Shown piece after piece: positions 1 through 64,000 of a stretch of 64,000 bases of DNA. How positions within the stretch are numbered: the first letter of the stretch is position 1; every line of letters begins with the position of its first letter. The notes beneath the pieces are model-generated. The model did no database searches, was not told the DNA's origin, and worked only from the letters and a program-made list of their open reading frames with translations. Made by a program: the position numbers and the translations under genes. The DNA is from Escherichia phage PhaxI. The stretch lies in sequence record JN673056; one strand, 5' to 3'.

Positions 1-215
1 TCCCAAGCTGTATTGGAAGCAATAGTGAAATTCCCGTCCAAGATTTGCATGTCAGTATATTTGTTGAAACCTAACACGGCATCAACGACTATTAAGCCAC
101 CTTGCTCTAGATAACGCTTTGGGGTCAACGTCACCTGATAATGTTTGTTTCGCTGATTCCATAACTCGACAGCGATATCACAAGCAATCTGAATTTCATC
201 TTTCTCTTCTGACAT
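1..215 (-). CDS. hypothetical protein, N-terminal part only (gene runs off window start)
   Basis: ATG at 213-215 on minus strand opens frame MSEEKDEIQIACDIAVELWNQRNKHYQVTL... that stays open to position 1; absent from ORF track because truncated. Confidence 0.3.
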   Translation of the reverse strand, partial: MSEEKDEIQIACDIAVELWNQRNKHYQVTLTPKRYLEQGGLIVVDAVLGFNKYTDMQILDGNFTIASNTAW

Positions 216-334
216 ATGTTTGTCTCAAATATTCAGTAAAAGATTTACCCAACTTACGGAATAGTTTAATACGACCGATCACTTTGACGTAAACATCCCC
301 GTGGCAGGGGCGTGGTTTACACCAGCACTAACCA

Positions 335-649
335 TCATGTCATGTCCTCATAATTAGATAGATTGATCAGGAAGGACAGATTCCGGTCTTCGACAAGGTC
401 AATTGCCTTGCGACTGCCCACAGCCTCACATGTCCAATACTTGTAATTCCCTGCGATCTTCATCGCCAAACGGATAACGCGCAGCTTCATCTGGTACTGG
501 GCGACTTGGTAGCGGACACGCGTCTTCTTGCGCCAGCATTGATTCTCCGCTTTGTACTTGTAGAGGATCATCAGGCGAACGGCTTTGTACAGGCGCTTTT
601 CAGCGCCCTTGGATTTCTTTGATACACGAATCAGGCTACCCATGATCAA
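335..649 (-). CDS. hypothetical basic protein (104 aa)
   Basis: ORF immediately downstream of and overlapping the Rad50-like gene stop (646-649); K/R-rich; no recognisable motif. Confidence 0.3.
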   Translation of the reverse strand: MIMGSLIRVSKKSKGAEKRLYKAVRLMILYKYKAENQCWRKKTRVRYQVAQYQMKLRVIRLAMKIAGNYKYWTCEAVGSRKAIDLVEDRNLSFLINLSNYEDMT

Positions 650-2979
650 TCCTTCTTAATCACTTCGGTCATGCCATTACGCAGACCATAACGAATGTTA
701 TGTTGGAAATATTCTTGGAACTCCTGCTCACGCTGACTGATGACAAACAGATTGTTCCCACCAAATTTATGTTTCAGCATCTCGATGGATTCTTGAACCC
801 CTCGCTCACTCATGTTTTCGAGTATCTCATCCAACACGAAGAGGTTACATTGTACAGACGCCTTCAGGTTAGCGACGTCCCGTAGGGCTAATGTCACAGC
901 CAGATTGAGTCGGCTGCGTTGTCCTGTAGACAGGGAGAATATGCTTTGCCCTTTACGACCAGCAGCGCTCATGGTGATTTCAAATGTATCATCAACAGCA
1001 ATATCCAAGAACATATTGAGTGCTTCAAGATACTCGTTTATTTTACTATTGAGGAAAGGCAAATACAGACTGATAATTCGAGCCTTGGTCTGATCATCTT
1101 TTAGGAAGAACAGAAGATGGTTCAGTCTTGCAATTTCCTCATCCAACTCTACGCGCCGCGCATTCAGATCTTCCATTAATGCCGTGATGCGAGCGATCTC
1201 TTCTTCCAGGGCGTCAGTTGGTGTCGGCTTAACCGCCAATTTACGCTCTAAATCAGCAATGGATGCCTCCAGAGGGGCACGGCGTGATTTCAGGCTGGTG
1301 AGTTTATCAGCCGTGTCGTTGATACTCTTAGAGAGCTGCTCACGCGCTTGACGGATTGACGTCGTGATATCTTCGTAACGGGTGTCTACGGCCTTGAGGA
1401 CGTCGTTAATTTTGGACTGTTGTTCCCGCTGTAAAGATGTTTTCTCAACAGCAGCGACATCATAGAATCCTTGGATGTCGCGTTTTAATGTAGCGATCGC
1501 CGATTCCGCTTCTCGAATTTCATTGCGCAAAGCATCCAGTTCTTTGTCAACAACCGAAATCTGAGAAGATAATTCTGAATCTCTGACATTGTAATTCTCA
1601 ATCAGGGAATTCACTTCTTCTAGGGCTGTATCAACCTGAAGAATCTTGTCAGTCAGTTCACTGATTTGTGGATAATATTGACTTTCAATGCGTGATTTGG
1701 TATCGTCCGACACTAATTGCGTACACGTAGGGCAAGTGCCCATATCGTGGAAACGTTTGATGGCAGATTCATGGCCTTCCATTTCTGTGACGAATTTGAA
1801 ACGGAAGTTCTCTCCCTGTTGACGCCGCGCCAACGCTTTATTCAGTTCGTCGAGATTAGCATTCCTCTGACCGACTAGTTCGTTTTTGCGTTCTGCGACC
1901 ACCGCCATTCTTTCGCGGATTTCTTGTAACGACCTTTCGCCGTCGGATACTTCTATGTGTTCATAATCTTCAGCCTTGGTATCGGCTTCATCCTGAACTG
2001 CTTGGATTTTGGCCGCATACTCTTCATTGATGGCATCGATATCCCCTTTCATTTCGGCATTCAGGCGATTACGGACTTCTGATAATTCTGATTCCAATTT
2101 AGAGTCTTGAGCACGGGACTCTGTCAGTTGTTCCTGCACTGCGCCGATATCTGAATTCAGGCTATTCAGACGTTCCTTCTCTTGGACAAGGATATCCGCA
2201 GATTGTTGCTGGATCATCGCATTGGAATTATTGATCTGTTCCAACTGCGCTTGCTGGCCTTTTAAATTTACATCATGAAAGGCGTAATCATTGGTGACCG
2301 TCGTGAGTTCATTCGTTACTGTCTTGATAGATGCTTTTACATCTTCATTCATCAGACTGAAGAACCCCAAATCCCAGATTGTCTCTACCATAGCGCGACG
2401 GTCGGCAGTGTACATTTCCGTGAATGGGATGAACTTCTCTTTGCCTAGAACCAGGGAGTTCTCAAACATCTTCTGGTCTACGCCAATCAGGTTCACAATA
2501 TATTTGTTCATGTCGGCTTTGGCCGCATCATTCACGACCTGCTTCCACTCACCGTCTACCATCTGATAGACTTCTACGAAATCAGGTTTGATATCACGAC
2601 GGACTTTCCATTCACTTCCTCGAGTGGAGAACTCAACTTCACCCACGCATTCCTTTTTGTTTTGGGAATTGACTAATCCGGCTTTCTTTTCTTTCTTGCT
2701 ATATGTGTCATTATACAGAACGAAGAACAGCAGCCAGACAAGCATGGTGGATTTACCAGCGCCATTGTCATCGGATGTAACCAAGGTTGCCGAATTGCGT
2801 TGGTAATCAATTTCCATGAATTCATTACCGATGGAACGGAAGTTTTTAGCGCGACCGCGATGGAATGTCAGTTTGTGGGTAATTTCCCCACGGATTTCAA
2901 ATGGTGCTTCAACAGAAACAGGAGTGTCCGCTTCTTTCAGAAGGGAACCGAATTTAGACAGTAGATCTACATTGCTCAT
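646..2979 (-). CDS. Rad50/SbcC-like recombination ATPase (T4 gp46-like)
   Basis: Walker A GAGKSTMLVWLL near N-terminus, long coiled-coil middle with CPTC zinc-hook (GTCPTCTQ), C-terminal signature LSTGQRS and Walker B/D-loop FVLDEILENMSERG; ATG 2977-2979 abuts stop of Mre11-like gene. Confidence 0.8.
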   Translation of the reverse strand: MSNVDLLSKFGSLLKEADTPVSVEAPFEIRGEITHKLTFHRGRAKNFRSIGNEFMEIDYQRNSATLVTSDDNGAGKSTMLVWLLFFVLYNDTYSKKEKKAGLVNSQNKKECVGEVEFSTRGSEWKVRRDIKPDFVEVYQMVDGEWKQVVNDAAKADMNKYIVNLIGVDQKMFENSLVLGKEKFIPFTEMYTADRRAMVETIWDLGFFSLMNEDVKASIKTVTNELTTVTNDYAFHDVNLKGQQAQLEQINNSNAMIQQQSADILVQEKERLNSLNSDIGAVQEQLTESRAQDSKLESELSEVRNRLNAEMKGDIDAINEEYAAKIQAVQDEADTKAEDYEHIEVSDGERSLQEIRERMAVVAERKNELVGQRNANLDELNKALARRQQGENFRFKFVTEMEGHESAIKRFHDMGTCPTCTQLVSDDTKSRIESQYYPQISELTDKILQVDTALEEVNSLIENYNVRDSELSSQISVVDKELDALRNEIREAESAIATLKRDIQGFYDVAAVEKTSLQREQQSKINDVLKAVDTRYEDITTSIRQAREQLSKSINDTADKLTSLKSRRAPLEASIADLERKLAVKPTPTDALEEEIARITALMEDLNARRVELDEEIARLNHLLFFLKDDQTKARIISLYLPFLNSKINEYLEALNMFLDIAVDDTFEITMSAAGRKGQSIFSLSTGQRSRLNLAVTLALRDVANLKASVQCNLFVLDEILENMSERGVQESIEMLKHKFGGNNLFVISQREQEFQEYFQHNIRYGLRNGMTEVIKKD

Positions 2980-2981
2980 TA

Positions 2982-4097
2982 TTATGCATCCAATGTGTTC
3001 AGGCGTTGTTGGGCAGCATTATAGAATTGTTCTGCTAATTTGCAAACATTTTCAGGGCGCTGGATATTATTGGCGGCGCGGATATCTTTCTTCAAGACTT
3101 CCACCGCATCAGTAGCCACCATCTCTTCAGTGACTTCTACCTTCTCGGAAGCAACAGTAATCGTCCGATCGATGAAGTTGTAATCGATGCATTTACAGCG
3201 CTTCAATGCGTCACAGAACTTTTCATAATGCTTGGCATTGTCACGGTTCTGTACAATCACCTTAACGATTTGCCCTTCAATACCCAAAACATTGTTTAAC
3301 CAATCGGGGTCGATCCAATTACCTTCAGTATCAGAAGACATTTGGGTGTAGTCGTATTCCACGAACCGGAACAACGTTTGTTGTTCGTTGTTGGGGATAA
3401 ACAATTCCCCGCCATTCATGTCGTCTACATAGAATCCTCGGTTCGTCCCGTCTTTGTGGTCTTCCCAGGTAAGGTGATAAGGAGTCCCAATATACTGAAT
3501 GTTACCTTCCATCGAACGGGTATGGAAATGTCCGGTATCCACGCGCTCGAATTTCGAAAGGAGCGCCAAGTCGATCTGACCTTTATCACATACAGAGGAC
3601 TGGTACATTTTGAACCCTGCCAACTCCAGATGCGCAAAACAGTACTTGGCGTCTGTATCTTGTATCGCTTTAATGGACGCATCATAGTTCTCTTTGTTAA
3701 TCCACGGCAGTAGGAGGGTCTTGACACCTTCAATCATTACTTCAGTTGGTTCGCTGTAATAATGATAAACCTCCGGTGCCAATTCATTAAGATAAGAAGG
3801 CCAGTTAATACGATTGGACTCTTCTAACGTGATATCATGGTTGCCGACGATGCCATTCCATTTAATACCTGCTTTGCGCAGCGCTGGCGTCAATTCATCT
3901 TTCAACCAATCTTTATCGCGACCATACATGAATTTGCGAACATCAAACGTATCACCAAATTGCCACACTTCTTTAATATCGGCGTCAACCAATTCTGGAA
4001 TAAAATAATTGATGAGATAATTCTTTATGAATTCTCGAACGTAACGGGAACCATTACGGCTCCCGATATGTAAATCGCCAATTTTAGCAATCGCCAT
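2982..4097 (-). CDS. Mre11/SbcD-like nuclease (T4 gp47-like)
   Basis: Calcineurin-like phosphoesterase motifs GDLHIG, GNHD, DTGHFH; directly upstream of Rad50-like gene as in T4 47-46. Confidence 0.8.
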   Translation of the reverse strand: MAIAKIGDLHIGSRNGSRYVREFIKNYLINYFIPELVDADIKEVWQFGDTFDVRKFMYGRDKDWLKDELTPALRKAGIKWNGIVGNHDITLEESNRINWPSYLNELAPEVYHYYSEPTEVMIEGVKTLLLPWINKENYDASIKAIQDTDAKYCFAHLELAGFKMYQSSVCDKGQIDLALLSKFERVDTGHFHTRSMEGNIQYIGTPYHLTWEDHKDGTNRGFYVDDMNGGELFIPNNEQQTLFRFVEYDYTQMSSDTEGNWIDPDWLNNVLGIEGQIVKVIVQNRDNAKHYEKFCDALKRCKCIDYNFIDRTITVASEKVEVTEEMVATDAVEVLKKDIRAANNIQRPENVCKLAEQFYNAAQQRLNTLDA

Positions 4098-4875
4098 TAT
4101 TTTGTTGCTCCCGTTCTAATGCTCGTTTCTTTGCTTCTTCCCAATCTGGTTCCATAGAACATATTTCGTCTTCCAGATTGAATTGAGTAGAGCCGAAGTC
4201 ATAGTCTGAATTATCTTCGGCGTCGGCGGTAATGGTATTTTCACTCTTTGTGAGACATTGAAGTATACCGCGAGGAATTTTCTTATTCTTTTCCTCTTCT
4301 TTGATGGCGATTTGCTTTTGGCGTTCCTTTTCGCGCTGGGCTTCTTTCTTAGTTTCAAAATTTCCGATACGCTCACGAAAGTCCATTGTTATACCAGTGC
4401 TGTCTACGAATGTCTGTTGCTGGAAGTCTGGGTCATCTGATAATGCAGCGAAACCACCTGCTTCTTCAAATGAACGCAACTTGATATAATTGTGTTCTTC
4501 TTCACTGGTGAGTTTCTTGGCGAATGAACGATCGGCGCACATCGTTACCCAAGAGAAGAAATTGATTTTTCCTTTCTTGCCGATATGACTGACGTCAAAT
4601 GTATGGAGGTAACGAAGGATGTTGACAACGGCCTCACTGACCATGTCTTCGCGGTATGGATAATCACGATAGTTGTAGCGCATACTCATGTTCTTAATAA
4701 TCATCTGAACATTCATGGCCACATAATTGGGGATTCTTGGTAGGGGTGTTCCTTCGGCCAAAGCCTTTTTGCGAGCCGGAATCCAATCTCTCAATATTCC
4801 AACAACACGGTCATTATCTTCGTCTGTGAAATATTTGGTGACGTTATCACCCCTGTCTACAAAATTCATACCCAT
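4084..4875 (-). CDS. late-transcription sigma factor (T4 gp55-like), with acidic C-terminal extension
   Basis: Positionally equivalent to T4 gene 55 next to gp47; segments LRDW, MNVQMIIKNMSMRYNYRDY, NFFSWVTMCADRSFAKKL align by eye with remembered gp55 (IIDW, [39 protein letters not shown]); start moved from TTG 4890 to ATG 4875 preceded by GAGGAT. Confidence 0.55.
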   Translation of the reverse strand: MGMNFVDRGDNVTKYFTDEDNDRVVGILRDWIPARKKALAEGTPLPRIPNYVAMNVQMIIKNMSMRYNYRDYPYREDMVSEAVVNILRYLHTFDVSHIGKKGKINFFSWVTMCADRSFAKKLTSEEEHNYIKLRSFEEAGGFAALSDDPDFQQQTFVDSTGITMDFRERIGNFETKKEAQREKERQKQIAIKEEEKNKKIPRGILQCLTKSENTITADAEDNSDYDFGSTQFNLEDEICSMEPDWEEAKKRALEREQQNNGDC

Positions 4876-4886
4876 CGTGATAATCC

Positions 4887-5414
4887 TCAAATACCAATGA
4901 ATTCATTGAAAGAACCAACGACTTTCTTGACCGAGAAACGGTTATTTTCAAGAACCATTGAACTATCTTCTTTGGCTCTAACGCTCCACTGATCCGCAAT
5001 TTCGTTGCCCATCGTTCCTGCATGACCTTTCACCCATTTTAATTCAAGTTCACAAATTGAACAAACTTTGTCATAATAATCGAACAACTCGAGCAGAAGT
5101 TCTGTGTTCTTAGGCGGCATTCCTTCATATTCCCATTTACGACGCCACTCCAAAACGCTATTGATAACATATTGGCTGTCGGATATAATGCGGGCTGGGG
5201 GAATGCAGCGTTCACCGCAATTAGAGAATTTCCATAGGATCTTCATCGCGTTTATAACCCCGAGTAACTCAGCTATATTGTTCGTTGACGGCGGGGGTAA
5301 ATACCCATAAAACACTTTCCATTGCTCTCCAGTGATTGGACTGATGGCAAATGCCCAACCAGCGGCTCGTGTCTTCTGAGGGGATGATGCCCCGTCAGTG
5401 TATATTTCAATCAT
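4887..5414 (-). CDS. rnhA: ribonuclease HI (bacterial rnhA type)
   Basis: RNase H motifs IYTDGA, NNIAEL, SDSQYV, WVKGHAG..NE.AD match E. coli RNase HI catalytic residues; start set to ATG 5412-5414 (track begins at TTG 5429). Confidence 0.75.
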   Translation of the reverse strand: MIEIYTDGASSPQKTRAAGWAFAISPITGEQWKVFYGYLPPPSTNNIAELLGVINAMKILWKFSNCGERCIPPARIISDSQYVINSVLEWRRKWEYEGMPPKNTELLLELFDYYDKVCSICELELKWVKGHAGTMGNEIADQWSVRAKEDSSMVLENNRFSVKKVVGSFNEFIGI

Positions 5415-5456
5415 GTATAAGTATCCCAAACTGGTTTTATCGATGAGGAACGAATC

Positions 5457-6224
5457 ATGTCAGAACGCGCATATCGTTTCAGTCTGACCGCCCCAGAAAT
5501 TGAGCGTTTGCTCTTGTCTATAAATGATTCCATACAAAAGCTGGACATCATTTATGACTACACGGCGGGTGGGACTGAAGGTCAAGTCGCAGCTGCGTCA
5601 GCTGTCAAAAACATGTGGCTAAAACTTAATGAGATGGTCACAGGTGAAGGTCTTAAAGACGCAATCAATGCAGCTAACGACAGCAACGTATTCACCGATT
5701 ATTATAAGTCTATTTTAGATCGCGAAACTTGGAAATTTATTGGTTCTCCGGCAGATTTATTAGCAAGGGACGATATAGACACTTCCAATTTTGAAGGCGG
5801 TGAAGTAATCCTCCTACAAAAGAACGCTTCGGGCAACCCAGAATTCCAATACTGGAAAAGAACTCCTGTGGCAGGAGGTGATCCAATATTTGGTTGGGAA
5901 TCTGTTTATGAAGGAAACTCCAACGACTCTTCTATTGATATTCCGGTTGTTGGGACCAGCATACTGAAGACAATCCCAAAAGCATTGTTTCATATGGTCG
6001 AATTCCGAGTACACGCTCGAGAGTCTACCCTCGGTCATTGGCAGGACACTGATGGCAAAATCGGTTATCGTGGTGAAGATCTGATTTATAGCCTGTATAA
6101 TCATGTTCAAACCAAACCGATCGCAAATATATCTTTCAGCCAAGATGTGGACAATATGATTATCACGATAACGACACTTGAACCAAATATCAAGTGCCAT
6201 TTATCGTTTATTGCGGGTTATTAA
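5457..6224 (+). CDS. hypothetical protein (255 aa), plus-strand
   Basis: ATG 5457 preceded by GAGGAA; convergent with flanking minus-strand genes; no motif recognised. Confidence 0.45.
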   Translation: MSERAYRFSLTAPEIERLLLSINDSIQKLDIIYDYTAGGTEGQVAAASAVKNMWLKLNEMVTGEGLKDAINAANDSNVFTDYYKSILDRETWKFIGSPADLLARDDIDTSNFEGGEVILLQKNASGNPEFQYWKRTPVAGGDPIFGWESVYEGNSNDSSIDIPVVGTSILKTIPKALFHMVEFRVHARESTLGHWQDTDGKIGYRGEDLIYSLYNHVQTKPIANISFSQDVDNMIITITTLEPNIKCHLSFIAGY

Positions 6225-7927
6225 ACCTCAAACACTGCATCGGTGAACCAGGTTGGGAAGAATTCTGGGTTGCGCATCATAAGAGATTCAAAGGATGAAT
6301 CAATGATGTATGTCGCAGCCCAGTCATCAACACCCCTGACCGAACGCCCACACATTTGAACAATGCGCAGTACTGCATTGCGGAAATATGCCGACGGATC
6401 CACTGAATTGATATGTGCTATCAGTGGATCGCCCAGATAATCATAAGGGACTTTGATCAGTATTTGGAAACGGCTGTAATCCCCTTTGAAATCATAACCT
6501 TCTTCCATAGCCGGACTGGCAATGACGCATGGGGACTTTGTTCTAAAAGCATTTTCCATAATATCCATCAACGCCTTTCGGGTACGCGGAACATGGATAA
6601 AATTCTGATATTTGCTGAATTTTTGTATTGCCAAGGCGCGATCATAACTCACTGTATGGATAATGCCGGACTGACCTGGGTGGAACGCGATTATTTCATC
6701 AATATATTCCGTCAACCTTTTCATTTCATAGTCACCCATATTGTTAGTCATCTTCACTATGGGCATATAGTTGACTTTTCTGTTTTCAATCGGGATAGGG
6801 TTGCCGATCTGAATGGAATGATAATCCCCCTGTCGAATACCCAATGAACGAGCATACAGATCGTGCTGACATATGAACGTGGATATCGCTTTTCGGAATA
6901 ACCCGAATTCGCTTACATCAGAAGGCATTACAGGTTTAAACCGGATAAAATCCTCCCCCTTTTCTTGCACAATAAATGTACTTGCTTGGGTTTGTGACAT
7001 AATACCGCAATAATCACTCAAGTTATGCAAGACATCTATAATGTCGGCGAGTTTCATCACTTGGCTTTCACTCAAGCGATCATCTTCGACCAATTCTTCA
7101 AGAACTTCCAACAAATTTTCTACTTTGAGATGGAGGGCTTCAAACATTGAATGCAGTTCACCAGACAAAGAATATAACTTGCCCAGGACATAGTCCTTGG
7201 TGCGTTCTACGATATCACCAATGGTAGAGACGATCTCCTTGCCCTCAGGGATAGAACGCAGCCCCTCCACGGCCTTTGTATTGTATTCCATGATCGTGTG
7301 CTCTAGGAGCGTAGAGGGCATTTTATGGCACTCGTCAAGGATCAGCATATCGGAACGGTTTTCGGGCTTCATGCAGATGGTTGTACACATTTCGATCATC
7401 ATGGCAGCATTAGTACAACGCAATGATGAAATATCCGTCCACAAATTACGCGCCTGTACATAAGGACAGCGGCGTTTGCTACAATGCCCGTCACGGCATG
7501 CTATACGGCATTGGACAGCATTGTAATACACATCTGGATGTACGTGGCAACGATAGTTCTTCTTGCCTTTTAGGATGTCTATCGCCACCGCCTTTTCAGC
7601 AGCATACTGATCTTGCAGACCTTTGGTCGGGGTGCTGATAGAAGTGCGAAATTGCCCATAAGGATCAGCCTGTAAAACTAGATGGCGAATCACTTTATGA
7701 ATGGTAGTGCCAATCAAAGATTTACCGACACCTGTCGGAGCTTCAATGATGACATGTTTAACCTTTTTGTTGATAAGCGCATCTATGGCTTCGACGATGC
7801 ATTCCATCTGGCCTGGGTTCGCTTTGTCATATGGGAATTCATCTTTGGTAAGGCGTTGTATTTCTTCCACAGGAACCTTACGGCCTATGGCGTCAATCGC
7901 CTTTCGGTGTTGATTAAATGCTGTCAC
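6221..7927 (-). CDS. SF2 DNA helicase, Rad3/XPD/DinG-like with Fe-S cysteine cluster
   Basis: Walker A APTGVGKS, DECH box (ILDECHK), cysteine-rich insert CHVHPDVYYNAVQCRIACRDGHCSKRRC typical of 4Fe-4S helicases; GTG start with strong SD AAAGGAGG. Confidence 0.65.
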   Translation of the reverse strand: MTAFNQHRKAIDAIGRKVPVEEIQRLTKDEFPYDKANPGQMECIVEAIDALINKKVKHVIIEAPTGVGKSLIGTTIHKVIRHLVLQADPYGQFRTSISTPTKGLQDQYAAEKAVAIDILKGKKNYRCHVHPDVYYNAVQCRIACRDGHCSKRRCPYVQARNLWTDISSLRCTNAAMMIEMCTTICMKPENRSDMLILDECHKMPSTLLEHTIMEYNTKAVEGLRSIPEGKEIVSTIGDIVERTKDYVLGKLYSLSGELHSMFEALHLKVENLLEVLEELVEDDRLSESQVMKLADIIDVLHNLSDYCGIMSQTQASTFIVQEKGEDFIRFKPVMPSDVSEFGLFRKAISTFICQHDLYARSLGIRQGDYHSIQIGNPIPIENRKVNYMPIVKMTNNMGDYEMKRLTEYIDEIIAFHPGQSGIIHTVSYDRALAIQKFSKYQNFIHVPRTRKALMDIMENAFRTKSPCVIASPAMEEGYDFKGDYSRFQILIKVPYDYLGDPLIAHINSVDPSAYFRNAVLRIVQMCGRSVRGVDDWAATYIIDSSFESLMMRNPEFFPTWFTDAVFEV

Positions 7928-7976
7928 GTTGTTCCTCCTTTGGATTCTGTTATAGTTTACCCGAATCCCAACAACG

Positions 7977-8010
7977 AAAAAGCCGAGGCATTAACCTCGG
8001 CTTCTCCTTT
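7977..8010. terminator. bidirectional rho-independent terminator hairpin (GCCGAGG-CATTAA-CCTCGGC)
   Basis: 7-bp GC-rich stem flanked by A-run upstream and T-rich run downstream on plus strand; lies between HU gene end and helicase gene start. Confidence 0.5.
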
Positions 8011-8062
8011 TAGCCTTGCGCCGCTGCACTGCAGACATGCGCTGGGCCGACGCCTGGTGTGA

Positions 8063-8341
8063 TTACTGGCCGTTGGCAGCAGCTTTCAGACCTTCACCGA
8101 CTTTGAATTTAACTACATTTTTCGCTTCGATCTGGATCTGTTGTCCGTTCAGCGGGTTGCGGCCAGTGCGCGCTTCCTGATGTTTAACTTCGAACGCGCC
8201 GAAGCCTACGAATTGGACAGATTGGCCAGCCGCGACTGCAGTTTTCACGCCATTGATAAAAGATGCAACGATTTTCTCAGCTTCGCCTTTGGTCATACCC
8301 TGGGTTTGAGCGATGTGAGCGATAAAATCAGTACGGTTCAT
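8063..8341 (-). CDS. HU/IHF-family DNA-binding protein
   Basis: MNRTDFIAHIAQ..GMTKGEAEKIVASF..GFGAFEVKHQEARTGRNPLNGQQIQIEAKNVVKFKVG is a canonical HU fold sequence; start set to ATG 8339-8341 with GGAG SD (track start 8377 is upstream). Confidence 0.85.
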   Translation of the reverse strand: MNRTDFIAHIAQTQGMTKGEAEKIVASFINGVKTAVAAGQSVQFVGFGAFEVKHQEARTGRNPLNGQQIQIEAKNVVKFKVGEGLKAAANGQ

Positions 8342-8428
8342 TCGGATTACTCCAGTTGGTTGTTTACGATGTTTCACTACAAGAGGACTACAGCTTACCT
8401 AACAAATATTATTGAATAAAGCGTTTAT

Positions 8429-9217
8429 TTACCGGGCATTTAGCATGTTACTTGAGCCTGAACCATCAACAGTCAGAGTACATTTCCCGGTGTTTGGGCA
8501 AGATTGCAACACCATGTTATATTCGTGGTGTAAATATTCAGGTGTCAGAGATGTCGTCAGTTTCTGATTCGCCCTGGCTTCTTGATCTGGAATTTCAACG
8601 TTCTTTCTTGCTGTATCCAAACGTTTGTCGGCCAGGACATTATCGCGGATAGATTGCTCAATCGAAGGATCTGTCAGCGCCTTTTTCACCAACACACGTG
8701 TGATTGTGAACATGCCAGGCGCAGCAGTTTCCAATTGCTGCTGGGTGCGTTCCTTGATCATCTTTTCTAACTCAGCCCGTTGGGTGTGAATTGTCATAGA
8801 ATCCAAAGAGGAAACGGCGTCCATCGTTGAGGATGCTGCGGCGGTTTTAACCAGGTTGAATCCCACCGCTATCGTGCCGTCACCGAGTTCAGCGCTCTGA
8901 CCTGCAAATTTGGTATGGAACCAAGGAACCTTCGCGACGTTCGGTGTGTAATAAACGTCCACATCCAGATCTTCCAAGGTCAGGTTGTCTTTGGCCTTTG
9001 GCGTCATTTTGGTCAGACTCACAACGGCTTCTTTGGTCGTGTAAACATCCACGCTTGAAACAAAGCTGGTGTAGATCCCCGCTGTTACAGGGTTCATGTC
9101 TACTTCACCCCATTGGGTGTGAACGCCGACATTACCTTCATCGATAACGCCACCACAACCAGAAAGTAGACTTGCAGCCAGAACCATAATTGCACCAAAC
9201 ACCAATTTCTTGAACAT
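8429..9217 (-). CDS. SPFH (band-7/stomatin-prohibitin-like) domain lipoprotein
   Basis: Signal peptide plus lipobox MMFKKLVFGAIMVLAASLLSGC; SPFH-like N-terminal motif VIDEGNVGVHTQWGEV and later AKDNLTLEDLDVDVYYTP resembling the TKDN..v.vd..v.yr block; start overlaps stop of upstream membrane protein gene. Confidence 0.5.
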   Translation of the reverse strand: MFKKLVFGAIMVLAASLLSGCGGVIDEGNVGVHTQWGEVDMNPVTAGIYTSFVSSVDVYTTKEAVVSLTKMTPKAKDNLTLEDLDVDVYYTPNVAKVPWFHTKFAGQSAELGDGTIAVGFNLVKTAAASSTMDAVSSLDSMTIHTQRAELEKMIKERTQQQLETAAPGMFTITRVLVKKALTDPSIEQSIRDNVLADKRLDTARKNVEIPDQEARANQKLTTSLTPEYLHHEYNMVLQSCPNTGKCTLTVDGSGSSNMLNAR

Positions 9218-9435
9218 CAATGTACCCCTTCAAAAATGTAGATATATGCACCCAATGTGAGTGCGGTTATTGTAACCGAAGAAATCAGCAGCAGGAAAGT
9301 TACCCTCACCCGTTTACGCCAACGTTTACTTCGGTAGATTTTAGTCTCTTTCAAGTATTTGAAAAAGAAAAATAAAATGAATGTTGAAATTACGAATATG
9401 AACAGATAACGGATTAACCCGATCATATTTCCCAC
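9217..9435 (-). CDS. small two-helix membrane protein (72 aa)
   Basis: Two hydrophobic segments (LIRYLFIFVISTFILFFFF and FLLLISSVTITALTLGAYIYIF) separated by basic loop KRWRKRVR; translationally coupled to the SPFH lipoprotein gene. Confidence 0.45.
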   Translation of the reverse strand: MGNMIGLIRYLFIFVISTFILFFFFKYLKETKIYRSKRWRKRVRVTFLLLISSVTITALTLGAYIYIFEGVH

Positions 9436-9743
9436 CCTGTGCTACGCAGATGATCAAAATAATCGTTGAGTTCGTCAATATCTTCGATATCAACCCAACG
9501 ATCATCCAGACCCATATCATTTAGATCTTCTTCAGTCAGATCATGTTGGTATATTTGAACGCCGGAAGCATTACAATAATCCGGCTTGATGTTATTGTTA
9601 TACTGAAACAGGTCGTAATCAGCCAGAGTATTCTTCAGGCGCTGCGCTTCTTCAAATGTTGGAACCTCAACATGAAAAGCGATCCCAGGAACCTGGGGAA
9701 TATGCCAAACGCGAAATTTAAGTTCAAACGGTTTATTCGACAT
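9423..9743 (-). CDS. hypothetical acidic protein (106 aa)
   Basis: ORF in operon context; acidic C-terminus DDRWVDIEDIDELNDYFD. Confidence 0.4.
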   Translation of the reverse strand: MSNKPFELKFRVWHIPQVPGIAFHVEVPTFEEAQRLKNTLADYDLFQYNNNIKPDYCNASGVQIYQHDLTEEDLNDMGLDDRWVDIEDIDELNDYFDHLRSTGWEI

Positions 9744-10062
9744 GGGGTTCTCCCTGAGACAGTATGGTTTTCATCTGTTCACGCGTGATAATTGTTTCAA
9801 CAAGATTCTCGTCAATCATCATTTCGTTTAACAGTTCACAACCCAGCACGTGTGGTCGCGCCATATACGGCATCGTGTTGAGTTTTTCTTCTATGTCAAG
9901 AACGCGCTTGACAGTCAGACCCATAGAAGAAAAGGGAACAGGATAAAAGAATGAAATGATCTGATTATCCATCCCGTTTGAAAATCTTACCAACAATACA
10001 TCACACCATACGCCGGACATATTACACCTCCAGACGGTTACAATGAGAAAGCGCGTTATCAA
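9733..10062 (-). CDS. hypothetical protein
   Basis: ORF in operon context; true start may be an internal Met. Confidence 0.35.
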   Translation of the reverse strand: MITRFLIVTVWRCNMSGVWCDVLLVRFSNGMDNQIISFFYPVPFSSMGLTVKRVLDIEEKLNTMPYMARPHVLGCELLNEMMIDENLVETIITREQMKTILSQGEPHVE

Positions 10063-10690
10063 TCTGTTCCCGAGACAGATATTCCCAACGGGTTGCGAGA
10101 AATACGCGTCTAACAGCAGCAGTTGAGCACAGCGCGATTACGAGTTTCCTCTCCATCATGATACCGTTCATATGTGGTGAACGGGCTGTCCATACAACAT
10201 ACTGACCTAAATCGTCGTTGGCAGTCAGGCTAATGCGAAACTGATTACACAATTTGTCGATTAACGCATAATCATATGTGAACGTCCCTTCAGTTTTCCA
10301 GCTTGATTTCTTCACCTGAAGAGCTTCACCACGAGTTCTGAATTCTAACGTCACTCCATGAGTTTCATTGTCGAAATGAACAACTCTCTGAGTTTCATTT
10401 TTCAGAGTCCGGTTCATATTATGTACGAAGAAACGGGCGTCGATCTCCCTATTGCTCATGGAATTAAAATCGATCGGCCAAAAACGAGCGCGCATAATCG
10501 CGCCTTCTGGCAATACAATTAGTCCATTTTCACGGGAGACATAGCAAAGACGTTTAACTACAGGGTCAGGATGTTCCACACAATAAACGGAAATTCCAGT
10601 GGGAAGGATAGCGTGGGCGACAACACCAGATCTTTCAAAATATAAATTACCCTGGTCAGCCCCGATGATAATACGGCTCTTGTTGTTCAT
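10022..10690 (-). CDS. hypothetical protein (222 aa)
   Basis: Long ORF in minus-strand operon, no motif recognised. Confidence 0.45.
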   Translation of the reverse strand: MNNKSRIIIGADQGNLYFERSGVVAHAILPTGISVYCVEHPDPVVKRLCYVSRENGLIVLPEGAIMRARFWPIDFNSMSNREIDARFFVHNMNRTLKNETQRVVHFDNETHGVTLEFRTRGEALQVKKSSWKTEGTFTYDYALIDKLCNQFRISLTANDDLGQYVVWTARSPHMNGIMMERKLVIALCSTAAVRRVFLATRWEYLSREQIDNALSHCNRLEV

Positions 10691-10747
10691 AATATAGATC
10701 TCTCAAATAAAAGGCGGTTTAATAATAACCGCCCTAATGTTATTGAA

Positions 10748-11542
10748 TTATTTTATATCACCGACATACATGTTCAAACTTTCATCCCATTCTAAACGAA
10801 CACGAATAGTGCCAGAATCGTTTGGGAAAGACAATTTGTCGCACATATGACGATTTGCATATGTTCCGCTCTTATTAACAGGATAATCTTTACCTTCACC
10901 GATTGCGAATCGTTTGAAGTTCCGACTCACCATCATATTGATGTTAGGCCACTGCAATTGTTCCCGTAGGGTTTTGCACAATATAATCTTCCCATTAGAC
11001 CGGAAAGACACGAATAAATCATTTGGTGAAGAAAATCGCCTTTCTTGCGGGCATAATTGCCTGATTGAAATAAACTCAGATTCTTCTTTATTCTCAACTG
11101 GAGACTTCACGGGTTCTTCTTTTCGTTTTTCTGCATATTGCTCAACAGCCTTTTGGCTGATAGGCGGCAGATCAATAGAAGGGGAGATGACTGCGGGCTT
11201 AACGACTGGTGAAGTACGAGCAGCAACAAGTTTTTCCTGAGCTTCCAGAATTCTCTCTTGGCGAGATTTTGGTCGAGTATCAACCTTGGAGCTGAAATCA
11301 CAAACCGTAACCCAATCACCCTGATCATTGCGCTTGGCAACCAGAGTCAGTTTATAGATGATGCCCTGCAGCTTGCTTTCGCGCATAGTGTCTGCGAACC
11401 AGAAAGCACAACCCTGCTCGAACTTTTCAGCGAAGATGACGCGTCCGTCTTCGTGAATCAGAATGACCTTTGCTTTGTTGGGCGCGAACATCTTATTCTT
11501 TTCAATGATCGATTCGGCGATCTTTTTGGTAATAATCATCAC
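10748..11542 (-). CDS. hypothetical protein (264 aa)
   Basis: Long ORF; no motif recognised. Confidence 0.45.
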   Translation of the reverse strand: MMIITKKIAESIIEKNKMFAPNKAKVILIHEDGRVIFAEKFEQGCAFWFADTMRESKLQGIIYKLTLVAKRNDQGDWVTVCDFSSKVDTRPKSRQERILEAQEKLVAARTSPVVKPAVISPSIDLPPISQKAVEQYAEKRKEEPVKSPVENKEESEFISIRQLCPQERRFSSPNDLFVSFRSNGKIILCKTLREQLQWPNINMMVSRNFKRFAIGEGKDYPVNKSGTYANRHMCDKLSFPNDSGTIRVRLEWDESLNMYVGDIK

Positions 11543-11589
11543 GAAGTATTTCCTTTCAGTTCAATGGAAGTTAAATTTTAACCTGAAAA

Positions 11590-11910
11590 TTATCTTTGAT
11601 TTCCAACGAAATTAGTCGCTATTTCCCGACACATAGTCAGATCTTTGATCGTCTGTTTGCTATTGTCGGCAGCGGACTCCATCATTGACAAATCCAAAGC
11701 ATTCTCTATTTGATCCACGCTGTAGAGATCAAGGCGTTTCAACTCACCTTCATAATCTGATAAAAGGATGGATGTATCTTTATCATCAGGGTGAAATTGT
11801 TGATAAGTAGACAACCAGGCCGCACACATATTCAATTTGCTAGCCGGAGTTGCCACAACTTGGAATGATGCCAACATAGAAAAGAATAACAAGAATATTA
11901 TGTTTCTCAT
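11590..11910 (-). CDS. small secreted protein (signal peptide)
   Basis: N-terminus MRNIIFLLFFSMLASFQVVA looks like a Sec signal peptide. Confidence 0.4.
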   Translation of the reverse strand: MRNIIFLLFFSMLASFQVVATPASKLNMCAAWLSTYQQFHPDDKDTSILLSDYEGELKRLDLYSVDQIENALDLSMMESAADNSKQTIKDLTMCREIATNFVGNQR

Positions 11911-12596
11911 CTTTCGTTCTCCTTCATCATATTATCACAGTCAATTCTTGTTTGCTTGAGTTCACGGGCAAGCCTGGGATCATCAAGATTGACAGACAAA
12001 TTAGTGGAAAGATCTTTCAAACCATTCTGAACACGGTCTTCATAATAATGATCATTTTCCACCAGCCATGCTCTCAGGCCAAGGGCGCGAGTCCGCCATT
12101 CCTTTTTCAAACGTCGATCTGATTCTTGATCAGCACTGTATTCAAATACTCGGATACATTGGTTGCCATCATTGATGAGATCCAGCTGACGTCGGCCAAC
12201 CTGCACACCTTTTTGTAATGCTGGAGAAGGAAGAGAACGGCACTGTCTTACGGTCATTCGTCCTTGTGTGCCCATACGACCAGTCATGATGAGATCGCCA
12301 GCCTCCATGCCTCCTCGATTAAATTCTTTGTCGTTCATATATCCTTTCAGGTTGAACGCGCCTTGCTTATATCGATTAAACTCAATACCAGCATTTACAA
12401 CGGCATCTGTGACATTACCTGTGGCCCAGAGTTCAGCAAAGTTCTCTATGGAACCAGTTTTGTCTATAGCGACGGCTTGGGAGAACCCAGCACAGTAGGA
12501 AAGATCAGACCACAGTTTTTCACCTGTGGAGTTCAGCTTGGCGGTGGCAGGAAGTGCCAGACCAGCCAGCACAACCCCGATGATTAAACGTTTCAT
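11907..12596 (-). CDS. secreted/periplasmic protein (229 aa)
   Basis: Start set to ATG 12594-12596 with SD AAGGAG giving MKRLIIGVVLAGLALPATA signal peptide; track ORF extends further upstream to 12761. Confidence 0.45.
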   Translation of the reverse strand: MKRLIIGVVLAGLALPATAKLNSTGEKLWSDLSYCAGFSQAVAIDKTGSIENFAELWATGNVTDAVVNAGIEFNRYKQGAFNLKGYMNDKEFNRGGMEAGDLIMTGRMGTQGRMTVRQCRSLPSPALQKGVQVGRRQLDLINDGNQCIRVFEYSADQESDRRLKKEWRTRALGLRAWLVENDHYYEDRVQNGLKDLSTNLSVNLDDPRLARELKQTRIDCDNMMKENER

Positions 12597-12675
12597 GGTG
12601 ATTCTCCTTATTTCATTGGATAAAATGATAGGGCTGTCACCATGTTGAGTAAAGGGTTTCAATAAACTATCGTAT

Positions 12676-13125
12676 TCAGAAACGGGTATCGCTGACCGTT
12701 CTGTATCGCACACCCTGAAACTGTTTAGCGAGTTTAACAAATTCCATCGCTGGCAAATCAACTTTGTAGACCTTCATGCGCTGTTTGCCGTCCATGTTCA
12801 ACGCAGCGACAAATCGGTGAGACCCGTCAACAACGTAATTGTCAGAAGACACCCAAACTCGACCCATGGGCTTCTTATTTCTGATCTGCTTCATAATCTT
12901 CCAGACCTTCATTTTATTGATTTCGTTCTGGGTAAGACGAAGCATTTTGATGGGCACTTGCGCAGCATCTATGGACACGCCGTTGTCTTCAAGATATTTG
13001 TGAAAATCTTCTTGTTTGTCGGCATCGATTTGCGGCATAGAAGAACGAGAAAGCCCGAGGTTCCCAACAGGAATCCTCAGGCCATTTATGATATTCATCC
13101 AGTCAATAAAGGATGTAAGGAACAT
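12676..13125 (-). CDS. ParB-like nuclease domain protein
   Basis: Motif ..KPMGRVWVSSDNYVVDGSHRFVAALNMDG.. matches the ParB/Srx N-terminal domain signature (vIDGhHR). Confidence 0.5.
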   Translation of the reverse strand: MFLTSFIDWMNIINGLRIPVGNLGLSRSSMPQIDADKQEDFHKYLEDNGVSIDAAQVPIKMLRLTQNEINKMKVWKIMKQIRNKKPMGRVWVSSDNYVVDGSHRFVAALNMDGKQRMKVYKVDLPAMEFVKLAKQFQGVRYRTVSDTRF

Positions 13126-13162
13126 GACACACCTCGGGATATAGGGTTATCCCTTAGTTAGT

Positions 13163-13441
13163 TCATTCGGACTTAAACAGCAATTCGCGAACAGAAGTCC
13201 CAACGATATTTTGGGCGTTCAACAAACGAGTTAAATCATCCATGTCGTATGCTGAATTGGTGACATGGCCCAAGATAATCGCCAACATTCCCTCCAGCGC
13301 TCTCCGATTGTTATTCTCTTCAATGTCAAACTTAATTTCAACAAATCGAGATAGCATTCTGGATTGAGCATGAGTTTCGTTGGTTTTGCTCTGTATAATA
13401 TCTTTGATTTCCGAACGAGCAATACTTCTTTGATCTGTCAT
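13163..13441 (-). CDS. hypothetical protein (92 aa) starting MTDQ
   Basis: Preceded by conserved hairpin-RBS cassette (see repeat 13425-13510); AAGGAA SD. Confidence 0.45.
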   Translation of the reverse strand: MTDQRSIARSEIKDIIQSKTNETHAQSRMLSRFVEIKFDIEENNNRRALEGMLAIILGHVTNSAYDMDDLTRLLNAQNIVGTSVRELLFKSE

Positions 13442-13510
13442 GATATAGTTCCTTCATTTCAAATGGGCGGGGCAAAGATACCCCGCCGTGGGTTTATAGG
13501 GTAACAAGTG
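13425..13510 (-). repeat. terminator-RBS-start cassette, copy A (hairpin GGCGGGG-N8-CCCCGCC then CATTTGAAATGAAGGAA..ATGACAGATCAA)
   Basis: About 75 percent identical over about 70 bp to 13985-14070, including the first four codons (MTDQ) of the downstream gene. Confidence 0.6.
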
Positions 13511-14000
13511 ATACGGTAAAAACCATCGTCCCATCTGTTGTCATTTTTCTTGAAACTGGGAAGACGCGAGGCTGACAGAATATCCATTCTTTCTCCATGG
13601 ACGCCAAGTCCAGCATATCCATTTCTGATTCATCGCCTTTGTTCACAAATTTTTCTAGAGAACCAAAGACATTAAGCCCCTCTGGGAGTCCGTTTCGATG
13701 TTTATAACAAATGCGGGCAACAGCTTTGGTTCCATACGATTTAGAAAATTGTTTGGCCACATGCTTCAGTTCGCTGAAACTAAGACAAGAATCCCATGTC
13801 TGAAACATGTCTCCTCGTTCAAACATCATCTCCAAACGCGCAACGTCCTCTTTAGGCAACCCGCGATAAAGTGTGGTCATCTGCGGTTCGCGTAATTCTT
13901 GCACCAGACCACGGATGGCAGGGGAAACAGTGCCAGGGCGCATGATGTGGGACTTATCATGGACGAGGTAAAATAAATCTTGAATTTGTTGATCGGTCAT
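13494..14000 (-). CDS. hypothetical protein (168 aa) starting MTDQ
   Basis: Preceded by copy B of the hairpin-RBS cassette; no motif recognised. Confidence 0.45.
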   Translation of the reverse strand: MTDQQIQDLFYLVHDKSHIMRPGTVSPAIRGLVQELREPQMTTLYRGLPKEDVARLEMMFERGDMFQTWDSCLSFSELKHVAKQFSKSYGTKAVARICYKHRNGLPEGLNVFGSLEKFVNKGDESEMDMLDLASMEKEWIFCQPRVFPVSRKMTTDGTMVFTVSLVTL

Positions 14001-14070
14001 GATGTATTTCCTTCATTTCAAATAGGCGGGGTAATCATACCCCACCCTAAGTTATAGAATTAACTGATGT
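13985..14070 (-). repeat. terminator-RBS-start cassette, copy B
   Basis: Hairpin GGGGTA-ATCA-TACCCC followed by CATTTGAAATGAAGGAAATACATCATGACCGATCAA on minus strand; paralogous to 13425-13510. Confidence 0.6.
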
Positions 14071-14350
14071 GCTTCAGAAGAGCGAAGAGGATCGCGGCCT
14101 TGGCTTTCACCTTTCCGACGACGCCTGTTTCGACATCGACTTCTTCGGCAACCCAATCTTTTCCCTTCTTGCTGATGATAACATCGCGGCGCTGGGCATA
14201 TACTTCTTTGGTCGCATACACACGACGGAACCCTTTAGCGCGGAGCAAGCCCCAATTACGATCATCTCCACTGAGTTCTACCATTTGTCTCATGATATAT
14301 CTACCTTTCACCTGTGAACCCATCGTTCGCCAGTTATTGAATATACGCAT
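14060..14350 (-). CDS. hypothetical protein
   Basis: ORF in operon; likely shorter than track ORF (internal Met MRQMVELSG). Confidence 0.35.
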   Translation of the reverse strand: MRIFNNWRTMGSQVKGRYIMRQMVELSGDDRNWGLLRAKGFRRVYATKEVYAQRRDVIISKKGKDWVAEEVDVETGVVGKVKAKAAILFALLKHIS

Positions 14351-14412
14351 TTGCCTTATAGAAGTAAACCCCTAAAAGTAAAAATCCCCCAACGTTTGTT
14401 GGGGATCTTCAG

Positions 14413-14745
14413 TTACTTGCGCAGGGCAACCACGTATTCGGCAAGTTCACCCATGGTCGGGTCGTCGCCTTTACCGCCCAGCCAGCCATCAGAGATCTCG
14501 ACATTGAACTCTTCTTCTAGTTCCATGACGATTTCGATGGCATCAAGATCGTCGCCGCCGAGGTCTTTCTTGGTGCGGAGGCCAGCCAGTTTATCCAGGG
14601 CGTCATTCATAATCACTTCCGCGTCGACGATGCCTTTGATGCTGCTCTTGTCTTCGTCACTGACTTCCAGGTTCAGATTGTCAGTGGCGTACTGAGCCAG
14701 GTGACGCATTACTTCAACATAAGTTGGTTTGTTTGACATAAGCAT
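14413..14745 (-). CDS. acyl-carrier-protein-like protein lacking the phosphopantetheine-attachment serine
   Basis: KDLGGDDLDAIEIVMELEEEFNVEISD aligns with E. coli ACP [27 protein letters not shown], but codons GAC GAT (DD) replace the DS of the DSL motif; checked on the DNA. Confidence 0.6.
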   Translation of the reverse strand: MLMSNKPTYVEVMRHLAQYATDNLNLEVSDEDKSSIKGIVDAEVIMNDALDKLAGLRTKKDLGGDDLDAIEIVMELEEEFNVEISDGWLGGKGDDPTMGELAEYVVALRK

Positions 14746-14758
14746 ATCTCAAAATGAA

Positions 14759-14774
14759 GGCGGGTTTCCCCGCC
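14759..14774 (-). terminator. GC hairpin (GGCGGG-TTTC-CCCGCC) between vWA gene stop and ACP-like gene start
   Basis: Perfect 6-bp GC stem followed on minus strand by TTCATTTTG; 13 nt upstream of the ACP-like ATG. Confidence 0.4.
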
Positions 14775-14782
14775 AGTTGAAT

Positions 14783-17035
14783 TTAGATTTTGACTTCTTT
14801 TTCAGCCAGTTCGGCAGTGACGGTGTATTTCACCCCATCAACGTCCACATCCATAGTGGATTCTTCCAAATCCAGGTCGGTAAACCAACCATGGCCTGCA
14901 ACAATCCCATAAACTACCTTGGACAGCGTTTTGTTCAGAGATCGAACTTCGTTGATAGCTGCTTTTGCTGCATCACCAATCCAACTTTCGATCAGCTTTT
15001 TCTGAGTCTCTTCCGGTACGCTGGTGATCATCGGCGATTTAACAAACGCATTGTATTCGGCCAGGGCATTAGCGATCAGCTGATCAGCGACATTCAGTTT
15101 TTTACCGTCCGTCTGTTTTTTGATAACAGACGCGATGCTCGGCAGTGAAGATGCGCCTTTGATTTTCACATTCAATTCACGACTCATATAGACATCGGTT
15201 GATTCTACAGAAGAAGTCTTCGGTGAAAATCCATAGTCGCGAATGCCGTTTGCTGACAGGAAATCAGCCGCTTCTTTGCCATATTTTGAAGCCAGACCCG
15301 TAGCGTTGCCTTTTCCAACCAGTTCATCACGGTAGAATTTCAGAACTTTCTGTTTTGCCTTCAATGCTTCACGGCGCACATTGTCTGCAAAGAATTCAGC
15401 AGCACTGATATTCTTTGTCATGGCGCGGTTAACCATTGGGACACTTTCCAGATTTACAATGAAGACTTCCGGCCCACCAAACACATGAACACCCATGGCA
15501 GTCAAATCCTGTGCCACCTTAGCCCGAACAATCGGAGAATCTGCAGTGATAGGCATTGTTTTCAGGTTGATGATACCATCCTTGACAATGGTGTAATTGC
15601 GATAACGCCATGTATCCAGCTCTTCAGGAAGTTCATATTTCTTCTGTACAAACTCGGGCACAACAACCGTCCCGTGTTGAACTGTCTGCACACTGATGTT
15701 AGGACGTTCTGAATTATAGACCAAATTGCTGATCGGGACAATCCCTTTATCATCTGCTGGATTGAATTCCGGCGTCCAATCTTCGTGCTCGGCCAGTTTG
15801 AGCGCCAGGGCTTTACGCTCTTCTTTAGAAGTCGCATTCGCAATCTCTTCGGCCAACTTGTCTTCGGTGTCGTCAACTTTTTGTATAGTACCGCGCCCAA
15901 TGCTCTTGTAAGAGAATAGCGGATGCTTGGTGACGATAGAGACATCTGCTTCAGCCAAATACGTCAGAACATCAACAATGGTGGTGGCGTCTTCAGCCGG
16001 AACCATATTATAATCGATGCCATCAACTCCTCGCAGAGATTCGTCTACGATAGCCTGAGTCAGATCGACTTTGATGTTGGAGTAATCCTGCTTGGTGAAA
16101 CAGTTGCTGTATTGTTTGATGAAGCGGACGTCACCCGTTTTCTTCAGCGCAGCCCAAACCAAATCTGCGTCCATGGTATACACGCCGTAAAATGCCAGCA
16201 CGTATGCCGCTTGGATGTCTGCCAGATTATCCAGCTGGTCGATCATGTTGGGGTTTACAACCCACAGCTGAGAAACGCTTTCAGGGATGCTGACGTGGCC
16301 AATAGGGTGCTCTTCATCAGGATGCACAGCTAAAACAGTCGCCACGCCATTTTCAACATAAATGGCATGGGTGTAAACCAGGGGAACATCGACCACCACT
16401 TTCGGTGAAGAAGTTTTTAGCACGTTTTCCAATTCGGTCTGATATTCATTCTGGCCTTCGGCGAATACGTGGGTCGCACCAGAACGTTCTGCCATTAGCG
16501 CCAGCAGTTCGCGATTACAATACCAACCGTATTCGATGAAGGTAATGTTATCAAACGCTTTGGGCAGTACTTCAGCGGCATCCAGGATTTCATTAGAGCG
16601 CCAGCAGTTGTCATATCCGTCGGTCATGAACGCCAGGTTATTGACATAACCAGGTTTGTTCAGGCTCATCGCGGTTTCAGCAGCCAACTTCAGAGGTTCT
16701 ACAAATCCCGTACAACCTGACGGTTGCAGGAAGCGGTCAATCAGTTTATTGATTTCACTGAGATCGGTCGCGCTATTGATCTGACGGCCAGCGAATACCG
16801 TACCGAAATCACCACGGGATGAAAAGTAAAGAATGCTGACGGTATCTTCTGGTTTAACCAGAGACGGGAGATTTTCCTTCAGATGCTTACGGACTTCTGG
16901 AAGTGAAAGATACATGGACCGGGAGATATCCACAACGATTACATGGTTAGACGGTGCGACGGTCGCAACCGCATTCTTAAATGTTAATGATTCAATCATC
17001 GTTATTACCTTCTTTGGTGGTTTGAGCGGCTTCAC
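14783..17035 (-). CDS. von Willebrand factor A (vWA) domain protein (750 aa)
   Basis: MIDAS motif DxSxS (VVVDISRSMY) in N-terminal domain followed by a long C-terminal region of unknown fold. Confidence 0.5.
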   Translation of the reverse strand: MKPLKPPKKVITMIESLTFKNAVATVAPSNHVIVVDISRSMYLSLPEVRKHLKENLPSLVKPEDTVSILYFSSRGDFGTVFAGRQINSATDLSEINKLIDRFLQPSGCTGFVEPLKLAAETAMSLNKPGYVNNLAFMTDGYDNCWRSNEILDAAEVLPKAFDNITFIEYGWYCNRELLALMAERSGATHVFAEGQNEYQTELENVLKTSSPKVVVDVPLVYTHAIYVENGVATVLAVHPDEEHPIGHVSIPESVSQLWVVNPNMIDQLDNLADIQAAYVLAFYGVYTMDADLVWAALKKTGDVRFIKQYSNCFTKQDYSNIKVDLTQAIVDESLRGVDGIDYNMVPAEDATTIVDVLTYLAEADVSIVTKHPLFSYKSIGRGTIQKVDDTEDKLAEEIANATSKEERKALALKLAEHEDWTPEFNPADDKGIVPISNLVYNSERPNISVQTVQHGTVVVPEFVQKKYELPEELDTWRYRNYTIVKDGIINLKTMPITADSPIVRAKVAQDLTAMGVHVFGGPEVFIVNLESVPMVNRAMTKNISAAEFFADNVRREALKAKQKVLKFYRDELVGKGNATGLASKYGKEAADFLSANGIRDYGFSPKTSSVESTDVYMSRELNVKIKGASSLPSIASVIKKQTDGKKLNVADQLIANALAEYNAFVKSPMITSVPEETQKKLIESWIGDAAKAAINEVRSLNKTLSKVVYGIVAGHGWFTDLDLEESTMDVDVDGVKYTVTAELAEKEVKI

Positions 17036-17266
17036 CTTCCGGCTTTGCCAGCATGTGTTCTATGAATTCGCGATTAGTTTCAATCTGTTGGATTAAAACT
17101 TCGCTGGGTTTAAACTGTGAGTCAAGAGAGTCAACTCTTGAACGCAAAAATGGTTTGGGCAAAGTAATTTCCCTCGCTTTACAATTGGGCCATTATACCT
17201 TGGCTTGTTAATTGAAACGCCCAGCAATTTGCCGGACGTTATTGATTTTGAAAGACTTTTGAAGAA

Positions 17267-17992
17267 TTACAAGTATGACACCACGATGGCTCTATACAGC
17301 GCCCCCACGGAATCACCAGGTTGGGCTTTCGGATCTAACAAGAATTTCTTAACACGATCACAAGCTGCTTGGCGTTTGTCTTCTGACAGGTCACACCACG
17401 GATAATCCCCTGAAGCAGCATTACACGTTTTCGCCAAACGCAGGACAAGTTCAGAATTTAGATCTTCAGAAGTCATAAACGAGCGAAGATACGCTTCCAC
17501 CAAAGATCTTGCTTCACCATTACGCCGTTCGTTATAACGTTCATTATCGGTGCGAACAAATTCAACTCGACATCCCCGACTTGGATCCTTGGGATGACGA
17601 AACACGACGGATTGTCCTTTACCCTCAAGGAATTCAGAACCACCCATCTCATGTATCGCTTCCCTTTCTGACACATATTCATCAATGTTGATCTTAGCAT
17701 CTTTGGCGGACACATCGATGATCTGCTTTTCTACTATCGCGCGATATGCTTCCAGTTCCCATAGTTGAGAAAGGGTCTTTTCATAGGCCAGCTGCTTGCC
17801 TATTTCTTCATCGAAGTGGCAGGGGTCTACCGATGTGGAACTATTCTTACCCCACACAATGAACCCATTGTCCATCTTGAAATGGCATGTAATGACGCGG
17901 TGACCACCAACTTCACGGTCTTCATAAATCACTTCGGCGATGTGGGACTTTAGAAGTTCTGGAGTGAGTTTAATCCCTTCACGATTACCCAT
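17267..17992 (-). CDS. hypothetical protein (241 aa)
   Basis: Long ORF, no motif recognised. Confidence 0.45.
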   Translation of the reverse strand: MGNREGIKLTPELLKSHIAEVIYEDREVGGHRVITCHFKMDNGFIVWGKNSSTSVDPCHFDEEIGKQLAYEKTLSQLWELEAYRAIVEKQIIDVSAKDAKINIDEYVSEREAIHEMGGSEFLEGKGQSVVFRHPKDPSRGCRVEFVRTDNERYNERRNGEARSLVEAYLRSFMTSEDLNSELVLRLAKTCNAASGDYPWCDLSEDKRQAACDRVKKFLLDPKAQPGDSVGALYRAIVVSYL

Positions 17993-18236
17993 TATCCACC
18001 CCCACTTTCACTAAACGGTCTAGTAATTGGCGGATATTACGGGGGCAATGTTCTAGATCTTCATCAGACAAATACAGCACGTTGGTCTGAATATCTTTAA
18101 AAGTTGAAAGGTTATTCAACTCAGATTCGACGACGGTTTTCAATTGCGTATACGCTTCATCGCAATAATTTCGGCGGTTGCAGTCGGTCATTACCTGAGA
18201 TAACTTTTCAAAAGATTCTTGTATTTCCTTTGACAT
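17985..18236 (-). CDS. hypothetical protein (83 aa)
   Basis: Overlapping start/stop with downstream gene. Confidence 0.35.
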   Translation of the reverse strand: MSKEIQESFEKLSQVMTDCNRRNYCDEAYTQLKTVVESELNNLSTFKDIQTNVLYLSDEDLEHCPRNIRQLLDRLVKVGVDNG

Positions 18237-18246
18237 CGTTTGACAC

Positions 18247-18645
18247 CTATAGTTGGTTACACACAGATATTACTTTACGGCACGTGTCGATATCGAACAA
18301 GCCGATATGGCAATCGCGCTTCTTGATCCCCAGATTATGAGCCAGCCAGTTGTAAGCATCACTCCTGCTCCTCTGCCCACTTTTCCAGATAGGGTCAAAC
18401 GACCTATGAGCTTCCTGCTTAGCAGCACGGAGAGCGGCATTCGCCATCCTTCCCATAGGGGTCTTTCCATCACCATGTTTATGGCAACCGACTCGGGCGT
18501 CACATGGAGTGCACACCCAGAACTTCAGATTGCGGAGTTCAGGGCGGTGGGGGTATACAGCATCACCACTGACGTATTTGGCAGGAAGGCCGCAATAATC
18601 ACAGATGACAGGTTTCATATTCTTTGTCCAAAAGAAACCCCGCAC
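18247..18645 (-). CDS. cysteine-rich zinc-finger-like protein
   Basis: CDYC...CTPCDARVGCHKH cysteine/histidine clusters. Confidence 0.4.
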   Translation of the reverse strand: MRGFFWTKNMKPVICDYCGLPAKYVSGDAVYPHRPELRNLKFWVCTPCDARVGCHKHGDGKTPMGRMANAALRAAKQEAHRSFDPIWKSGQRSRSDAYNWLAHNLGIKKRDCHIGLFDIDTCRKVISVCNQL

Positions 18646-18656
18646 ACGGCGGGGTT
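18636..18656 (-). terminator. rho-independent terminator (AACCCCGC-CGTGTG-CGGGGTT + TTTCTTTT on minus strand)
   Basis: GC stem plus T-run immediately downstream of stop of gene 18678-19049. Confidence 0.6.
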
Positions 18657-18677
18657 GCTTAGGCCGAGGCCGACAGA

Positions 18678-19049
18678 TTATTTCAGGAGTTTTTCCAGTT
18701 CTTCAACAGAGAGACCTTCCAGTTCCTGCTGTTTCTTACGCTGGATCAGTTCCATGATCGCCTGGTTATTCGCTTTGCGTTCGGCGGCGGTTGCGCTTTC
18801 GTCACGTTCTTTCAATTTGACACCGATGATCGCTTTCACGATATCGAAACGCAGTTGTAACTGAGAGTCGACTGCGCTTTTCACGCCGATGAAATCTTCT
18901 TCATCGCTGGCGGCTTCCTTCACCTGACGGCTGAGGTCTTTCGCCAGTTCGTTTAGGGCATTCAGGTTCAGATCCCAAACCTGCTCAACAGATAGCAGAC
19001 CTTTGTTAGAGTTGAAACGCAGTTTTAAACGGGTTGCTTGATCAAACAT
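18678..19049 (-). CDS. hypothetical protein (123 aa)
   Basis: ORF followed by clear terminator. Confidence 0.45.
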   Translation of the reverse strand: MFDQATRLKLRFNSNKGLLSVEQVWDLNLNALNELAKDLSRQVKEAASDEEDFIGVKSAVDSQLQLRFDIVKAIIGVKLKERDESATAAERKANNQAIMELIQRKKQQELEGLSVEELEKLLK

Positions 19050-19086
19050 TTCATTGTTCCTTATTACGAATTTGTGGTCAAATCAA

Positions 19087-21105
19087 TTAGAAAATGACTT
19101 TTACAGTACGGTTAAACGCGCCGGACACTTTGACGAACACGTGGTTGCGTTGCGTCGTCGAGAATCCCAGACCGGACAGTTGGTTTTCATTCGGCTGGAC
19201 TTTCATTTTACTACCCAACATTTCAAAAACCTTACGATGTTTATCCAGTTCCGGCTTCAGATATTCGTTGTAGAAACCACGAGTACCTTCAGGATTAGCA
19301 CAGCCTTCCAGGATGAAGAACACGTGCTTGTTGCCTGTCTGCTCGCCATCCCAATGGTTTGGTGAGTTCAGGACCAGCTGTACTTTCTGGAAGGTCGCAG
19401 TCTTGATACCCCAAACTTCTTTAGACTTATCAACATTAGCCAGTTCGGACTTAATGCCAACAACTTGTTTGTCTTTAACAGTCAAGATGACTGCGGTGAT
19501 ACGTCCCTGATCTTTCAGGCCAGGATGGCTGAAACGATGCGTTGCGCCTTTGTATTCTACTTCGACTTCAAACCCTTCGTCGATTTTTTCACGTTGATTG
19601 TAGTTGTGGATTTCGAAACGGTATTCACCATCGCGCAGCTTGCTTTCATCTGTAAAGATGATATTTTCCACCGGAGCGCGGTTTGGATCAATACCATCCA
19701 TACCGTTCATATCGATATCCAGATGGGCACCTGTCATAGAGCGGCGATCGCGGAAGTAAACGTGCTCCATGTTGTTGAACATATGCAGATCGAGGTCGTC
19801 GTTATTGTGCCACGCCAAGGAAACGCGCAGATACCCGTCAACTTTACCGCCAGCAGCCTTTACACGTTCTTTAATGGAATCGGTCACTTCACCGTTGTAA
19901 GACCAGGAGAACCCGTTGTTCCACTTGAACAGGTTAGGCGCATCTGGGTTCGCCGGAGCAACCAGGGACATCAGGTTGCTAGTATGAGAATTCTCTACAA
20001 GCACTTCCATTGAATGCGCTTTTGGCAGAACATTGCTCAGGAAATCATCAACGCTGATCTCTTCAACTTTTTCCAGGGACTTGGTCGGAGTTTTCACTTC
20101 GGCGGCCAGCTGTGCAAACGGATCCATCGCTTTCTGAGCAGCCAGATCTGCGAACAGAACGTTGTTGATTGTCAGATCATCGTAAACCGCATAACGACGC
20201 GCCAGTGAGTCTTCCAAACCCAGAGCAATAACTTCTTTCTGAGCGTTTTCGATCATGGATTTTGAAACCAGCGCTGTCGGACGTTTGTAGTTCGCCGGAG
20301 CAACTTTGGATTCAAACGATTTAACAGCCTTTTCCAGTTCCACGCCTTCACTGATATCTGTCAGCAGAGTGCCGATAACTGTGTTGCGGATGCCGTGTGG
20401 AACATGATTGTTTGAACGGTATCCAGTATGCCATGCCCAAAGAGAACGGGCTGATTCGGGGACTTGTTCATATGCCTTTTTGGTTTCAACAAATCCCTTC
20501 ACTGCTGCTTTGTGTTCTGCGCCGCGATACAGAGAATTCTGGTCAATCAGTTCCAGAACGATTTCAGCTGATTCCAGAGTAATTTCACGCAGACCGCGTT
20601 CAAACAATTCAATAGCCTGGCGGATTTCACCTTTTTTCGAAGCGATTGCGTCCGGACGCAGAACATAGCTACCAAGTAATTGGGTATGGAAATGATTGTA
20701 AGTACGGATTTTGCCATCTTCACCAGATTCGTGATTGTGAGACAGGCCGACTTTGGCAGAATCGTTAAAATAAACATCGACGATTGCGTGTTGTTTGACA
20801 TACGCGGAAAGAGCCGCAGCCACCACGTCATATTCATTACCCAGATCAATGTTGTCCCAGATAGAAATTACGTTCAGTTCTGAATCGATGGTGACAACAC
20901 CGCCGATGTTACGGATGAATTGTTTACAGCAGGTGCAATCGTGTTCAGTACGTTCGCGGTACAGCGGGTTAGTACCAGCAGGGAAAGATGCCAGATACAG
21001 ATCCCAAAGAGCATCTTTATCGATATTGGTCATGAACAGACCAGTTGCGGACATCGCCAGCACGTTGTTATTAACTGCCGTTGCGAAGGGTTTGAATTCT
21101 GCCAT
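19087..21105 (-). CDS. large hypothetical protein (672 aa)
   Basis: Long uninterrupted ORF; no Walker or polymerase motifs found by eye. Confidence 0.5.
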   Translation of the reverse strand: MAEFKPFATAVNNNVLAMSATGLFMTNIDKDALWDLYLASFPAGTNPLYRERTEHDCTCCKQFIRNIGGVVTIDSELNVISIWDNIDLGNEYDVVAAALSAYVKQHAIVDVYFNDSAKVGLSHNHESGEDGKIRTYNHFHTQLLGSYVLRPDAIASKKGEIRQAIELFERGLREITLESAEIVLELIDQNSLYRGAEHKAAVKGFVETKKAYEQVPESARSLWAWHTGYRSNNHVPHGIRNTVIGTLLTDISEGVELEKAVKSFESKVAPANYKRPTALVSKSMIENAQKEVIALGLEDSLARRYAVYDDLTINNVLFADLAAQKAMDPFAQLAAEVKTPTKSLEKVEEISVDDFLSNVLPKAHSMEVLVENSHTSNLMSLVAPANPDAPNLFKWNNGFSWSYNGEVTDSIKERVKAAGGKVDGYLRVSLAWHNNDDLDLHMFNNMEHVYFRDRRSMTGAHLDIDMNGMDGIDPNRAPVENIIFTDESKLRDGEYRFEIHNYNQREKIDEGFEVEVEYKGATHRFSHPGLKDQGRITAVILTVKDKQVVGIKSELANVDKSKEVWGIKTATFQKVQLVLNSPNHWDGEQTGNKHVFFILEGCANPEGTRGFYNEYLKPELDKHRKVFEMLGSKMKVQPNENQLSGLGFSTTQRNHVFVKVSGAFNRTVKVIF

Positions 21106-21201
21106 GGTATAGTCTTCCTGTTTCAGTTCAAAGTGAGCGCCCTTATCGGGGCGCGTCGTTAAAGTGAGGTCAATATACGCTGAAAAGATTTATTGAAAAG
21201 T

Positions 21202-21609
21202 TTAAACGGGAATCATGTTTACTCGAATACTTCTGAACTGTTTCCCGTCATAACTGGTGTAACCAACAACCGTAACTGATCTTGTTCCCTTTGGATAACC
21301 CTTTGGAGTACTCACAACGCGCACAGGGCGCTTGCTTTCTTTATCGTATTTCGAAATCAATTTCAAAAGATGTTTATCGATCTGGCTTAAACTATCACCA
21401 TACACGGTATATTGATATTGCTCGCAATTACCCAACAAAATGATAAATTTATAAATTTTGTCGACCAAAGATCGACATTTTGGATCATCATAATGATGCC
21501 GACAGACTTGACATTCATATTTCCCAGTATTCATGTTGAACAATTTTGTCGCCCGACTTGAACACGCTGGGCATACTTTCCATGAACGATGATGTTTTAC
21601 GGGTTTCAT
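21202..21609 (-). CDS. zinc-ribbon protein (135 aa)
   Basis: CPAC...CQVC pairs near N-terminus. Confidence 0.4.
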   Translation of the reverse strand: MKPVKHHRSWKVCPACSSRATKLFNMNTGKYECQVCRHHYDDPKCRSLVDKIYKFIILLGNCEQYQYTVYGDSLSQIDKHLLKLISKYDKESKRPVRVVSTPKGYPKGTRSVTVVGYTSYDGKQFRSIRVNMIPV

Positions 21610-22832
21610 TTTTTCATCTTCTCTAACAGATTAATAGAACGAACGGGAGTCTTCTGTAATGGCTGATTAACTTCACCACCATTATACCCCACCTTTCCTC
21701 GAGGTTTCTCCCCGCGCATCACCGCCTCAACGCAGCGGGTATATTTCTGAAGTTCACAGAACATGTTCTCCAACTGCATAACATTCATGCAACGGTCTTC
21801 CGGTTCTTCTGCCGACCAAAATTCATTACGTTTATACCCGTACTGAGCGAACAATTGATCTTGATGATCACGAACCCAGAATATGCATTCTTCATGCGTC
21901 ATGCCGTCCTTGTCCAAAAATAACAGATCGATACCAGCACGGCAACCTGGACCAGCGATAGTGAAGTGGTTTTCACTGAATGGATATTCATCGATGTATG
22001 TAAAATCAACCCAAATCTGGTATGCCAAGAATGGTCCAAGCCCCTCAATGTCGTCATACATCGCCTGGTAAACAGAGTCGGGACGGCTAAATTCCCTGAG
22101 GCGATCAAAGTAATGAGGGTGTTTGTTGACGAATGCCTTCAAAGAGCGGATGACTCGCATCGGCATGTATGGTTCCCAGCCTTCTATTTTGTATTCACCA
22201 GGATTATCTTCGGCCAGCTTCTTGGCAACCTTGTAATCCATTTCATCTATAACACCGCCAACCCGATGGACTTTTACCTTCATGCCGCCAAAGCGTTGCT
22301 CCTTGTGGTTGACAACTAGTTCAGGGAAAGCCAGGCATTGTTTCAGACCGCCTGTATTAAACGCATTGGTGAAAACTTTGCCACCTTTAGATTCGAATTC
22401 CTGAAGAACATCTCGACACCATTCAAGATTTATGTTTCCGAATTCTTCGATCGTCCATGGACCACCCAAAGCCTGTATAGGTTCCCACATGTTGTACATG
22501 CGGAACAATACACAGTTGAACATTTTGTCAGATAGCGTGAGATCCTGATCGAGGATGATATTATTGATCAAATTTCGAGACTGCCTATCGTGCTCTCTCC
22601 GGACGTTACAGAACTTGACCTGCCGTAGTATGGGATTATCCGTCCAAGGAGCAGGAAGACGCTGGACGTCCTTTCTCACGTGGATCTTATAACGCTCGCT
22701 CATCCATTCGTATGCGAGTTGTTTATGGAATGGGCTTAACATGGGATGTGCAGATTTAATTTTAACTTCCCGAACACCGCAATAAGGAATGTCACACGGT
22801 TTATCTTTCATGGTATCCTCTCTAGAATACAA
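21606..22832 (-). CDS. hypothetical protein (408 aa)
   Basis: Long ORF overlapping downstream gene start; no motif recognised. Confidence 0.45.
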   Translation of the reverse strand: MYSREDTMKDKPCDIPYCGVREVKIKSAHPMLSPFHKQLAYEWMSERYKIHVRKDVQRLPAPWTDNPILRQVKFCNVRREHDRQSRNLINNIILDQDLTLSDKMFNCVLFRMYNMWEPIQALGGPWTIEEFGNINLEWCRDVLQEFESKGGKVFTNAFNTGGLKQCLAFPELVVNHKEQRFGGMKVKVHRVGGVIDEMDYKVAKKLAEDNPGEYKIEGWEPYMPMRVIRSLKAFVNKHPHYFDRLREFSRPDSVYQAMYDDIEGLGPFLAYQIWVDFTYIDEYPFSENHFTIAGPGCRAGIDLLFLDKDGMTHEECIFWVRDHQDQLFAQYGYKRNEFWSAEEPEDRCMNVMQLENMFCELQKYTRCVEAVMRGEKPRGKVGYNGGEVNQPLQKTPVRSINLLEKMKK

Positions 22833-22833
22833 A

Positions 22834-22860
22834 AAACAGAGGCCATTATAGCCTCTGTTG
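22834..22860. terminator. bidirectional terminator hairpin (ACAGAGGC-CATTATA-GCCTCTGT)
   Basis: 8-bp stem, A6 upstream and T-rich downstream on plus strand (T6 on minus); between genes 22882-23838 and 21606-22832. Confidence 0.6.
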
Positions 22861-22881
22861 TTTAGTGAATAACGGATTATA

Positions 22882-23838
22882 TTAATCGAAGCGAGAGAGG
22901 TGTGTCACAGTGTTTTGAACAGGTGCGCACGCGTATACACGAACATTAGCACCCCACACCCCACACAGCTTAGGCATATTGGTATCGTTAATGATATACG
23001 CTGGCACATAACTTTCAATTTGGCCGTTAACATCTACGGGTCGAGAAGATTTTTCAACTGCCATAGAAAGAATTATTTCCAACGTTTTTGGAGATACCAA
23101 ACGCCACGCCGTCAAATCATCAACAAATACCTGACCTTCTTCAATTGCCATGCTGGCAACGATGTCATTGATCTGACGGGAAGGGGTATTCGTCAGCATA
23201 TCAGAGAAATCAGGCTCTTTGAACACAGCCATGTTTTTCAGGAATTTTCCTTTCGGATATTCTTTGCCATTCCACATCACAGTCTCATTCACTTTGATGC
23301 ATGCCTGAGGGAATTCACCTTCAACGCGTAACTGGCCAACTGGGAAACCGCGTGAATAATAATATTCCAGTGCCGGACCGACTTCATCTTCTGAGCGAAT
23401 AAATTTGCTCATGTTGGAGGCATAAACACGCTGCAAGCACTCATCGCCGTTGAAACCAGCAATGTGTGCCACGCCGTCATTGACTGTTGTGATGTCGCCC
23501 TGAGCGTCCAAAATCTGGCGCATAATGTCTTTGATGTCGACAACAGCAGGTTCTTTCAGGACTCGCGGAGATGCAGTGAACTCAATTTTCACCTCGTGGT
23601 CGAAATAAGCCGCTTCCAGTAATTCGCGGGTCTCTTCCAGAACCAGTTTGGCCTGATTGCGAATTTTACCGAAGTCAGGGGCTGTAATATCTCCAGCCGC
23701 ATTACCAAAAGCCAAATTCAGTCTCACGTTTTTATTAAATGTAGTTGTCATAATATAGCGACTCCAGTTATTCAATTTTTGCCCGACTTGGGCGAATGGT
23801 GTATTTTGGAACCAGTTTCCACTCTGAAACTTGGTCAT
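22882..23838 (-). CDS. hypothetical protein (318 aa)
   Basis: Long ORF; no motif recognised. Confidence 0.45.
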   Translation of the reverse strand: MTKFQSGNWFQNTPFAQVGQKLNNWSRYIMTTTFNKNVRLNLAFGNAAGDITAPDFGKIRNQAKLVLEETRELLEAAYFDHEVKIEFTASPRVLKEPAVVDIKDIMRQILDAQGDITTVNDGVAHIAGFNGDECLQRVYASNMSKFIRSEDEVGPALEYYYSRGFPVGQLRVEGEFPQACIKVNETVMWNGKEYPKGKFLKNMAVFKEPDFSDMLTNTPSRQINDIVASMAIEEGQVFVDDLTAWRLVSPKTLEIILSMAVEKSSRPVDVNGQIESYVPAYIINDTNMPKLCGVWGANVRVYACAPVQNTVTHLSRFD

Positions 23839-24232
23839 GTTTTACAACTTTGATCCGAGACATGTCAGCCACTTCGGTTATTTGTTCCGGATGCAAGATC
23901 TTAACCATATTCCATTGCTCCAGAAGCCGTATAATCCGATTCATACGCAGGACATCTTCACGCGTAAAGCCGTTATAGTGCCCATCTAGCATGAACAAAT
24001 GCTTGAAATGCACGATGTGATATCTGCCAAATTTATGCAGGATATGGCACGTTTGATACAAGGTGTTAGGCTCTTGACGAGTGTTAACCCCTATCCGACT
24101 CAGCGTTTCCTTGATACCCAGGAAAATCCCTGGTTTGTCTTGGTTCAATTGAACTTCAACCATACAGTCAACAATGCTGGCCTCATCGTTGACAGCTGAA
24201 AGTTTTAAGATGTCCAGCGTATTACGCGCCAT
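23768..24232 (-). CDS. regA: RegA-like translational repressor
   Basis: GIKETLSRIGVNTRQEPNTLYQTCHILHKFGRYHIVHFKHLFMLDG and EWKLVPKYTI match remembered T4 RegA (VKETLTRMGI..LYQSCHILQKKGLYYIVHFKEMLRMDG, EWKLVPKYTI); same position after gp62 as in T4; possible internal start at MVEVQ (24163). Confidence 0.75.
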   Translation of the reverse strand: MARNTLDILKLSAVNDEASIVDCMVEVQLNQDKPGIFLGIKETLSRIGVNTRQEPNTLYQTCHILHKFGRYHIVHFKHLFMLDGHYNGFTREDVLRMNRIIRLLEQWNMVKILHPEQITEVADMSRIKVVKHDQVSEWKLVPKYTIRPSRAKIE

Positions 24233-24261
24233 GACTCATACCCCTTTAACAATTATTTGAA

Positions 24262-24684
24262 TTACTTAGCCTTGCGCGGTTTGGCTTTTTCGTTGCTGTT
24301 GGAACGTTCGACCTTCGCCTTGATTTCAGCCAGGACTTCTTTCGGCAGGAATCGAACATATTCTGAAGCCTTTTCAGGACTGATGTAATAATACTCAGAA
24401 ATCAATTTCACATCAGGATCCATAGCTCCCTTCTTAGACCACTTGCCATAGCGACGTTTTGCCGGAATGCTATGAAACGCCAGGTTCCATTGCATCCAAG
24501 GAGTAATGGCATGAAAGCGGTTCATTTGTTCAGCAACCACAAGCGTGTCTTTACTCTGGGCAAGGCCGCGCCGAGTCATGAAAGGATCAAAAGCCTTTCT
24601 GATTTCGGGGTCTTCGGTCATCAACAGATTCTCTTTGGTGCTATTCAACGCACCGAGGTAATCGAACAGTGACGGAGCGGCCAT
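24262..24684 (-). CDS. clamp-loader small subunit (T4 gp62-like)
   Basis: Motif AKRRYGKWSKK matches T4 gp62 RGKRYGKWAK; gene order 45-44-62-regA conserved. Confidence 0.6.
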   Translation of the reverse strand: MAAPSLFDYLGALNSTKENLLMTEDPEIRKAFDPFMTRRGLAQSKDTLVVAEQMNRFHAITPWMQWNLAFHSIPAKRRYGKWSKKGAMDPDVKLISEYYYISPEKASEYVRFLPKEVLAEIKAKVERSNSNEKAKPRKAK

Positions 24685-24688
24685 AATA

Positions 24689-25678
24689 TTACTTCCATTT
24701 GATGTTGAGCATGACGTTAGTCAAGAAGTAAACGCCGTGTAACCAGACGTCGCCGACGGAACGATGTTCAATCTGAGACTGACCACAGACGCATACCAGA
24801 TCAGGGATTGACTCGTTTTGAATCAAAGGAGTCTTTTCCTTGTTCTGGGGAACGCAGAAATGGAAGAAACGGGAATAAAAATCTTCAGTGATGTAGTTTT
24901 GGTTGTCGGTCACCCACTGCTTCATCCCAGCCCAATCATTGGTTTTTAGGAAATCCACCAACGCTTGGAATTCCCCTGCTTTAACCTGTGCCAGAGCGCG
25001 TTCATCGATTTTACCAAACGTGGTGGCATTATCCTGAAGAGTTCCCATAATTTTGCGATTATCTGGGAAATATGATTTCACAATGGAAGCAATTACACCA
25101 GCTTCATACGGAATGCCTTCCTCTGTCAGGATAGTTGCGCAACGACGCATGAATTGAAGTTTAACTTCATCTGCTTCCTTTTCAGACCAGATAAAATCAA
25201 TTTCACGACAGCGGGAACGCAGAGGTTCGTTAACGCGCTGTTTCGCATTAGTCGTCAGGATGAAGGAGCAGTTTTTGGAGACTTTCTCTACGATGCCTTT
25301 CAGGGATTCCTGCGCCGCCATGGAAAGTCGCTCAACTTCATCGAGGATAACGACTTTGCGGCCACCGAAAACACTGACGCCAGTTGCGTATTGAATAACA
25401 CGGTCACGGATGACATCAATGCTGTTATCCAGTGACGCATTGATCATCAACGGTTTGATACAACCGATTTCGTTGCAAACAGCCAGAGCAGAAGTAGTCT
25501 TGCCCGTACCAGGCTGAGGGGAATAGAACAGCATTGAGGGGATGTTTCCATTGCCTGATGTAACATAGCCATGGATTTTTGCACGGACGTCTGAAGGGAG
25601 GACGATCTCATCCAGATTGTCAGGGCGATATTTGTTTTCCCACGCGTATTGATCTGTGACGATAGTGATGTTAGACAT
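24689..25678 (-). CDS. clamp-loader ATPase subunit (T4 gp44-like, RFC family)
   Basis: AAA+ motifs: KYRP box (ENKYRPDNLDE), Walker A PQPGTGKTT, Walker B ILDEVE, sensor SRC (LRSRCREI). Confidence 0.85.
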   Translation of the reverse strand: MSNITIVTDQYAWENKYRPDNLDEIVLPSDVRAKIHGYVTSGNGNIPSMLFYSPQPGTGKTTSALAVCNEIGCIKPLMINASLDNSIDVIRDRVIQYATGVSVFGGRKVVILDEVERLSMAAQESLKGIVEKVSKNCSFILTTNAKQRVNEPLRSRCREIDFIWSEKEADEVKLQFMRRCATILTEEGIPYEAGVIASIVKSYFPDNRKIMGTLQDNATTFGKIDERALAQVKAGEFQALVDFLKTNDWAGMKQWVTDNQNYITEDFYSRFFHFCVPQNKEKTPLIQNESIPDLVCVCGQSQIEHRSVGDVWLHGVYFLTNVMLNIKWK

Positions 25679-25707
25679 TGCAGCCTCTTTAGATAAAACG
25701 TTTCAAA

Positions 25708-25725
25708 GGGCGGGGAAACCCCGCC
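25708..25725 (-). terminator. GC hairpin (GGCGGGG-TTT-CCCCGCC) between gp45 stop and gp44 start, followed by CTTTGAAACG
   Basis: Perfect 7-bp stem; same hairpin-plus-TTTGAAA architecture as cassettes at 13.4 and 14.0 kb. Confidence 0.5.
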
Positions 25726-25755
25726 ACCGATAATAAAGCGCTGAATCGTTATTGA

Positions 25756-26424
25756 TTAATCCAGCTGCATGCCGACGTAATAGTTGATGGTGCCGTCTGC
25801 GGATTGGAAGTTAACCAGTTGCATTTCGGCACAGGCGCGGATCACGTAGTTTCCTTCGATCATTTTCAGGTTGACCACATCAACAGGCATAGCAAAATCG
25901 CCCAGAGTTGTTTCGCCCAATTCAACAGTGTAATCGTTGGAATTATCGATAGTAGTGGTCGTGCCTACCAGACGAGTTTTACCGCCGCTGGCAACCAGAC
26001 GTACAGTTTTGTGGCCCAGAGTAGAACAGGCGCGGGTCAGCTCTTTCATTTTTTCAGGAGTGACCGTTGCTTCGAATTCTACAGACGGGAGATCGATGCT
26101 GTCTGCTGGAACGACCGTCAATTCTTTAGCGGAACGCCAGAATTGCAGTTGGGAGTTTTCACCTTTCAGCAAAATGTGGTCTTCTGACATTTCAATTTTA
26201 CCGCCTTTGAAACTCGGAAGACGCTGGATTGCCAGCAGTTTGGTGAGATCTAGAATCGGGAATTCGAACGGGAAGTCTTCGTCGATATCAGCGATAGCGA
26301 TAACTGTACTGGAATCGTTAACGGTGCGCAGCTTTTTACCAGGTGCCAGAACGATAGAGGGGCAGATGGTTTCAAAGTTAGCCAGCAGTTGTAAAGTGCG
26401 TTCGGAGAGAGTGATCTCTTGCAT
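25756..26424 (-). CDS. sliding clamp (T4 gp45-like)
   Basis: 222 aa, immediately upstream of clamp loader genes in T4 order; size and synteny; no catalytic motif expected. Confidence 0.6.
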   Translation of the reverse strand: MQEITLSERTLQLLANFETICPSIVLAPGKKLRTVNDSSTVIAIADIDEDFPFEFPILDLTKLLAIQRLPSFKGGKIEMSEDHILLKGENSQLQFWRSAKELTVVPADSIDLPSVEFEATVTPEKMKELTRACSTLGHKTVRLVASGGKTRLVGTTTTIDNSNDYTVELGETTLGDFAMPVDVVNLKMIEGNYVIRACAEMQLVNFQSADGTINYYVGMQLD

Positions 26425-26761
26425 TGTTTATATCCTCAAAATATAGTGGGGTTCAAGTCATGTTTGACGCAAATTAGTATCGCGTGTTTGCAGTTATAGA
26501 ACAAGTGTTAAAATGCCCTACGCGCGATAAATAAATGCCTGACGGCATTTATAGTATTCTGTTTTAATAAAAACCTTTCTTTATCAGTCTACTCGCTTCG
26601 CTCGTGATAATACTCGTTGCTCGCAAAGCTCACAACTCGTATATTACGCACGGATTGTTCAACAAGAAAGCGATTTTTATTCAACTAGCAAAATAATTTA
26701 TTTGGTCTAAACACAGCATGAGATTATTATGTAGTTATGTTTACTAACAAGAGAGTGATAT

Positions 26762-27139
26762 ATGAAACAATTCGTGGGTTTATATGCAGTGGGGGAAGTT
26801 CAAGAATCCAACCTTTCAATGTCTTCAATGTTGGCAGAAGCACAACCGACATTGAAAGGTGTTTACTTACACAGCCTCTATCGCACTTCTAAGTTTGTTG
26901 TGACACCAATGATGGTGATTCCGTTACTGCCAGACACCAAAGGTCTGTATATCGGCATTATCCAACAAGGACAGGCGCGGGAAGTGAAAGTCATCCCGCT
27001 GATGGAATCTAATGAAGAACTGATGAGTCAGATTCTTGAGCCGGAAGTTCTACAACAATGCGTCAACACGATGGGTTGTTTGTTCGGTTCTAACAAAGAC
27101 GGCGAGGCAACCCCCGCCTATGTGAATCAAGATAAATGA
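26762..27139 (+). CDS. hypothetical protein (125 aa), plus-strand
   Basis: ATG 26762 after long AT-rich noncoding region; convergent with uvsW. Confidence 0.4.
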   Translation: MKQFVGLYAVGEVQESNLSMSSMLAEAQPTLKGVYLHSLYRTSKFVVTPMMVIPLLPDTKGLYIGIIQQGQAREVKVIPLMESNEELMSQILEPEVLQQCVNTMGCLFGSNKDGEATPAYVNQDK

Positions 27140-27141
27140 AT

Positions 27142-28647
27142 TTATTGGAGCGATACTTTCTTCATTTGTACAGGGTGTCGCTCCATAAGATAAAATTTAT
27201 ATCTCTCATGTGAATGTCTAAGGGCATGGTTGTACGAAAATCCTTTGTAACGCAAGTTGTCTACTAAATCCCAGATCTTGGCAACATCCTTTGAAGAGTG
27301 CTGGCGCATGAGACGCCCTAAAGTCTGTATGACACGGATATAGGATTTACTCGGGTGTGCCAATATCAGATGATGAAGTTTTTTGATCGACACGCCTTGC
27401 TGCATGGTTCCATATGACGCCAACAGTGTTATATCTTCACCCTCTTCCATCGCTGCCTGAATTTGTTTACGAACTTCTGTCTTAACTTCGCCGTTGATGA
27501 CAAATACGTTTTTCTTAACGGCTGAAAGCATTTCATAAACAATCATCATATGGGCGTCAATGCGTTCGAACATGACGGCCACGTTACCTTTCAAAGACAA
27601 TGCCATTCTGGCTATTAACTCGTTTCGACGTTCATTCGCTATGAGGAATTCTATTTCCTTTTGATACTCAGCACCATGCATTTCTATACAATCCGCCATG
27701 GGATGTATGACTTCAATCATGTTGACATGGATATCTGTGGCATAACCAAGATTGATCAAATCACGCGCTGTAATAATTTTATGATATGCACCAAAGTGAG
27801 CAACGACTTGTAACCCTGCGACCTTTGTATTCGCCAGAGTTCCAGTTACACCCAAACGTTGGTCAGCGTTAATACAGTTGTTCAGGATATAAGATAGCTT
27901 TTCAGATTTAGATGTGTGTACTTCGTCGACAACAATATCCCCAAATTGATGGAACCATTCTTTGGGCTGATTCTGAATTCCCTGCCAAGTGGAAATGACT
28001 ATGGGCTTGAATATATCCTTTGTTGCACCTTCACATATCATCTGGACATTCATCATCGGATTCCAATCTGTCCCGTGGCTGTATTCCTCAAAGTTGTCAT
28101 ACAACTGAGTCACCAAGTGAATGGAAGGTACAACGATCAACGTCTTGAGATTGCTTTCCAGTGCCTCTCTGCGTTGCCTGTAGTAACGCGCCATGATGTA
28201 CAAAATAAACGATTTACCCGCGCTCGTAGCCGCTTCTAGCACGCATCTGGATTGGCGTATTGCTGTGGCCACTGAGTCGAATTGATAGTCACGCACTGTT
28301 GCGATTTGGTATTGCTTGTTTTCATCACGGTAAACAGCGTCAGGAATGATAAATGTATGTATCTCTTCGTCTGGTATATCTTGGATATATTTTAAGGCGG
28401 GATCTAATTTGATGGTGTAACCATTCATCTTACAGAACTTAAACACCTCAAACAACAGACCGATGTCTATAAGGCCAGAACTCTTTGTGAACAAGCGTAC
28501 CACGCCGTCCCATTTACTGAATGGATTTGGTTGGAAATTAGGATCTTCAAATTTGAAGTAATCGTTGAGTTCTTCACGGATATAGTCCTCGGCAAGGATC
28601 CGCATTCTAACTTCGTTCACTTTGACTATTTGGATCTCAGACATCAC
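27142..28647 (-). CDS. uvsW: UvsW-like SF2 recombination/repair helicase
   Basis: Walker A-like TSAGKS, motif II DEVH, motif VI QTLGRLMR; blocks IVVPSIHLVTQ, TWQGIQNQPKEWFHQFG, LLASYGTMQQGVSIKKLHHLILAH match remembered T4 UvsW; length close to the 502 aa remembered for T4. Confidence 0.85.
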   Translation of the reverse strand: MMSEIQIVKVNEVRMRILAEDYIREELNDYFKFEDPNFQPNPFSKWDGVVRLFTKSSGLIDIGLLFEVFKFCKMNGYTIKLDPALKYIQDIPDEEIHTFIIPDAVYRDENKQYQIATVRDYQFDSVATAIRQSRCVLEAATSAGKSFILYIMARYYRQRREALESNLKTLIVVPSIHLVTQLYDNFEEYSHGTDWNPMMNVQMICEGATKDIFKPIVISTWQGIQNQPKEWFHQFGDIVVDEVHTSKSEKLSYILNNCINADQRLGVTGTLANTKVAGLQVVAHFGAYHKIITARDLINLGYATDIHVNMIEVIHPMADCIEMHGAEYQKEIEFLIANERRNELIARMALSLKGNVAVMFERIDAHMMIVYEMLSAVKKNVFVINGEVKTEVRKQIQAAMEEGEDITLLASYGTMQQGVSIKKLHHLILAHPSKSYIRVIQTLGRLMRQHSSKDVAKIWDLVDNLRYKGFSYNHALRHSHERYKFYLMERHPVQMKKVSLQ

Positions 28648-28673
28648 TAATTTCCCCCAATATTATGGAGTAT

Positions 28674-29447
28674 TTAGCGATCCGCCCAGATTCCTTTCTG
28701 TTCTTTATCCATTTTGTGATACAGGCGAACACGATCAAACATTTTAGAAATAACGTCTTTGCGATCGAATTCGATTATGGTGGGAACAAGGGCATTTTCG
28801 TTGGATATAATATTGATTAAACGCTCTATCTTAACATTAAACATCTGTTGAAACATGACTGAGTATAGGCACAATTGAATACTATAATCTTCTATCATGC
28901 TTCGAGTTTTCAGGGTGTTGGATGTTTTGAAATCGATTATGCTAGGGATTCCCTCGTAAACGCCGATGAGGTCAACACGACCAGCAAGACCCAGGACTTC
29001 GCTATATAACGGAATCTCCTGTGCGTATATCTTGCTCATTTTGTTCAGGTAGGGGAAGACCTGTTTAAACATAAACACGTATTCCCCTGCGGCTTCTAAC
29101 ACTTCCTTCATCGGCCTGTTTTTGAGATACAACTCACAAGCCAAATGAAGTTTTTCCCCACGGTCTGCGCAACGATGTGTTTCTATATCAGCAGCTTCAT
29201 GTCCCAACTTGTCCCGCCAGGCTTCTAACCATGTGTGGTCACCAGTACGCCCTAACATGGTCGTCACTGAAGTCAGTTTGACTCCAGTGGGAGAAACATA
29301 GTGACGACCATTTTCGGTAGTTACGCAAGTCAGTTCCTTAAACGGCAAGGAATATTGCTGAAATGTATGATGACGATTTTCAAAGTCATTAAGTTTGCGC
29401 AAAGCCTGTAGAGAAACCATTACATCCCATCCAAATATTTTCGCCAA
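28674..29447 (-). CDS. putative PD-(D/E)XK family nuclease
   Basis: GRVDLIGVYEGIPSIIDFKTS resembles the D..(D/E)xK core of RecB/Cas4-type nucleases; weak. Confidence 0.35.
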   Translation of the reverse strand: MAKIFGWDVMVSLQALRKLNDFENRHHTFQQYSLPFKELTCVTTENGRHYVSPTGVKLTSVTTMLGRTGDHTWLEAWRDKLGHEAADIETHRCADRGEKLHLACELYLKNRPMKEVLEAAGEYVFMFKQVFPYLNKMSKIYAQEIPLYSEVLGLAGRVDLIGVYEGIPSIIDFKTSNTLKTRSMIEDYSIQLCLYSVMFQQMFNVKIERLINIISNENALVPTIIEFDRKDVISKMFDRVRLYHKMDKEQKGIWADR

Positions 29448-29875
29448 TCAATAGCATTCTTCACTTCATATCCGAGTTTGTTCAAACGATCTAAGCAACT
29501 TTCGATAAACTTGACTTTGGCTTTCTGCTCCTGAAGCATGCTAGACAATTCGATATAATCATTATCTGCCTTTACCCATACGTCTATATCAGATTTCAGG
29601 GGTTTAACTTTTAATGGGCGTTCAACATAAACATTGGGCGGCAATTCCCCTGCATAAAATCGGCGTAAATAAAGATCTATTCGGCGGAATTTGCCAGTTA
29701 GATACTCAAGATATCTTCCTTCCCGAATATAATGGCGTTGCACAGTCATCCACGAACGACCAATTTTCAATGACATTTGGTCTAAGTTCATGTCTTCAGG
29801 ATTTACCGAAATAAGAGGATCCAATTCTGCCATTATATCTTCGGTTTTCATCGTTTCAAGTTTTGTTTCGCTCAT
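29420..29875 (-). CDS. uvsY: UvsY-like recombination mediator
   Basis: Position downstream of uvsW; by-eye alignment with remembered T4 UvsY (LRRFYAGEL vs ARLDYYSG; LKSDIDVWVKADNDYIELSSML vs MKTVLSADKDVLKVDTSLQY; CLDRLNKLGYEVKNAIDWRKYLDG vs ALDAIKSRGFAIKHIQDMRAFEAG). Confidence 0.5.
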   Translation of the reverse strand: MSETKLETMKTEDIMAELDPLISVNPEDMNLDQMSLKIGRSWMTVQRHYIREGRYLEYLTGKFRRIDLYLRRFYAGELPPNVYVERPLKVKPLKSDIDVWVKADNDYIELSSMLQEQKAKVKFIESCLDRLNKLGYEVKNAIDWRKYLDGM

Positions 29876-29913
29876 GATTTATTCCCTGCTGTTTCAACTC
29901 TCTGTATTATAAC

Positions 29914-30411
29914 TTATTGTTTATCAATTTCGCGGGTGACGCGAGTCGGAGTCAGTTTCAAATATTTGAACGTAACAGTCGTGACCAGTTGGGGAACCGC
30001 AGCATCCACATCCACCAATACGTTGTCCAAAGCTGTGGGACGGGCTTCTTCCAACAACAATTGTAGACCAATAGGTCGATTCATGTTATCAAGAAGGTCG
30101 ATGGTGATGTCGCGGCTGACAGCTAAATCAGATCCAGCATTGGACGCAATCCAATTGTAAATCTGTTCCCAGTTGTACCAACTCTCATCGATAACGAACG
30201 TAAATACGATGGGGTCATACGTGAGACGTTCTGAAGGTATAGAGTTTAGGACATCGCCAGGGGATGGGCCTTCGATACCTTCAGAATACACGCCAGGGAT
30301 ACTGAAGTCATGTATCGAACGGGTTAACAGCACCAGGTCTCCGATAGTTAAGCGCCATTTATCGGAAGCCGCGAAATTAGGATTTTCGTTTTTGAATTGT
30401 ACACCTGTCAT
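29914..30411 (-). CDS. hypothetical protein, possibly tail-tube-family (gp19/gp48/gp54-like) structural protein
   Basis: Weak resemblance of C-terminal half to tail tube proteins; T4 has baseplate genes after uvsY. Confidence 0.25.
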   Translation of the reverse strand: MTGVQFKNENPNFAASDKWRLTIGDLVLLTRSIHDFSIPGVYSEGIEGPSPGDVLNSIPSERLTYDPIVFTFVIDESWYNWEQIYNWIASNAGSDLAVSRDITIDLLDNMNRPIGLQLLLEEARPTALDNVLVDVDAAVPQLVTTVTFKYLKLTPTRVTREIDKQ

Positions 30412-30474
30412 GTTAGCACCTTTGCTGTGGAGAACGTTTTAGTGTTCCTGATACGTGGATTCAGAAAATGGATC

Positions 30475-31095
30475 ATGACGATGATAATGGTTCTTGTACT
30501 TACAAGCTGCCGTATCTTTGTCACGTCCGTCATTTCTGTCACCGATCTTTGGGATCCTGAAATCAGAACTATACCAGTCAATATTTCTGCTGATGTCGAC
30601 AAATGTAATAAAAAGTTACTGAATCAAGTTGTGGCAGACTTCCAGAATTTCCAAACCATACAAGTCGTCGGTTGTTTTTATGATAACAACCAGGCGTTGA
30701 GACCGTACTGGAAAACCACGATCCCTCTATTGAGGAAAGGTGATGAGGGAAAAATCCCTTATCTGTCTGCCAGTATTTACTACTCACAAAACAACAGCAT
30801 CATAGCCACATTCAATCCATCTTTCTTTGAAAAATTGAGGAGATATACAACAGCAAGAAATGTGGAATTGACAATGGATATCACGATATCTTTTCAGATA
30901 ATTAACAACACAAAAACGCCTATTCGGATTGCTACTCAAGGCGTTTTTGTGAATGGGTCTGCTGTTGGAAACGAGATGAACATCTATGAGATAAGGCCAG
31001 GGGGTAAGGTTTGGATTCGCCTGAGCGATGTTGGAGTGGACTCCCTGATGATCGAAGGCATCGAACCAGTGGGAGTCCTCCCTGCTCGTCATTGA
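30475..31095 (+). CDS. putative lipoprotein/membrane protein, plus-strand
   Basis: Internal ATG 30475 gives MTMIMVLVLTSC with lipobox-like LTSC; start uncertain (track ORF begins TTG 30397). Confidence 0.3.
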   Translation: MTMIMVLVLTSCRIFVTSVISVTDLWDPEIRTIPVNISADVDKCNKKLLNQVVADFQNFQTIQVVGCFYDNNQALRPYWKTTIPLLRKGDEGKIPYLSASIYYSQNNSIIATFNPSFFEKLRRYTTARNVELTMDITISFQIINNTKTPIRIATQGVFVNGSAVGNEMNIYEIRPGGKVWIRLSDVGVDSLMIEGIEPVGVLPARH

Positions 31096-31096
31096 T

Positions 31097-31825
31097 TTAT
31101 TTCAGGGATTCTTTTAATGCTGGAGTCCCTATTTTGTCAATAACACCTCCGGCGCACAGATCTTTAGCCCATTCCGCGAGCACGTTAGCAAAAGAGAAAT
31201 TCAAGCACTCTTTGATCATACTTTCAATATGAGCAAGTTCTGCAGCTATCCCATCGGTGATATCGTTTATAACTCCATTGACGGCGGTTATTGCCTCATT
31301 GATATGTCCTGTTACTTCAGCAGCCAATTGCTGTAGTTTTGCCATCCCTTCTGAGGCACCTTCCATAATCATGTCATACAATTCCGATATCTTGTTAGTC
31401 ACAGTCTGGAGAGCGCCTTCCATAGCATTCAGCCATTGGCGTCCTAAATCCTGAACAACACCAAAAGCCTTGTTGATCAGATCACAATTGTTTGGTTCCC
31501 GTGATATACTTTTCAAACCTGATTTATATGAAACGGAAGTCCCAATTCTTGAATACGCTTCATTTACACTCTGGTCGCCATATGTGTTCAGTGTCGTTAT
31601 CCCCGTGTTGGCAGAGCTATACATGTTTGTGGCTGCTGTAAGTTTATCTGGTGTTAATCCACCTGCTGACATAGCCACCTGCATCTCCGGAGTCGCGTTG
31701 GCAGTTATCAATGGTATATTGGTACTACCACTGGTGATTAAATCCTGTGAGGGACCGGAGAGGGACGGAAGCGGGTTGCTAAATGCATTACCAGAGGAAA
31801 GGACATCGTAGATTTGTGCGTTCAT
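31097..31825 (-). CDS. hypothetical protein (242 aa)
   Basis: Long ORF; Ser/Thr/Ala-rich N-terminal half. Confidence 0.45.
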   Translation of the reverse strand: MNAQIYDVLSSGNAFSNPLPSLSGPSQDLITSGSTNIPLITANATPEMQVAMSAGGLTPDKLTAATNMYSSANTGITTLNTYGDQSVNEAYSRIGTSVSYKSGLKSISREPNNCDLINKAFGVVQDLGRQWLNAMEGALQTVTNKISELYDMIMEGASEGMAKLQQLAAEVTGHINEAITAVNGVINDITDGIAAELAHIESMIKECLNFSFANVLAEWAKDLCAGGVIDKIGTPALKESLK

Positions 31826-31855
31826 AAAAATACCCCCAATTTTGGGGGTATTTAA

Positions 31856-32018
31856 TCATGGTAGATGATAAATAAAGTTTTCCGAGAACTTTTTGGCAAA
31901 CTTCTTCAGAAAGATGAATTTGGGGTCACGTGGGATACCCTTCATGTCATCTAAAGTAATAAAACAGATGCGCGCCATGAAGTACATGGTAAATGCGACA
32001 CAAAGCACCAACAGTATT
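31856..32018 (-). CDS. small single-pass membrane protein (54 aa)
   Basis: ATG 32016-32018 with SD GAGGAG; hydrophobic MLQILLVLCVAFTMYFMARICFI then basic tail KKFAKKF. Confidence 0.4.
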
Positions 32019-32056
32019 TGTAACATGGTATAACTCCTCATGGGTGGCAAATTTAT

Positions 32057-32524
32057 TTATAACAATCGTTTGGTTTTGGGTTTGCCCATGAGAGTGATAT
32101 TGACATTTATTCCCGCTTTCTTCATGCGCTTGATCATGTCTTGCGTCCCAGTAGACGAACCATCCCATAATGCAATTCCAAAGACCCTCAAGATCTTTTT
32201 GCTTTGCCACGATAGAGCATTGTCAGCATATCTTGGGTTGCGTTGATTCCCTGCGCTTTCCCATAATAATGTATGGTAATTCTTAGGAATTGCCATCGGG
32301 GTGATATGGACATAATTGATTTCACACCAATCACGGGATATCAGGTCGACACCCACCGCTTCGCCTTCTATAAAAGTTTCGATCTCGTGCGGATCTAACA
32401 GTTCATCCAGTTTGGTGAATATTTTGTCCCGTTCGGTTATAGAACGGGAACCCGTTATAAGAACGATATACTTCTTCATAGAACTCACAGCGCCCCAAGA
32501 TTGCTGATGACGTACAGGCTGCAT
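32057..32524 (-). CDS. DUF2493/SLOG-like Rossmann-fold protein
   Basis: IVLITGSRSITERDKIFTKLDELL..ETFIEGEAVGVDLISRDWC resembles the G-x-R ... G-A-x-G-x-D motifs of DUF2493-type phage proteins. Confidence 0.4.
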   Translation of the reverse strand: MQPVRHQQSWGAVSSMKKYIVLITGSRSITERDKIFTKLDELLDPHEIETFIEGEAVGVDLISRDWCEINYVHITPMAIPKNYHTLLWESAGNQRNPRYADNALSWQSKKILRVFGIALWDGSSTGTQDMIKRMKKAGINVNITLMGKPKTKRLL

Positions 32525-32844
32525 AGCGGGGTTCCTGACGAACGCGGTTCTATGTTCATCCCTGATAGGCGGATCAGTTCCAGCAAACCGTCGGTGGTCT
32601 GATACGCTCGAGTCGAACCGTTCGGACGATATAGCTCCAACTCGGTTCGCCCTTCCTTTAATGCGTTGCGGATACGGGTAAAGACACTATGTTCTTGATA
32701 TTTTTGGCGCAGAAGATCCAAGCGTGTGATGACGTTGCGACTACGGGTGCGCCGCCGAGGTGAAGAAACAACCAATTTCATTTCCGGTGATTTACAAGCC
32801 ATGTTGTAGTCCTCTATTTGTAGGGGAGGGTATGCGTTTAACAT
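32485..32844 (-). CDS. hypothetical protein (119 aa)
   Basis: ORF in operon. Confidence 0.35.
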   Translation of the reverse strand: MLNAYPPLQIEDYNMACKSPEMKLVVSSPRRRTRSRNVITRLDLLRQKYQEHSVFTRIRNALKEGRTELELYRPNGSTRAYQTTDGLLELIRLSGMNIEPRSSGTPLCSLYVISNLGAL

Positions 32845-32869
32845 ACCCCATTCAATGTTTTAGAACAAA

Positions 32870-33334
32870 TTACAGATCCTGACATTGATCACAATAATCG
32901 TCATATGTGAAAGTTTCATCACATAACCCGTCGCGGATCATATCCGCTTTGGCTTCACCAAACCTTTTTAACGTGATGACATTGCCGTCCAGATCGGTGC
33001 GCAGCGTCGTGGGCTTATTCTCAACGAAATCAAATACAACGAAGAAACCGTCAGTAATATATTTCACGGTTTTATTGGCTAGTTTGCGCATTTGTCCGTT
33101 CTTTTTAAAGATTGAAATGCGTAAGTTTTCAAATTCAGAAATATTGTCATCATGGTTTTTCAGAGCGCTCAACATTTCGTCGAGTTCAACTTCAGGGCGA
33201 AACATCTTAACTTTGTCTTCACGGTCATATGAAATAGATGATTGTATATCAGAAATTCCAAATCCATTTTTAACGAATGCGTCGAATTTGCTGAAATTGT
33301 TGAATGCCCAGACGGAGATTTTTACGATTGCCAT
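32870..33334 (-). CDS. hypothetical protein (154 aa)
   Basis: ORF in operon. Confidence 0.4.
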   Translation of the reverse strand: MAIVKISVWAFNNFSKFDAFVKNGFGISDIQSSISYDREDKVKMFRPEVELDEMLSALKNHDDNISEFENLRISIFKKNGQMRKLANKTVKYITDGFFVVFDFVENKPTTLRTDLDGNVITLKRFGEAKADMIRDGLCDETFTYDDYCDQCQDL

Positions 33335-33388
33335 GATGTATGTCCTTCATTTCAGAGTCAGTGTTGTGCTGCTTATGGAATGAAGTAT

Positions 33389-33445
33389 ACGGGGTTTATT
33401 GAAGAAGTAAACCCCGTTTATTGAAGAAGTAAACCCCGTTTATTG
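33389..33445 (-). repeat. tandem direct repeat (2.3 copies of a 25-bp unit GTTTATTGAAGAAGTAAACCCCG) forming alternative hairpins GGGGTTTA/TAAACCCC
   Basis: Visible as ggggtttattgaagaagtaaaccccgtttattgaagaagtaaaccccgtttattgaa; sits between stop of 33460-33696 and start of 32870-33334. Confidence 0.7.
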
Positions 33446-33459
33446 AATAAATTTAAAAA

Positions 33460-33696
33460 TTATTTGAAGCGATCCGGAAGGGTGTCGTGAACCTCGGCGC
33501 TCAGCACCAGGAACTTGCCGTCTTTAGTAGGGAAGCAGTAATCTTTCTTGATATGAAGCATGTGTTCAGCTGTAGCTGCTACGCAGTCGTCAGTCACATC
33601 AGTCTTCTCACCGACCCACATGCTGGTCTTGGTGTTCAAAGTTCCCTGGAAGATTGTCCCCGTGAGGGGGCTTGCGCCGATCTTTTTGATCCTCAT
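33460..33696 (-). CDS. hypothetical protein (78 aa)
   Basis: ORF followed by tandem hairpin repeat. Confidence 0.4.
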   Translation of the reverse strand: MRIKKIGASPLTGTIFQGTLNTKTSMWVGEKTDVTDDCVAATAEHMLHIKKDYCFPTKDGKFLVLSAEVHDTLPDRFK

Positions 33697-33704
33697 AATT
33701 GACC

Positions 33705-34145
33705 TCAGTTAATACGGAACAAATGTGGATAGCCACCAGGATGACCCTGGCCAGTAACGAACACGTCGAATTTTGAACCCTTGATCAGGCCAGGCAGATT
33801 GCCGGAGTCCAGCAATTCACGGATCTGATCCATCGCCAACATCCAGGTTTTGGCAGGTTCGGCTTCTGCTTCTCCTCGATTGAGTACGAGTTCACCTTCG
33901 GAATAGAACTTCCCGCTGTCCTTCATATAGTACAACGTGATATGAATGTACTGAGGGGACGGAACTAAACGCCAACCGTCGTCGATCAGATCTTGGCGAT
34001 CATTGTCCAGTGACTGATAATCAATATCACCAGATGGCAAACCATAGCTGCGCATGTAGCGGAACTTCTCAACACGATCTTTCACGTCGGAGATGAAGAA
34101 CTCCTTCGTAGCGGGGCTGATGAATATGTATTTTTCTTTTGACAT
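33705..34145 (-). CDS. hypothetical protein (146 aa)
   Basis: ORF in operon. Confidence 0.4.
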   Translation of the reverse strand: MSKEKYIFISPATKEFFISDVKDRVEKFRYMRSYGLPSGDIDYQSLDNDRQDLIDDGWRLVPSPQYIHITLYYMKDSGKFYSEGELVLNRGEAEAEPAKTWMLAMDQIRELLDSGNLPGLIKGSKFDVFVTGQGHPGGYPHLFRIN

Positions 34146-34205
34146 AATATAGATCTCTCAGTGATAGACAATATCATGATAGCACTGAGGGTAGATAAAG
34201 AAAAA

Positions 34206-34523
34206 CTACATGAAATCTTTTACCCATTCAGGGTCTTCCATAGGAACCCAATTTTCGTATTTGAACATTTTGTACATGTTATAGAACACTCGAATATTAT
34301 TCCCGTCGTTCATCCGGTTACAAAATCGTTCATGCCCCCAACCTTCATTCTTCCATAATTGATAGAATTGGTCAGCCATAGCCCAAACGTGTTGTAATGG
34401 TTTGGCTCTATTCGTTTGCCAAATGCTCAGAGAAGAGTTTCTTACTTTATTGGTGGCTGATACCTTTTCCCCAAATCCAGCGGGCTTCTTACGTCCTCTC
34501 AGGGAATCTGAAATGGAAGCCAA
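34206..34523 (-). CDS. hypothetical protein (105 aa)
   Basis: ORF in operon. Confidence 0.35.
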   Translation of the reverse strand: MASISDSLRGRKKPAGFGEKVSATNKVRNSSLSIWQTNRAKPLQHVWAMADQFYQLWKNEGWGHERFCNRMNDGNNIRVFYNMYKMFKYENWVPMEDPEWVKDFM

Positions 34524-34654
34524 CTCTTCGGGAGTTTTTGTTCTATTCTTATTGGTTGTATTGATTTTGTTTCTTAATTGTTGGTACGCTTCTGTTTGTT
34601 GGAAAGCCTTGACACCATCCCTTTGTGCTTCAGACCAAGTGGTTCCTGTTTTCC

Positions 34655-35053
34655 CTAATTTAATTCTTTCTCTTGTCTCCTTTGTCCTCTTTTTACCTTT
34701 GTTTGACGAAGAAATTTTCTGTCGTACCTTTTCAGAAGGAGTGCCGTATGTGCCCAGATGGACAGGCGTCCCATCTTTACGACAAAGGAAATTGATTCAA
34801 ACAACCCAGGAAACTTATGAGTCTTTGATATTAATAATCCTTCTACGCGTAGAGCATCTTCAGGAGTTTCACATACCATAACAATCTTGGTTTCAAAGAA
34901 TTCTAACCCATTTTCTTCTATCAAAGATTTAACTGGGAAGGAAGAAGTGAAATATGTTGCCCACAAATCATCAGGATGGCAATCTTTGGAATAACGACAT
35001 CCGTAATAGAAATGTCCTTGTTTAGATTTTATTCTGTACACATATGGGGTCAT
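34655..35053 (-). CDS. GIY-YIG-like nuclease domain protein (short, possible homing endonuclease remnant)
   Basis: N-terminus YVYRIKSKQGHFYYGCR fits the GIY-(x9-11)-YIG-x-R pattern, later conserved Glu (RVEGLL); only 132 aa, no DNA-binding domain. Confidence 0.35.
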   Translation of the reverse strand: MTPYVYRIKSKQGHFYYGCRYSKDCHPDDLWATYFTSSFPVKSLIEENGLEFFETKIVMVCETPEDALRVEGLLISKTHKFPGLFESISFVVKMGRLSIWAHTALLLKRYDRKFLRQTKVKRGQRRQEKELN

Positions 35054-35100
35054 AATGATCTCCTTTCTGAGTAATATAACCCCATATCTTAGAAAAGAAA

Positions 35101-35120
35101 ACCCCGCACATGGCGGGGTT
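35101..35120 (-). terminator. rho-independent terminator after major capsid gene (AAACCCCGCC-ATGT-GCGGGGTTTTCTTTTCT on minus strand)
   Basis: 7-bp GC stem and T-run immediately 3-prime of gp23 stop. Confidence 0.75.
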
Positions 35121-35150
35121 TGATTATAGCGTAAGTCTTTGTTTTAGCTA

Positions 35151-36473
35151 TTAAAACAGCGACTTTATCAGCCCCTTCCTGAAATACGGGTTGCTGTCTT
35201 GAGCAATACCGTCAGCAGTCACGTAAACCTGCGGGTCTTGGTTAGCCGGAATCTGAACGAACGGGTTAGCACAGATGCCGTAACGGGTTTTGAACGCCAT
35301 ACGCGGAGCGAAGGTGGTTTCACCCTGGGTGCGGTACATTTCCAGCGGCACATACGGCGCGAAGAAGATACCGGCATCCAGCGCAGTTGCGCCTTTGTAT
35401 GCCAGAGTGATATATTCTGCTACAGCATACGGGTCAACATAGACGCACATACCGTTGGACAGAACACCAGCGAAGGTCTGGCCAGTCGGGTCAACAGCCA
35501 GTTTAGTGTTTTCCTGCAGAACCGGAGCATAGTCCAGCATGCCAGACATCGCCAGAGCGGATGCCACGTTCGGAGAACACAGAACACGGTTGCCTTTACC
35601 ACGACGGGTGTCAACACCGATACCGTTCGCTTCAACTTCCAGCATGAAAGTCAGGAACTTCCATTTTTCCAGCGCCCAACGACCAGAGATGTCCTGCGCG
35701 ATATCAACAACACCGTTGGTGCCGAATTTTTTGAAGCGAACAGCACTGAAGTTCATGGTACGGATGAATTCACGGTTCATTTCCGCCTGAATTTCAGTTA
35801 CCATCACGTCAGACAGGATATTGTCCACGTCTTCGCCGTGAATTGCCATCATATCCTGACGCAGTTCATGGCTGTAATCAGCATACAGGCCGCGAGACTT
35901 GGCAGTAACGGTCGCTTTCTGAACGGTGATACCAACACGCGCCCACGGATTGGTGGTAGTACCCAGCAGTTCCGCGTCGGTTGACGGCATACCTTTACCG
36001 ATAGTGGTCACGACAGAGCCGGAACCTTCGATCTCAGCCTGACTGAAGCCTGACGGGTCGCCAGCCTGCACAGTGCCATCACCAGAGTAGCCGGAATCGG
36101 CTTCCTGCATGAACAGTTCTTTACGCGCCTGAGCGGTAGTAGAACCGTCGCCAACGCCTTGGCGAGCACGCAGTGCGAAGATCTGACCATCAGGACCAGA
36201 CAGCGGCTGAACGCCGAAGAAGTCCATCGCGATGTTGATCGGCGCCAGACGTTTTGCCATGTCGATCAGGACTGGCTGCCATTTACCGACAGTGCTGTTT
36301 ACAGAACCAGGAGCGTCGGATTCGCCCAGGTTTTTAGCGTTCCACTCGGCCTGGTTTTGCATCAGACGGATGGTTACGTTTTCGGCAGACAGAGGTTGGA
36401 TGGCTTCAGATTCTTTTTGGAGAACTGGCAGCCACTGTTTGCGCATTTCTTCGGTTACAAGTTTCTTAGTCAT
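35151..36473 (-). CDS. major capsid protein (T4 gp23-like)
   Basis: Blocks FGVQPLSGPDGQIFALRA, PWARVGITVQKATVTAKSRGLYADYSHELRQDMMAIHGED, YFAPYVPLEMY..FKTRYGICANPF, NPYFRKGL match remembered T4 gp23 (FDICGVQPMNSPTGQVFALRA, AKSRQLKAAYSIELAQDLRAVHGMD, YYAPYVALTPL..FKTRYGIGINPF, NAYFRRV). Confidence 0.9.
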   Translation of the reverse strand: MTKKLVTEEMRKQWLPVLQKESEAIQPLSAENVTIRLMQNQAEWNAKNLGESDAPGSVNSTVGKWQPVLIDMAKRLAPINIAMDFFGVQPLSGPDGQIFALRARQGVGDGSTTAQARKELFMQEADSGYSGDGTVQAGDPSGFSQAEIEGSGSVVTTIGKGMPSTDAELLGTTTNPWARVGITVQKATVTAKSRGLYADYSHELRQDMMAIHGEDVDNILSDVMVTEIQAEMNREFIRTMNFSAVRFKKFGTNGVVDIAQDISGRWALEKWKFLTFMLEVEANGIGVDTRRGKGNRVLCSPNVASALAMSGMLDYAPVLQENTKLAVDPTGQTFAGVLSNGMCVYVDPYAVAEYITLAYKGATALDAGIFFAPYVPLEMYRTQGETTFAPRMAFKTRYGICANPFVQIPANQDPQVYVTADGIAQDSNPYFRKGLIKSLF

Positions 36474-36512
36474 GATGCTCGTTCCTTACATTGATATTCA
36501 GTTAAGTTGAAA

Positions 36513-36520
36513 TTACTTAG
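36513..36520 (-). promoter_or_regulatory. late-promoter-like motif variant CTAAGTAA about 40 nt upstream of gp23
   Basis: Variant of the recurring CTAAATA motif. Confidence 0.25.
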
Positions 36521-36564
36521 TAGTTCAAAATCAAGCCCCCTTTCGAGGGCTGTGGCTGCTAAAA

Positions 36565-37404
36565 TTAGCCGTTCAGCAAGGCGCTGATCTGGCGACGGAC
36601 GGCTTCGTTGACTTCTTTGCCAACTTCGTCTTTGTCGTCGTCGTCTTTGTCGTCGCCAACATCATCACCTTCTTTTTTCTGTTTCTTACCTTCTTTGATG
36701 TCTTTTTCAGCCTTGTCACCATCCGGCTTACCCTTTTCATTGTCTTTACCGACTTTGTCAGAGAAGTCATCTTTACCTTCTACCAGATTACGGAAGGTGC
36801 GAACACGCGATTCGAATTCAGACTCGGTCTGGAATTCAATACCTTCCAGCAGGTTGACAACAGTGTCTTTCTTGGTGTCAACCATGCCTTCACAAATGCG
36901 ATCAATTACGTCGGTGCGCTGGCGTTTAGTCTCGCTTTCTTTGAGTTGGCTCAACTCTGTATTAGCCATATTGGCGCGTTGTTCTGCTTCAGCAAGGCGA
37001 CTGGTGAGGGCGGCAATCTGACCGTCTGGGTCAGTAGCGAAACTCACACCTGCTTCTTTCAGCACGTTGGAGAAACCAGTGAGGAAGCGTTCAGCAGCTT
37101 CAGTTTTGATCTGAGCGTCAATAGCTGGGGCATTTTTGTTAGCCCATTCTTCAACCACCGCGTTGAGGAATGAGTCAACTTTCCCAGCCAATTGCAGAAT
37201 GAAATTTTCTTTCAGGTCGGCGATTTCTTTCTGGTGAGATTCTACCAAATTCAGGCGCTCGACGTTGCCAGCTGCTTCGGTTTCTTGGATAGCTTTCAGA
37301 CGAGCCGCTTCAACTTTCGATTCCAGCAAATTGGATACTTTATCCAGGAAATCTGGGCTGATGCCGTTAACGCCTTCAAACAGATTTTGCAATTCAGGTT
37401 TCAT
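36565..37404 (-). CDS. prohead scaffold/core protein (T4 gp22-like)
   Basis: Position between gp21 and gp23; coiled-coil, highly acidic/lysine-rich C-terminal region (KDDDDKDEVGK). Confidence 0.6.
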   Translation of the reverse strand: MKPELQNLFEGVNGISPDFLDKVSNLLESKVEAARLKAIQETEAAGNVERLNLVESHQKEIADLKENFILQLAGKVDSFLNAVVEEWANKNAPAIDAQIKTEAAERFLTGFSNVLKEAGVSFATDPDGQIAALTSRLAEAEQRANMANTELSQLKESETKRQRTDVIDRICEGMVDTKKDTVVNLLEGIEFQTESEFESRVRTFRNLVEGKDDFSDKVGKDNEKGKPDGDKAEKDIKEGKKQKKEGDDVGDDKDDDDKDEVGKEVNEAVRRQISALLNG

Positions 37405-37431
37405 GATAGTTTCCTTCTGAACGATTTTTCA

Positions 37432-37439
37432 GTATTTAG
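37432..37439 (-). promoter_or_regulatory. late-promoter-like motif CTAAATAC, 28 nt upstream of gp22 start
   Basis: Minus-strand CTAAATAC; same motif recurs before gp18, gp14, gp67-like, the 1612-aa gene and a tailspike gene. Confidence 0.4.
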
Positions 37440-37450
37440 TGAGCTGAAAT

Positions 37451-38119
37451 TCAGCCCAGATGATTCAATGCTGCATCAAGGCGGCGCAGGAAATCGTCTT
37501 CAACCTGGATATTGGTTTTCACCAACTGGTCTACAACTTTCCCTTTAACATCACGAGGCATCCAAATACCCGAAGCCTCATCAAGCTGCCATTCAACAGA
37601 TTCACTCACAGCCTTAACATAACAAACTTGTCCAGAAGGACGGTCGACTGCATCAACAGCGGTGAGCATAAAGCCAGGTTGAACGTCATCATAACCGTTT
37701 ACTGACTTGGTCTCACCCAGGCCACGTGTAGACACGGCCAGATTGAAGTCTGCTTCGGCCAATGCACGTATGATTTGGCCTTTTGGTGTATTTAAAATTC
37801 GCGCCCGACCGATGGCATTAGTGCCTTCCCAGCGAAGGGATTCGGTTTTGAGTGCAGCTTCCACCAGATTAGGGAAAGGATAGTCAGGATGTGTGACTTC
37901 ACCGATTGCGCGACGATCTTGGATATACTCTTTGTCGTATGCTTCGACAGCAGGAATACCCACTTTCTGCAGATCATAGTTACGCCCGTTACGGTTGACT
38001 TGGTTACACATCACAAACGGACCTTCGATGAACATGGCCTTCCCACCAGTTGAGGTTGTGGCCTCACCGATTTGAAGATCCTTCCCTATCGCTGTGATCT
38101 CACGCAACAGTTTCATCAT
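37451..38119 (-). CDS. prohead protease (T4 gp21-like)
   Basis: Synteny (between gp68-like and gp22) and size 222 aa; not checked at motif level. Confidence 0.5.
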   Translation of the reverse strand: MMKLLREITAIGKDLQIGEATTSTGGKAMFIEGPFVMCNQVNRNGRNYDLQKVGIPAVEAYDKEYIQDRRAIGEVTHPDYPFPNLVEAALKTESLRWEGTNAIGRARILNTPKGQIIRALAEADFNLAVSTRGLGETKSVNGYDDVQPGFMLTAVDAVDRPSGQVCYVKAVSESVEWQLDEASGIWMPRDVKGKVVDQLVKTNIQVEDDFLRRLDAALNHLG

Positions 38120-38126
38120 AAACTCC

Positions 38127-38444
38127 TTACTTGTTCTTACTCAGTCCCATCATTTTGCGGAACTTCATAGCCTTTTTCTTGCGGCGCTCGATTTTACGTT
38201 GATAGCCCATTCCCATACGCTTTTTAGAGCGGAGGGCTTTGCGGTTGCCGATCTTGCGAACACGACGTTCGCTGGCGTCCATAACTTCACAACGTGAACC
38301 ATCAGCCGACAATTTGAACCCAGGGGCACATTTCAAGCGGCGGCGGCGTTTACCACGAGCGTTCACTTTATCGATGACTCGCTGCTCGTCCATACGAGAG
38401 GCCAGGAAATCAGCGAACGTGGCGATCTCTGTGATTTCCATCAT
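38127..38444 (-). CDS. basic prohead core/internal protein (gp68 position)
   Basis: Highly basic (KRRRRLK, RKKKAMKFRK); occupies T4 gene 68 position. Confidence 0.4.
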   Translation of the reverse strand: MMEITEIATFADFLASRMDEQRVIDKVNARGKRRRRLKCAPGFKLSADGSRCEVMDASERRVRKIGNRKALRSKKRMGMGYQRKIERRKKKAMKFRKMMGLSKNK

Positions 38445-38452
38445 GCATCTCC

Positions 38453-38623
38453 TTACTGGCCGTTGTTGTTTGAATTCATATCGGCTGCGATAGAATCCAG
38501 AACATATGCTGTGCCTTGGTTTAATAGTTCTTGACTACGTGCATCAAGTTCCATGTTGCATTCTGCAACAGCAGTTTCAGTGTCACCGTCAATTACTGCA
38601 CGAACGATATCAATTGCGCTCAT
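38453..38623 (-). CDS. small acidic protein (56 aa), gp67 position
   Basis: Not in ORF track (under 60 aa); ATG 38621-38623 with SD GGAGAT; MSAIDIVRAVIDGDTETAVAECNMELDARSQELLNQG... Confidence 0.4.
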   Translation of the reverse strand: MSAIDIVRAVIDGDTETAVAECNMELDARSQELLNQGTAYVLDSIAADMNSNNNGQ

Positions 38624-38650
38624 GATTTTGATCTCCGAATTAATTTTCTA

Positions 38651-38657
38651 TATTTAG
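38651..38657 (-). promoter_or_regulatory. late-promoter-like motif CTAAATA upstream of gp67-like gene
   Basis: Minus-strand AACTAAATATAG about 28 nt upstream of ATG. Confidence 0.35.
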
Positions 38658-38664
38658 TTGAACT

Positions 38665-40347
38665 TTAAATACTATCGTCTGTTGAACCGGAGAATGGGAT
38701 AGTCTCAGGTTTAAACTTCAACGGACTAACATCTGAACCGCTATAATTGCCAGTTTCATCTGCTTGAACCTTCGGATAGAGACCTTTCTTCTTCTCTTCC
38801 GCGATCTTAGCCTGTTGTTCTTTAACTTCTTCGTCTGACATACGCAGAACATTCCGCATGACATAATCGATGGAGAATATAGAACCAACAAAAGGCTCAA
38901 CAGTGTTCAGAGAAGCCAGGCGATCATTTAATATGGCGTTTTCTTGTTGCTCACGAATATAGCTATCAGAAGTGAATTCAAACTTAATAAACGGCTTGAT
39001 TTTTTCATTCCAATCTTTTTCGTCAGTCACGCCTTTCAAAATTAATTGGCGACGTAAAAACTCCATAAAGAAATGGGAGTAACGACGACGTAACCCAGCA
39101 CAGAACTTGCTGAAACGCAGCTCTTCCTGTGTAATCTCCGCGAGGTTGGAACCCCCAATGTTAATAGATCCTTCCTCTTGGAGGCGGCTCTTAGGGATCA
39201 TTAGAGCATCATAGAGTTTTTCACGGAAATAGTTCACGTGATCCATTTCGCCCAATTGATTCCCACCCCCAACAGTCGCAATCTCTGTAGCATTCTGACC
39301 TTCGCGGCGCGGCAACCAATAATCCTCTGCAATACCCATAAGATGGGCATTACCTGTTATCTTACCAGTGGTGCGGTCATATGCGTTGCGGTTTTTGAAT
39401 TTACCCATCATCATGGTCATGTATTCTTCAGCAGATTTCTTACCGAGAGTACCGACGTCAAGATAGAATGCGCGTTTCTCAGGGGCGCGAGTGATGGCAT
39501 AAATTACTGTTGCGTCTTCAGTCGTAACCAAGTTGTTCAACGGGCGGATTGCAGGATTTAAAAGCCCTGGGACAATACCGTTAGCCAATGGTTCTTCACC
39601 ACTATCGATATAAACGATACTTTCGTCATCAAACACGAGTTCTTGTTGTGAAGGTTGGAAGTTTTGAGAAGTACCTGATTGACCAGTGAATTGGTTCCGA
39701 TTATAATTCGGATTGTAATAGTATTTCAGCGTTACAGATTCGATCGCTTCTATACCACCTTCACGCATTGCCTTTTCAACGATGTACACAGGACGAATAC
39801 AACGAGAATCCAGCATGACCAATTTCTTGATCCCGCCCTTCTTATTCGTTGGGTCAACAATCACATGATACGCTTGTCGACCATCTACATACCATTTCCG
39901 AATCTTTTGATACGCCGTATTTTCAAAATCCATCAAATGAATCACTTCTTTGAAACATTCGGTGATAGATTCTTTGACTGATTCAGAAATACCATCAACT
40001 TTGTCAAGATTGACTGTCACCGGAGTTTCGTCTTCCTCACATGTGACAACGTCATTAACAATGATGTCCACAGCTTTGCGGATTTCTGGCTGCTGGGCCA
40101 TGGACTGATATTCTTCCACAACTGTTTTAACGCTGAGAAGTTCACTCTCAACGCCAACATAGTTGTAGGTGTTTGCACCGCCCTGAAGGATTATAGAACC
40201 GTCTTGAGCATCGTCCAGAGCAACAACTGTCGCCTTGGTGAGCAACAATTCATCTTGTTTTTGGGCTAACTTATCGGTGTCGACTTTGGCATTGACTAAA
40301 CCGCCGCCACCAAACAAACCGAAGAACCCCATGCCGTATCCAGCCAT
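38665..40347 (-). CDS. portal vertex protein (T4 gp20-like)
   Basis: VIYAITRAPEKRAFYLDVG..KFKNRNAYDRTTGKITGNAHLMGIAEDYWLPRREGQNATE matches remembered T4 gp20 ([50 protein letters not shown]). Confidence 0.85.
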   Translation of the reverse strand: MAGYGMGFFGLFGGGGLVNAKVDTDKLAQKQDELLLTKATVVALDDAQDGSIILQGGANTYNYVGVESELLSVKTVVEEYQSMAQQPEIRKAVDIIVNDVVTCEEDETPVTVNLDKVDGISESVKESITECFKEVIHLMDFENTAYQKIRKWYVDGRQAYHVIVDPTNKKGGIKKLVMLDSRCIRPVYIVEKAMREGGIEAIESVTLKYYYNPNYNRNQFTGQSGTSQNFQPSQQELVFDDESIVYIDSGEEPLANGIVPGLLNPAIRPLNNLVTTEDATVIYAITRAPEKRAFYLDVGTLGKKSAEEYMTMMMGKFKNRNAYDRTTGKITGNAHLMGIAEDYWLPRREGQNATEIATVGGGNQLGEMDHVNYFREKLYDALMIPKSRLQEEGSINIGGSNLAEITQEELRFSKFCAGLRRRYSHFFMEFLRRQLILKGVTDEKDWNEKIKPFIKFEFTSDSYIREQQENAILNDRLASLNTVEPFVGSIFSIDYVMRNVLRMSDEEVKEQQAKIAEEKKKGLYPKVQADETGNYSGSDVSPLKFKPETIPFSGSTDDSI

Positions 40348-40414
40348 GATCTAAGTCCTCAACGTTTTCTTGTAATTAGTGAGGGGGAATAACATTCCCC
40401 CAGCACCGAGGACA

Positions 40415-40948
40415 TTACAAAGACTTGTCAGAAACGGCTTGGAAATAACGCAAGTCGACAGTGAACTGTGTGTAAGAGTCCATTGCCGACATATCGAGTT
40501 CCAGTTGGCCGAGGTTTTGAGGCCAGCCGCCCTGTAAAGTCCATGTCTTAGTCACGTTGTCATTCGCGTCCAGAAGTTCCATGATGATATCACGGAAATA
40601 ATCATCTGGATTCGCGCTGGCGCGGTTGTTTTCACTACCGTTGATGAATTGCTGCCACACTTCAAAAGCATTGTATGGAGCGTTGTTCACCACGTTAATG
40701 AACGTCACAGGAAGCGCTTCGAAACGACGATCCCCTGGGAACGGAAGTTCACGTCCACCCCAGGGCACCAGAATTTCGCCCAGCTGACCTGTTGGGGTGT
40801 TGGTGGTTACAGCCAGCAAGGACACGTCACGAATTGTGTCGGAACCAGCAACAAAAGAAGGAAAGTTTACAGTCACACGCCAGCGGTGTTGGCGTTGTAC
40901 GCCGCCCCCTCGTGACATGGCTGCGCGAAACTCATTGACTGTCGCCAT
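40415..40948 (-). CDS. tail tube protein (T4 gp19-like)
   Basis: Synteny between gp18 and gp20; C-terminal LQGGWPQNLGQLELD resembles T4 gp19 IKGLWPTNVGELQLDW. Confidence 0.65.
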   Translation of the reverse strand: MATVNEFRAAMSRGGGVQRQHRWRVTVNFPSFVAGSDTIRDVSLLAVTTNTPTGQLGEILVPWGGRELPFPGDRRFEALPVTFINVVNNAPYNAFEVWQQFINGSENNRASANPDDYFRDIIMELLDANDNVTKTWTLQGGWPQNLGQLELDMSAMDSYTQFTVDLRYFQAVSDKSL

Positions 40949-40978
40949 TTTTATATCTCCAAATAAGAGTACACAATT

Positions 40979-41437
40979 CTAATTAGTCGTCAATCTTTTA
41001 ATCTTCATGGAAGAAAAATCAAATCCGTGGTCAACATTGCTTAAAACGGGTTCTATTTCACACAATTCCCAACGGGGATCTATGAGAGAAACAAGACCAA
41101 TGTGTTCACCTGTGGATGTCAATTTTGCTGCAGTTTTACCCAGCATATGACTTCCATCATTACCGCCTTTATTCATGTTGTAACCCATCTCATAAGAATT
41201 ATATTGAGCGATGAGTTGCTTCTCTAATTCCCATTTATGGACTTCATCGGTCTGAGCAATTACAACGAAAGTAAATCCAGATGTTCCATACTTACGCATG
41301 GCATCATACAATTCACTTTGGACTCCATGATGAAAAGCATTCGCAAAATGCTGATCATATCTTCGTTGTGGGTTATTGGTTACACCGATGTAGACCTTTC
41401 CATTAGTTATCGTTTCAATTTTGTATGCGTATATCAT
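40979..41437 (-). CDS. GIY-YIG homing endonuclease
   Basis: MIYAYKIETITNGKVYIGVTNNPQRRYDQHF is a canonical GIY-YIG motif with the conserved Arg; inserted between gp19 and gp18. Confidence 0.7.
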   Translation of the reverse strand: MIYAYKIETITNGKVYIGVTNNPQRRYDQHFANAFHHGVQSELYDAMRKYGTSGFTFVVIAQTDEVHKWELEKQLIAQYNSYEMGYNMNKGGNDGSHMLGKTAAKLTSTGEHIGLVSLIDPRWELCEIEPVLSNVDHGFDFSSMKIKRLTTN

Positions 41438-41504
41438 TTCAAATTCACCTCTATTTTATTTAGTGTTGAACAATTTCGGGGTATTATGCTCTTGGAGGTG
41501 TTAT

Positions 41505-42293
41505 ATGATCGGTCATATCTACATGTTAACCGTCGGTAAAAAGAAGTATATCGGACAAACTAGAAACGGCGTTGAGTATCGAGTAAATGAACATTTGGGT
41601 GAAGCAAGAAGAGGGAATAAAACTATCCTCTACAACTATATCCGAAAGTATGGAATTACCAGCCAAGAAATATTGCTAGAATGCCATGTCGATGACCTAA
41701 ACTCTAACGAAATTGAACTCATAAAATTGCATAAGACTCATATCTCTGAAGGTGGGCTGAATATCAGCCGTGGCGGTCAGATAGACATATCTGGTATGGC
41801 CGCAGCATATGATATAGAAAGCAGGGAATTCATCGGAATGAAACCAGTTAATGATGCTGGTTGGAATGTTTTGTTTGTGGCAAAACAATACGGTTTAGTA
41901 CATAAAGAAGAAAGTAAAACAAAAATGTCCCAATCCCAAGCGGTCGTGTGGACAGAAGAAAAGAAAGAATTGCAATCCCGGCGAATTACAAAGGCATACG
42001 AGAATCCAAAATGTAAAGAAAATCTTCGTATCGCTATGAACAAAGTGCGTATGAATCCTGAATTTCAAGAGAAAATAAATCGATCTCTCGGGAGATGGTT
42101 TACACTTCTTTCACCAGCTGGTGAAGAATATGAAATCAAGAATCTAAACAAATTTTGTCAAGAACAATGTTTGTGTATAGAATCTTTCAACATGGCATTA
42201 GCTGGAAGGATGCAGAATCCCATCCCTAAACCTTACAGGAAATCTTCATTGAAGAGAACAAATACCACAGGATGGCATATCAGTAGGAAATAA
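41505..42293 (+). CDS. GIY-YIG homing endonuclease (Seg-like), plus-strand
   Basis: ATG 41505 with SD GGAGGTG; HIYMLTVGKKKYIGQTRNGVEYRVNEH canonical GIY-YIG; divergent from adjacent minus-strand GIY-YIG gene. Confidence 0.7.
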   Translation: MIGHIYMLTVGKKKYIGQTRNGVEYRVNEHLGEARRGNKTILYNYIRKYGITSQEILLECHVDDLNSNEIELIKLHKTHISEGGLNISRGGQIDISGMAAAYDIESREFIGMKPVNDAGWNVLFVAKQYGLVHKEESKTKMSQSQAVVWTEEKKELQSRRITKAYENPKCKENLRIAMNKVRMNPEFQEKINRSLGRWFTLLSPAGEEYEIKNLNKFCQEQCLCIESFNMALAGRMQNPIPKPYRKSSLKRTNTTGWHISRK

Positions 42294-42316
42294 AAACCCC
42301 GCCGAAGCGGGGTTGT
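42293..42316. terminator. bidirectional terminator (CCCCGC-CGAA-GCGGGG) shared by plus-strand HEG and minus-strand gp18
   Basis: A-run before and T-rich run after stem on both strands. Confidence 0.65.
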
Positions 42317-42320
42317 TGTC

Positions 42321-44216
42321 TTAGGATGCAGCAACGATGCCGCCGCCTGATTCGATCTCGGAGAATTCCATATCTGGTCGAACTGCAGCAAAATCCAAAT
42401 ATACCCAATTAATGCTGTACTCAGGCTTCAACCAAATGCCTGCAACCATGGTGTTGGCTGCGATAACATCAGCAGTGTTGTTATCTTCGTCACACTTGAC
42501 TTTACCATCGTAGATCGCACCCATATTTGCCAGTTGGCGAATATAAGGACGAACAGCGTTGCTGAACAGGCTGCGAGTGAACGCATCATTGTTCTCACCA
42601 AGGTAATATTTGGCGATTGCAGCGATGTTCTGTTCTGCCATAATGAACAAGCCACGAACATTGATACGATCGAAAGCAGACGGACGAGTCAGGCCAGTTT
42701 TGTCACCATACAACACGATACCTTCATTGGAGAAGGTTACGATGCTGTTAATCTGGTTGCGGTACAACACGGCACGTTCATCGGAAGACGCAGACCACGC
42801 CATTCGATTGTAGTTGTTGTATTTGCCACGGTTGTGGAACGCAGGAGATTTGTAGATACCCGCGATTTCAATGCTTCGCGCCCAAACACCTGCGGTGCCA
42901 CCACAAGCCGGAATCCAACGCATTTTGTCGTTGTACTTGTCGTACACATATGCCCAGTTATCATCCATGAAGAAATAAGAAGAGTCGCGAACAAGGCTTT
43001 CACGCCAAGCAACGACATCATCCATTTCACGACCACGGTTGCCAACAACCGTATCACGGAGCGGGGATACGAAAGATACCGTATCTTTTCGCTCAGTAGA
43101 TAAGTCGATCAATGCTTGTTGCTCAATCAGTTCTTCACAGTACGCAAATACTGGCTTCGCATCATATGCTTCAGCATTGTTCAAGACTTGGATAGCTGCC
43201 ACGCGGTTGATGTTATAATCGTCTACGCCGCCTTCTAATTCAACAACACCTGCGGACAGAGCGGTAGCGAAGGTGTACACCCAATTTGATGTATCATTGA
43301 TGACATCTTTGAAGTACGCATTCGCGCCATCGGACTTTTTGGAACCCTGTGTGTTCTGCATGAGTTCGTATTTTTCGATAATAGAACCAGATGCGCCAAC
43401 AGTGGTAATCACGGCGGTTGCAGTCAGCCCCTTATCATCTGGAACAATAGCAGTAACTGTCTGGGGACCAATAGCTTTATGGGTCACGATGACAGTGTTG
43501 GACTTCACGACAACAGAAGAATAAACACTTGTCAGGGAAGTTAGTGCTGTACCGATTTTGGTTGCCAAATCGGCTGGAGTATCAGTATCCAGATATGCGA
43601 TATCTTCACCTGCCACACTGATGGTGCCAGCAGCAGTAGCCGTACCAGAAACGGAGATACGGTCAACCTGACCGACCGCGCCAGCAGAGTCGGTAATGCG
43701 ACCAACTTTGTCTACGACAACTACATGGAATTCACCAGACTGAGGTGCGTATGCAAAGTTATTACGGAATTCCCAAGTTGAGAATCCAGCAGCATCACAA
43801 ACATTGATAGCAATATCATTACCCAGGGAACCTGGATAACGACCAGTCCAAGTGATGGACGCCGAAGGACTTGCTGTTTCAAAATCCAGTTTGTTTTTGA
43901 TCGCAATCGCTGTCTGACCTTTGGTAACAGAGTTCTTGGCCAGAGGACCAACAACACGGGTCACCCATGCCATAGAGCTGTAAGACAAAAAGTCCGCGAT
44001 TACGAGAAAATCGGTCGCAGTACTGTCGTTGGGTTTGAAGAATTTCTTCACCAAACCTGTCTCACCACCAGTCACCAGCACTGGAAGTTCAACTTCACCC
44101 CATTGAAATTTGCCGACGGTCGCGCCCTGAACAACAACGGACGGGGACGTCTGAAGCGTGGCATCACGCTCAGTCCACTGAACGGACGGCGCAACGCTGA
44201 AGCTTTGAGTTGCCAT
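42321..44216 (-). CDS. tail sheath protein (T4 gp18-like)
   Basis: N-terminus MATQSF..GKFQWGEVELP matches T4 gp18 GKFQWGPAFQ; start set to ATG 44214-44216 with SD AAGGAA (track starts at TTG 44249). Confidence 0.85.
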   Translation of the reverse strand: MATQSFSVAPSVQWTERDATLQTSPSVVVQGATVGKFQWGEVELPVLVTGGETGLVKKFFKPNDSTATDFLVIADFLSYSSMAWVTRVVGPLAKNSVTKGQTAIAIKNKLDFETASPSASITWTGRYPGSLGNDIAINVCDAAGFSTWEFRNNFAYAPQSGEFHVVVVDKVGRITDSAGAVGQVDRISVSGTATAAGTISVAGEDIAYLDTDTPADLATKIGTALTSLTSVYSSVVVKSNTVIVTHKAIGPQTVTAIVPDDKGLTATAVITTVGASGSIIEKYELMQNTQGSKKSDGANAYFKDVINDTSNWVYTFATALSAGVVELEGGVDDYNINRVAAIQVLNNAEAYDAKPVFAYCEELIEQQALIDLSTERKDTVSFVSPLRDTVVGNRGREMDDVVAWRESLVRDSSYFFMDDNWAYVYDKYNDKMRWIPACGGTAGVWARSIEIAGIYKSPAFHNRGKYNNYNRMAWSASSDERAVLYRNQINSIVTFSNEGIVLYGDKTGLTRPSAFDRINVRGLFIMAEQNIAAIAKYYLGENNDAFTRSLFSNAVRPYIRQLANMGAIYDGKVKCDEDNNTADVIAANTMVAGIWLKPEYSINWVYLDFAAVRPDMEFSEIESGGGIVAAS

Positions 44217-44258
44217 AATATCATTCCTTCTCGGTAGAGTTTCGCTCAATTTGAAAGA

Positions 44259-44265
44259 TATTTAG
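44259..44265 (-). promoter_or_regulatory. late-promoter-like motif CTAAATA between terminase stop and gp18 start
   Basis: Minus-strand CACTAAATATC about 40 nt upstream of gp18 ATG. Confidence 0.4.
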
Positions 44266-44268
44266 TGA

Positions 44269-46479
44269 TCAATTCTTAAACCACTCATCCATGGTCATCC
44301 CTGACATTTCGTTGAAAACTTGAATACCCCCGAAACCAGGCAAATGCTCAGTTTCGGATGGGGTGTCTCCAACGACTAAACCGCCAAATGGGAATACCTG
44401 CTGGGATTCAGTTGAAGACATTCGGTTTCTCATGTCCTGAGAAATACTTGTAGATGTCAAGTCACTGAACCATTCTTGTTTTACCGCCCATGAATATAAG
44501 ACCAACGGCATGACACAGTCATCGTGACAACCGTCATCGGCTTCATACCGAGCGCCTTTGAACACAAATGTACTGAGTTCATCTATCGTGTCCTGGTCTT
44601 CTATCACCAACATTTCTTTCTCAATGAGCGCTTTCAGGTTAGCACAACCGATAGATCGGACTTTTCTGTTGGTATTGATACCAGGTTCCGGTTTACGTCC
44701 ACCAATCCGTTTCCCCGTCCCTTTGTTATCTGTTGATGTGAATATGATTTCTGGATATTCTATCTCTTGATAAAGAATTGTAATAACCTGACCGCCGACG
44801 TCGTTGTTTGTTTCAACAAGGACAGGACATTCCCCGTATTCGGTGCACATATCAGCTATCGTGTATGCATACATCATAGGAGGTATCGTATTATTCCTGT
44901 ACTTGGCTGCTATGACATGCGGATATTCAGTTATATCCAGAATTGTTAAGACGGAATAATCTCCTTCCACCCCCTTCCCAGTGTCCGCAATCCCAAAGTA
45001 GAGACGTTGTGGGTCGTATTCCTTATAAATCTTGGTGAATTCATTAGGTTCCCGATACAACTTGGACGTCATTTTATCTAAGCATTTGGCCGGAATCAAT
45101 GAACCCACGGAACCACGGAACTTAATGCCAAATTCTTGATCGAAACGAGCATCCCCCAGACGGGCACGTTGTTTGGTTTCCCAATCTGGATCTTTGGTAT
45201 ATGCCGGAACCTTATACCATGGGACTTCAGTTAGGTGGAAGTCGTTGTATGGTGGATGGCGTGGATCTGCTTTGGTGACAATATCATAGAACAACCCTCG
45301 CTGGCCTTTCGGAGTACTTGTCAAAATACAGCGTGATGTATCGGCAGATGCAATGGCTGGGAAAGTTGATTCCCAAAATTCAAAGTCGTTTTCGATAAAC
45401 GCGACTTCGTCAACATACAGGAGCGATCGACGACCACGGATGGAGTTCCGAAGACTCGTGGCATAAGCGTATATCTTAGAACCATTCTCAAACTCTATCA
45501 GGGTAGAACCAAACTTCTCACAACCCTGCTGAAGGAAGAATGGAAGGTCTTGGTATGCCTTTCTGATACGGTCAAGAATTTCTATCGCTTGTTTCTCTTT
45601 GTTTGCCAGTACTGCGATTTCCTTATCAGAATGGAACATCGCGTACCAAAGAAGAAACGCCGCCACCACGGTCGTGTTATGACTGAGAAAGCCATTCGTG
45701 TAATAACGTTGATCACTAGATTTGACCTGCAGATCGTACATATGGTGATATTCACCAGTCTGCCAAATCTCACGGATTTCTTCTGGACCTTCGGTCGTCA
45801 TGATGTATGACCCAGCATTCAGGTCTTTGGCAAATATCTCCTTCATGTCCGGAGTGAAGAACATATGTTCATCGGCCACGTTAATTCGCCTTCCGGTAAC
45901 GGTGACAATAACGAATTCCGCATATTTCTTCGTCTTATGCGCTGCGATAACCGGAACCCAGCCACTATCGGATTGTACAAAGTAACGTTTGCCGAAGCGG
46001 CTGTCCACGAACTTGTCATGGTTGCCAATGGTATTCAGCGGCACAGCGTGGTTGACGTCCTCGAAGCGGCTGTGAAGCTCCCCTATAGTCAGGAGCAACT
46101 CCTCTTGGCTGAGAGTATCGTAAACTGTGACAAGCGTGTCGCCTTTTACACATTTTCCGGACTGACGAGCCTGGACGACCGCATTAAATCGATAGTCCTG
46201 AAAGTCGTGGAACAACTGCTTCTGATAATCATGCATATCGAAAAGGATAAAGCCCTTATCGATCGTGGTTATCTTGTAATAGTTGGCGGCGAAGTAGTGT
46301 GCATCCATAGAACATTCAACGAATTCGTCTTCTTGTTCATCTGTCAGCATTAACTCGACTCGAGGAGCACGCACAGAAAGTTTGCGCATGAACGTTTGGT
46401 CCATACGCAATTTTACATCGTCTATTTTGAACCCCGTTTTAATTGGGGCATATTCTATATCACGCTTCTGATACGCCAT
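44269..46479 (-). CDS. terminase large subunit (T4 gp17-like) interrupted by a mini-intein
   Basis: C-terminal nuclease/ATPase blocks (LLYVDEVAFIENDFEFW, ILTSTPKGQRGLFYDI) match remembered T4 gp17; Walker A ARQSGK is separated from its TTVVAAFL continuation by a 159-aa insert. Confidence 0.9.
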   Translation of the reverse strand: MAYQKRDIEYAPIKTGFKIDDVKLRMDQTFMRKLSVRAPRVELMLTDEQEDEFVECSMDAHYFAANYYKITTIDKGFILFDMHDYQKQLFHDFQDYRFNAVVQARQSGKCVKGDTLVTVYDTLSQEELLLTIGELHSRFEDVNHAVPLNTIGNHDKFVDSRFGKRYFVQSDSGWVPVIAAHKTKKYAEFVIVTVTGRRINVADEHMFFTPDMKEIFAKDLNAGSYIMTTEGPEEIREIWQTGEYHHMYDLQVKSSDQRYYTNGFLSHNTTVVAAFLLWYAMFHSDKEIAVLANKEKQAIEILDRIRKAYQDLPFFLQQGCEKFGSTLIEFENGSKIYAYATSLRNSIRGRRSLLYVDEVAFIENDFEFWESTFPAIASADTSRCILTSTPKGQRGLFYDIVTKADPRHPPYNDFHLTEVPWYKVPAYTKDPDWETKQRARLGDARFDQEFGIKFRGSVGSLIPAKCLDKMTSKLYREPNEFTKIYKEYDPQRLYFGIADTGKGVEGDYSVLTILDITEYPHVIAAKYRNNTIPPMMYAYTIADMCTEYGECPVLVETNNDVGGQVITILYQEIEYPEIIFTSTDNKGTGKRIGGRKPEPGINTNRKVRSIGCANLKALIEKEMLVIEDQDTIDELSTFVFKGARYEADDGCHDDCVMPLVLYSWAVKQEWFSDLTSTSISQDMRNRMSSTESQQVFPFGGLVVGDTPSETEHLPGFGGIQVFNEMSGMTMDEWFKN
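45676..46152 (-). mobile_element. mini-intein (Hint domain only, 159 aa) inserted in the terminase Walker A P-loop
   Basis: Insert begins Cys (CVKGDTLV, block A), contains VYDLQV...NGFLSHN ending in His-Asn, and is followed by Thr (+1 nucleophile) that completes QSGK-T of the P-loop; no homing endonuclease domain. Confidence 0.75.
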
Positions 46480-47140
46480 CGTCTTCTTCCTTCACATCAA
46501 CTGTTTCACCATCAATGATTTCATCTTCTGGTTGTTGTGCGGCCTTTGCTTGTGCTCTTTCTTCAGCGCGACGGCGGGCATCTTCAATCGTCTTCAATAA
46601 ATCGCGAGAAGATCGCGCCTTTTTCCCAACCGATACTGTTGTTGTTCCGTCTGGTGAAGTTGTAACATCCACTGTCGTGTCATCAACAGGTGGTTCTTTA
46701 TCACCTGTTACTGCCTTGATGGTTTTCTGGTTTTCCATCAAGTCTTTATTCAGACCGCGCATGAGTTCACCCAATTCACGGAAAACAGAAAATGCTCGCG
46801 GAGCTTCTGTGGATGCAGCCAATTTAGCGGCTTGTCCCATCATGAACATTGTGGCTTCTTGCATAGCATATGTTGTGTCGCGTATCCGTTTGTAATCCGT
46901 TGTAGCATCAGTGTCCGCAAACTCAGGTACTTTGGATTCCTTGGAAGCAATATCCTCCAATGAAGGCGGTTCAGGAATCGGCTGATACCCTTCCGGACGT
47001 TCACCAAACCATTCACCTGTATTTTCATCGAAGTCAATACCTGGACGAGGGGCGACAGCCTCCATCGCCTCCTTCCCGACTTCGTCTCGGGCAGTCACTG
47101 CATCAAGCGTGGCGAGTAACCTTTCTGACATATTGCTCAT
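46460..47140 (-). CDS. terminase small subunit (gp16 position)
   Basis: Directly upstream of and overlapping terminase large subunit; acidic C-terminus; start set to ATG 47138-47140 with SD GGAGG. Confidence 0.6.
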   Translation of the reverse strand: MSNMSERLLATLDAVTARDEVGKEAMEAVAPRPGIDFDENTGEWFGERPEGYQPIPEPPSLEDIASKESKVPEFADTDATTDYKRIRDTTYAMQEATMFMMGQAAKLAASTEAPRAFSVFRELGELMRGLNKDLMENQKTIKAVTGDKEPPVDDTTVDVTTSPDGTTTVSVGKKARSSRDLLKTIEDARRRAEERAQAKAAQQPEDEIIDGETVDVKEEDDGVSEA

Positions 47141-47142
47141 GA

Positions 47143-47841
47143 TCAATCCTCCGGATGATGTATGCCGTCTTTATCAACTCGGAACCACTCAGGAAGTTCC
47201 GACCATGGCATGTTCAAATCATTAGACATTTCAATAATTATCTCTTTGATGACGTTTGGGTCCCCACCGCCCGAACCATCATCAACCCAATAATCTTCTC
47301 CATAGATGTGACCATGTAATTGAAAATTGAATGAACAATCTATGTGTGGTGATTCTGTTGCGTCTCCTTCCCAGTTGTCAGAAATCGTGTGATTTACCAA
47401 CATTATCTTCACGTTCTGATCTTGAGATAGCGTATCCGTGTCTTTTATCTGACAATCAATAGAAGGAGTGAACACAGAATAAATTTGTTCTAATACTTGC
47501 AACATTTCGACCAATTTTTTAGTTCTGATATTGTATTCAAAATCTATAATGATCGGAATGCGTTGTTTGGACCGTGCCGTAGCGGTCGATATTTGGTTGT
47601 GGTATGACTTCGTCACCTGTTTATTGATTTCGAACTGACCAAAGGACATTGTTGCAAATGGCAGCATATTGGCTGGCACGTTCCTGTTGAGGTCATTACG
47701 GCGGCCAATGGCCATATGCAGCGGGATTTCCATCAAGCCACGTTCGGTTTTGACTTTTAAATCTGACATGATAGCGTTGAACACATGTATGTATTTCAAC
47801 AATGATTCATGATAGAAATATTTTTCAAATGGTCTGGCCAT
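47143..47841 (-). CDS. tail sheath stabiliser/completion protein (T4 gp15-like)
   Basis: N-terminus YFYHESLLKYIHVFNAIMSDLKVK resembles T4 gp15 YFYNSSFRRYATLMGDLFSNIQIK; synteny. Confidence 0.65.
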   Translation of the reverse strand: MARPFEKYFYHESLLKYIHVFNAIMSDLKVKTERGLMEIPLHMAIGRRNDLNRNVPANMLPFATMSFGQFEINKQVTKSYHNQISTATARSKQRIPIIIDFEYNIRTKKLVEMLQVLEQIYSVFTPSIDCQIKDTDTLSQDQNVKIMLVNHTISDNWEGDATESPHIDCSFNFQLHGHIYGEDYWVDDGSGGGDPNVIKEIIIEMSNDLNMPWSELPEWFRVDKDGIHHPED

Positions 47842-47843
47842 GA

Positions 47844-48485
47844 TTATTCCCCGAAGTCTATCTTCATTTTATTGGGCGAAAGATCTTTCTCTATTTCGTC
47901 CGCAAATTGGTTATCCGTTTGCAGGCTGGCGTCTTTGTACACACCGTCTCCTTCCAGATCCTGCAATCGTTTATCGATATCGTCTATTTCAGATACACCT
48001 GTATCGAAATCTTCGTTACCGTATTGGAACAACGTACATGGTAGGGAATATGTGTACCATTTCCCAAATTGCATGAATTCTTCATCGTTATTCGGGTTAT
48101 TCACTTTAAATATTTTGTTAGCCATAGGCAGATATATCAAATCACCTTCTTGAGGCATTTGTTCAAGGCCTGGACCATTACCAATAACTTCTGAAAAACG
48201 ACGACGAGCAATAGTGAATGTCACTTCATCTTGTAATTGGATACCGCCGAACTTTTCCCACATCTGTGTGTTGAAGCCTTGATAATCCTGCATATAAACT
48301 TCGATGTCAAACGCTTGGTCGAATTTGTGTTCGGCCTCGTTTAAAATTGGGTATTTTTCAACAATAGAACGTGGGATATACTTGACGTCAATCCCACGCA
48401 ATTGTATCATCTCGACCACCAAGTCATCAATTAATTTTTGAGTACCTTGGTGTGAAGTGTAATTAAAGTATCGAGAAGTAGCCAT
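47844..48485 (-). CDS. neck protein (gp14 position)
   Basis: Synteny only (upstream of gp15). Confidence 0.4.
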   Translation of the reverse strand: MATSRYFNYTSHQGTQKLIDDLVVEMIQLRGIDVKYIPRSIVEKYPILNEAEHKFDQAFDIEVYMQDYQGFNTQMWEKFGGIQLQDEVTFTIARRRFSEVIGNGPGLEQMPQEGDLIYLPMANKIFKVNNPNNDEEFMQFGKWYTYSLPCTLFQYGNEDFDTGVSEIDDIDKRLQDLEGDGVYKDASLQTDNQFADEIEKDLSPNKMKIDFGE

Positions 48486-48509
48486 AATATTTTCCTCAAG
48501 ATTTAAATA

Positions 48510-48516
48510 TATTTAG
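48510..48516 (-). promoter_or_regulatory. late-promoter-like motif CTAAATA upstream of gp14-position gene
   Basis: Minus-strand AACTAAATATAT about 25 nt upstream of ATG 48485. Confidence 0.35.
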
Positions 48517-48543
48517 TTGAATTTGTTTTTAAGGTGAATCAAT

Positions 48544-49254
48544 ATGATCGTCCTGACAGAAGGAATTGCTTCTAAAAGAATCAAATCATATGCTTCTTCT
48601 AGAGGTGGAATATTTCACGGATTTGTCGGTGGTAAATTTGTCACCAACCAAACTAAGTGCATTTTGTCTTGCGAATTTGGTCATGAATGGAACTCAGCAA
48701 CTTATGCGAATTTGATAAATAAAGGAAGTTGGTGTCCTTCGTGTCGTGGAAACAAGAAGATCTCAAATGAAGAAGCTAAAATCAGGATATCGGAGTACGC
48801 CGTAAGCAACGGTGGTAAATTCATAAATTTCATTGGCGGGAAGTACAAAGACAACGTGACAATTTGTGTCATGGAATGTTCTGAAACGCACAGGTGGGAA
48901 TCCAGGTACGGTAATTTAGTCAACAGCCGAAGTTGGTGTCCGTATTGCGCAGAATCGGGTTACAATTATTCTAAGGAAGGTTTCTTATATATTCTAGTCA
49001 ACGACGAAGGTTGTATGAAAGTGGGAATAACCAACTCGCCTAAGAAACGTATAAATTGTTTGAGAAGCACCACCCCGTTTTACTTCAACGTTCTAGAAAT
49101 ATTTAATTCAACTGACGGATTATTTGTTTCCAGGTTGGAAAGAATTGCCCATAGAATGTGTAAGAGCGCGGGGTATAAGGATTTTGACGGTGCTACCGAA
49201 TGGTTTGTATACGATGGATCAGTCGTAGATTTTATCAGAAATATTTTGAAGTAG
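48544..49254 (+). CDS. T5orf172/GIY-YIG-superfamily nuclease domain protein with two N-terminal zinc-ribbon repeats, plus-strand
   Basis: C-terminal GFLYILVNDEGCMKVGITNSPKKR...EWF fits the T5orf172 pattern; N-terminus has two about 70-aa repeats each with C..C..H.W...SWCP.C; SD AAGGTG. Confidence 0.55.
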   Translation: MIVLTEGIASKRIKSYASSRGGIFHGFVGGKFVTNQTKCILSCEFGHEWNSATYANLINKGSWCPSCRGNKKISNEEAKIRISEYAVSNGGKFINFIGGKYKDNVTICVMECSETHRWESRYGNLVNSRSWCPYCAESGYNYSKEGFLYILVNDEGCMKVGITNSPKKRINCLRSTTPFYFNVLEIFNSTDGLFVSRLERIAHRMCKSAGYKDFDGATEWFVYDGSVVDFIRNILK

Positions 49255-49316
49255 CCATGACTTTACCTCAATTTTGAAGGTATTTAGTCAATCATTAATT
49301 CTTTTGAGAATGATAA

Positions 49317-49529
49317 ATGATGGTGGAAGATATTAAAGAAACTCGTGACGGAAGGCGTGTGAGAATTATCTGTGTAGACGCTAAATCCGCCGATGGTTCA
49401 TATAACATTGTGGGTCTTATCAAAGACGAAAAGGGAAATGATTTTATTGAATGGTGGGATGAAAAGAACTTGGTTGATGGTTATATTCTAGCAAATTCAA
49501 ATCCTTCCGACCGCGACATCAAGTTATAA
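49317..49529 (+). CDS. small hypothetical protein (70 aa), plus-strand
   Basis: ORF between T5orf172 gene and bidirectional terminator. Confidence 0.35.
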   Translation: MMVEDIKETRDGRRVRIICVDAKSADGSYNIVGLIKDEKGNDFIEWWDEKNLVDGYILANSNPSDRDIKL

Positions 49530-49530
49530 A

Positions 49531-49558
49531 AGAAAGGCGGGATAACCCGCCTTTCTCT
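49531..49558. terminator. bidirectional terminator (AAAGGCGGG-ATAA-CCCGCCTTT)
   Basis: 9-bp stem with T-rich flanks on both strands; separates plus-strand island from gp13. Confidence 0.7.
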
Positions 49559-50310
49559 TATCCCATCATAAAATCGATAGGGTATTGCTGGCCAGTACGC
49601 AATTCTTCCTCCAACCGCTCTATCTCGGTCTCGGCCTCACTGAACATACTATCACCATCCAGTTCGATACCACCAGGGAGACGGATGCCTCTTGCCTTCT
49701 TAAGCACCTCTGCCCAACGGCGCTTGACCAATGCAGTCGCATACGCTTTCAACCACATATCATTCCATGCTTCAGCGTTTTCTTCCGATTCGGGGTCGAT
49801 ATTTTGATAACAACGAAAAGCCAGGGTTTCATCAACAATGGCAGCAAACTGCGGGTAAAGGCGTCGCTGGAACTTCTTGTACACAAAATTACGGCGAACA
49901 TTTAAGACGCTTGTGATATCCGACAGGCGTTGTTGCATGGAAACATAATCAATGAGACGAATAGAAACCAGCGCTGCTTTGGGGACAAGCATTGCTTGAG
50001 CCATTTGCCATTGAGGAGTTGCCCAGTTTCCGATTGACTCAATAGGAGGTCCAGGGATAACTTCAATCACATCGTCAATATCATCGGGAAATTCTATATA
50101 TCCCTTGTCGATATCTTCTTGTTTAACTTGGTACAGGAAGAACGCATCTTGGCTACCATCACGATGATATTCCCAAAATTTCTGCAGAGCATCATCGACT
50201 GCATCTTCGACTTGTGAACTGTCAAGGTTAATTTGGATCACAGGAGCGCCCAATTTACGCAAGACATAATTCATAAAAGATTTTTTGTCTCGAATCTTAT
50301 TGACGGCCAT
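49558..50310 (-). CDS. neck protein (T4 gp13-like)
   Basis: MAVNKIRDKKSFMNYVLRKLGAPVIQINLD matches T4 gp13 N-terminus ([21 protein letters not shown]); start set to ATG 50308-50310 with SD AAGGGG. Confidence 0.7.
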   Translation of the reverse strand: MAVNKIRDKKSFMNYVLRKLGAPVIQINLDSSQVEDAVDDALQKFWEYHRDGSQDAFFLYQVKQEDIDKGYIEFPDDIDDVIEVIPGPPIESIGNWATPQWQMAQAMLVPKAALVSIRLIDYVSMQQRLSDITSVLNVRRNFVYKKFQRRLYPQFAAIVDETLAFRCYQNIDPESEENAEAWNDMWLKAYATALVKRRWAEVLKKARGIRLPGGIELDGDSMFSEAETEIERLEEELRTGQQYPIDFMMG

Positions 50311-50638
50311 TGTTATTCCCCTTTTGCTGCAAATCAGATACAGTAATCCGCAGTGTGCGAACATCATCTGAAAGACTGCTGCTATTGAGTTTTAACTCAG
50401 CCATGTTTTGTTTGACATATGCGAGGTCAGTATTCATGATCGCCATACGTTCACTCATGTCATTCACTTTCTGAAGAACTTGATCCATCTTGTTGGAATC
50501 TCGTTCCAATACATTCACGCGCGTTTCCATCCCGCCCATGAACCAAAGGAACGATGCTGCCGAGACCAATGCAGAAGCCACGACGGCAGTTAAGATACCA
50601 CGGATGTCAAGCCCCGTTCTTTCAGCTTGCGTCGCCAT
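50297..50638 (-). CDS. membrane-anchored coiled-coil protein (113 aa)
   Basis: N-terminal TM segment ILTAVVASALVSAASFLWFMGG then heptad-like region. Confidence 0.4.
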   Translation of the reverse strand: MATQAERTGLDIRGILTAVVASALVSAASFLWFMGGMETRVNVLERDSNKMDQVLQKVNDMSERMAIMNTDLAYVKQNMAELKLNSSSLSDDVRTLRITVSDLQQKGNNNGRQ

Positions 50639-50909
50639 TCTGACCTCCTTCGGGGATTTCGATCCCCAACTTTTCGGCCATCATTTTGATTGTCGCCTCC
50701 AGATTAGATATCTGGTTTGATTGTTCAACAATGGTGGCTTCACGAGTTTCATTGCGTTGACGGGCTTGCAATGCAGCCATGCCAGCAGCGTGATCGGTGC
50801 AAATAATCGCGCCAGGGCAAGAACTGCTTCTCAACATGGATGCGTGCCCCTGTACTTTCATTCCACGCATATTTTTATCCTCTATTGGTTTGGTGGGCGT
50901 AAAGCCCAC
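50622..50909 (-). CDS. hypothetical protein (95 aa)
   Basis: ORF in operon between large structural gene and membrane protein. Confidence 0.35.
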   Translation of the reverse strand: MGFTPTKPIEDKNMRGMKVQGHASMLRSSSCPGAIICTDHAAGMAALQARQRNETREATIVEQSNQISNLEATIKMMAEKLGIEIPEGGQNGDAS

Positions 50910-50923
50910 CTTTCAACATTATT

Positions 50924-53900
50924 TCATGCCAGAGCAATAAGACGGAAGTCTTTGAATGAAGGAGGAGCAACTCGGTTCCCCCTTACAAGTGCTCTGACTT
51001 TCAGTCCAACGAACGGATTGTTGCTTGCCACAGTCTTATCATACTCATATTCAAAGAATGTAGAACCGTCGTTAACCAGAGGCGAAGTTGGAGTAACGTC
51101 TTCCCAATCCACGCTATCCATCTCTTGACCTGCTCGGAGCAGTTTTACCTGCACCTTCATGGAGGATTGAGAAGGCAGCATCGCCCCGAAGAACAACTTC
51201 ACAGTAGAACACGGATTATCAAATCCGATGTCCTTTGTCACGTATTTGAAGACATCTTCAAATGGATCCACACCGTATGAGTTGAAGATTACGCTCAGGT
51301 CATCGCCATCAATCATTGGAGCAGTGTACACGTTGTTTTCACTACGCGTCATGGTGGCTCGGATTTGGAAATCCCCGACCTGACGATAGATACCTTCAGT
51401 CGGCAATGCCACGTCAGTGTCAGTTTCAAACTCAGCCCAATCAGACATAGAATTTGAAGTGGCATCGCGATAACGGTATTCCAATTTCAGAATTGAACCT
51501 TCCAGAGCCGAATTGGTAACGCTGGCATAGAACATATCAACCAGATAATTGCCCAAGAAAGAAGCATTATCTCCACCGATTTGTCCATTGCTGTCTGCTG
51601 CCGTACCGACGTCAATCTTGAATGAAGTATAGCTCGCATCTGTCACAGTAAACGTTTTGTTAAGTTGTTCAGGAGTAAAGCCACAACCGCCTGTCAATTC
51701 AGAAAGAGTGACATTGTTCCCAGCAACCAAACCATGACCAGGTGCAAACACAGTCACAACAGAAGACCCGCTTACGCAGTTCAGAGTATTCAATCCCAAC
51801 GGACGTTGTTTTGGCCCGAGCTTCGGATCAAATGTTACAACGTTCTGCCCCGCAGCGAAGTTACAACGATATATGCGGAATTTCATATCAGCCATTTGGT
51901 TTGGAGACCATGTAGAACCGTTTGAAGAAGTGAAGAACACCCCTGTATACGGTTGTTTGGCGATATATTCGTTGGACAGAAGGTTTTTCTTGCCCATTTC
52001 CGCGATATACGCGTTGTAATCCTGAGTATTCGCCAACAAAACGATAGCAAACTCAGTCGATGCTTGCAGATACACCGGATAATCAAAGGTGAACTTCGTA
52101 CCGCCGGAAGAGTCTGTAGAGATCGTCACTTCAGACGGGTTCAAAGTTTTACGAGTAATGACTGTATGAGAAGGTAAGCCATTCTCCATCTCGCGAATTT
52201 CCAGAGTGATCGGAACATCACGTGACTTGGTAGAGAAGAATACTTCCACGCCTTCAATATACTCGCCGCCATTCTTAGTCGCTACCATAAACGATTGGGC
52301 AATCGGATCACGCCATTGGTCGACCACAACTTCAGAAGTGCTGGTTTCGGTGCGAGTACTAGCAGTGTAACCCAGGACACGAGTGTTGACAAAGGTCTTT
52401 TGAATACCTTGTTTCTTACCGAAAGATTTATGAACAATTTCTGCATTGGTCAGTGTATCATCCGCAGATTTACTGTCAACAGGGCTATCCGTTAAGCGGA
52501 ACACGTTGTCGCCTGTGTTGAACTTGATTGTATCGTTCTGTGGAACGCGGAATATACCTTTAACAGCACCATTGGCATCAGTGGTGATTGGGTCACCGAA
52601 ATTACCACCATTCGGTTTGCAATACAGATTGACGTCACGACCAGAGAAGAACGCATACATACGAGTGAAAGGTCGCAGCCCAGATGCGTCGAAAGAAATA
52701 TCGATCTCGCGCATGTATGGGATAACTTGCGTCTCCACAATCTGTTCACCAGTCATGGTCGTGGTTGTTTTGTCCGTGTATGTATATGCGGTGACATCAC
52801 GGGCAGAAACAGTCGTGCGGTAAGGATATCCCCCCCACACACCACCAGCGCCATGCGGTTCCCAAACACGATCAGAAACAGAAACAGTATGCCATGTTCC
52901 GTACACTGAACCTTCTTGTACAGTACCACGGGTGTTGATCGTTTCATTGATAATACGCGGCGCAACATAATAGTTTTCGAACCAGTAGTCTGTGGTCGGG
53001 TTAATCTTCAAGAAACCTTCCCAATTGAATACTGCATACGGGTTAACGTTGATCGTCGTCGTCGCATATTCTTGGTTCACTGAGATTTCAGGCGTGTAAT
53101 TACAAACCACCATCCCATCCATCACTTTGTTCCAGCCAACAGGAGTCATGTCAACAACGTTCTGTTGTACAAACGGGCGTAGACGTCCGTTTTCGGTATC
53201 GATAGAACCCATCCAATCTTCAGACAAGTCATCAATCAACCGGAAGTCTTTGAACGGATCAGCTGCAATACCATTTTTGAAACGGGGATTGCCCGTGATG
53301 GGGTCGAACACTTGCTGTGTCATCGCTGAAGATTCCAACTGTGACAGAGAGGTATAGTATTCAACATTGGAAATACGGGTTTCCAGTTTACCGATATCGC
53401 GCATTGTATACCGACGATTATCAATAGTTCGAATTTGGATATCATCAATATTCGGCGTATACGGCGGGATCAACAGTTCATACAAACGCATGGCGTTCGC
53501 TGGGATTGCTGGAGAAGCCAGGTTGTTAGAACTGATGCCACGAGCCACTCCGAACACGCCGTTGTCTGCCAGATAAATCGCGTCGATGCGCGGCAGATAA
53601 TATTCTGTGTCCAGAATAACTGCAGTGTTTGGACGAACCATATCTGTGTCAGAAGTTCCGTTGGTGATTTTCGGACGGAAATCCAAACTATCTGCCAGGC
53701 CGTACACCGCGCCTGATGTAGAAGATGTATAATTCGGGATATCTTTATAATCCATCGAAGTATACGAATCAGCAGAGAAGAAATCACCGGAACTGTGGGC
53801 GAAGTATTGATACACCACTGTATACGTCCCTGAGATTGCTCCAGCGCTGGATAACAAGTTAGACTTGTAATACCCTGCATCACGCTGTCCGCCGTCTAGG

Positions 53901-55762
53901 ACGAAGCTGGAGGTCACGTCTGCGCCAGTATCGTTTTTTACCGACACCAATTTCCAACCATCGTGATTCGCCAAAGGACGGCTAGTCTGCGAGGTGAACG
54001 TCACTGTTTCAGTTGTTTCAGTGATGGTCTTCGTTTTGATTGTGGCCGTGGTACGAATCATCAGCGCCAGCAAATTGATTGACTGGTTAGCATTACCACT
54101 GCCTAGAGAAATCTGCAGCGCCGAACCGACCGGAGAACCAGTCAAAGACAAAGAACCAGAGATATCGAACTGCGCTTCAGAACCATCAGATTTCGCTGCA
54201 GAGTACAACGAAAATTCTGGGGAAAAACTATATCCCAATGGAGCAGAAATAGAACCCGCGCCGCTGTTGTCCAACGTCACTTTATACGTTCTGAGAACAG
54301 TGTAGTTGATATCCACGGAGCCAGTTGGTGCTAAAGTCTTGACACCGAATACCGGAAGAGAGAAGATCAGATCTATCATAGAACTCTGGTTAAACTGATT
54401 GGATTCCAGTTCAGCAGAGAACATGGTGATACCGCTTTCTTCGTAAGACACTTTGGTGATAGTGGACGCGTCCCCAGTCACAACTAAATCACGCATGTAC
54501 AGGCGGAATTCAGTTGAATTGCGTTCAGCGGATATACACAACGCCGTGGCTTGAGTAGCGCCGGATGCATTCAATAACTTGTATCGCACAGTGCGAGATA
54601 TTACTGGAACACCTTTGGAGTTCTTGGTGACCAGATAATTCCCTGTAGCAACTGCGACAGGCGTGTTATTCAGGACATCGGTATCCCGTGCCTTGTCAAC
54701 GATCACCAACTCTTCCCCGACGTTTTCGATACGACGACCGCGAACATAGGAAATACCTGGTTTCATTACAGACACGAATTTACTTTCGTCGCCGCCATCA
54801 GCAGCATTGAATACACCACCATTGTTATTGACTTTCAGGTGTTCGCGGATGTCGATCTGGTGCGTTGAAACGTTGTAATCGCCGTTGGTTTCATACGTCC
54901 GTTGGGCCAACGTGTCTTCCAGAATATTATAGGTGGACTGAGTCACCATAGACTGGATTTTACCATCACGAACTTTGGCCAGTTCAACAAAGTCTTCAAC
55001 CACAGCATCATAATCAAATCGAGATAAGACCAGATCTATTCGAAGACGATGAGCGCCTGGGGCTTTGGAGTTAATCGTTCCCTGAGCATTTGAATAAAGG
55101 GATTCGTCTTCAGATTCAGTCACGATGGTTTCAGTGACTTTAAATCCGACGCGGTGGGAAGACGTGTTCGAAGTTTTATCAACGATAAGAGTTGCGTCAT
55201 CAACGTCTAGGAACATCCCACGAATGAAGTAAACGCCTTTCGTCATACGAGCAACGATAGAACCAGTCACAGCAGCCGCGATACCATAACCAATACGAAT
55301 GAAATTATCATTCACGTCGTAAGTCTGGAAATACAGATTATCGTTAACATGGAATCCGTCAGCATTACCCGCTTCAGTCATCTCAAGGATAGCCAGCATT
55401 GTATCAGGAGCAGACAGATCACGTTCAAGAGACAACACACGCGCTTTGGCGTTATTGTCTTTCCCCAAAACGTAGAGTTCAGAAATACCTTCCAGATCAG
55501 TGAATTCAGTACCACCAGCCAAAGTGAATTTCAAAGAGACTGCGGCATTGGTAATCGTCAGACCACCAGGGATAACCATAGAACCATCTTTGAACAAATG
55601 GTTGCCCAGTTTTTCAATTTGATCCTGAAGAATAGTCTGCATCTGGTTCAGTTCGCGAGTCTGAACCTTGATAGGCATCGGACGAAAAAGAATCCGTGAA
55701 AAACGTTTCCCAGGATTCCAGTCATCCCAATACGGGCGACGGTTTAAATTTGTAGATTGCAT
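50924..55762 (-). CDS. very large virion structural protein (1612 aa; putative baseplate/tail fibre component)
   Basis: Single uninterrupted ORF, ATG 55760-55762; location between tailspike cluster and neck genes; Thr/Ser/Gly/Asn-rich as in fibrous proteins; function inferred from context only. Confidence 0.5.
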   Translation of the reverse strand: MQSTNLNRRPYWDDWNPGKRFSRILFRPMPIKVQTRELNQMQTILQDQIEKLGNHLFKDGSMVIPGGLTITNAAVSLKFTLAGGTEFTDLEGISELYVLGKDNNAKARVLSLERDLSAPDTMLAILEMTEAGNADGFHVNDNLYFQTYDVNDNFIRIGYGIAAAVTGSIVARMTKGVYFIRGMFLDVDDATLIVDKTSNTSSHRVGFKVTETIVTESEDESLYSNAQGTINSKAPGAHRLRIDLVLSRFDYDAVVEDFVELAKVRDGKIQSMVTQSTYNILEDTLAQRTYETNGDYNVSTHQIDIREHLKVNNNGGVFNAADGGDESKFVSVMKPGISYVRGRRIENVGEELVIVDKARDTDVLNNTPVAVATGNYLVTKNSKGVPVISRTVRYKLLNASGATQATALCISAERNSTEFRLYMRDLVVTGDASTITKVSYEESGITMFSAELESNQFNQSSMIDLIFSLPVFGVKTLAPTGSVDINYTVLRTYKVTLDNSGAGSISAPLGYSFSPEFSLYSAAKSDGSEAQFDISGSLSLTGSPVGSALQISLGSGNANQSINLLALMIRTTATIKTKTITETTETVTFTSQTSRPLANHDGWKLVSVKNDTGADVTSSFVLDGGQRDAGYYKSNLLSSAGAISGTYTVVYQYFAHSSGDFFSADSYTSMDYKDIPNYTSSTSGAVYGLADSLDFRPKITNGTSDTDMVRPNTAVILDTEYYLPRIDAIYLADNGVFGVARGISSNNLASPAIPANAMRLYELLIPPYTPNIDDIQIRTIDNRRYTMRDIGKLETRISNVEYYTSLSQLESSAMTQQVFDPITGNPRFKNGIAADPFKDFRLIDDLSEDWMGSIDTENGRLRPFVQQNVVDMTPVGWNKVMDGMVVCNYTPEISVNQEYATTTINVNPYAVFNWEGFLKINPTTDYWFENYYVAPRIINETINTRGTVQEGSVYGTWHTVSVSDRVWEPHGAGGVWGGYPYRTTVSARDVTAYTYTDKTTTTMTGEQIVETQVIPYMREIDISFDASGLRPFTRMYAFFSGRDVNLYCKPNGGNFGDPITTDANGAVKGIFRVPQNDTIKFNTGDNVFRLTDSPVDSKSADDTLTNAEIVHKSFGKKQGIQKTFVNTRVLGYTASTRTETSTSEVVVDQWRDPIAQSFMVATKNGGEYIEGVEVFFSTKSRDVPITLEIREMENGLPSHTVITRKTLNPSEVTISTDSSGGTKFTFDYPVYLQASTEFAIVLLANTQDYNAYIAEMGKKNLLSNEYIAKQPYTGVFFTSSNGSTWSPNQMADMKFRIYRCNFAAGQNVVTFDPKLGPKQRPLGLNTLNCVSGSSVVTVFAPGHGLVAGNNVTLSELTGGCGFTPEQLNKTFTVTDASYTSFKIDVGTAADSNGQIGGDNASFLGNYLVDMFYASVTNSALEGSILKLEYRYRDATSNSMSDWAEFETDTDVALPTEGIYRQVGDFQIRATMTRSENNVYTAPMIDGDDLSVIFNSYGVDPFEDVFKYVTKDIGFDNPCSTVKLFFGAMLPSQSSMKVQVKLLRAGQEMDSVDWEDVTPTSPLVNDGSTFFEYEYDKTVASNNPFVGLKVRALVRGNRVAPPSFKDFRLIALA

Positions 55763-55795
55763 TTTGATGCTCCATCGATTGCCATTTTATAGAGA

Positions 55796-55802
55796 TATTT
55801 AG
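55796..55802 (-). promoter_or_regulatory. late-promoter-like motif CTAAATA (also TATAAAAT nearby) upstream of 1612-aa gene
   Basis: Minus-strand TACTAAATATCTCTATAAAATGG 20-40 nt upstream of ATG. Confidence 0.4.
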
Positions 55803-55830
55803 TATACAGCCAATAAACAGATAGAAATAA

Positions 55831-55856
55831 AAACCCCGCCTAAGCGGGGGTTTTGT
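55831..55856. terminator. bidirectional terminator (CCCCGC-CTAA-GCGGGGG) with T-runs on both strands
   Basis: AAAACCCCGCCTAAGCGGGGGTTTTGTT. Confidence 0.7.
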
Positions 55857-55919
55857 TAAACAGTTACGTTATAATGTTTACTACATCATTAAAATATTGA
55901 TTAATTTACTACTATGCTG

Positions 55920-56543
55920 TTAATCAGTATACGCCATCAAGAACATAATAAGCTCATCATAGCGTACTCCGTACCTTACTCCTGCTGGTTTAACTATTAC
56001 AACTTCTTCTAACGTTTCTGGATTAATGATTATTTCAGAAGACGCTTCCCATTCGTCCTTGCACCAGAATGCGTAATCCTCTGGTTTAAGTCCGTGCTTT
56101 GTCAGGATAGAACCAACAGTTTGCGCACCAACGCCGAAGTGGACTCGTGCAGACTCTTCTCCCTTAATTTCTATAGCGTCAGTAAACTTATAGCGAATAA
56201 TATTATTGCGAATTTCATTAGCCGCTTCCCTTTCCGCACTCTCGTTTGTTGCTGGGGTTTTTACCTTCAGTGTTTCATCGGAGGTGCTTATTGTTCCCGT
56301 TGCAGCATAGACAACAGACCATCTATGTGATGTATATCCTAATACGGTCGTATTGTCTGTATCAGGCATAAATCCATTGTATCCACCAATCTTAAGGTCG
56401 CCATTTGGGTTTCCGGATGACGTTTTACCATCATAACTTCTCAGAGTTACTCCTTTCGTTCCGGCAGTGGTATCTACCAAGATACCAGCGTTGGTAGAAC
56501 CTAGAAGCTGAATTCCACTATTATCATTACGCAAATCCTGCAC
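55920..56543 (-). CDS. hypothetical protein (207 aa), possible C-terminal fragment or accessory of tailspike
   Basis: GTG start in track; frame is open about 50 codons further upstream; lies directly downstream of a short tailspike ORF. Confidence 0.35.
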   Translation of the reverse strand: MQDLRNDNSGIQLLGSTNAGILVDTTAGTKGVTLRSYDGKTSSGNPNGDLKIGGYNGFMPDTDNTTVLGYTSHRWSVVYAATGTISTSDETLKVKTPATNESAEREAANEIRNNIIRYKFTDAIEIKGEESARVHFGVGAQTVGSILTKHGLKPEDYAFWCKDEWEASSEIIINPETLEEVVIVKPAGVRYGVRYDELIMFLMAYTD

Positions 56544-56738
56544 AGGTGCTTCAAGTACAGTTGCTGTAAATTTCCATTTTGTATCGGAATAAAATTCAGC
56601 AGGTGAAGTATCATCACTTTGTATGATTACCGCTTGTTTGCCAGATTCTCTTCTACGACACCAGCAATATTTTTCTGGGTTGGATCCCAGTTACTAGAGA
56701 CAAGCACCCCATCAAATTCTACTAATGATTCAAAAGGT

Positions 56739-58163
56739 TTACCTACTGCACGCGTTGGGGTTTGGGACAAAAATACCCCAGTTCCAATCAAAGAAATTGT
56801 TATACGTACCAACATTATCATCTATCTGATACCCACGAGTGCATAATTCGCCAAAATAACCATAGAATCGCAAGTTACCAGCAACTTGGGTGTCACTGCT
56901 CACCCTTTTAACAACACGTACCGCACAAGGTACATCAGCAGGCCAAGTGCCTTGTGTGATGTTCTCTGAATGTCCACCGAATACGCGAAGGCTATCTGTA
57001 CTTTCAATCCAGAAGCTACAGTTACCGGTTGCATGGTGCGGGTCGTATATATGAATGCGGGTATTATTATTATCGCCACTCTCTGATCGTTCGAAGAAGA
57101 AACCACAGTCAACACGTTCGAAGTTAGGATTCATAATGGAATGGTAATAAGCACCACTATTGCTACCACCTACAGTTGGGCCAGGTTTGAACTTGATACC
57201 AATCTTAACACCACGTGCTCGTGGGTTCTCCATTACACAGAACTGCTGAGATACACGCACTGTTGTTTGAGTTTCATTTTCTGGTGCAATAGCATAGGCG
57301 ATAACGTCAGTGTGGTTACTTGGGTTAATTACTGTTGGATTTATAACGTGGCAGAAATCATGACTCATGCGAATACAGGTAATGTTATTGGCACCTGCCA
57401 CAATCACTGTCCCAGTGAAATCCAGATAGCGAGTTGACATTACATCCTGGGTATATGAACCGTCAAATTTCATTACGAGGCTATTCGTAATGAGATACTT
57501 AGCCCCAGGTCTGCCAACCAACTTACCGAAAGGTATCCCCTCTAGCCACACTAATGCTTCCAACATTGAGGCAGTGTCATTAGTAACCCCATCTCCAATC
57601 GCACCAAACTCTTCAAATGATTTTATTGTAGTAACCCGATGGGCAATTTGGTCAATTGTTGGACCATACTTTGTTAGGTCAGTTATAAGAGACGTAGCCC
57701 CAACACTAACCCAAGCACCCACGCCAATCCCGCCAGATTCTTCTGGTGTTGAACTGGCAGGTACACTTTTAGGCAATGCCCCATCCCAACGGTATCTACC
57801 ATCTGTAAAAGTAACCAATTCATTCTTGGTATTAACAGTTACACCAGTAGAGAATGAACCAGGTAGAGTTACATACTCTTCACGAGTAACAGCTAATGCA
57901 CCAAGGTCTACATTACCTCCAGAATGAACCAATACACCAGCAGTATTAAGACTGACGGCAGTAGTACCAGCACCAAGGTCAGTAGGTAAGGAATAAGCTC
58001 TCTGTGTTACTTTATCATAGATGACTTTATAGCCACTTAATACAGCACCGATAGAGAAGTAAACAACCTCAGATTGCTTAACTCCAAAGTGACGAGCTAC
58101 TGCTTGCTTGTTGGTTAAGATTCCAGTTGAACCTTTTCCACCTTGTGAGAACAGTTCGTTCAT
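56739..58163 (-). CDS. tailspike protein, short (474 aa) with conserved N-terminal module and start of beta-helix
   Basis: N-terminal 140 aa near-identical to residues 275-412 of tailspike at 61088-64000; GAIGDGVTNDTASMLEAL is typical of pectate-lyase-like beta-helix entry. Confidence 0.6.
   Translation of the reverse strand: MNELFSQGGKGSTGILTNKQAVARHFGVKQSEVVYFSIGAVLSGYKVIYDKVTQRAYSLPTDLGAGTTAVSLNTAGVLVHSGGNVDLGALAVTREEYVTLPGSFSTGVTVNTKNELVTFTDGRYRWDGALPKSVPASSTPEESGGIGVGAWVSVGATSLITDLTKYGPTIDQIAHRVTTIKSFEEFGAIGDGVTNDTASMLEALVWLEGIPFGKLVGRPGAKYLITNSLVMKFDGSYTQDVMSTRYLDFTGTVIVAGANNITCIRMSHDFCHVINPTVINPSNHTDVIAYAIAPENETQTTVRVSQQFCVMENPRARGVKIGIKFKPGPTVGGSNSGAYYHSIMNPNFERVDCGFFFERSESGDNNNTRIHIYDPHHATGNCSFWIESTDSLRVFGGHSENITQGTWPADVPCAVRVVKRVSSDTQVAGNLRFYGYFGELCTRGYQIDDNVGTYNNFFDWNWGIFVPNPNACSR
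57690..58100 (-). repeat. tailspike N-terminal module, DNA copy A (paralogous to 62750-63160)
   Basis: Encodes SEVVYFSIGAVLSGYKVIYDKVTQRAY...YRWDGALPKSV..GGIGVGAWVSVG; roughly 80 percent nucleotide identity by eye to copy B. Confidence 0.7.
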
Positions 58164-58213
58164 ACATACCTCTTTGTTTTTCTAGTGATATCCCTCCGAA
58201 GAGGGGTATATTT

Positions 58214-60997
58214 TTAAATAGAAGAATCCAATATACGGTAACTAATTAACTTAGTAGGGTCTACAGGATTAATCAGGTTGTAGTACCGTGAAGATACATA
58301 ATCATTCTCAGAAGAGAACATACCAACATACACTTTAGCACCTACACCAGAACAGGCATCCCCACCAGCATTGCTATCCGAGAAGAATGTTAATGAGGAA
58401 GTTAATCCGAATATAGAATTAAATGGTACGGCTAAATAAGCGCCTCGGAATGACCGTCTGATTCTCTTACCCGTCTGAATATTAAGAATACTCCACCAGA
58501 AATATCCAGGTTTAGCACCAATAGCTATATGATATGGTACACCACTTTGTAGTTTAAGGTCGTTAGGTAAATCCCCAGATAAAATTTGGGTTGTACCATC
58601 GCCCCCCAATAGCAAAGCAATTGTTTGTTTTCCAGAAGCGTCTATAACTAATTGAAGATGAAGACTGTTGGATGTATCACTAAACCCTGAACCAATGGCC
58701 ATGAAGTTAAATACTTCAGCTCCAGATATGGTAGGTACTACAACAGCAGCCATGGTAATACCTTCTGGACCTGCTGTTCTTGAATACAGTAATTTATCTT
58801 TGTTGGCTTGTGATAGTCTCAGACCATTTACTTGCCCTACAGAAGATGGGACACTTACATAAACAGGTGTAGTGCTAACACCATCAAATGTAGGGGTCTC
58901 GTTCATGGTTTGCAAACCAGTCTTGGAATAATTAACCAATCCGTTAATGCTCAGGTCGGAATTGGTGGGGTTGATAATATTGTTATCACCAATAAAGTTA
59001 ATGCCCATATAACCAGTCTCAACCACACCATTAATGGTGACACTACAATCATTAGACAGGAACTGAAAATTGCCTGCACTAGAGTTAGCACCTGAACCAC
59101 TATTCGCGGCATAATTGAGTCCTACGAATCCGTTGATAACTGCATCGCTTTTGTTAAATACGATGTTGTAGAAAGTGTTGTTAGCATTGATGCCGTTACG
59201 ATTGGTGTTCAATCCGTTCATGGAAATTGAATATGAATCGCTAATCTCAATGCCATTCCCGCCACAATCTTGTACCTCAATACCATTAATAACCATATTC
59301 TGGCTGTTATTAATAGTAATGCCTGGGAACTGTCCTACTGTACCATAAGGTTGCCAGTTAGCCCAAATGAATTTACCGCCCAATAAATACGAACCATTAC
59401 CACAACCATCAAGAACCAGACATTGTTTACCGCAGGTATTAACCTGGATATTTGTCCAAGTCCAATCAGTAGTAGCACAACGGACACCCACCTGATTGAT
59501 GTGGTTGACTAAAAGAGAATCTGTAGTAACACTAAAGTTACCACTATCAATATTTAACCCATATTCATCAAAACCTGCTATATGGACCTTAGAAATACAC
59601 AAGTCGCGTCTTGGGTCTGCGGTAGTGTGGAACGGATAATCGGCTGAGAGACCTGAAGGAGTTTCTACATAGATACCTGTTGTGCCCGCAGTAAATGGCA
59701 TGCCTTGTTGTGCACCTGTGCCATATACCCCAAAGGCGTCTAATACAATAAGGGAGCATGTATCTTTTATGGTAATACAATTCCCAGTAGCAGAAGGCAA
59801 CTGATGCAACCTTGAGTAATGTAATCCAGACCCATAAATAGACGACGTATTATATTTTAACTGGATATTGCTAACGTAATGTGCATCAGTTAATTGTGTG
59901 GCCTTACCACTATCCACACAAGATTGTACTGGAATAGTATCATCATTAGAACCACCCAAAGCACCAAACATGAATGGGTTAACTCTATCAGCATTAACAC
60001 GTAACCATGCCGCGCCGCCAACAGTTTTGATCACAGTACCGTTATTATCAGTCTTTCCTGTACCATCAATTAACGCACGGAATACCCCTCCACCAAGAAG
60101 AGTACCCGCAGTGTGTTGCTTAAGAATAATGCGTTGTCCATCCATAGTGGGTTCAGTATTCCTGAGATCAGCAACAGAATGGCATTCTCCAATATACTTG
60201 GCACCATCATTGCGCCCCAGAGTGTTTATCACATTAATAAATGAATCCTCTAAAGGCAACAAATCAACCTGCACATCACCTGGGTTGTAATTCAATTTCC
60301 CAGCAGATACAGAAGAAATGACAGAACCATCAGGAATGGTTGGTAAACCATAACTGGTTTGCGTCGCTATATCATAAACAACTTTCTTCCCATCCAACAA
60401 AGATATGGTGTCCGTACTAACGATGACTTCAGAGTCTTTTACATTAGCAGAACGGGCGATTTCTTGAATACTTCGGTCAAACGCCGGACTGATATTCGGT
60501 TGTTTAACAGACATTTCAGCGACTACCCAAACGCCTGCAGTCAGTGCAGTTTGCAAAGACACTTTCCCTGTCGTGCTGTTATAGGAATATTCAATTTCGG
60601 GTGTTTTGTACTCGCCACCGATATAAAGAGATTGGACACCATAGGATGTGAAATCAGGAGTGAACTCGGTTTCACCTCCCACGGCCTGAAATTTGTATAT
60701 GCGGATACCTTTGGCTGTATCTTCTGGCGAAAGAATTTTATCGAATAAGCAATACACAACATCGCCTTTGGACAATGCGCGCCCGAGATTCAACGTATTT
60801 CCTTCGATTTCAAAGTTGTCTAACGGAACTTGCATACCACCGTTGATTGTGACTACGCCAGTGACAGGATAGAACGGCAAGGAAAGGAAAGTTTCTCCAC
60901 CAACATTTGATTTATACGTGAAAGGAATCTGGTGGGGAGCTGTGATTACGCCGCCGAATAATTCTTCTACATTTCTGGTCATTTGAAAATACCCCAT
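58214..60997 (-). CDS. tailspike protein (927 aa) with beta-helix and C-terminal lectin-like domain
   Basis: Contains weaker copy of shared module (ARSANVKDSEVIVSTD..VVYDIATQTSYGLP), Gly/Asn-rich repetitive beta-helix region, C-terminal domain LHLQLVIDASGKQTIALLLGGDG. Confidence 0.6.
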   Translation of the reverse strand: MGYFQMTRNVEELFGGVITAPHQIPFTYKSNVGGETFLSLPFYPVTGVVTINGGMQVPLDNFEIEGNTLNLGRALSKGDVVYCLFDKILSPEDTAKGIRIYKFQAVGGETEFTPDFTSYGVQSLYIGGEYKTPEIEYSYNSTTGKVSLQTALTAGVWVVAEMSVKQPNISPAFDRSIQEIARSANVKDSEVIVSTDTISLLDGKKVVYDIATQTSYGLPTIPDGSVISSVSAGKLNYNPGDVQVDLLPLEDSFINVINTLGRNDGAKYIGECHSVADLRNTEPTMDGQRIILKQHTAGTLLGGGVFRALIDGTGKTDNNGTVIKTVGGAAWLRVNADRVNPFMFGALGGSNDDTIPVQSCVDSGKATQLTDAHYVSNIQLKYNTSSIYGSGLHYSRLHQLPSATGNCITIKDTCSLIVLDAFGVYGTGAQQGMPFTAGTTGIYVETPSGLSADYPFHTTADPRRDLCISKVHIAGFDEYGLNIDSGNFSVTTDSLLVNHINQVGVRCATTDWTWTNIQVNTCGKQCLVLDGCGNGSYLLGGKFIWANWQPYGTVGQFPGITINNSQNMVINGIEVQDCGGNGIEISDSYSISMNGLNTNRNGINANNTFYNIVFNKSDAVINGFVGLNYAANSGSGANSSAGNFQFLSNDCSVTINGVVETGYMGINFIGDNNIINPTNSDLSINGLVNYSKTGLQTMNETPTFDGVSTTPVYVSVPSSVGQVNGLRLSQANKDKLLYSRTAGPEGITMAAVVVPTISGAEVFNFMAIGSGFSDTSNSLHLQLVIDASGKQTIALLLGGDGTTQILSGDLPNDLKLQSGVPYHIAIGAKPGYFWWSILNIQTGKRIRRSFRGAYLAVPFNSIFGLTSSLTFFSDSNAGGDACSGVGAKVYVGMFSSENDYVSSRYYNLINPVDPTKLISYRILDSSI

Positions 60998-61017
60998 AAA
61001 GGATTTGCCAATATGGG

Positions 61018-61025
61018 GTATTTAG
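61018..61025 (-). promoter_or_regulatory. late-promoter-like motif CTAAATAC upstream of 927-aa tailspike gene
   Basis: Minus-strand CAGCCTAAATACCCCAT about 25 nt upstream of ATG 60997. Confidence 0.4.
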
Positions 61026-61087
61026 GCTGAACTAATAAAATTTATAATAAGATCCCCCCGCTTTTGGCGAGGAGGGATGGTTGTTAA

Positions 61088-64000
61088 TCATATCAATCCG
61101 TAAATGACATTGTGTATTGCAATACCACCAACAATAGAGGAAACATTGAAATTAATTTCAGCTTTGTAAGCTCCTGGCGGAACGCAATCCACCAAAGCAT
61201 AAAAGTTGAACGTGTTTCCTACTGGGATGTTATATCCTATGGAATCCGCGACAGCATTTCCTTGCTGGTCCAGGAATCTAATTGATGCCAGGGTGGTTGT
61301 TGTATTTTTAGCCCAAAAACCAAGTTGAAAATAACGCCCAGGCTCACAGTCAATGATTGTCTGGGTGAAATTAGCCGCTGCACCCACTGATGGTACGGAT
61401 AAGACAAAAGAAGTTGAAAACATTAAATCATTAGGGACATCATTTCCTACAGTAGCGGTGACAACGCCGGATCCAGTTTGTGACAGCGCCCAGTTAGATA
61501 TATTATTAAACTGTCCTGAACCGTTACTAATACTGTTTATATGAGGGCTTACAATGCATCCTAAATCCCAGTTACTTGTGATAAATCCTGCGCGTGGATA
61601 GCAACCTCTAGACATTACTTTTTTACTTAATCCGCCTATCAACTGCCTTGTGGCAAATCCAGTAGCAATCGTTGTATTCCCATAGAGTGGTAGCGAACAA
61701 TTATTTAGAATAACAACCCCATCCCCGTTGTTTACAATAGGTACTGTAGAATAATCATTTGGCAACAGTATCGTCGAATCACTGATGCTTAATCGTGAAC
61801 TACCATCCACAGTAAACCCAACGAAACTCTGACCTGGTTGATACTCAATGTTACCGTTTGTGAAAACCATAGTTGCGTTATCAGATAACGCGACAACAGG
61901 GTCAAAATATCGTGATTTTTTTACTGCTGGCAGAGAGCAGCTATCGAATATAAATTGACCATTAACAAACGTGAAAGGTCCACCGTTGTCAACCATCCAA
62001 CAATGATTAAATTTTATAACCTCACCGGAATTCGCTGGTGAATTGAAAATAACAGAATTTGTAAAACTTCTGGACAACGTACATTTATCAAAAAGAATAC
62101 GATATGCATTATCAAGAAACTCAATTCCGGCAGTTGAGATAAACCCGCAATTAGATATTCTTAACTCTGAGACTTCTCCACTGGTAGAACCACCGATCGC
62201 CAATTTCCTGGTCCCTTTTCCAACAAATGACACTCCAGTCATTAACGCAGTTGCGTTAATTACATCTCTATTGGTGTAATCCGTGTCTGTATTAACAATG
62301 GTTAGATAGTAGCCGCCCGTTGCAGATGCAGATTCTATTAGAGTACATTTATTTTTTCCAATAAGTGCACCTTTTGCTATATCAAAAATAATCGGTGTTG
62401 TTATCTCACCAGAAACAGGGACTACACAGTCAAATCCGACGGCATTTATTTTATTGATGAATATAGCCAAATCTCCGGTTCCTGTATAACCAGCTTCGTA
62501 CACATCCACCACACCGTTGAATAATTTCCTTTTCCAAACGACACCATTGCCTTGGAAAGTAACGATATTATCTACCACAGTATCTGAGTTAACAGCCACC
62601 ATAACACCGCCACCAAGATTAAACCCGTCAACATACGAATCAAGAATTATAGAATCACCAATTAATCCTGCTATTGATGATAATTCAGAAACTGATGATA
62701 CGGTTCCTATATAAGATAAGCCATTCGGTTTATTTAAATTACTTTTCAGAGATGCAACACCAACACTCAACCATGCACCTAAACCAACGCCACCAGATGT
62801 TTCAGGTGTTGAGCCAGCATCGACAGTTTTAGGAAGTGAACCATCCCAGCGATACTTACCGTTCGTATGGGTGAGTAATTCATTTTTAGTATTGATGACA
62901 GCACCAGAATCAAATGTCCCAGACAAGGTAACATACTCTTCACGAGATACAGCTAATGCGCCCAGATCAACACTACCAGCAGAATGCACAAGCACAGCCG
63001 AAGAACTAAGGCTGACCGCCGTGGTTCCAGTCGGTAGCTCTGGAATAAAATATGATCTCTGTGTTACTTTATCATAGATAACTTTATACCCGCTTAACAC
63101 TGCACCAACACTAAAATAAACAACCTCTGTATCTTTAACATTGGTTACACGAGCCACTTCCCGCAAAGTATAATCAATTTGATTATAGATGTTTGGCGTT
63201 CCATTGATAATTACAACAACTTCATCCTCTGCATCCAGTTCTTGCGCAAGAGTGATTTTACTGGTTAATGGATCGAATGTGAACCCCAGGTTTTTATACT
63301 GGCGACTTCCGTTTATATCAATGGCTGGAACATCATCGACAACGATGTCTAACGTGATTTCGGTTTCACCACCAATCGCAGAACCACCATTATAGACCCA
63401 GGTAATCGTAGAAGAACTAGAACCACCGCCATTACCCAATTGAATAGGAGTATATTCTATTACCTGCAATTCAGTGCTGGCTGGCAAAGAAGGACTGAAA
63501 GTGATTACATTCCCATCTAATGAATATTTGGATTCCGCAAGACGTTTTCCGTCAGCATACACGTCCACAATTGTTGGTGGAGTATTGAGAGTGACAGCAC
63601 TTGTTTCAGACGCCAAAATTTGTGTAAAGATTTCACGACTGTAGACACGGCCTTGACCAAGACCGACGCCGGATGTGATAACCCAACCTTGTTCATGTCC
63701 AGACCAAGTGAACGTTGCTGAAACATTATCAGTTGTTATAGCCATGTCTTCAGTGGAACCATACAAATTATTTCCAGAAGGAGACACGGTCAATGGGTAA
63801 GTGGCAAATTTCCCATAAGCATCACAAATAGTAACGGAATCCCCAATACGCGTAGGGGAAGGGAGAACCACTGTAGATGTCCCTGTGGTATTATTAATGA
63901 GATATCCACGACCTTCTAACAAATTGCTAGAGGGAGCGTGAGGGAGCGTTTCCCAGCGTATTCCACCACCCCCCAAAGACAACCAACCACCGTTTTCGTA
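61088..64000 (-). CDS. tailspike protein, 5-prime partial (more than 964 aa; frame open to window end)
   Basis: Track start at 63982 is TTG and frame continues to 64000; contains shared attachment module (residues 275-412) and long beta-helix-like region. Confidence 0.6.
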   Translation of the reverse strand, partial: YENGGWLSLGGGGIRWETLPHAPSSNLLEGRGYLINNTTGTSTVVLPSPTRIGDSVTICDAYGKFATYPLTVSPSGNNLYGSTEDMAITTDNVSATFTWSGHEQGWVITSGVGLGQGRVYSREIFTQILASETSAVTLNTPPTIVDVYADGKRLAESKYSLDGNVITFSPSLPASTELQVIEYTPIQLGNGGGSSSSTITWVYNGGSAIGGETEITLDIVVDDVPAIDINGSRQYKNLGFTFDPLTSKITLAQELDAEDEVVVIINGTPNIYNQIDYTLREVARVTNVKDTEVVYFSVGAVLSGYKVIYDKVTQRSYFIPELPTGTTAVSLSSSAVLVHSAGSVDLGALAVSREEYVTLSGTFDSGAVINTKNELLTHTNGKYRWDGSLPKTVDAGSTPETSGGVGLGAWLSVGVASLKSNLNKPNGLSYIGTVSSVSELSSIAGLIGDSIILDSYVDGFNLGGGVMVAVNSDTVVDNIVTFQGNGVVWKRKLFNGVVDVYEAGYTGTGDLAIFINKINAVGFDCVVPVSGEITTPIIFDIAKGALIGKNKCTLIESASATGGYYLTIVNTDTDYTNRDVINATALMTGVSFVGKGTRKLAIGGSTSGEVSELRISNCGFISTAGIEFLDNAYRILFDKCTLSRSFTNSVIFNSPANSGEVIKFNHCWMVDNGGPFTFVNGQFIFDSCSLPAVKKSRYFDPVVALSDNATMVFTNGNIEYQPGQSFVGFTVDGSSRLSISDSTILLPNDYSTVPIVNNGDGVVILNNCSLPLYGNTTIATGFATRQLIGGLSKKVMSRGCYPRAGFITSNWDLGCIVSPHINSISNGSGQFNNISNWALSQTGSGVVTATVGNDVPNDLMFSTSFVLSVPSVGAAANFTQTIIDCEPGRYFQLGFWAKNTTTTLASIRFLDQQGNAVADSIGYNIPVGNTFNFYALVDCVPPGAYKAEINFNVSSIVGGIAIHNVIYGLI
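62750..63160 (-). repeat. tailspike N-terminal module, DNA copy B
   Basis: Encodes TEVVYFSVGAVLSGYKVIYDKVTQRSY...YRWDGSLPKTV..GGVGLGAWLSVG. Confidence 0.7.

Follow-up and report, generated by a model that had tools for sequence, protein, structure and literature searches.

Phage homing endonuclease genes (HEGs) with a T5orf172 domain are known from ICP1. Zinc fingers of the CapR, DUF4379 or DUF723 type, often repeated, were found in 200 of 229 T5orf172 HEGs by Barth, Dunham and Seed 2023 (PMC10448857), who also described changes in repeat number, domain shuffling and a location near essential genes (PMC10448857). The CapR zinc-finger DNA-binding domain itself was defined by Netter et al. 2021 (PMC8096241) and related there to the N-termini of ICP1 T5orf172 HEGs; DNA binding by CapR needs the zinc-finger cysteines (PMC8096241). 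Odn, another T5orf172 protein, cuts DNA in vitro and its activity is abolished by the E180A substitution (Barth et al. 2021, PMC8263062), E180 being the Glu equivalent to E75 of I-TevI (PMC8263062). As of 2023, homing by T5orf172 HEGs was without experimental verification, even in ICP1 (PMC10448857).

Here we describe a gene for a protein of 236 aa, lying between two neck genes in 64,000 nucleotides of Escherichia phage PhaxI (record JN673056; hereafter the window), which is very probably a freestanding HEG of the CapR-zinc-finger/T5orf172 family. The layout of that family was described in 2021–2023 and the gene is publicly labelled an endonuclease, so that the assignment is routine in itself. 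The labels in use are "endonuclease", "putative GIY-YIG endonuclease" and "CapR homology domain-containing protein", and ORF152 of LIMEstone1 is annotated as hypothetical. A search of the literature on Viunalikevirus or Ackermannviridae homing endonucleases or GIY-YIG proteins found no paper analysing the gp13–gp14 locus. The literature found carries general remarks, to the effect that Limestone-type phages differ in homing endonucleases.

The locus and its resident genes

The window belongs to the Ackermannviridae, genus Kuttervirus, and holds nearly every one of its long ORFs on the minus strand. Across 3.2 kb around the locus, EP75 (Escherichia) and the Salmonella phage D5lw are 99.0% identical to PhaxI. 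The features of the region are as follows.

44269-46479, minus strand: gp17, large terminase
46460-47146, minus strand: gp16
47143-47841, minus strand: gp15
47844-48485, minus strand: gp14, neck protein (head closure Hc2; T4_neck-protein 1.1e-26, PHROG 679 1.7e-74), whose 5' end is the insertion target
48544-49254, plus strand: endonuclease gene, 236 aa, starting with ATG and having an AAGGTGA ribosome-binding site 7 nt upstream
49317-49529, plus strand: 70-aa gene (phrog_4466, 1.3e-42)
49531-49556, unstranded: hairpin of a bidirectional intrinsic terminator, where the 70-aa gene and gp13 converge
49558-50310, minus strand: gp13, neck protein (head-tail adaptor; PHROG 211 4e-43), annotated as gp13 in CBA120 and LIMEstone1
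Beyond gp13 in local order, minus strand: a 113-aa gene and a 1612-aa structural gene

For gp13 we took 753 nt, the length of all annotated homologues, the mechanical ORF extending to 50367; the gp13 of L010 matches the Pfam entry Phage_T4_gp13.

An earlier note, made from the sequence alone, had seen an island of two plus-strand ORFs between gp13 and gp14, bounded by a bidirectional terminator. Both ORFs are indeed present, at 48544-49254 and 49317-49529, with minus-strand genes on either side, but they do not form a single island. The 70-aa protein is kept in all 10 compared loci from three genera, endonuclease-bearing or not. Because it is conserved in genomes without the endonuclease, the 70-aa ORF is a resident gene outside the mobile element; its candidacy as a component of that element was rejected, since it is conserved at empty sites too, and the endonuclease gene is inserted upstream of it. 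The proposed terminator is likewise borne out on the right side only, where the hairpin at 49531-49556 has a folding energy of -21 kcal/mol on the plus strand and -27 on the minus strand (z -6 and -7.8; none of the shuffles folds as well) and where the LIMEstone1 record annotates a terminator at the equivalent position. The left side is instead a divergent promoter and ribosome-binding-site region. A simple terminator scan of 48300-49700 returned no terminator, although direct folding shows the strong hairpin; the scan probably missed it because greedy stem extension swallows the T-run.

Domain structure of the 236-aa protein

Three domains can be placed along the protein.

48565-48747, plus strand: CapR-type zinc-knuckle module 1 (about residues 8-68; ligands C43, H47, C64, C67)
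48769-48951, plus strand: CapR-type zinc-knuckle module 2 (about residues 76-136; ligands C112, H116, C132, C135; the best CapR stretch is 78-136)
48979-49236, plus strand: T5orf172/MUG113 nuclease domain (residues 146-231)

The tandem repeat of the N-terminal part is real, residues 9-67 and 77-135 sharing 29 of 59 positions (49%) and aligning with a BLOSUM62 score of 158, compared with 25 ± 5 and a maximum of 47 in 500 shuffles. In a Pfam profile search the CapR homology domain (PF21817) is matched over two stretches at 3e-13 and 50.2 bits (cut-off 24.2). The zinc ligands follow the pattern C-x3-H...C-x2-C, and all eight are intact in PhaxI and invariant or at least 90% conserved in the family. 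The pattern C..C..H.W...SWCP.C first read for each repeat listed an extra Cys, and this does not stand, the upstream C39 and C108 having no family conservation. By both profile and ligands, the modules are zinc fingers of the CapR group as judged from sequence. A sequence search against solved structures gave nothing meaningful (RNF4 RING, E 0.11; cytochrome c-553, E 0.52).

Profile searches gave matches above the cut-off for the C-terminal part as well as for the zinc fingers. Within residues 146-231, MUG113 (PF13455) is matched at 3e-9 and 37.8 bits (cut-off 22.3) and T5orf172 (PF10544) at 1.3e-6 and 29.3 bits (cut-off 20), while the protein matches the PHROG 681 'endonuclease' family at 1e-58. 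In an AlphaFold2 model of the 236-aa protein (pLDDT 90.1), the C-terminal domain has, by fold comparison, the GIY-YIG alpha/beta fold. The earlier reading of this part as a T5orf172 module of the GIY-YIG superfamily is thus confirmed by both profiles and by the fold of the model.

When 1.84 billion cluster representatives (50% identity) were searched by HMMER with the C-terminal domain as query, 480 relatives were found at E <= 0.001; residue conservation was scored in the best 148 of these 480. Invariant in this set are K159, G161, R169, P178, E199, F214, G216, E219 and W220, while Y149, N164 and H203 are each kept in 90% or more of it; every one of these residues is retained in PhaxI. The motif residues, comprising the Tyr of strand 1 (Y149), the K-[IV]-G of strand 2 (K159, G161), the Arg of helix 1 (R169) and the Glu of T-E-W (E219), are all present and are 99-100% conserved in the same best 148 of 480 relatives. 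E219 is invariant and lies between helices 2 and 3, which makes it the probable counterpart of Odn E180 and I-TevI E75. In place of the second motif Tyr there is a Lys (K159), a usual feature of the T5orf172 branch; helix 1 appears to lack its His/Tyr, as does that of Odn. A canonical GIY-YIG homing endonuclease of the Seg/I-TevI type was considered and rejected: the Pfam search gave no match of the 236-aa protein to the canonical profile PF01541 at E <= 1, K159 stands in place of the second Tyr, and the nuclease domain is C-terminal. Kinship to the canonical enzymes is at the level of superfamily and fold only.

The combination of domains had been thought unusual, yet it proves to be the normal layout of the family, repeated CapR-type zinc fingers with a C-terminal T5orf172 domain being found in 82-83 of 149 proteins. 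These are the PhaxI protein and the best 148 of the 480 cluster representatives, among which a Pfam scan finds CapR in 82, DUF4379 in 83 and DUF723 in 60. In nearly all of these relatives the T5orf172 domain is C-terminal, following 130-400 residues.

Distribution, empty sites and alleles

The gene is present at the site in 46 of the 233-284 Ackermannviridae records that match the locus, and it is missing from about 84% of relatives with identical neck genes. With tblastn, at least 95% identity to the PhaxI protein is seen in 11 records, ten from Kuttervirus and one from Agtrevirus (pSal-SNUABM-02); 94% identity in 15 Limestonevirus records; and 60-66% identity in 20 Kuttervirus records, which carry the two other alleles. 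Empty sites were mapped in CBA120 (Kuttervirus), RC-2014 (Limestonevirus) and P46FS4 (Agtrevirus), all three of which retain the 70-aa gene. Relative to CBA120, PhaxI has a 772-bp insertion within flanks that are 99-100% identical.

The same site holds at least four divergent alleles. That of SS9 encodes 238 aa and that of Se-J (allele C) 309 aa with three zinc modules, the latter matching SS9 exactly from its penultimate module to the end. A metagenome contig carries a further allele at the same locus, with 76% aa identity. In the LIMEstone1 copy a zinc ligand is changed (C135Y), which hints at decay in the lineage of that phage.

The placement of the gene had been called typical of a freestanding homing endonuclease, and the wider comparison upholds this: it is wedged between gp13 and gp14 in 46 of the 233-284 records, empty sites can be mapped, and its history is incongruent with that of its flanks (see below). 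Synteny across relatives finds the gene missing from most of them, so a universal structural role at this position is not seen.

Junctions and the 5' end of gp14

At empty sites the minus strand reads a late-promoter-like motif CTAAATACC, then GAGGG and then the gp14 start ATGGCTACTTCAAAATATTTC, and 58 nt separate the gp14 start from the start of the 70-aa gene on the opposite strand. In PhaxI a version of this arrangement lies on either side of the endonuclease gene.

48450-48543, minus strand: cassette-borne gp14 5' end, comprising the first ~12 codons, a GAGGA ribosome-binding site and a promoter-like motif
49238-49290, minus strand: remnant of the native gp14 start, comprising ATGGCTACTTCAAAATATTTC, the native ribosome-binding site and the CTAAATACC motif at 49279-49287

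The first of these segments also contains the ribosome-binding site of the endonuclease itself. Its late-promoter-like motif CTAAATATA, at 48508-48516, lies inside the palindrome TAAATATATTTA (48506-48517), a region for which the LIMEstone1 record gives a late promoter on each strand. Candidate promoters for the endonuclease gene are this palindromic late-type motif and a sigma-70-like TTGACG-17-TATCAT at 48382-48410. Comparison of PhaxI with CBA120 shows 10 substitutions in the 25 nt of 48450-48474, giving K5R and A11S, the rest of gp14 being 99.8% identical. The replacement 5' segment hardly varies among Kuttervirus, Limestonevirus, Agtrevirus and the metagenome contig, or among alleles A, B and metagenomic, while it differs in allele C (Se-J).

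The remnant includes the stop codon of the endonuclease (49252-49254) and matches the CBA120 empty site throughout, bar a 1-nt deletion. It is of Kuttervirus type in PhaxI and of Aglimvirinae type in LIMEstone1; since the remnant is genus-specific, one recombination junction falls within about 15-21 nt of gp14 codons 1-7. In alleles B and C the join to native sequence lies 38 nt beyond this, where a TTTTGAAG repeat has its second copy, so that neither of them has the start codon of the remnant.

In GOT and pertopsoe, high identity to PhaxI reaches 250-400 bp leftward into gp14, and identity falls sharply directly after the endonuclease. Such tracts would fit co-conversion that began at a break close to the gp14 5' end. 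The stretch around the gp14 start and late promoter is unusually conserved between genera, with 26 of 26 nt identical in ACCCTCAATTTTGAAGGTATTTAGTC.

Horizontal transfer

The cassette and its surroundings have different histories. LIMEstone1 and pSal-SNUABM-02, of the subfamily Aglimvirinae, are 94% identical to PhaxI in the cassette as against 74-75% in gp13, gp14 and gp15 at the nucleotide level. The reverse is seen within the genus, where the cassettes of SS9 and Se-J are 72% and 65% identical, respectively, to that of PhaxI within flanks that are 99% identical. Such divergent HEGs in near-identical flanks are, on sequence comparison, best described as allelic replacement.

The proportion of synonymous differences from the PhaxI copy (pS) gives the same picture. 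For LIMEstone1 and pSal-SNUABM-02 it is 0.22-0.23 in the HEG and 0.78-0.81 in gp13; for pertopsoe 0.08 in the HEG, 0.28 in gp13 and 0.38 in gp15; and for GOT 0.02, 0.13 and 0.44, respectively. By this lower synonymous divergence, the last common ancestor of the HEG copies is much younger than that of the surrounding genomes. Selection on the protein was ruled out as the source of the cross-genus identity, the excess similarity being at synonymous sites. By this measure the HEG has moved between the genera Kuttervirus, Agtrevirus and Limestonevirus, and its near-identical copies amid more divergent Kuttervirus flanks indicate recent movement. The pN/pS of the HEG is about 0.1; the protein is therefore under purifying selection.

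A homing model and its alternatives

From the domains, the conserved residues and the pattern of insertion we infer nuclease activity, a cut position and homing, which can be put together as follows. The two N-terminal zinc-knuckle modules would bind an extended DNA site in the region of the gp14 start and late promoter, and the C-terminal domain of GIY-YIG fold would cut the HEG-less allele by means of Arg169, Glu219 and Tyr149. The partner cleaved would be a co-infecting Ackermannviridae genome, at or beside the 5' end of gp14, the predicted cut falling within or beside gp14 codons ~5-15 (CBA120 sequence CAACTATACAGCACATCAAGG). Recombinational repair from a HEG-bearing genome would then copy in the cassette of ~790 bp (~48450-49237). 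The sequence itself shows that the cassette brings along a ribosome-binding site, a promoter-like motif and the first ~12 codons of gp14, so that this essential gene stays expressed, and that the native gp14 start is displaced to the 3' side of the HEG, which splits and alters the recognition region. The remnant nevertheless keeps most of the conserved empty-site sequence, and sequence alone does not account for the immunity of a HEG-bearing genome to the enzyme it encodes. The DNA of Kuttervirus carries hypermodified thymidines, which may affect cutting.

We weighed three other readings against homing. In one, the gene would encode a domesticated, HEG-derived DNA-binding regulator of late neck-gene expression or of its own, with a nuclease that is vestigial or secondary. 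CapR of PLE and the I-TevI autorepressor are the models for such a protein, which would bind the divergent promoter between gp14 and the endonuclease gene. In PLE CapR the domain has been shown to bind DNA sequence-specifically and to repress a late operon of a phage (PMC8096241), the endonuclease gene lies directly at the palindromic promoter-like element TAAATATATTTA, and the strong purifying selection (pN/pS about 0.1) implies that the protein does something. All the invariant residues of the nuclease domain are nevertheless kept, the gene is dispensable, being missing from about 84% of relatives with identical neck genes, and it moves faster than its flanks, several divergent alleles competing for one site. 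All of these features would be expected of an active selfish element and not of a fixed regulator, and we regard domestication as improbable. A decaying, inactive relic, persisting by linkage to the gp14 whose promoter and start codon it supplies, is extremely improbable. The PhaxI copy is full length with its zinc ligands and catalytic-motif residues intact, pN/pS of about 0.1 across genera counts against neutral decay, and near-identical copies (pS 0.02-0.08) occur in Kuttervirus genomes with more divergent flanks. What speaks for a relic is that HEGs commonly decay after fixation, that the LIMEstone1 copy has the zinc-ligand change C135Y, and that clean loss of the cassette would require recombination with the remnant.

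The protein might also be a nuclease of phage competition or defence against parasites which, in the manner of Odn, destroys HEG-less genomes or a satellite rather than spreading itself. Cutting a HEG-less co-infecting genome in an essential late region would exclude the markers of that genome, and T5orf172 nucleases can be weaponised, as Odn shows (PMC8263062). Against this, the Pfam search shows that the RepA_N domain, the source of Odn specificity, is missing here, and the identical cassette, the host-type remnant and the empty sites all point to transfer of the gene itself, making this explanation very improbable. We know of no satellite target for these phages. Counting against all three alternatives are the intact catalytic motifs, the fact that the gene is dispensable, the signature of copying-in and the purifying selection.

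An extension of the homing model is unlikely, if conceivable: the cassette may do more than ride along. With a palindromic and possibly bidirectional promoter region of its own in place of the native promoter, ribosome-binding site and first ~12 codons of gp14, it may resist loss, and the CapR fingers may bind the promoter and so couple expression of the HEG and of gp14, making the protein a dual nuclease and regulator like I-TevI. If this were true, the enzyme would be aimed at the gp14 start and late promoter, a target that is conserved from genus to genus.

Whatever its mechanism, the locus has value as a test system. The phages are culturable on E. coli and Salmonella and have ~100% identical flanks, forming a near-isogenic set in which the HEG is present (EP75, D5lw and PhaxI-type), absent (CBA120) or represented by another allele (SS9 and Se-J). 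Homing, target immunity and allele competition are therefore directly testable. The locus also documents gene flow among Kuttervirus, Agtrevirus and Limestonevirus, whose hosts are Salmonella and E. coli on the one hand and Dickeya on the other, and such flow bears on DNA exchange by therapeutic and biocontrol phages.

Comparison with known systems

The closest counterparts are the HEGs of ICP1 (gp174 and gp165; PMC10448857), which have the same layout of one to several N-terminal CapR/DUF723/DUF4379-type modules and a C-terminal T5orf172 domain. Variable presence, a position beside or inside essential or structural genes, variation in repeat number between alleles and domain shuffling are all signatures shared with the PhaxI gene. 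The ICP1-type genes sit in Vibrio phages, however, whereas that of PhaxI is found in Ackermannviridae of enterobacteria and Dickeya, and the PhaxI protein is only ~30-50% identical to its nearest cluster representatives outside its own locus. The PhaxI insertion differs from the ICP1-type cases, too, in replacing the 5' end and promoter of its neighbour, and in a cross-subfamily transfer that is datable from synonymous sites.

Odn (ICP1 gp88; PMC8263062), the only biochemically characterised T5orf172 nuclease among those cited here, shares with the PhaxI protein a T5orf172 domain at the C-terminus, in which the Arg and Glu are conserved, and a separate N-terminal module for DNA binding, a function that is predicted in PhaxI. 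In Odn, an anti-parasite weapon, that module is a RepA_N domain targeting the replication origin of a satellite; in the PhaxI protein, the putative product of a selfish mobile gene, it consists of two CapR-type zinc fingers. The capsid repressor CapR of PLE (PMC8096241), after which PF21817 is named, has a homologous zinc-finger DNA-binding domain, but the PhaxI protein retains an intact nuclease domain and is mobile. More distant are the Seg proteins of T4 and I-TevI, in which the nuclease is N-terminal and the DNA-binding modules are of the NUMOD or helix-turn-helix kind, whereas the PhaxI protein has its nuclease at the C-terminus, CapR zinc knuckles and an invariant Lys for the 'YIG' Tyr.

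Other putative mobile elements in the structural gene region

The 236-aa CapR/T5orf172 homing endonuclease-type gene between gp14 and gp13 has company elsewhere in the window, where the following features were noted.

40415-40948, tail tube gp19
40979-41437 (-), homing endonuclease-like ORF, 152 aa; phrog_5123 'homing endonuclease with GIY-YIG motif', 2e-93
41421-42293 (+), homing endonuclease-like ORF, 290 aa; phrog_314 'homing endonuclease', 1e-28
42321-44249, tail sheath gp18
44269-46479 (-), large terminase gp17, 736 aa

The 152-aa and 290-aa ORFs lie on opposite strands, flanked by the tail tube and tail sheath genes, and the latter ORF also has a sub-threshold match to Pfam GIY-YIG (e-value 0.003). 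The genome region around these loci is rich in homing endonuclease genes. In addition, gp17 appears to contain a mini-intein inside its Walker-A loop, with candidate junctions (slashes) at QARQSGK/CVKGDTLV and GFLSHN/TTVVAAF. Its match to Pfam Intein_splicing (6.9e-7, 29.6 bits) is under the gathering cut-off of 35.8, and the Terminase_6N match begins only at residue 269.

Candidate transcription signals around the endonuclease gene

Within the gp14 coding region, a sigma-70-like sequence, TTGACG-17-TATCAT (48382-48410, plus strand), agrees with the consensus at 10 of 12 positions, a consensus match only, and is oriented toward the plus-strand genes. Judged from sequence, this candidate promoter could support early transcription of the endonuclease gene and the resident 70-aa gene by host RNA polymerase. 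On the other strand, at 49256-49287, the native gp14 promoter-like motif, ribosome-binding site and ATG, displaced by the insertion, now precede a seven-codon mini-ORF (MATSKYF, then stop) oriented antisense, into the endonuclease gene. If the remnant promoter still fires, late antisense RNA would cover the endonuclease gene, with readthrough toward gp14. The remnant has its own small mutation in each Kuttervirus copy of the window's endonuclease allele (allele A): the window has lost 1 nt, pertopsoe has gained 1 nt, and GOT differs by substitutions.

Toward its 3' end (49450-49550) the 70-aa gene is only around 86% identical to CBA120, SS9 and Se-J, against around 100% in its surroundings, with several resulting amino acid changes relative to CBA120, for example D36G, L52V, N64D and D67G. 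This divergent stretch may be a small recombination patch.

Comparison with other genera

Directly adjoining gp16 in both Limestonevirus (L002 1-412) and Agtrevirus (L007 1-404) is another annotated homing endonuclease (F-LimIX; NUMOD3 protein). At the equivalent gp16 position the window has no homing endonuclease ORF, gp16 abutting and overlapping gp17 directly. As for the CapR/T5orf172 endonuclease itself, the zinc ligand Cys135 is kept in the copies of the window, pertopsoe, GOT and the Agtrevirus phage pSal-SNUABM-02, while in the Limestonevirus copy (L002, LIMEstone1, 2501-3208) codon 135 specifies Tyr instead (WCPYY). This replacement may mark the onset of decay of the endonuclease in the Dickeya phage lineage.

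What the first reader, a model, noticed from the sequence alone, without database searches (positions are those of the whole stretch)
55920..58163. Possibly truncated or fragmented tailspike gene
The 474-aa ORF carries the attachment module and the entry of a beta-helix but stops early. A small out-of-frame ORF (56627-56821) and a 207-aa ORF (55920-56543, GTG start, frame open about 50 codons upstream) follow within about 200 bp. The three pieces together would approach the size of a complete tailspike, so this may be a pseudogenised tailspike, sequencing frameshifts, or a genuine short spike plus separate accessory protein.
Basis: inference. Interest (0 to 1): 0.5.

Follow-up and report, generated by a model that had tools for sequence, protein, structure and literature searches.

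The report
Tailspike gene split by two indels
The three ORFs are pieces of one ordinary phage tailspike gene (TSP1 of a Kuttervirus, identical to phage PhaxI), broken by one extra and one missing base 122 nt apart, and these are most likely errors in the deposited sequence rather than biology.

Summary
ORFs of 474, 64 and 207 aa lie at the stated coordinates on the minus strand. Together they span 2244 nt, exactly the length of the intact 747-aa TSP1 gene of Salmonella phages SS3, SS9 and SeKF_64 (96.3% nt identity). Against those genes the window has one extra base (GGGG for GGG, 56777-56780) and one missing base (T for TT, at 56660/56661). The 474- and 207-aa ORFs share a frame. The 64-aa ORF carries the true frame of the 122-nt segment between them.

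The 474-aa ORF is identical to the annotated 'tail protein' of Escherichia phage PhaxI. It holds the head domain and nearly the whole beta-helix. The missing part is the stalk and a Peptidase_S74 intramolecular chaperone with an invariant Ser628/Lys633.

All homologues are single ORFs. dN/dS downstream of the break is 0.08. The downstream pieces have no ribosome-binding site.

The window also carries many other private, homopolymer-type indel clusters in otherwise identical sequence. One destroys a helicase motif that is invariant across phage families. I therefore favour sequence error (about 0.7) over a recent real pseudogene (about 0.23). This is an ordinary, low-interest finding.

The parts
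55920..58163 (-). Whole TSP1 (tailspike protein 1) gene. It is 2244 nt, or 747 codons plus stop once the two indels are corrected. It lies between the TSP2-like gene (58214-60997) and vriC (50924-55762).
   Evidence: Colinear with the 2244-nt single CDS of phages SS9 and SeKF_64 at 96.3% nt identity, with two 1-nt gaps. The position in the tsp cluster matches CBA120 orf210.
58169..58175 (-). Shine-Dalgarno-like AAAGAGG, 5 nt upstream of the ATG at 58163.
   Evidence: Read directly from the sequence. No comparable motif precedes the 64-aa or 207-aa ORF starts.
57699..58163 (-). N-terminal head (attachment) domain, residues 1-155, including Tail_spike_N (PF18668, residues 91-155).
   Evidence: Pfam E = 1e-24. 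PDB sequence hits to CBA120 TSP1 (4oj5, E = 1e-82 over residues 1-211) and G7C gp63.1 (4qnl). 119 of 155 residues are identical to CBA120 TSP1.
56781..57632 (-). Right-handed beta-helix receptor-binding and putative depolymerase domain, about residues 178-461.
   Evidence: AlphaFold2 model of the 747-aa homologue P0001: a regular strand ladder over residues 180-461, with pLDDT mostly 75-96 up to about residue 430. Foldseek matches to CBA120 TSPs, Sf6, HK620 and phiAB6 tailspikes, and polygalacturonases.
56777..56780 (-). Indel 1: a GGGG run where SS9, a Logan contig (L009) and phage 38 have GGG, flanked by two private substitutions (AAC for AGT). The reading frame shifts here, after residue 461.
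   Evidence: Alignments.
56739..56741 (-). Premature stop (TAA) that ends the 474-aa ORF after 13 out-of-frame residues (GIFVPNPNACSR). It is the first of five stops in this frame within the shifted segment.
56661..56776 (-). The segment between the two indels. Its true frame is that of the 64-aa ORF (56627-56821) and encodes residues 462-501, VFLSQTPTRAVGKPFESLVEFDGVLVSSNWDPTQKNIAG.
   Evidence: This frame matches SS9, P0004, P0001 and P0015 residue for residue.
56660..56661 (-). Indel 2: one base is missing (TGG-TGT where homologues have TGGTTGT or TGGCTGC). It returns the reading frame to that of the 474-aa ORF.
56283..56660 (-). C-terminal neck and stalk, residues 502-627, endosialidase-stalk-like.
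   Evidence: Pfam End_tail_spike C-terminal part, weak (E = 4e-4, below cut-off). PDB sequence hit to 9vvr over residues 553-741. The model has medium confidence here.
55923..56282 (-). Intramolecular chaperone domain (Peptidase_S74), residues 628-747. The Ser628 codon is at 56280-56282 and the Lys633 codon at 56265-56267.
   Evidence: Pfam PF13884 scores 22.5 bits against a cut-off of 22 on the 207-aa ORF. PDB sequence hits to T5 L-shaped tail fibre 4uw8 (2e-11), endoNF chaperone 3gw6 (2e-10) and phi29 3gud (3e-8). The fold matches 3gud with TM 0.76. T627, S628, D629 and K633 are invariant in 31 homologues.
55834..55849 (-). Intrinsic-terminator-like hairpin (CCCCGCTTAGGCGGGG followed by TTTTTATTT), 70 nt after the gene's stop codon.
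   Evidence: No terminator-like or promoter-like site on the minus strand lies inside the 56540-56830 junction.

Best explanation
Window 55920-58163 (minus strand) is one gene. It is tailspike protein 1 (TSP1) of a Kuttervirus (Ackermannviridae), and its first ORF is identical to the annotated 474-aa 'tail protein' of Escherichia phage PhaxI.

The intact protein is 747 aa and has four parts:
- Residues 1-155: a head domain. By analogy with CBA120, it docks TSP1 onto the XD3 domain of TSP4 in the branched spike complex.
- Residues about 178-461: a right-handed beta-helix that binds, and probably cleaves, a surface polysaccharide of unknown serotype.
- Residues about 502-627: a stalk.
- Residues 628-747: a Peptidase_S74 intramolecular chaperone. 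It drives trimer folding and then cuts itself off at the Ser628/Lys633 dyad.

In the window the gene is broken by one extra base in a G run (56777-56780) and one missing base of a TT pair (56660/56661). The 122-nt segment between them is out of frame and contains five stops.

I judge these two indels most likely to be errors of the deposited sequence, so the real phage probably makes the full 747-aa spike.

What is shown: the gene identity, the domain content, the positions of the two indels, and their absence from all homologues. What is inferred: that the indels are artefacts, and the docking and cleavage mechanism, which comes from homology.
For: One gene:
- The span has the same 2244-nt length as the single TSP1 CDS of SS3, SS9 and SeKF_64, with 96.3% nt identity and only two 1-nt gaps.
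- The repaired translation is 727/747 identical to SS9.
- SS9, a Logan contig (L009) and phage 38 all carry the uninterrupted state at both sites.
- 31 homologues, at 33-90% identity to the lead homologue P0001, are single ORFs spanning the junction.
- Domains.
- Only the 474-aa ORF has an SD sequence, and the only terminator follows 55920.
- The source is PhaxI or an identical relative: the ORF equals P0012 exactly.

No decay: dN/dS against SS9 is 0.10 overall, 0.01 in the helix and 0.08 downstream of the break, in the orthologue's frame.

The record is error-prone:
- In the first 36 kb, against four other Kutterviruses, the window has 30 private indels, 25 of them single bases. CBA120 has none.
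- 31 of 35 isolated 1-nt indels against CBA120 change a homopolymer length, the same type as the two TSP1 indels.
- Clusters at 1124-1137, 6855-6887, 10084-10148, 23099-23111, 45430-45457 and 59381-59393 sit in flanks with only 0-7 substitutions per 594 nt.
- None of 115 records (site 10084) or 74 records (site 59381) shares the window's indels.
- The 6855-6887 cluster replaces helicase motif HMSAT[IV]CG, which is invariant from Kuttervirus to Dickeya, Vibrio, Pseudomonas and Rhizobium phages, with ISTFICQHD and a 5-aa deletion. That is hard to reconcile with a viable phage.
- Indel 1 also sits in a small patch of private differences, like the other clusters.
Against: - No reads or second sequence of this phage were available, so the artefact call is indirect.
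- The other private indel clusters inside genes all restore the reading frame. Purely random errors would not do that. The pattern would also fit real compensated frameshifts filtered by selection, or selective re-checking of visibly broken genes by the depositors, which is speculation.
- PhaxI-specific substitutions are mostly synonymous (358 synonymous, 106 nonsynonymous). Most of its divergence is therefore real, and the 30-versus-0 indel contrast with CBA120 is partly a branch-length effect.
- TSP1 is dispensable on an O157 host, which is recognised by TSP2 (PMC8432352), so a real inactivation would cost nothing in the laboratory.
- Low dN/dS does not exclude a very recent inactivation.
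Confidence: 0.7

Rival explanations
1. Real, recent pseudogene. The phage genuinely carries both indels. TSP1 is truncated after the beta-helix and lacks its stalk and chaperone, so it probably cannot form a stable trimer. The phage has lost the host specificity conferred by TSP1 and relies on TSP2 (O157) and the other spikes.
For: - The indels are in the deposited record and were annotated as a 474-aa protein.
- TSP1 is not needed on O157:H7, because TSP2-1 is the O157 spike and PhaxI carries it (PMC8432352).
- Homopolymer slippage is also the commonest natural frameshift mechanism.
- The frame-restoring pattern of the other clusters could reflect selection acting on real mutations.
Against: - There is no relaxation of selection downstream (dN/dS 0.08).
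- There are two indels and no other lesion.
- The second indel restores the frame although five stops lie in between, so selection cannot explain the pairing.
- The same record contains indel clusters that destroy an invariant helicase motif and alter TerL next to its LLYVDE motif in a viable phage. Such clusters in this record are therefore not trustworthy.
Confidence: 0.23
2. Native arrangement. A genuine 474-aa short spike and a separately translated 207-aa protein acting in trans, for example as a stand-alone chaperone, are the normal products.
For: Trans-acting tail-fibre chaperones exist in other phages (general knowledge). The 207-aa ORF has a possible GTG start.
Against: - There is no SD sequence before the GTG or before the 64-aa ATG.
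- The 207-aa frame is open and homologous to full-length spikes for 49 codons upstream of the GTG.
- The 64-aa ORF encodes conserved spike residues in a third piece.
- Every homologue is a single ORF.
- The last 13 residues of the 474-aa ORF are out-of-frame read-through of conserved sequence.
- The S74 domain's cleavage serine lies inside the 207-aa ORF, and the 87 residues before it belong to the mature spike.
Confidence: 0.04
3. Programmed recoding. The ribosome shifts +1 at the G run and -1 at GGT-G to make the full-length spike from the sequence as written.
For: The two shifts are of opposite sign and would restore a full-length product.
Against: - There is no slippery heptamer or stall codon at either site (sequence read).
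- Orthologues encode the same protein without any shift, so there is no conserved recoding signal.
- Two successive programmed shifts in one gene are, to my knowledge, unprecedented (general knowledge).
Confidence: 0.02

Closest known systems
TSP1 ('tail protein') of Salmonella phages SS9, SS3 and SeKF_64 (YP_009883287.1, WWQ71446.1), 747 aa
   Same: Same locus between vriC and TSP2, same 2244-nt length, 96.3% nt identity and 97% aa identity after repair, and the same domain order.
   Different: Those genes are uninterrupted. The window has +1 and -1 indels 122 nt apart.
CBA120 TSP1 (orf210, PDB 4OJ5)
   Same: Same position in the tsp cluster. The N-terminal head domain is homologous (119/155 identical; E = 1e-82) and presumably docks on TSP4 XD3 in the same way (PMC11721090).
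   Different: The receptor-binding part is unrelated in sequence beyond about residue 211. No similarity to the CBA120 TSP1 chain (4oj5) was found beyond about residue 211, so it gave no match to the S74 chaperone region. A different receptor specificity is expected.
C-terminal intramolecular chaperone domains (Peptidase_S74): K1F endosialidase (3GW6), phage T5 L-shaped tail fibre pb1 (4UW8), phi29 gp12 (3GUD)
   Same: Sequence and fold similarity over residues about 566-742. The Ser-x4-Lys dyad is invariant.
   Different: The domain is attached to a different catalytic beta-helix. In the window as written it is separated from its spike by the frame break.
Salmonella phage 38 tsp cluster (NC_029042)
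   Same: It carries a homologous TSP module (81-83% identity) and is likewise annotated in fragments.
   Different: There the whole cluster is chopped into about ten small CDSs. The break positions are not the same, and phage 38 has the intact state at both of the window's indel sites.

Membership tests
Ackermannviridae tailspike TSP1 | Gene lies in the tsp cluster next to vriC | tested here: met
   vriC (DUF4815, 1612 aa) lies at 50924-55762 and the TSP2-like gene at 58214-60997. The region is colinear with CBA120 orf209-211.
Ackermannviridae tailspike TSP1 | N-terminal head and tandem domain homologous to TSP1/gp66 (PF18668) | tested here: met
   PF18668 scores 86.7 bits against a cut-off of 25. 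4oj5 E = 1e-82.
Ackermannviridae tailspike TSP1 | Central parallel beta-helix receptor-binding domain | tested here: met
   AF2 model of the homologue P0001 (79% identical to the repaired window protein), residues 180-461, pLDDT mostly 75-96 up to about residue 430. Foldseek matches to tailspike beta-helices. The model is a monomer with mean pLDDT 67, so details are uncertain.
Ackermannviridae tailspike TSP1 | Single uninterrupted ORF | tested here: not met
   The gene is split into 474-, 64- and 207-aa ORFs by two 1-nt indels. The orthologues meet this feature.
Ackermannviridae tailspike TSP1 | Trimeric virion component with polysaccharide-degrading activity on a defined receptor | not testable with these tools
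   This needs proteomics or enzymology. The receptor serotype is unknown.
Peptidase_S74 intramolecular chaperone | Sequence or profile match to the family | tested here: met
   PF13884 scores 22.5 bits (cut-off 22) on the 207-aa ORF but 19.9 bits on the repaired full protein, so it is borderline. Support comes from PDB hits 4uw8 (2e-11), 3gw6 (2e-10) and 3gud (3e-8) and from fold TM 0.76 to 3gud.
Peptidase_S74 intramolecular chaperone | Conserved Ser...Lys catalytic dyad (S-D-x-x-x-K) | tested here: met
   The motif TSDETLK is present. T627, S628, D629 and K633 are invariant in 31 homologues.
Peptidase_S74 intramolecular chaperone | Translated as the C-terminus of the spike it folds (intramolecular) | tested here: not met
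   As written, the domain is separated from the helix by five stops. The feature is met after removing the two indels and is met in all homologues.
Peptidase_S74 intramolecular chaperone | Autoproteolytic release after trimer assembly | not testable with these tools
   This needs protein expression.
Programmed ribosomal frameshift site | Slippery sequence or stimulator conserved among relatives | tested here: not met
   There is no X XXY YYZ heptamer or stall codon at either site. Relatives encode the protein in one frame.
Decaying pseudogene | Relaxed selection (dN/dS approaching 1) and accumulating lesions downstream of the first break | tested here: not met
   dN/dS is 0.08 for residues 502-747, and there are no lesions other than the two indels. 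This does not exclude a very recent inactivation.

The most novel reading that the evidence does not exclude
The private indel clusters are real. On this reading, the PhaxI lineage experienced an unusual burst of single-base frameshift mutations, and frame-restoring second hits were selected in essential genes. Examples are the clusters in helicase, TerL, TSP2, MazG and gp46. The TSP1 break is then the one unselected casualty, recording loss of one host specificity in a phage described as O157-specific. That would be a natural Crick-Brenner-style series of compensated frameshifts in a phage genome.
Probability: 0.08. Interest if true: 0.5.

Novelty: already known. Interest (0 to 1): 0.12.

Why it matters
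The finding matters mainly for annotation and for predicting host range.

- The PhaxI-type record under-reports its spike repertoire. Its TSP1 should be read as a 747-aa spike of the SS3/SS9 subtype with an intramolecular chaperone, not as a 474-aa 'tail protein'.
- Host-range prediction schemes based on TSP subtypes (for example PMC8432352) would misclassify or drop this spike.
- The window contains many other private indel patches. Protein sequences taken from this record (helicase, TerL, TSP2, MazG, gp46) should therefore be used with caution.
- If the break is real, it would be a small example of host-range narrowing by loss of one arm of the branched spike complex.

Tried and rejected
- **Exact look-ups.** Searching for contigs that encode the 474-aa and 207-aa ORFs and P0012 found nothing on record. 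I therefore had no independent assembly of the same phage.
- **Exact-pattern scans.** I scanned viral contigs for the window's version of indel site 1 and of the gp46 cluster. I also scanned viral and metagenome contigs for a 22-mer lying between the two TSP1 indels. All found nothing, so there is neither support nor contradiction from public contigs.
- **The original PhaxI paper** (doi 10.1099/mic.0.063776-0) is not held. The sequencing platform and the virion mass-spectrometry data could not be checked. My recollection that the abstract reports MS of virions and O157 specificity is from memory only.
- **Supplement of PMC8432352.** The one supplementary file held as text has no PhaxI or SS9 entries. 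The main text names PhaxI only for the TSP2-1 and TSP4-2 subtypes.
- **Sister-branch asymmetry** (30 private indels in the window against 0 in CBA120) looked decisive at first. It is weakened because PhaxI also has about 12 times more private substitutions, mostly synonymous. I replaced it with the local test of indel clusters in near-identical flanks and the motif-conservation test.
- **Frame restoration.** The fact that the TSP1 pair restores the frame despite intervening stops is only weak evidence, since two random indels have opposite signs about half the time.
- **Programmed frameshifting** was considered and rejected: there are no slippery sites and no conservation.
- **A stand-alone chaperone gene** was considered and rejected: no RBS, the frame is open upstream, and homologues are fused.
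- A first tblastn call failed through a wrong frame and was redone.
Full report
**1. The observation**

- 56739-58163 (474 aa, ATG)
- 56627-56821 (64 aa, ATG)
- 55920-56543 (207 aa, GTG)

The 474-aa and 207-aa ORFs are in the same frame, because 58163-56543 is a multiple of three. The 64-aa ORF is in another frame. Between the 474-aa stop and the GTG lie 195 nt. In the shared frame this stretch reads *TF*IISRI*WGACL**, followed by 49 open codons.

**2. What the locus is**

The window is a Kuttervirus (Ackermannviridae) genome segment, colinear with phage CBA120 at 94-98% identity. The locus sits between vriC (50924-55762, DUF4815) and a TSP2-like gene (58214-60997). That is the slot of tailspike protein 1, CBA120 orf210.

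The 474-aa ORF is identical, residue for residue, to 'tail protein [Escherichia phage PhaxI]' (P0012). The identity includes its 13 out-of-frame C-terminal residues. The window is therefore PhaxI or an identical sequence. That record itself does not appear among the hits from the searchable phage collection.

**3. One gene and two indels**

Megablast finds the whole region at 96.3% identity in Salmonella phages SS3, SS9 and SeKF_64. There it is annotated as a single 2244-nt CDS of 747 aa. The window span 55920-58163 is also exactly 2244 nt.

A global alignment shows 81 substitutions and only two gaps:
- One extra base at gene position about 1381-1387. The window has TGGGGT where SS9 has TGGGT (window 56777-56780).
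- One missing base after gene position 1503. The window has TGG-TGT where SS9 has TGGTTGT (window 56660/56661).

The same intact state is seen in two further independent sequences: a Logan-assembled contig encoding P0004 (L009) and phage 38.

Between the two indels the true frame is that of the 64-aa ORF. It reads VFLSQTPTRAVGKPFESLVEFDGVLVSSNWDPTQKNIAG, which matches SS9 and P0004. More distantly it matches P0001 and P0015. Removing one G and adding one T gives a 747-aa protein that is 727/747 identical to SS9.

A database search with this protein returned 469 relatives. The 31 I aligned (33-90% identical to the lead homologue P0001; 571-868 aa) are all single ORFs across the junction.

**4. 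Domain content**

- **Residues 1-155: the TSP1/gp66 head domain.** PF18668 scores 86.7 bits. The PDB hit to CBA120 TSP1 (4oj5) has E = 1e-82, and 119 of 155 residues are identical.
- **Residues about 180-461: a regular beta-strand ladder.** This comes from an AlphaFold2 model of the equal-length homologue P0001 (79% identical to the repaired window protein). pLDDT is mostly 75-96 up to about residue 430. Foldseek matches phage tailspike and pectate-lyase-type beta-helices.
- **Residues 462-510** are poorly modelled.
- **Residues about 510-627** form a medium-confidence stalk with a weak endosialidase-stalk signal.
- **Residues 628-747: an intramolecular chaperone of the Peptidase_S74 type.** Pfam is borderline, at 22.5 bits against a cut-off of 22. 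It is backed by PDB sequence hits to T5 pb1 (4uw8), endoNF (3gw6) and phi29 gp12 (3gud), by a fold TM of 0.76 to 3gud, and by invariance of T627-S628-D629 and K633 across 31 homologues.

The 474-aa ORF therefore holds the attachment domain and nearly the whole beta-helix, not only its entry. What it lacks is the stalk and the chaperone.

From established knowledge of S74 chaperones (endoNF, T5 pb1, phi29 gp12), this domain is needed in cis for trimer folding and is then auto-cleaved. A product truncated at residue 461 would be expected to misfold. This step is inferred, not shown.

From the CBA120 work summarised in PMC11721090, the head domain of TSP1 docks on XD3 of TSP4 in the branched spike complex.

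**5. The pieces are not separate genes**

Only the 474-aa ORF has a Shine-Dalgarno sequence: AAAGAGG, 5 nt upstream of its ATG. The 64-aa and 207-aa starts have none. The only minus-strand terminator follows the final stop, at 55834-55849. The 207-aa frame is homologous to full-length spikes for 49 codons upstream of its nominal start. The 'native short spike plus accessory protein' alternative is therefore rejected.

Programmed frameshifting is also rejected. There is no slippery motif at either site, and the relatives need no shift.

**6. Artefact or real pseudogene?**

*No sign of decay.* dN/dS between the repaired gene and SS9 is 0.10 overall, 0.01 in the helix and 0.08 for residues 502-747, read in the orthologue's frame. 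The break is therefore either very recent or not real.

*The rest of the window shows the record is unreliable at the single-base level.*
- Against CBA120 there are many close groups of 1-nt indels inside genes.
- Against four genomes (CBA120, FEC14, SS9, aagejoakim), 30 indels in the first 36 kb are private to the window, and 25 of them are single bases. CBA120 has none.
- 31 of 35 isolated 1-nt indels against CBA120 change the length of a homopolymer, like the two in TSP1.
- Several clusters lie in sequence otherwise almost identical to CBA120. There are four indels at 10084-10148 with no substitution in 594 flanking nt. Others lie at 1124-1137, 6855-6887, 23099-23111, 45430-45457 and 59381-59393, with 1-7 substitutions.
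- Among 115 Kuttervirus records matching the 10084 region and 74 matching the TSP2 region, none carries the window's indels. The best identity is exactly what the gaps alone produce.

*The protein consequences are implausible for a viable phage*:
- In the helicase, DYHVHMSATICGID becomes ISTFICQHD, with five residues lost.
- In TerL, ATS-SDSIRGRSVSLLYVDE becomes ATSLRNSIRGRR-SLLYVDE.
- In TSP2, GNGR-IIGG becomes GNGSYLLGG.

The helicase motif HMSAT[IV]CG is invariant from Kuttervirus through Dickeya, Vibrio, Pseudomonas and Rhizobium phages, down to 35% identity. It is lost only in the window.

Indel 1 of TSP1 also sits in a small patch of private differences (five within 20 nt, after 80 nt of near-perfect identity), like the other clusters.

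**7. Caveats**

- The other clusters inside genes all restore the frame. Purely random errors would not do that. Length-preserving base-calling errors in poor patches, or selective re-checking of visibly broken genes, could explain it, but that is speculation.
- PhaxI's private substitutions are mostly synonymous (358 against 106). Its divergence is largely real, and the raw 30-versus-0 contrast is partly a branch-length effect.
- TSP1 is dispensable on an O157 host, which is served by the TSP2-1 subtype that PhaxI carries (PMC8432352). A real inactivation would therefore be tolerated.
- No reads, no second assembly and no access to the original paper were available.

I put sequence error at about 0.7, a recent real pseudogene at about 0.23, and the remaining alternatives at a few per cent together.

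**8. Comparison with what is known, and novelty**

The gene is a member of the known SS3/SS9-type TSP1 subtype of Kuttervirus. It combines the standard TSP1 head with a beta-helix module that also occurs behind other N-terminal domains:
- P22-type head-binding domains in E. coli records;
- Citrobacter freundii records;
- the siphovirus vB_EcoS_P1338.

Such module exchange is well documented for these phages (PMC8432352). Frameshift-split tailspike annotations are common in older phage records; phage 38 is another case.

Nothing here lies outside known kinds. The value of the result is a corrected annotation and a warning about the record. Interest is low.

Noticed in passing
window 1124-1137, 6855-6887, 10084-10148, 17816-17822, 23099-23111, 45430-45457, 59381-59393: These are clusters of 2-4 private single-base (mostly homopolymer) indels inside genes: gp46 endonuclease, DNA helicase, orf130, orf146, MazG, TerL and TSP2. 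Each restores the reading frame within 5-65 nt. Except for 17816-17822, which sits in a more divergent stretch, they lie in sequence otherwise nearly identical to CBA120. For the two clusters checked against the phage collection (10084-10148 and 59381-59393), none of the 115 and 74 matching Kuttervirus records shares the window's indels; the clusters checked against four other Kuttervirus genomes are private to the window.
   Followed up: yes
window 6855-6887 (minus-strand helicase gene): A 14-nt deletion plus a 1-nt deletion removes five codons and rewrites the HMSAT[IV]CG motif. That motif is invariant in helicase homologues from Kuttervirus to Rhizobium phages. The change is implausible for a viable phage.
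   Followed up: yes
window 14264-14664: This is a dense patch against CBA120. A run of single-base deletions, each shortening a doublet (AA, TT, GG), covers the start of the orf141 homologue and the adjacent intergenic region. It is followed by a strongly divergent acyl-carrier-protein gene region (29 indel columns and 75 substitutions in 400 nt).
   Followed up: partly
window 41421-42293 (+): An insertion of about 0.85 kb relative to CBA120, between the GIY-YIG endonuclease gene and the tail sheath gene. It carries a 290-aa plus-strand ORF with a weak GIY-YIG match (18 bits, below cut-off). It is probably a second homing endonuclease.
   Followed up: partly
window 48544-49254 (+): An insertion of about 0.7 kb relative to CBA120, between the head-closure and neck genes. 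It carries a 236-aa plus-strand ORF with CapR, MUG113 and T5orf172 domains, which looks like a mobile nuclease.
   Followed up: partly
window 58214-60997 (-): The TSP2-like ORF is listed as 927 aa against 921 aa in CBA120. One extra residue comes from three +1 insertions at 59381-59393. The rest probably comes from the ORF finder choosing an ATG five codons upstream of the likely start (MTRNVEELF).
   Followed up: partly
L003 (Salmonella phage 38, NC_029042 27981-34838): The whole tsp cluster of phage 38 is annotated as about ten small 'tail protein' CDSs, which suggests many frameshifts in that record too. At the window's two indel sites, phage 38 has the intact state.
   Followed up: partly
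proteins P0004, P0007, P0008, P0015, P0019-P0022; H47 (vB_EcoS_P1338): The same beta-helix, stalk and chaperone module (60-85% identity) occurs behind different N-terminal anchors. These include P22-type head-binding domains in E. coli records, Citrobacter freundii chromosomal records, and a 41-kb siphovirus. This is a clear case of receptor-binding module exchange, and it hints that the receptor may be an E. coli or Citrobacter polysaccharide.
   Followed up: no
L004:46592-48802 (CBA120 TerL; window homologue about 44240-46450): The 736-aa large terminase gives a sub-threshold Intein_splicing match (29.6 bits against a cut-off of 35.8) at residues 125-228, ahead of the Terminase_6N domain.
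   Followed up: no

What the first reader, a model, noticed from the sequence alone, without database searches (positions are those of the whole stretch)
57690..63160. Shared N-terminal module duplicated between tailspike genes (modular tailspike cluster)
About 140 aa (about 400 bp) are nearly identical between the 474-aa tailspike (residues about 20-160) and the partial 964-aa tailspike (residues about 275-412); a diverged copy is in the 927-aa tailspike. Downstream beta-helix regions are unrelated. This is the architecture expected when receptor-binding domains are swapped onto a common attachment domain, as in multi-tailspike Ackermannviridae-type phages, and marks the host-range-determining region.
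Basis: partly seen in the sequence, partly recalled or inferred. Interest (0 to 1): 0.55.

Follow-up and report, generated by a model that had tools for sequence, protein, structure and literature searches.

The report
Shared head module of PhaxI tailspikes
The repeat is real, but it is the already described TD1-TD2 "head" module shared by the tailspike genes of Kuttervirus phages. The window is the published E. coli O157 phage PhaxI, so this is an ordinary, known host-range cassette system with a few strain-specific quirks.

Summary
It is not "nearly identical". It is 71% identical in protein and about 70% in DNA, with dS 1.4 and dN/dS 0.16. That matches the paralog baseline in CBA120, FEC14 and S115, so the copies are old paralogs, not a recent duplication.

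The module is the TD1-TD2 tandem domain (Pfam PF18668; PDB 4OJ5, 5W6F, 5W6H) of Kuttervirus tailspikes. Three window proteins match Escherichia phage PhaxI exactly. The literature already describes this module, the docking of TD1 on XD3, and the swapping of receptor-binding domains among TSP1, TSP3 and TSP4.

Corrections and additions:
- The "474-aa tailspike" is a 747-codon tsp1 (as in phage SS9) broken by a +1/-1 frameshift pair.
- The cluster has three tsp genes; tsp3 is absent.
- From the RWDG codons of TD2 onward, PhaxI tsp4 is 99.7% identical to FEC14 tsp3. This shows a recent exchange between paralogous positions with its breakpoint inside the shared module.
- Each cassette also has a conserved leader of about 60 nt as a 3' homology arm.

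Verdict: interpretation supported, already known, low interest.

The parts
55920..58163 (-). tsp1 (TSP1) gene, 2244 nt, equivalent to the 747-aa TSP1 of phage SS9. It is interrupted by two frameshifts, so it reads as a 474-aa ORF (56739-58163) plus a 207-aa ORF (55920-56543).
   Evidence: 97.1% nt identity over the whole length to the SS3/SS9/SeKF_64 tail protein. SS9 annotates a single 2244-nt CDS. Alignment to SS9 shows one extra G and one missing T. The 474-aa product is exactly AEW24389.1 of phage PhaxI.
57684..58106 (-). Copy 1 of the shared module: TD1-TD2 tandem domains of TSP1 (residues 20-160).
   Evidence: BLASTP E = 3e-60 to the TSP4 copy. PDB 4OJ5 (CBA120 TSP1) residues 1-216, E = 5e-83; 5W6F/6NW9 (TSP3); 4QNL. 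Pfam PF18668 Tail_spike_N on residues 91-155.
56661..56779 (-). Frameshifted stretch of tsp1. There is a +1 (extra G in a G-run, about 56779) and a -1 (T missing from TT, about 56661), 118 nt apart. The annotated frame has 5 stop codons between them. The shifted frame still encodes SS9-like protein.
   Evidence: MAFFT alignment to SS9 tsp1 and three-frame translation.
55920..56543 (-). C-terminal part of tsp1, now a separate 207-aa ORF. It carries the endosialidase-type stalk and the Peptidase_S74 intramolecular chaperone.
   Evidence: Pfam PF13884 Peptidase_S74 at 22.5 bits (cut-off 22) and a weak PF12219 hit. Collinear with SS9 TSP1 residues 541-747.
58214..60997 (-). tsp2 (TSP2), 927 aa, the O157-specific type.
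   Evidence: PDB 6W4Q (CBA120 TSP2) over the full length, E = 0; 5W6P. About 99-100% nt identity to FEC14 and CBA120 tsp2. Exact match to PhaxI AEW24390.1. O157 specificity is from the literature on TSP2-1 (PMC8432352).
60257..60466 (-). Diverged half-copy of the module in TSP2 (TD1 only, residues 178-247).
   Evidence: 28/69-74 identities (38-41%), E = 5e-7. The literature states that TSP2 has TD1 only (PMC8432352).
60998..61087 (-). Intergenic region. It holds a terminator-like hairpin after tsp4 (61054-61074) and a conserved leader of about 60 nt (TATAAATT...ACCCCATATTGG...) that precedes tsp genes. This is the position where other kutterviruses carry tsp3.
   Evidence: Terminator scan. Alignment of seven tsp intergenic regions from PhaxI, FEC14, CBA120 and an EP75-like contig. 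CBA120, FEC14 and S115 all have tsp3 here.
61088..64000 (-). tsp4 (TSP4), the last 970 codons. The N-terminal ~66 codons, by comparison with the 1036-aa CBA120 protein, lie beyond the window end.
   Evidence: PDB 7REJ/7RFO (CBA120 TSP4 N-terminal XD domains) on residues 1-272, E = 1e-173. PDB 5W6H (CBA120 TSP4) on residues 278-970, E = 0.
62747..63157 (-). Copy 2 of the shared module: TD1-TD2 of TSP4 (residues 282-418 of the 970-codon reading).
   Evidence: PF18668 on residues 350-414. PDB 4OJ5, 5W6F and 6NW9 hit residues 273-431.
62840..62854 (-). Mosaic boundary inside TD2 (codons for R-W-D-G). Upstream the sequence is the tsp4-type backbone. Downstream it is 99.7% identical to FEC14 tsp3.
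   Evidence: Upstream of the boundary, 141 of 144 informative sites are tsp4-type. From 62839 downward, 15 of 15 are FEC14-tsp3-type. Window 61088-62839 differs from FEC14 tsp3 at 5/1752 sites and from CBA120 tsp4 at 91/1752. The backbone 62855-64000 is 97.8% identical to CBA120 tsp4 and 94.8% to FEC14 tsp4.
61091..62746 (-). Receptor-binding (beta-helix) part of TSP4, the O78-type cassette (subtype TSP4-2 / TSP3-3).
   Evidence: PDB 5W6H, E = 0. PMC8432352 lists PhaxI under TSP4-2 and predicts E. coli O78.
63185..64000 (-). XD (T4 gp10-like) assembly domains of TSP4. They are partly homologous to the TSP2 N-terminus and form a second shared module.
   Evidence: PDB 7REJ/7RFO/7RFV. TSP2 104-249 vs TSP4 207-351 gives 34% identity, E = 1e-17.

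Best explanation
**What it is.** The two copies are the TD1-TD2 tandem "head" domains of the tailspike proteins TSP1 and TSP4 of a Kuttervirus (Ackermannviridae). The window is Escherichia phage PhaxI. TSP2 keeps TD1 only. The module is an old paralogous structural unit, kept similar by purifying selection. It sits between the assembly part of each spike and an unrelated beta-helix receptor-binding domain. The assembly part is the free N-terminus in TSP1, and the anchor plus gp10-like XD domains in TSP4 and TSP2.

**How it works at the protein level (from the literature).** TD1 of TSP1 docks on XD3 of TSP4, and TD1 of TSP3 docks on XD3 of TSP2. This builds the branched four-spike complex.

**How it works at the DNA level (shown here by mosaic boundaries; mechanism inferred).** The module is the 5' homology arm of a receptor-binding cassette. 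A conserved leader of about 60 nt in front of the next tsp gene is the 3' arm. Homologous recombination between phages, or between paralogous tsp positions, can therefore move a cassette from one spike position to another and change host range.

**What the PhaxI cluster shows.**
- From the RWDG codons of TD2 through tsp2, it is 99.4-99.7% identical to the tsp3-tsp2 stretch of phage FEC14, but it is joined to a CBA120-like tsp4 backbone.
- tsp3 is missing.
- tsp1 carries a disrupting frameshift pair.
- The phage is therefore predicted to display TSP2 (O157) and TSP4 (O78-type), and possibly no functional TSP1.
For: **Identity of the phage and cluster.**
- Three window proteins match PhaxI exactly.
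- DNA is 95-98% identical to kutterviruses.
- Gene order matches CBA120, FEC14 and S115 except for tsp3.

**Identity of the module.**
- PF18668 hits both copies.
- PDB 4OJ5, 5W6F, 6NW9 and 5W6H hit the module in both proteins.
- XD domains are identified by 7REJ/7RFO, and TSP2 by 6W4Q.

**Old paralogy under selection.**
- Protein identity is 71%, equal to the 63-74% seen against the TSP1, TSP3 and TSP4 modules of other phages.
- dS is 1.37 and dN/dS is 0.16.

**Recombination at the module.**
- Sliding identity and informative-site analysis place the boundary at 62840-62854.
- The junction 60850-61250 is 99.8% identical to the FEC14 tsp3/tsp2 junction.
- The conserved leader plus terminator architecture is seen in the intergenic alignment.
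- There are signs of short gene conversion from a tsp4-type TD1 into PhaxI tsp1. At paralog-divergent sites, 8 of 10 lineage-specific changes match the tsp4 base (p about 0.003), and there is a 24-nt exact run.

**Literature.**
- TD/XD architecture and docking: PMC11721090 and PMC11414711.
- Swapping among TSP1, TSP3 and TSP4, TSP3-3 = TSP4-2, and some kutterviruses with three tsp genes: PMC8432352.
- Laboratory tsp4/tsp5 chimeras and tsp3 deletion: PMC11414711.
Against: - Nothing contradicts the identification of the module.
- The direction of the PhaxI/FEC14 exchange is not resolved. An EP75-like tsp4 shares the exact 44-nt junction sequence with PhaxI but has a different receptor-binding domain. 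Its full patch is only 85% identical. Many tsp4 genes have related TD2 ends. The RWDG boundary may therefore partly reflect allelic mosaicism among tsp4 backbones.
- tsp3 loss could equally come from recombination between the conserved leaders in a CBA120-like ancestor.
- Docking of TD1 on XD3 and the O-antigen specificities are taken from papers on CBA120 and were not tested here.
- The tsp1 frameshifts lie in short homopolymers and could be sequencing errors.
Confidence: 0.9

Rival explanations
1. The two copies result from a recent segmental duplication within this genome, as the word "duplicated" and the phrase "nearly identical" suggest.
For: The two copies are in direct orientation, 5.06 kb apart, in genes of the same family.
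Against: - Nucleotide identity is only 70%, third positions are 49% identical, and dS is 1.37.
- The PhaxI TSP1 module is no closer to PhaxI TSP4 (71%) than to the TSP4 of CBA120, FEC14 or S115 (69-70%). It is closer to the TSP1 of other phages: 94% to SS9 and 74% to CBA120.
- The same paralogs exist in every kuttervirus examined.
Confidence: 0.02
2. The similarity of the copies is maintained mainly by ongoing gene conversion between tsp genes (concerted evolution), rather than by selection on a shared fold and docking function.
For: - There is a cluster of PhaxI-specific substitutions in tsp1 TD1 that match the tsp4 base: 8 of 10 at paralog-divergent sites, with a 24-nt exact run at 58005-58028 (binomial p = 0.003).
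- The tsp1 module region is more diverged from SS9 (94.0%) than the rest of tsp1 is (97.1%).
Against: - Overall the copies are not homogenised within the genome.
- dN/dS of 0.16 with saturated dS indicates purifying selection on the protein.
- The putative tract is at most about 24 nt.
- The donor could be a TD1 from another phage rather than PhaxI's own tsp4.
Confidence: 0.12
3. The three-gene cluster and the split tsp1 are artefacts of the PhaxI assembly: a collapse between the tsp4 and tsp3 modules, plus homopolymer miscalls. On this view they are not biology.
For: - Both tsp1 indels lie in short homopolymer runs: GGGG versus GGG, and T versus TT.
- No other record in the phage collection has tsp4 directly followed by tsp2. 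Only FEC14 covers the junction, and there it is a tsp3/tsp2 junction.
- Only PhaxI carries the 474-aa form.
Against: - The paralogous modules are only about 60-70% identical around the boundary, which is too diverged for an assembler to collapse.
- Isolated single-base indels against CBA120 elsewhere in about 47 kb of the window all fall between genes (read against the annotation). This suggests the sequence is not generally error-prone.
- The literature accepts that some kutterviruses have three tsp genes (PMC8432352).
Confidence: 0.12

Closest known systems
Branched tailspike complex of Escherichia phage CBA120 (TSP1-4; PDB 4OJ5, 6W4Q/5W6P, 5W6F/6NW9, 5W6H, 7REJ)
   Same: - Same genus and same gene neighbourhood (vriC, tsp1, tsp2, ..., tsp4).
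- tsp2 is 95-100% identical.
- The tsp4 backbone is 97.8% identical, and tsp4 has the same O78-type receptor-binding domain (94.8% nt).
- Same TD1-TD2 and XD domain architecture.
   Different: - PhaxI has no tsp3.
- Its tsp1 receptor-binding part is of the SS9 type, not the CBA120 O21 type, and it is frameshifted.
- Its tsp4 switches at RWDG to an allele that is 99.7% identical to FEC14 tsp3.
Escherichia phage FEC14 tsp3 (subtype TSP3-3) and tsp2
   Same: Window 58214-62839 is 99.35% identical to the FEC14 tsp3-tsp2 stretch, including the intergenic region. It carries the same O78-type cassette.
   Different: - In FEC14 the cassette sits on a TSP3 head, with no XD domains, and a separate tsp4 (TSP4-7, O21-type) lies upstream.
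- In PhaxI the cassette sits on the TSP4 backbone, and there is one gene fewer.
Salmonella phages SS9/SS3/SeKF_64 TSP1 (747 aa)
   Same: 97.1% nt identity over the whole tsp1 (94% in the TD module). Same C-terminal S74 chaperone region.
   Different: The SS9 gene is intact. The PhaxI gene has a +1/-1 frameshift pair that truncates the product at 474 aa.
Head domain of the G7C-like podophage tailspikes gp63.1/gp66 (PDB 4QNL; Pfam PF18668 'TSP1/Gp66 N-terminal domain')
   Same: PhaxI TSP1 residues 1-155 match 4QNL with E = 1e-69. Both copies hit PF18668. So the module is a portable spike head that is also used outside Ackermannviridae.
   Different: It occurs in a different virion context, a podovirus with a two-spike branch, and it is not part of a four-gene tsp cluster. 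The architecture is known from the literature (PMC6517402) and was not examined here.
Laboratory-evolved S117 tsp4/tsp5 chimeras and tsp3 deletion (Sorensen et al. 2024, PMC11414711)
   Same: Recombination between tsp genes through the conserved 5' modules gave a TSP4 N-terminus fused to another spike's receptor-binding domain and loss of tsp3. This is the same outcome as the natural PhaxI arrangement.
   Different: Those phages were engineered and selected in the laboratory, whereas PhaxI is a natural isolate. The exact breakpoints were not compared.

Membership tests
Kuttervirus (Ackermannviridae) tsp gene cluster / CBA120-type branched receptor-binding complex | High nucleotide identity and synteny with kuttervirus genomes: vriC, then the tsp genes, then baseplate genes, all on one strand. 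| tested here: met
   253 phage records match, the best at 95-98%. Synteny with CBA120, FEC14 and S115. Exact protein matches to phage PhaxI.
Kuttervirus (Ackermannviridae) tsp gene cluster / CBA120-type branched receptor-binding complex | Four tailspike genes in the order tsp4-tsp3-tsp2-tsp1. | tested here: not met
   Only tsp4, tsp2 and tsp1 are present. A 90-nt spacer lies where tsp3 sits in CBA120, FEC14 and S115. The literature accepts three-gene kutterviruses (PMC8432352), so this is a variant, not an exclusion.
Kuttervirus (Ackermannviridae) tsp gene cluster / CBA120-type branched receptor-binding complex | TSP4 with gp10-like XD1-XD3 domains upstream of TD1-TD2; TSP2 with XD2-XD3 plus TD1. 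| tested here: met
   PDB 7REJ/7RFO, E = 1e-173, on TSP4 residues 1-272. PDB 6W4Q, E = 0, on TSP2. TSP2/TSP4 N-terminal homology, E = 1e-17. The anchor domain of TSP4 lies outside the window.
Kuttervirus (Ackermannviridae) tsp gene cluster / CBA120-type branched receptor-binding complex | Unrelated beta-helix receptor-binding domains downstream of the conserved N-terminal modules. | tested here: met
   PDB 5W6H for TSP4 and 5W6P/6W4Q for TSP2. No significant similarity between the C-terminal parts of the three proteins. The fold of the TSP1 C-terminal part was not determined; it has no PDB match beyond residue 211.
Kuttervirus (Ackermannviridae) tsp gene cluster / CBA120-type branched receptor-binding complex | Physical assembly: TD1 of TSP1 docks on XD3 of TSP4, and the XD2 domains of TSP2 and TSP4 bind each other. 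| not testable with these tools
   Taken from work on CBA120 as summarised in PMC11721090 and PMC11414711.
Pfam PF18668 Tail_spike_N (TSP1/Gp66 N-terminal domain) | Score above the curated gathering threshold (25 bits). | tested here: met
   TSP1 residues 91-155 score 86.7 bits. TSP4 residues 350-414 score 79.8 bits. TSP2 has no hit, consistent with TD1 only.
Peptidase_S74 intramolecular chaperone (C-terminus of tsp1) | Pfam PF13884 above threshold (22 bits), located at the C-terminus of a fibre or spike protein. | tested here: inconclusive
   The 207-aa ORF scores 22.5 bits, just above threshold. The intact SS9 protein scores 18.1 bits, below threshold. The position at the C-terminal end fits.

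The most novel reading that the evidence does not exclude
The PhaxI tailspike cluster is a natural product of unequal recombination between the shared TD2 modules of tsp4 and tsp3. A CBA120-like recipient recombined with a FEC14-like donor, which removed one whole spike gene. Independently, tsp1 has decayed to a pseudogene. On this reading PhaxI is a two-spike kuttervirus (O157 plus O78-type). It would be a natural counterpart of the tsp3-deletion and tsp4-chimera phages obtained in the laboratory, and an example of host-range narrowing through the same module that normally diversifies host range.
Probability: 0.35. Interest if true: 0.3.

Novelty: already known. Interest (0 to 1): 0.15.

Why it matters
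The module and its role are textbook for Ackermannviridae. It marks where receptor-binding cassettes are exchanged, and it is already used to engineer host range. The window adds only strain-level detail:
- A clean natural example of a cassette shared between a tsp4 and a tsp3 position, with the breakpoint at the RWDG codons of TD2. This lies about 60 codons downstream of the GTTAVSL motif proposed in the literature.
- A conserved intergenic leader that can act as the second homology arm.
- A correction to the PhaxI annotation: the 474-aa "tail protein" is a truncated 747-codon tsp1.

These details could help when choosing crossover points for chimeric spikes, and when interpreting the host range of PhaxI.

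Tried and rejected
- **PhaxI record.** I looked for it in the annotated phage collection under NC_019452 and JN673056. It is absent. Identification therefore rests on exact protein matches and on a paper that cites JN673056.
- **PhaxI genome paper (PubMed 23676434).** It is not held. Its mass-spectrometry and host-range data could not be checked.
- **Supplement of PMC8432352.** No usable text for PhaxI, FEC14 or SS9.
- **Direction of the PhaxI/FEC14 exchange.**
  - I compared the 33 codons after RWDG with tsp3- and tsp4-type sequences.
  - I searched IMG/VR for the exact junction 44-mer. It gave one EP75-like contig whose tsp4 shares the junction but not the receptor-binding domain.
  - I surveyed the patch in the phage collection.
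  - The result was inconclusive, so I dropped the firm claim that PhaxI arose by deletion from a FEC14-like ancestor.
- **Sequence quality.** I checked whether the window is generally error-prone by listing small indels against CBA120. Isolated indels are all intergenic. This neither proves nor disproves that the tsp1 frameshifts are real.
- **Not run.** Structure prediction and fold search were not run, because near-identical solved structures exist for TSP2, TSP4 and the TD module. The TSP1 receptor-binding fold therefore remains unassigned.
- **Rejected.** The + strand ORFs that overlap the module (for example 57490-57927) were not treated as genes, because they lie antisense to a conserved coding region.

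Full report
**1. What is in the region**

All long ORFs between 50.9 and 64.0 kb are on the minus strand:
- a 1612-aa ORF at 50924-55762;
- a 207-aa ORF at 55920-56543;
- a 474-aa ORF at 56739-58163;
- a 927-aa ORF at 58214-60997;
- a reading frame that is open from 61088 to the window end (970 codons).

The "964-aa" TTG start is an artefact of the window edge.

**2. The observation**

The repeat finder reports two in-register direct repeats: 57674-57970/62734-63030 at 70% and 57992-58082/63049-63139 at 80%. The spacing of 5060/5057 shows they are one repeat with a 3-nt indel.

| Comparison | Result |
|---|---|
| 474-aa ORF residues 20-197 vs tsp4 frame 280-455 | 106/179 identities, E = 3e-60 |
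| Core (137 aligned residues) | 71% identical (TD1 72%, TD2 66%) |
| 927-aa protein vs first half of the module | 28/74 identities, E = 5e-7 |

The C-terminal parts show no significant similarity to one another. The repeat is therefore real, correctly placed and far beyond chance.

It is not "nearly identical":
- codon-aligned nucleotide identity is 69.8%;
- third positions are 49% identical;
- dS is 1.37 and dN/dS is 0.16.

The PhaxI TSP1 module is as far from its own TSP4 (71%) as from the TSP4 of CBA120, FEC14 or S115 (69-70%). It is closer to the TSP1 of SS9 (94%) and of CBA120 (74%). The copies are old paralogs under purifying selection, not a recent duplication.

**3. Where the window comes from**

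The region matches 253 phage records, almost all Kuttervirus (Ackermannviridae). The best are BSP101, CBA120 and FEC14 at 95-98%.

An exact-sequence look-up shows three proteins identical to Escherichia phage PhaxI: the 474-aa protein (AEW24389.1), the 927-aa protein (AEW24390.1) and the 1612-aa VriC-like protein (AEW24356.1), all on a 156,628-bp contig. The PhaxI record itself is absent from the annotated collection. A paper on EP75 cites it as GenBank JN673056.

**4. What the module is**

- Pfam PF18668 (Tail_spike_N, "TSP1/Gp66 N-terminal domain") hits TSP1 residues 91-155 and TSP4 residues 350-414.
- The module matches the solved head domains of CBA120 TSP1 (4OJ5), TSP3 (5W6F/6NW9) and TSP4 (5W6H), and of G7C gp63.1 (4QNL).
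- TSP4 residues 1-272 match the CBA120 TSP4 XD domains (7REJ/7RFO, E = 1e-173). Residues 278-970 match 5W6H with E = 0.
- TSP2 matches 6W4Q over its full length.

The literature calls the module TD1-TD2. All four CBA120 spikes have it, except that TSP2 has TD1 only. TSP4 and TSP2 carry gp10-like XD domains upstream of it (PMC8432352). TD1 of TSP1 docks on XD3 of TSP4, and TD1 of TSP3 docks on XD3 of TSP2 (PMC11721090; PMC11414711).

In TSP4 the attachment functions lie upstream of the shared module.

**5. The cluster has three spike genes, and tsp1 is broken**

CBA120, FEC14 and S115 all have the order tsp4-tsp3-tsp2-tsp1-vriC. In the window, the tsp4 stop (61088) is separated from the tsp2 start (60997) by only 90 nt. 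The ~1.9-2.2 kb tsp3 gene is absent. PMC8432352 states that some kutterviruses have only three tsp genes. It lists PhaxI under TSP2-1 (O157) and TSP4-2 (O78 predicted), but under no TSP3 subtype.

The "474-aa tailspike" is not a complete gene:
- The stretch 55763-57700 is 97.1% identical to tsp1 of SS3/SS9/SeKF_64.
- SS9 annotates one 2244-nt gene of 747 aa there.
- The window has an extra G near 56779 and lacks a T near 56661.
- The 39 codons between these positions are SS9-like only in the shifted frame. The annotated frame meets five stop codons there.
- The 207-aa ORF is the displaced C-terminus, and it carries the S74 chaperone signature.

Both indels lie in short homopolymers, so sequencing error cannot be excluded. 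However, isolated 1-nt indels against CBA120 elsewhere in the window all lie between genes (read against the annotation).

From general knowledge of S74 chaperones, losing this domain should prevent trimer maturation. If the frameshifts are real, TSP1 is probably non-functional. This last step is inference.

**6. A recombination boundary inside the shared module**

Sliding-window identity shows that window 58259-62850 is about 99-100% identical to the FEC14 tsp2 plus tsp3 stretch. Beyond about 62850, the match to FEC14 tsp3 falls to 55-60%, and the window instead follows tsp4 backbones.

In a five-way alignment, 141 of 144 informative sites upstream of 62855 are tsp4-type. All 15 from 62839 downward are FEC14-tsp3-type. 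The switch therefore lies in the codons for R-W-D-G of TD2.

| Window stretch | Compared with | Result |
|---|---|---|
| 61088-62839 | FEC14 tsp3 | 5/1752 differences |
| 61088-62839 | CBA120 tsp4 | 91/1752 differences |
| 62855-64000 (backbone) | CBA120 tsp4 | 97.8% identical |
| 62855-64000 (backbone) | FEC14 tsp4 | 94.8% identical |
| 60850-61250 (junction) | FEC14 tsp3/tsp2 junction | 99.8% identical |

So a 4.6-kb block has recently been shared between a tsp4 position (PhaxI) and a tsp3 position (FEC14). The block runs from TD2 through the receptor-binding domain, its terminator, the leader and tsp2. PMC8432352 had already noted that TSP3-3 (FEC14) and TSP4-2 share their C-terminal parts, and it proposed GTTAVSL in TD1 as the crossover site. 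For this pair, the near-identity starts about 60 codons further on, at RWDG.

**7. The other end of the cassette**

An alignment of tsp intergenic regions from four phages shows two things. Each spike gene is followed by its own hairpin terminator. The next gene is preceded by a conserved leader of about 60 nt containing TATAAATT. From my own knowledge, TATAAATT resembles the T4 late-promoter consensus TATAAATA, and CBA120 encodes a gp55 late sigma factor. Promoter function is inferred.

The PhaxI/FEC14 spacer combines the terminator that follows the O78-type domain in CBA120 with the leader that precedes tsp2. Receptor-binding cassettes are thus flanked by two conserved sequences: the TD module on the 5' side and the leader on the 3' side.

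**8. How tsp3 was lost is not resolved**

Two single-event routes give the observed structure:
- an unequal crossover between TD2 of a CBA120-like tsp4 and TD2 of a FEC14-like tsp3;
- a deletion between the leaders flanking tsp3 in a CBA120-like ancestor, with FEC14 tsp3-3 then derived from a PhaxI-like tsp4.

I tried to polarise the event:
- The 33 codons after RWDG are not clearly tsp3- or tsp4-type.
- The exact 44-nt junction also occurs in the tsp4 of an EP75-like IMG/VR contig with a different receptor-binding domain. That patch is only 85% identical overall.
- Many tsp4 genes have related TD2 ends.

The direction stays open. Assembly collapse is unlikely, because the paralogous modules are only 60-70% identical at the boundary. 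Laboratory evolution of phage S117 produced the same kinds of product: a TSP4 N-terminus fused to another spike's binding domain, and deletion of tsp3 (PMC11414711).

**9. A hint of gene conversion**

The TD region of PhaxI tsp1 is 94.0% identical to SS9, against 97.1% for the rest of the gene. Of 10 PhaxI-specific changes at sites where tsp1 and tsp4 differ, 8 take the tsp4 base (binomial p = 0.003). These include a 24-nt run identical to tsp4 (ATCTATGATAAAGTAACACAGAGA, 58005-58028), which changes DKES/DKET to DKVT. This suggests short conversion tracts between TD1 modules. The donor could be another phage.

**10. Verdict**

- The repeat is confirmed, with a corrected degree of identity.
- Everything essential is already published for CBA120 and relatives, and the window is the published phage PhaxI.
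- The strain-level additions are of modest, specialist interest. They are the RWDG breakpoint, the two-arm cassette structure, the missing tsp3, the frameshifted and mis-annotated tsp1, and the possible conversion tract.

Noticed in passing
window 56661 and 56779 (tsp1, minus strand): A +1/-1 frameshift pair 118 nt apart splits a 747-codon tsp1 into the annotated 474-aa PhaxI "tail protein" and an unannotated 207-aa ORF. The 207-aa ORF carries the S74 chaperone. This is either a pseudogene or a pair of homopolymer sequencing errors.
   Followed up: yes
window 60998-61087: tsp3 is absent. Only a 90-nt spacer lies between tsp4 and tsp2, where CBA120, FEC14 and S115 carry a 1.9-2.1 kb gene.
   Followed up: yes
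window 60998-61050; also L001 7283-7394 and 9279-9377, L002 6805-6909 and 9043-9144: A conserved leader of about 60 nt (TATAAATT...TCAGACTAAATACCCCATATTGG...TATGGGGTATT) precedes tsp2 and tsp3 in all phages compared. Each tsp gene is followed by its own hairpin terminator. The leader looks like a late-promoter/leader unit and could act as a second recombination arm.
   Followed up: partly
window 58005-58028 (tsp1 TD1): A 24-nt run is identical to tsp4 TD1 (63062-63085 region). It contains PhaxI-specific substitutions that match the tsp4 base, which suggests a short gene-conversion tract (8 of 10 sites, p about 0.003).
   Followed up: partly
window 60983-60997: The PhaxI annotation starts tsp2 six codons upstream (MGYFQM...; 927 aa) of the start used for CBA120 and many relatives (921 aa). 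The solved structure 6W4Q aligns from residue 6.
   Followed up: no
window 55920-56600: The C-terminal (chaperone) part of tsp1 shares 78% nt identity with a "non-contractile tail fiber protein" of the 41-kb Escherichia phage vB_EcoS_P1338. This suggests the C-terminal module is exchanged with unrelated phages.
   Followed up: no
window 48544-49254 (+ strand): A 236-aa ORF with T5orf172/MUG113 (GIY-YIG-like) and CapR domains lies between the gp14 and gp13 neck genes. It is absent at this site in CBA120 but annotated as "endonuclease" in SS9. It is probably a mobile homing-endonuclease insertion.
   Followed up: partly
window 41421-42293 (+ strand): An insertion of about 850 nt relative to CBA120 sits next to a GIY-YIG (SegD-like) gene at 40979-41437. 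It contains a 290-aa ORF with no Pfam match.
   Followed up: partly
window 33700-35151: This stretch did not align to CBA120 by megablast. CBA120 has about 2.0 kb of small hypothetical genes there, upstream of the major capsid gene. It is a variable region that I did not examine.
   Followed up: no
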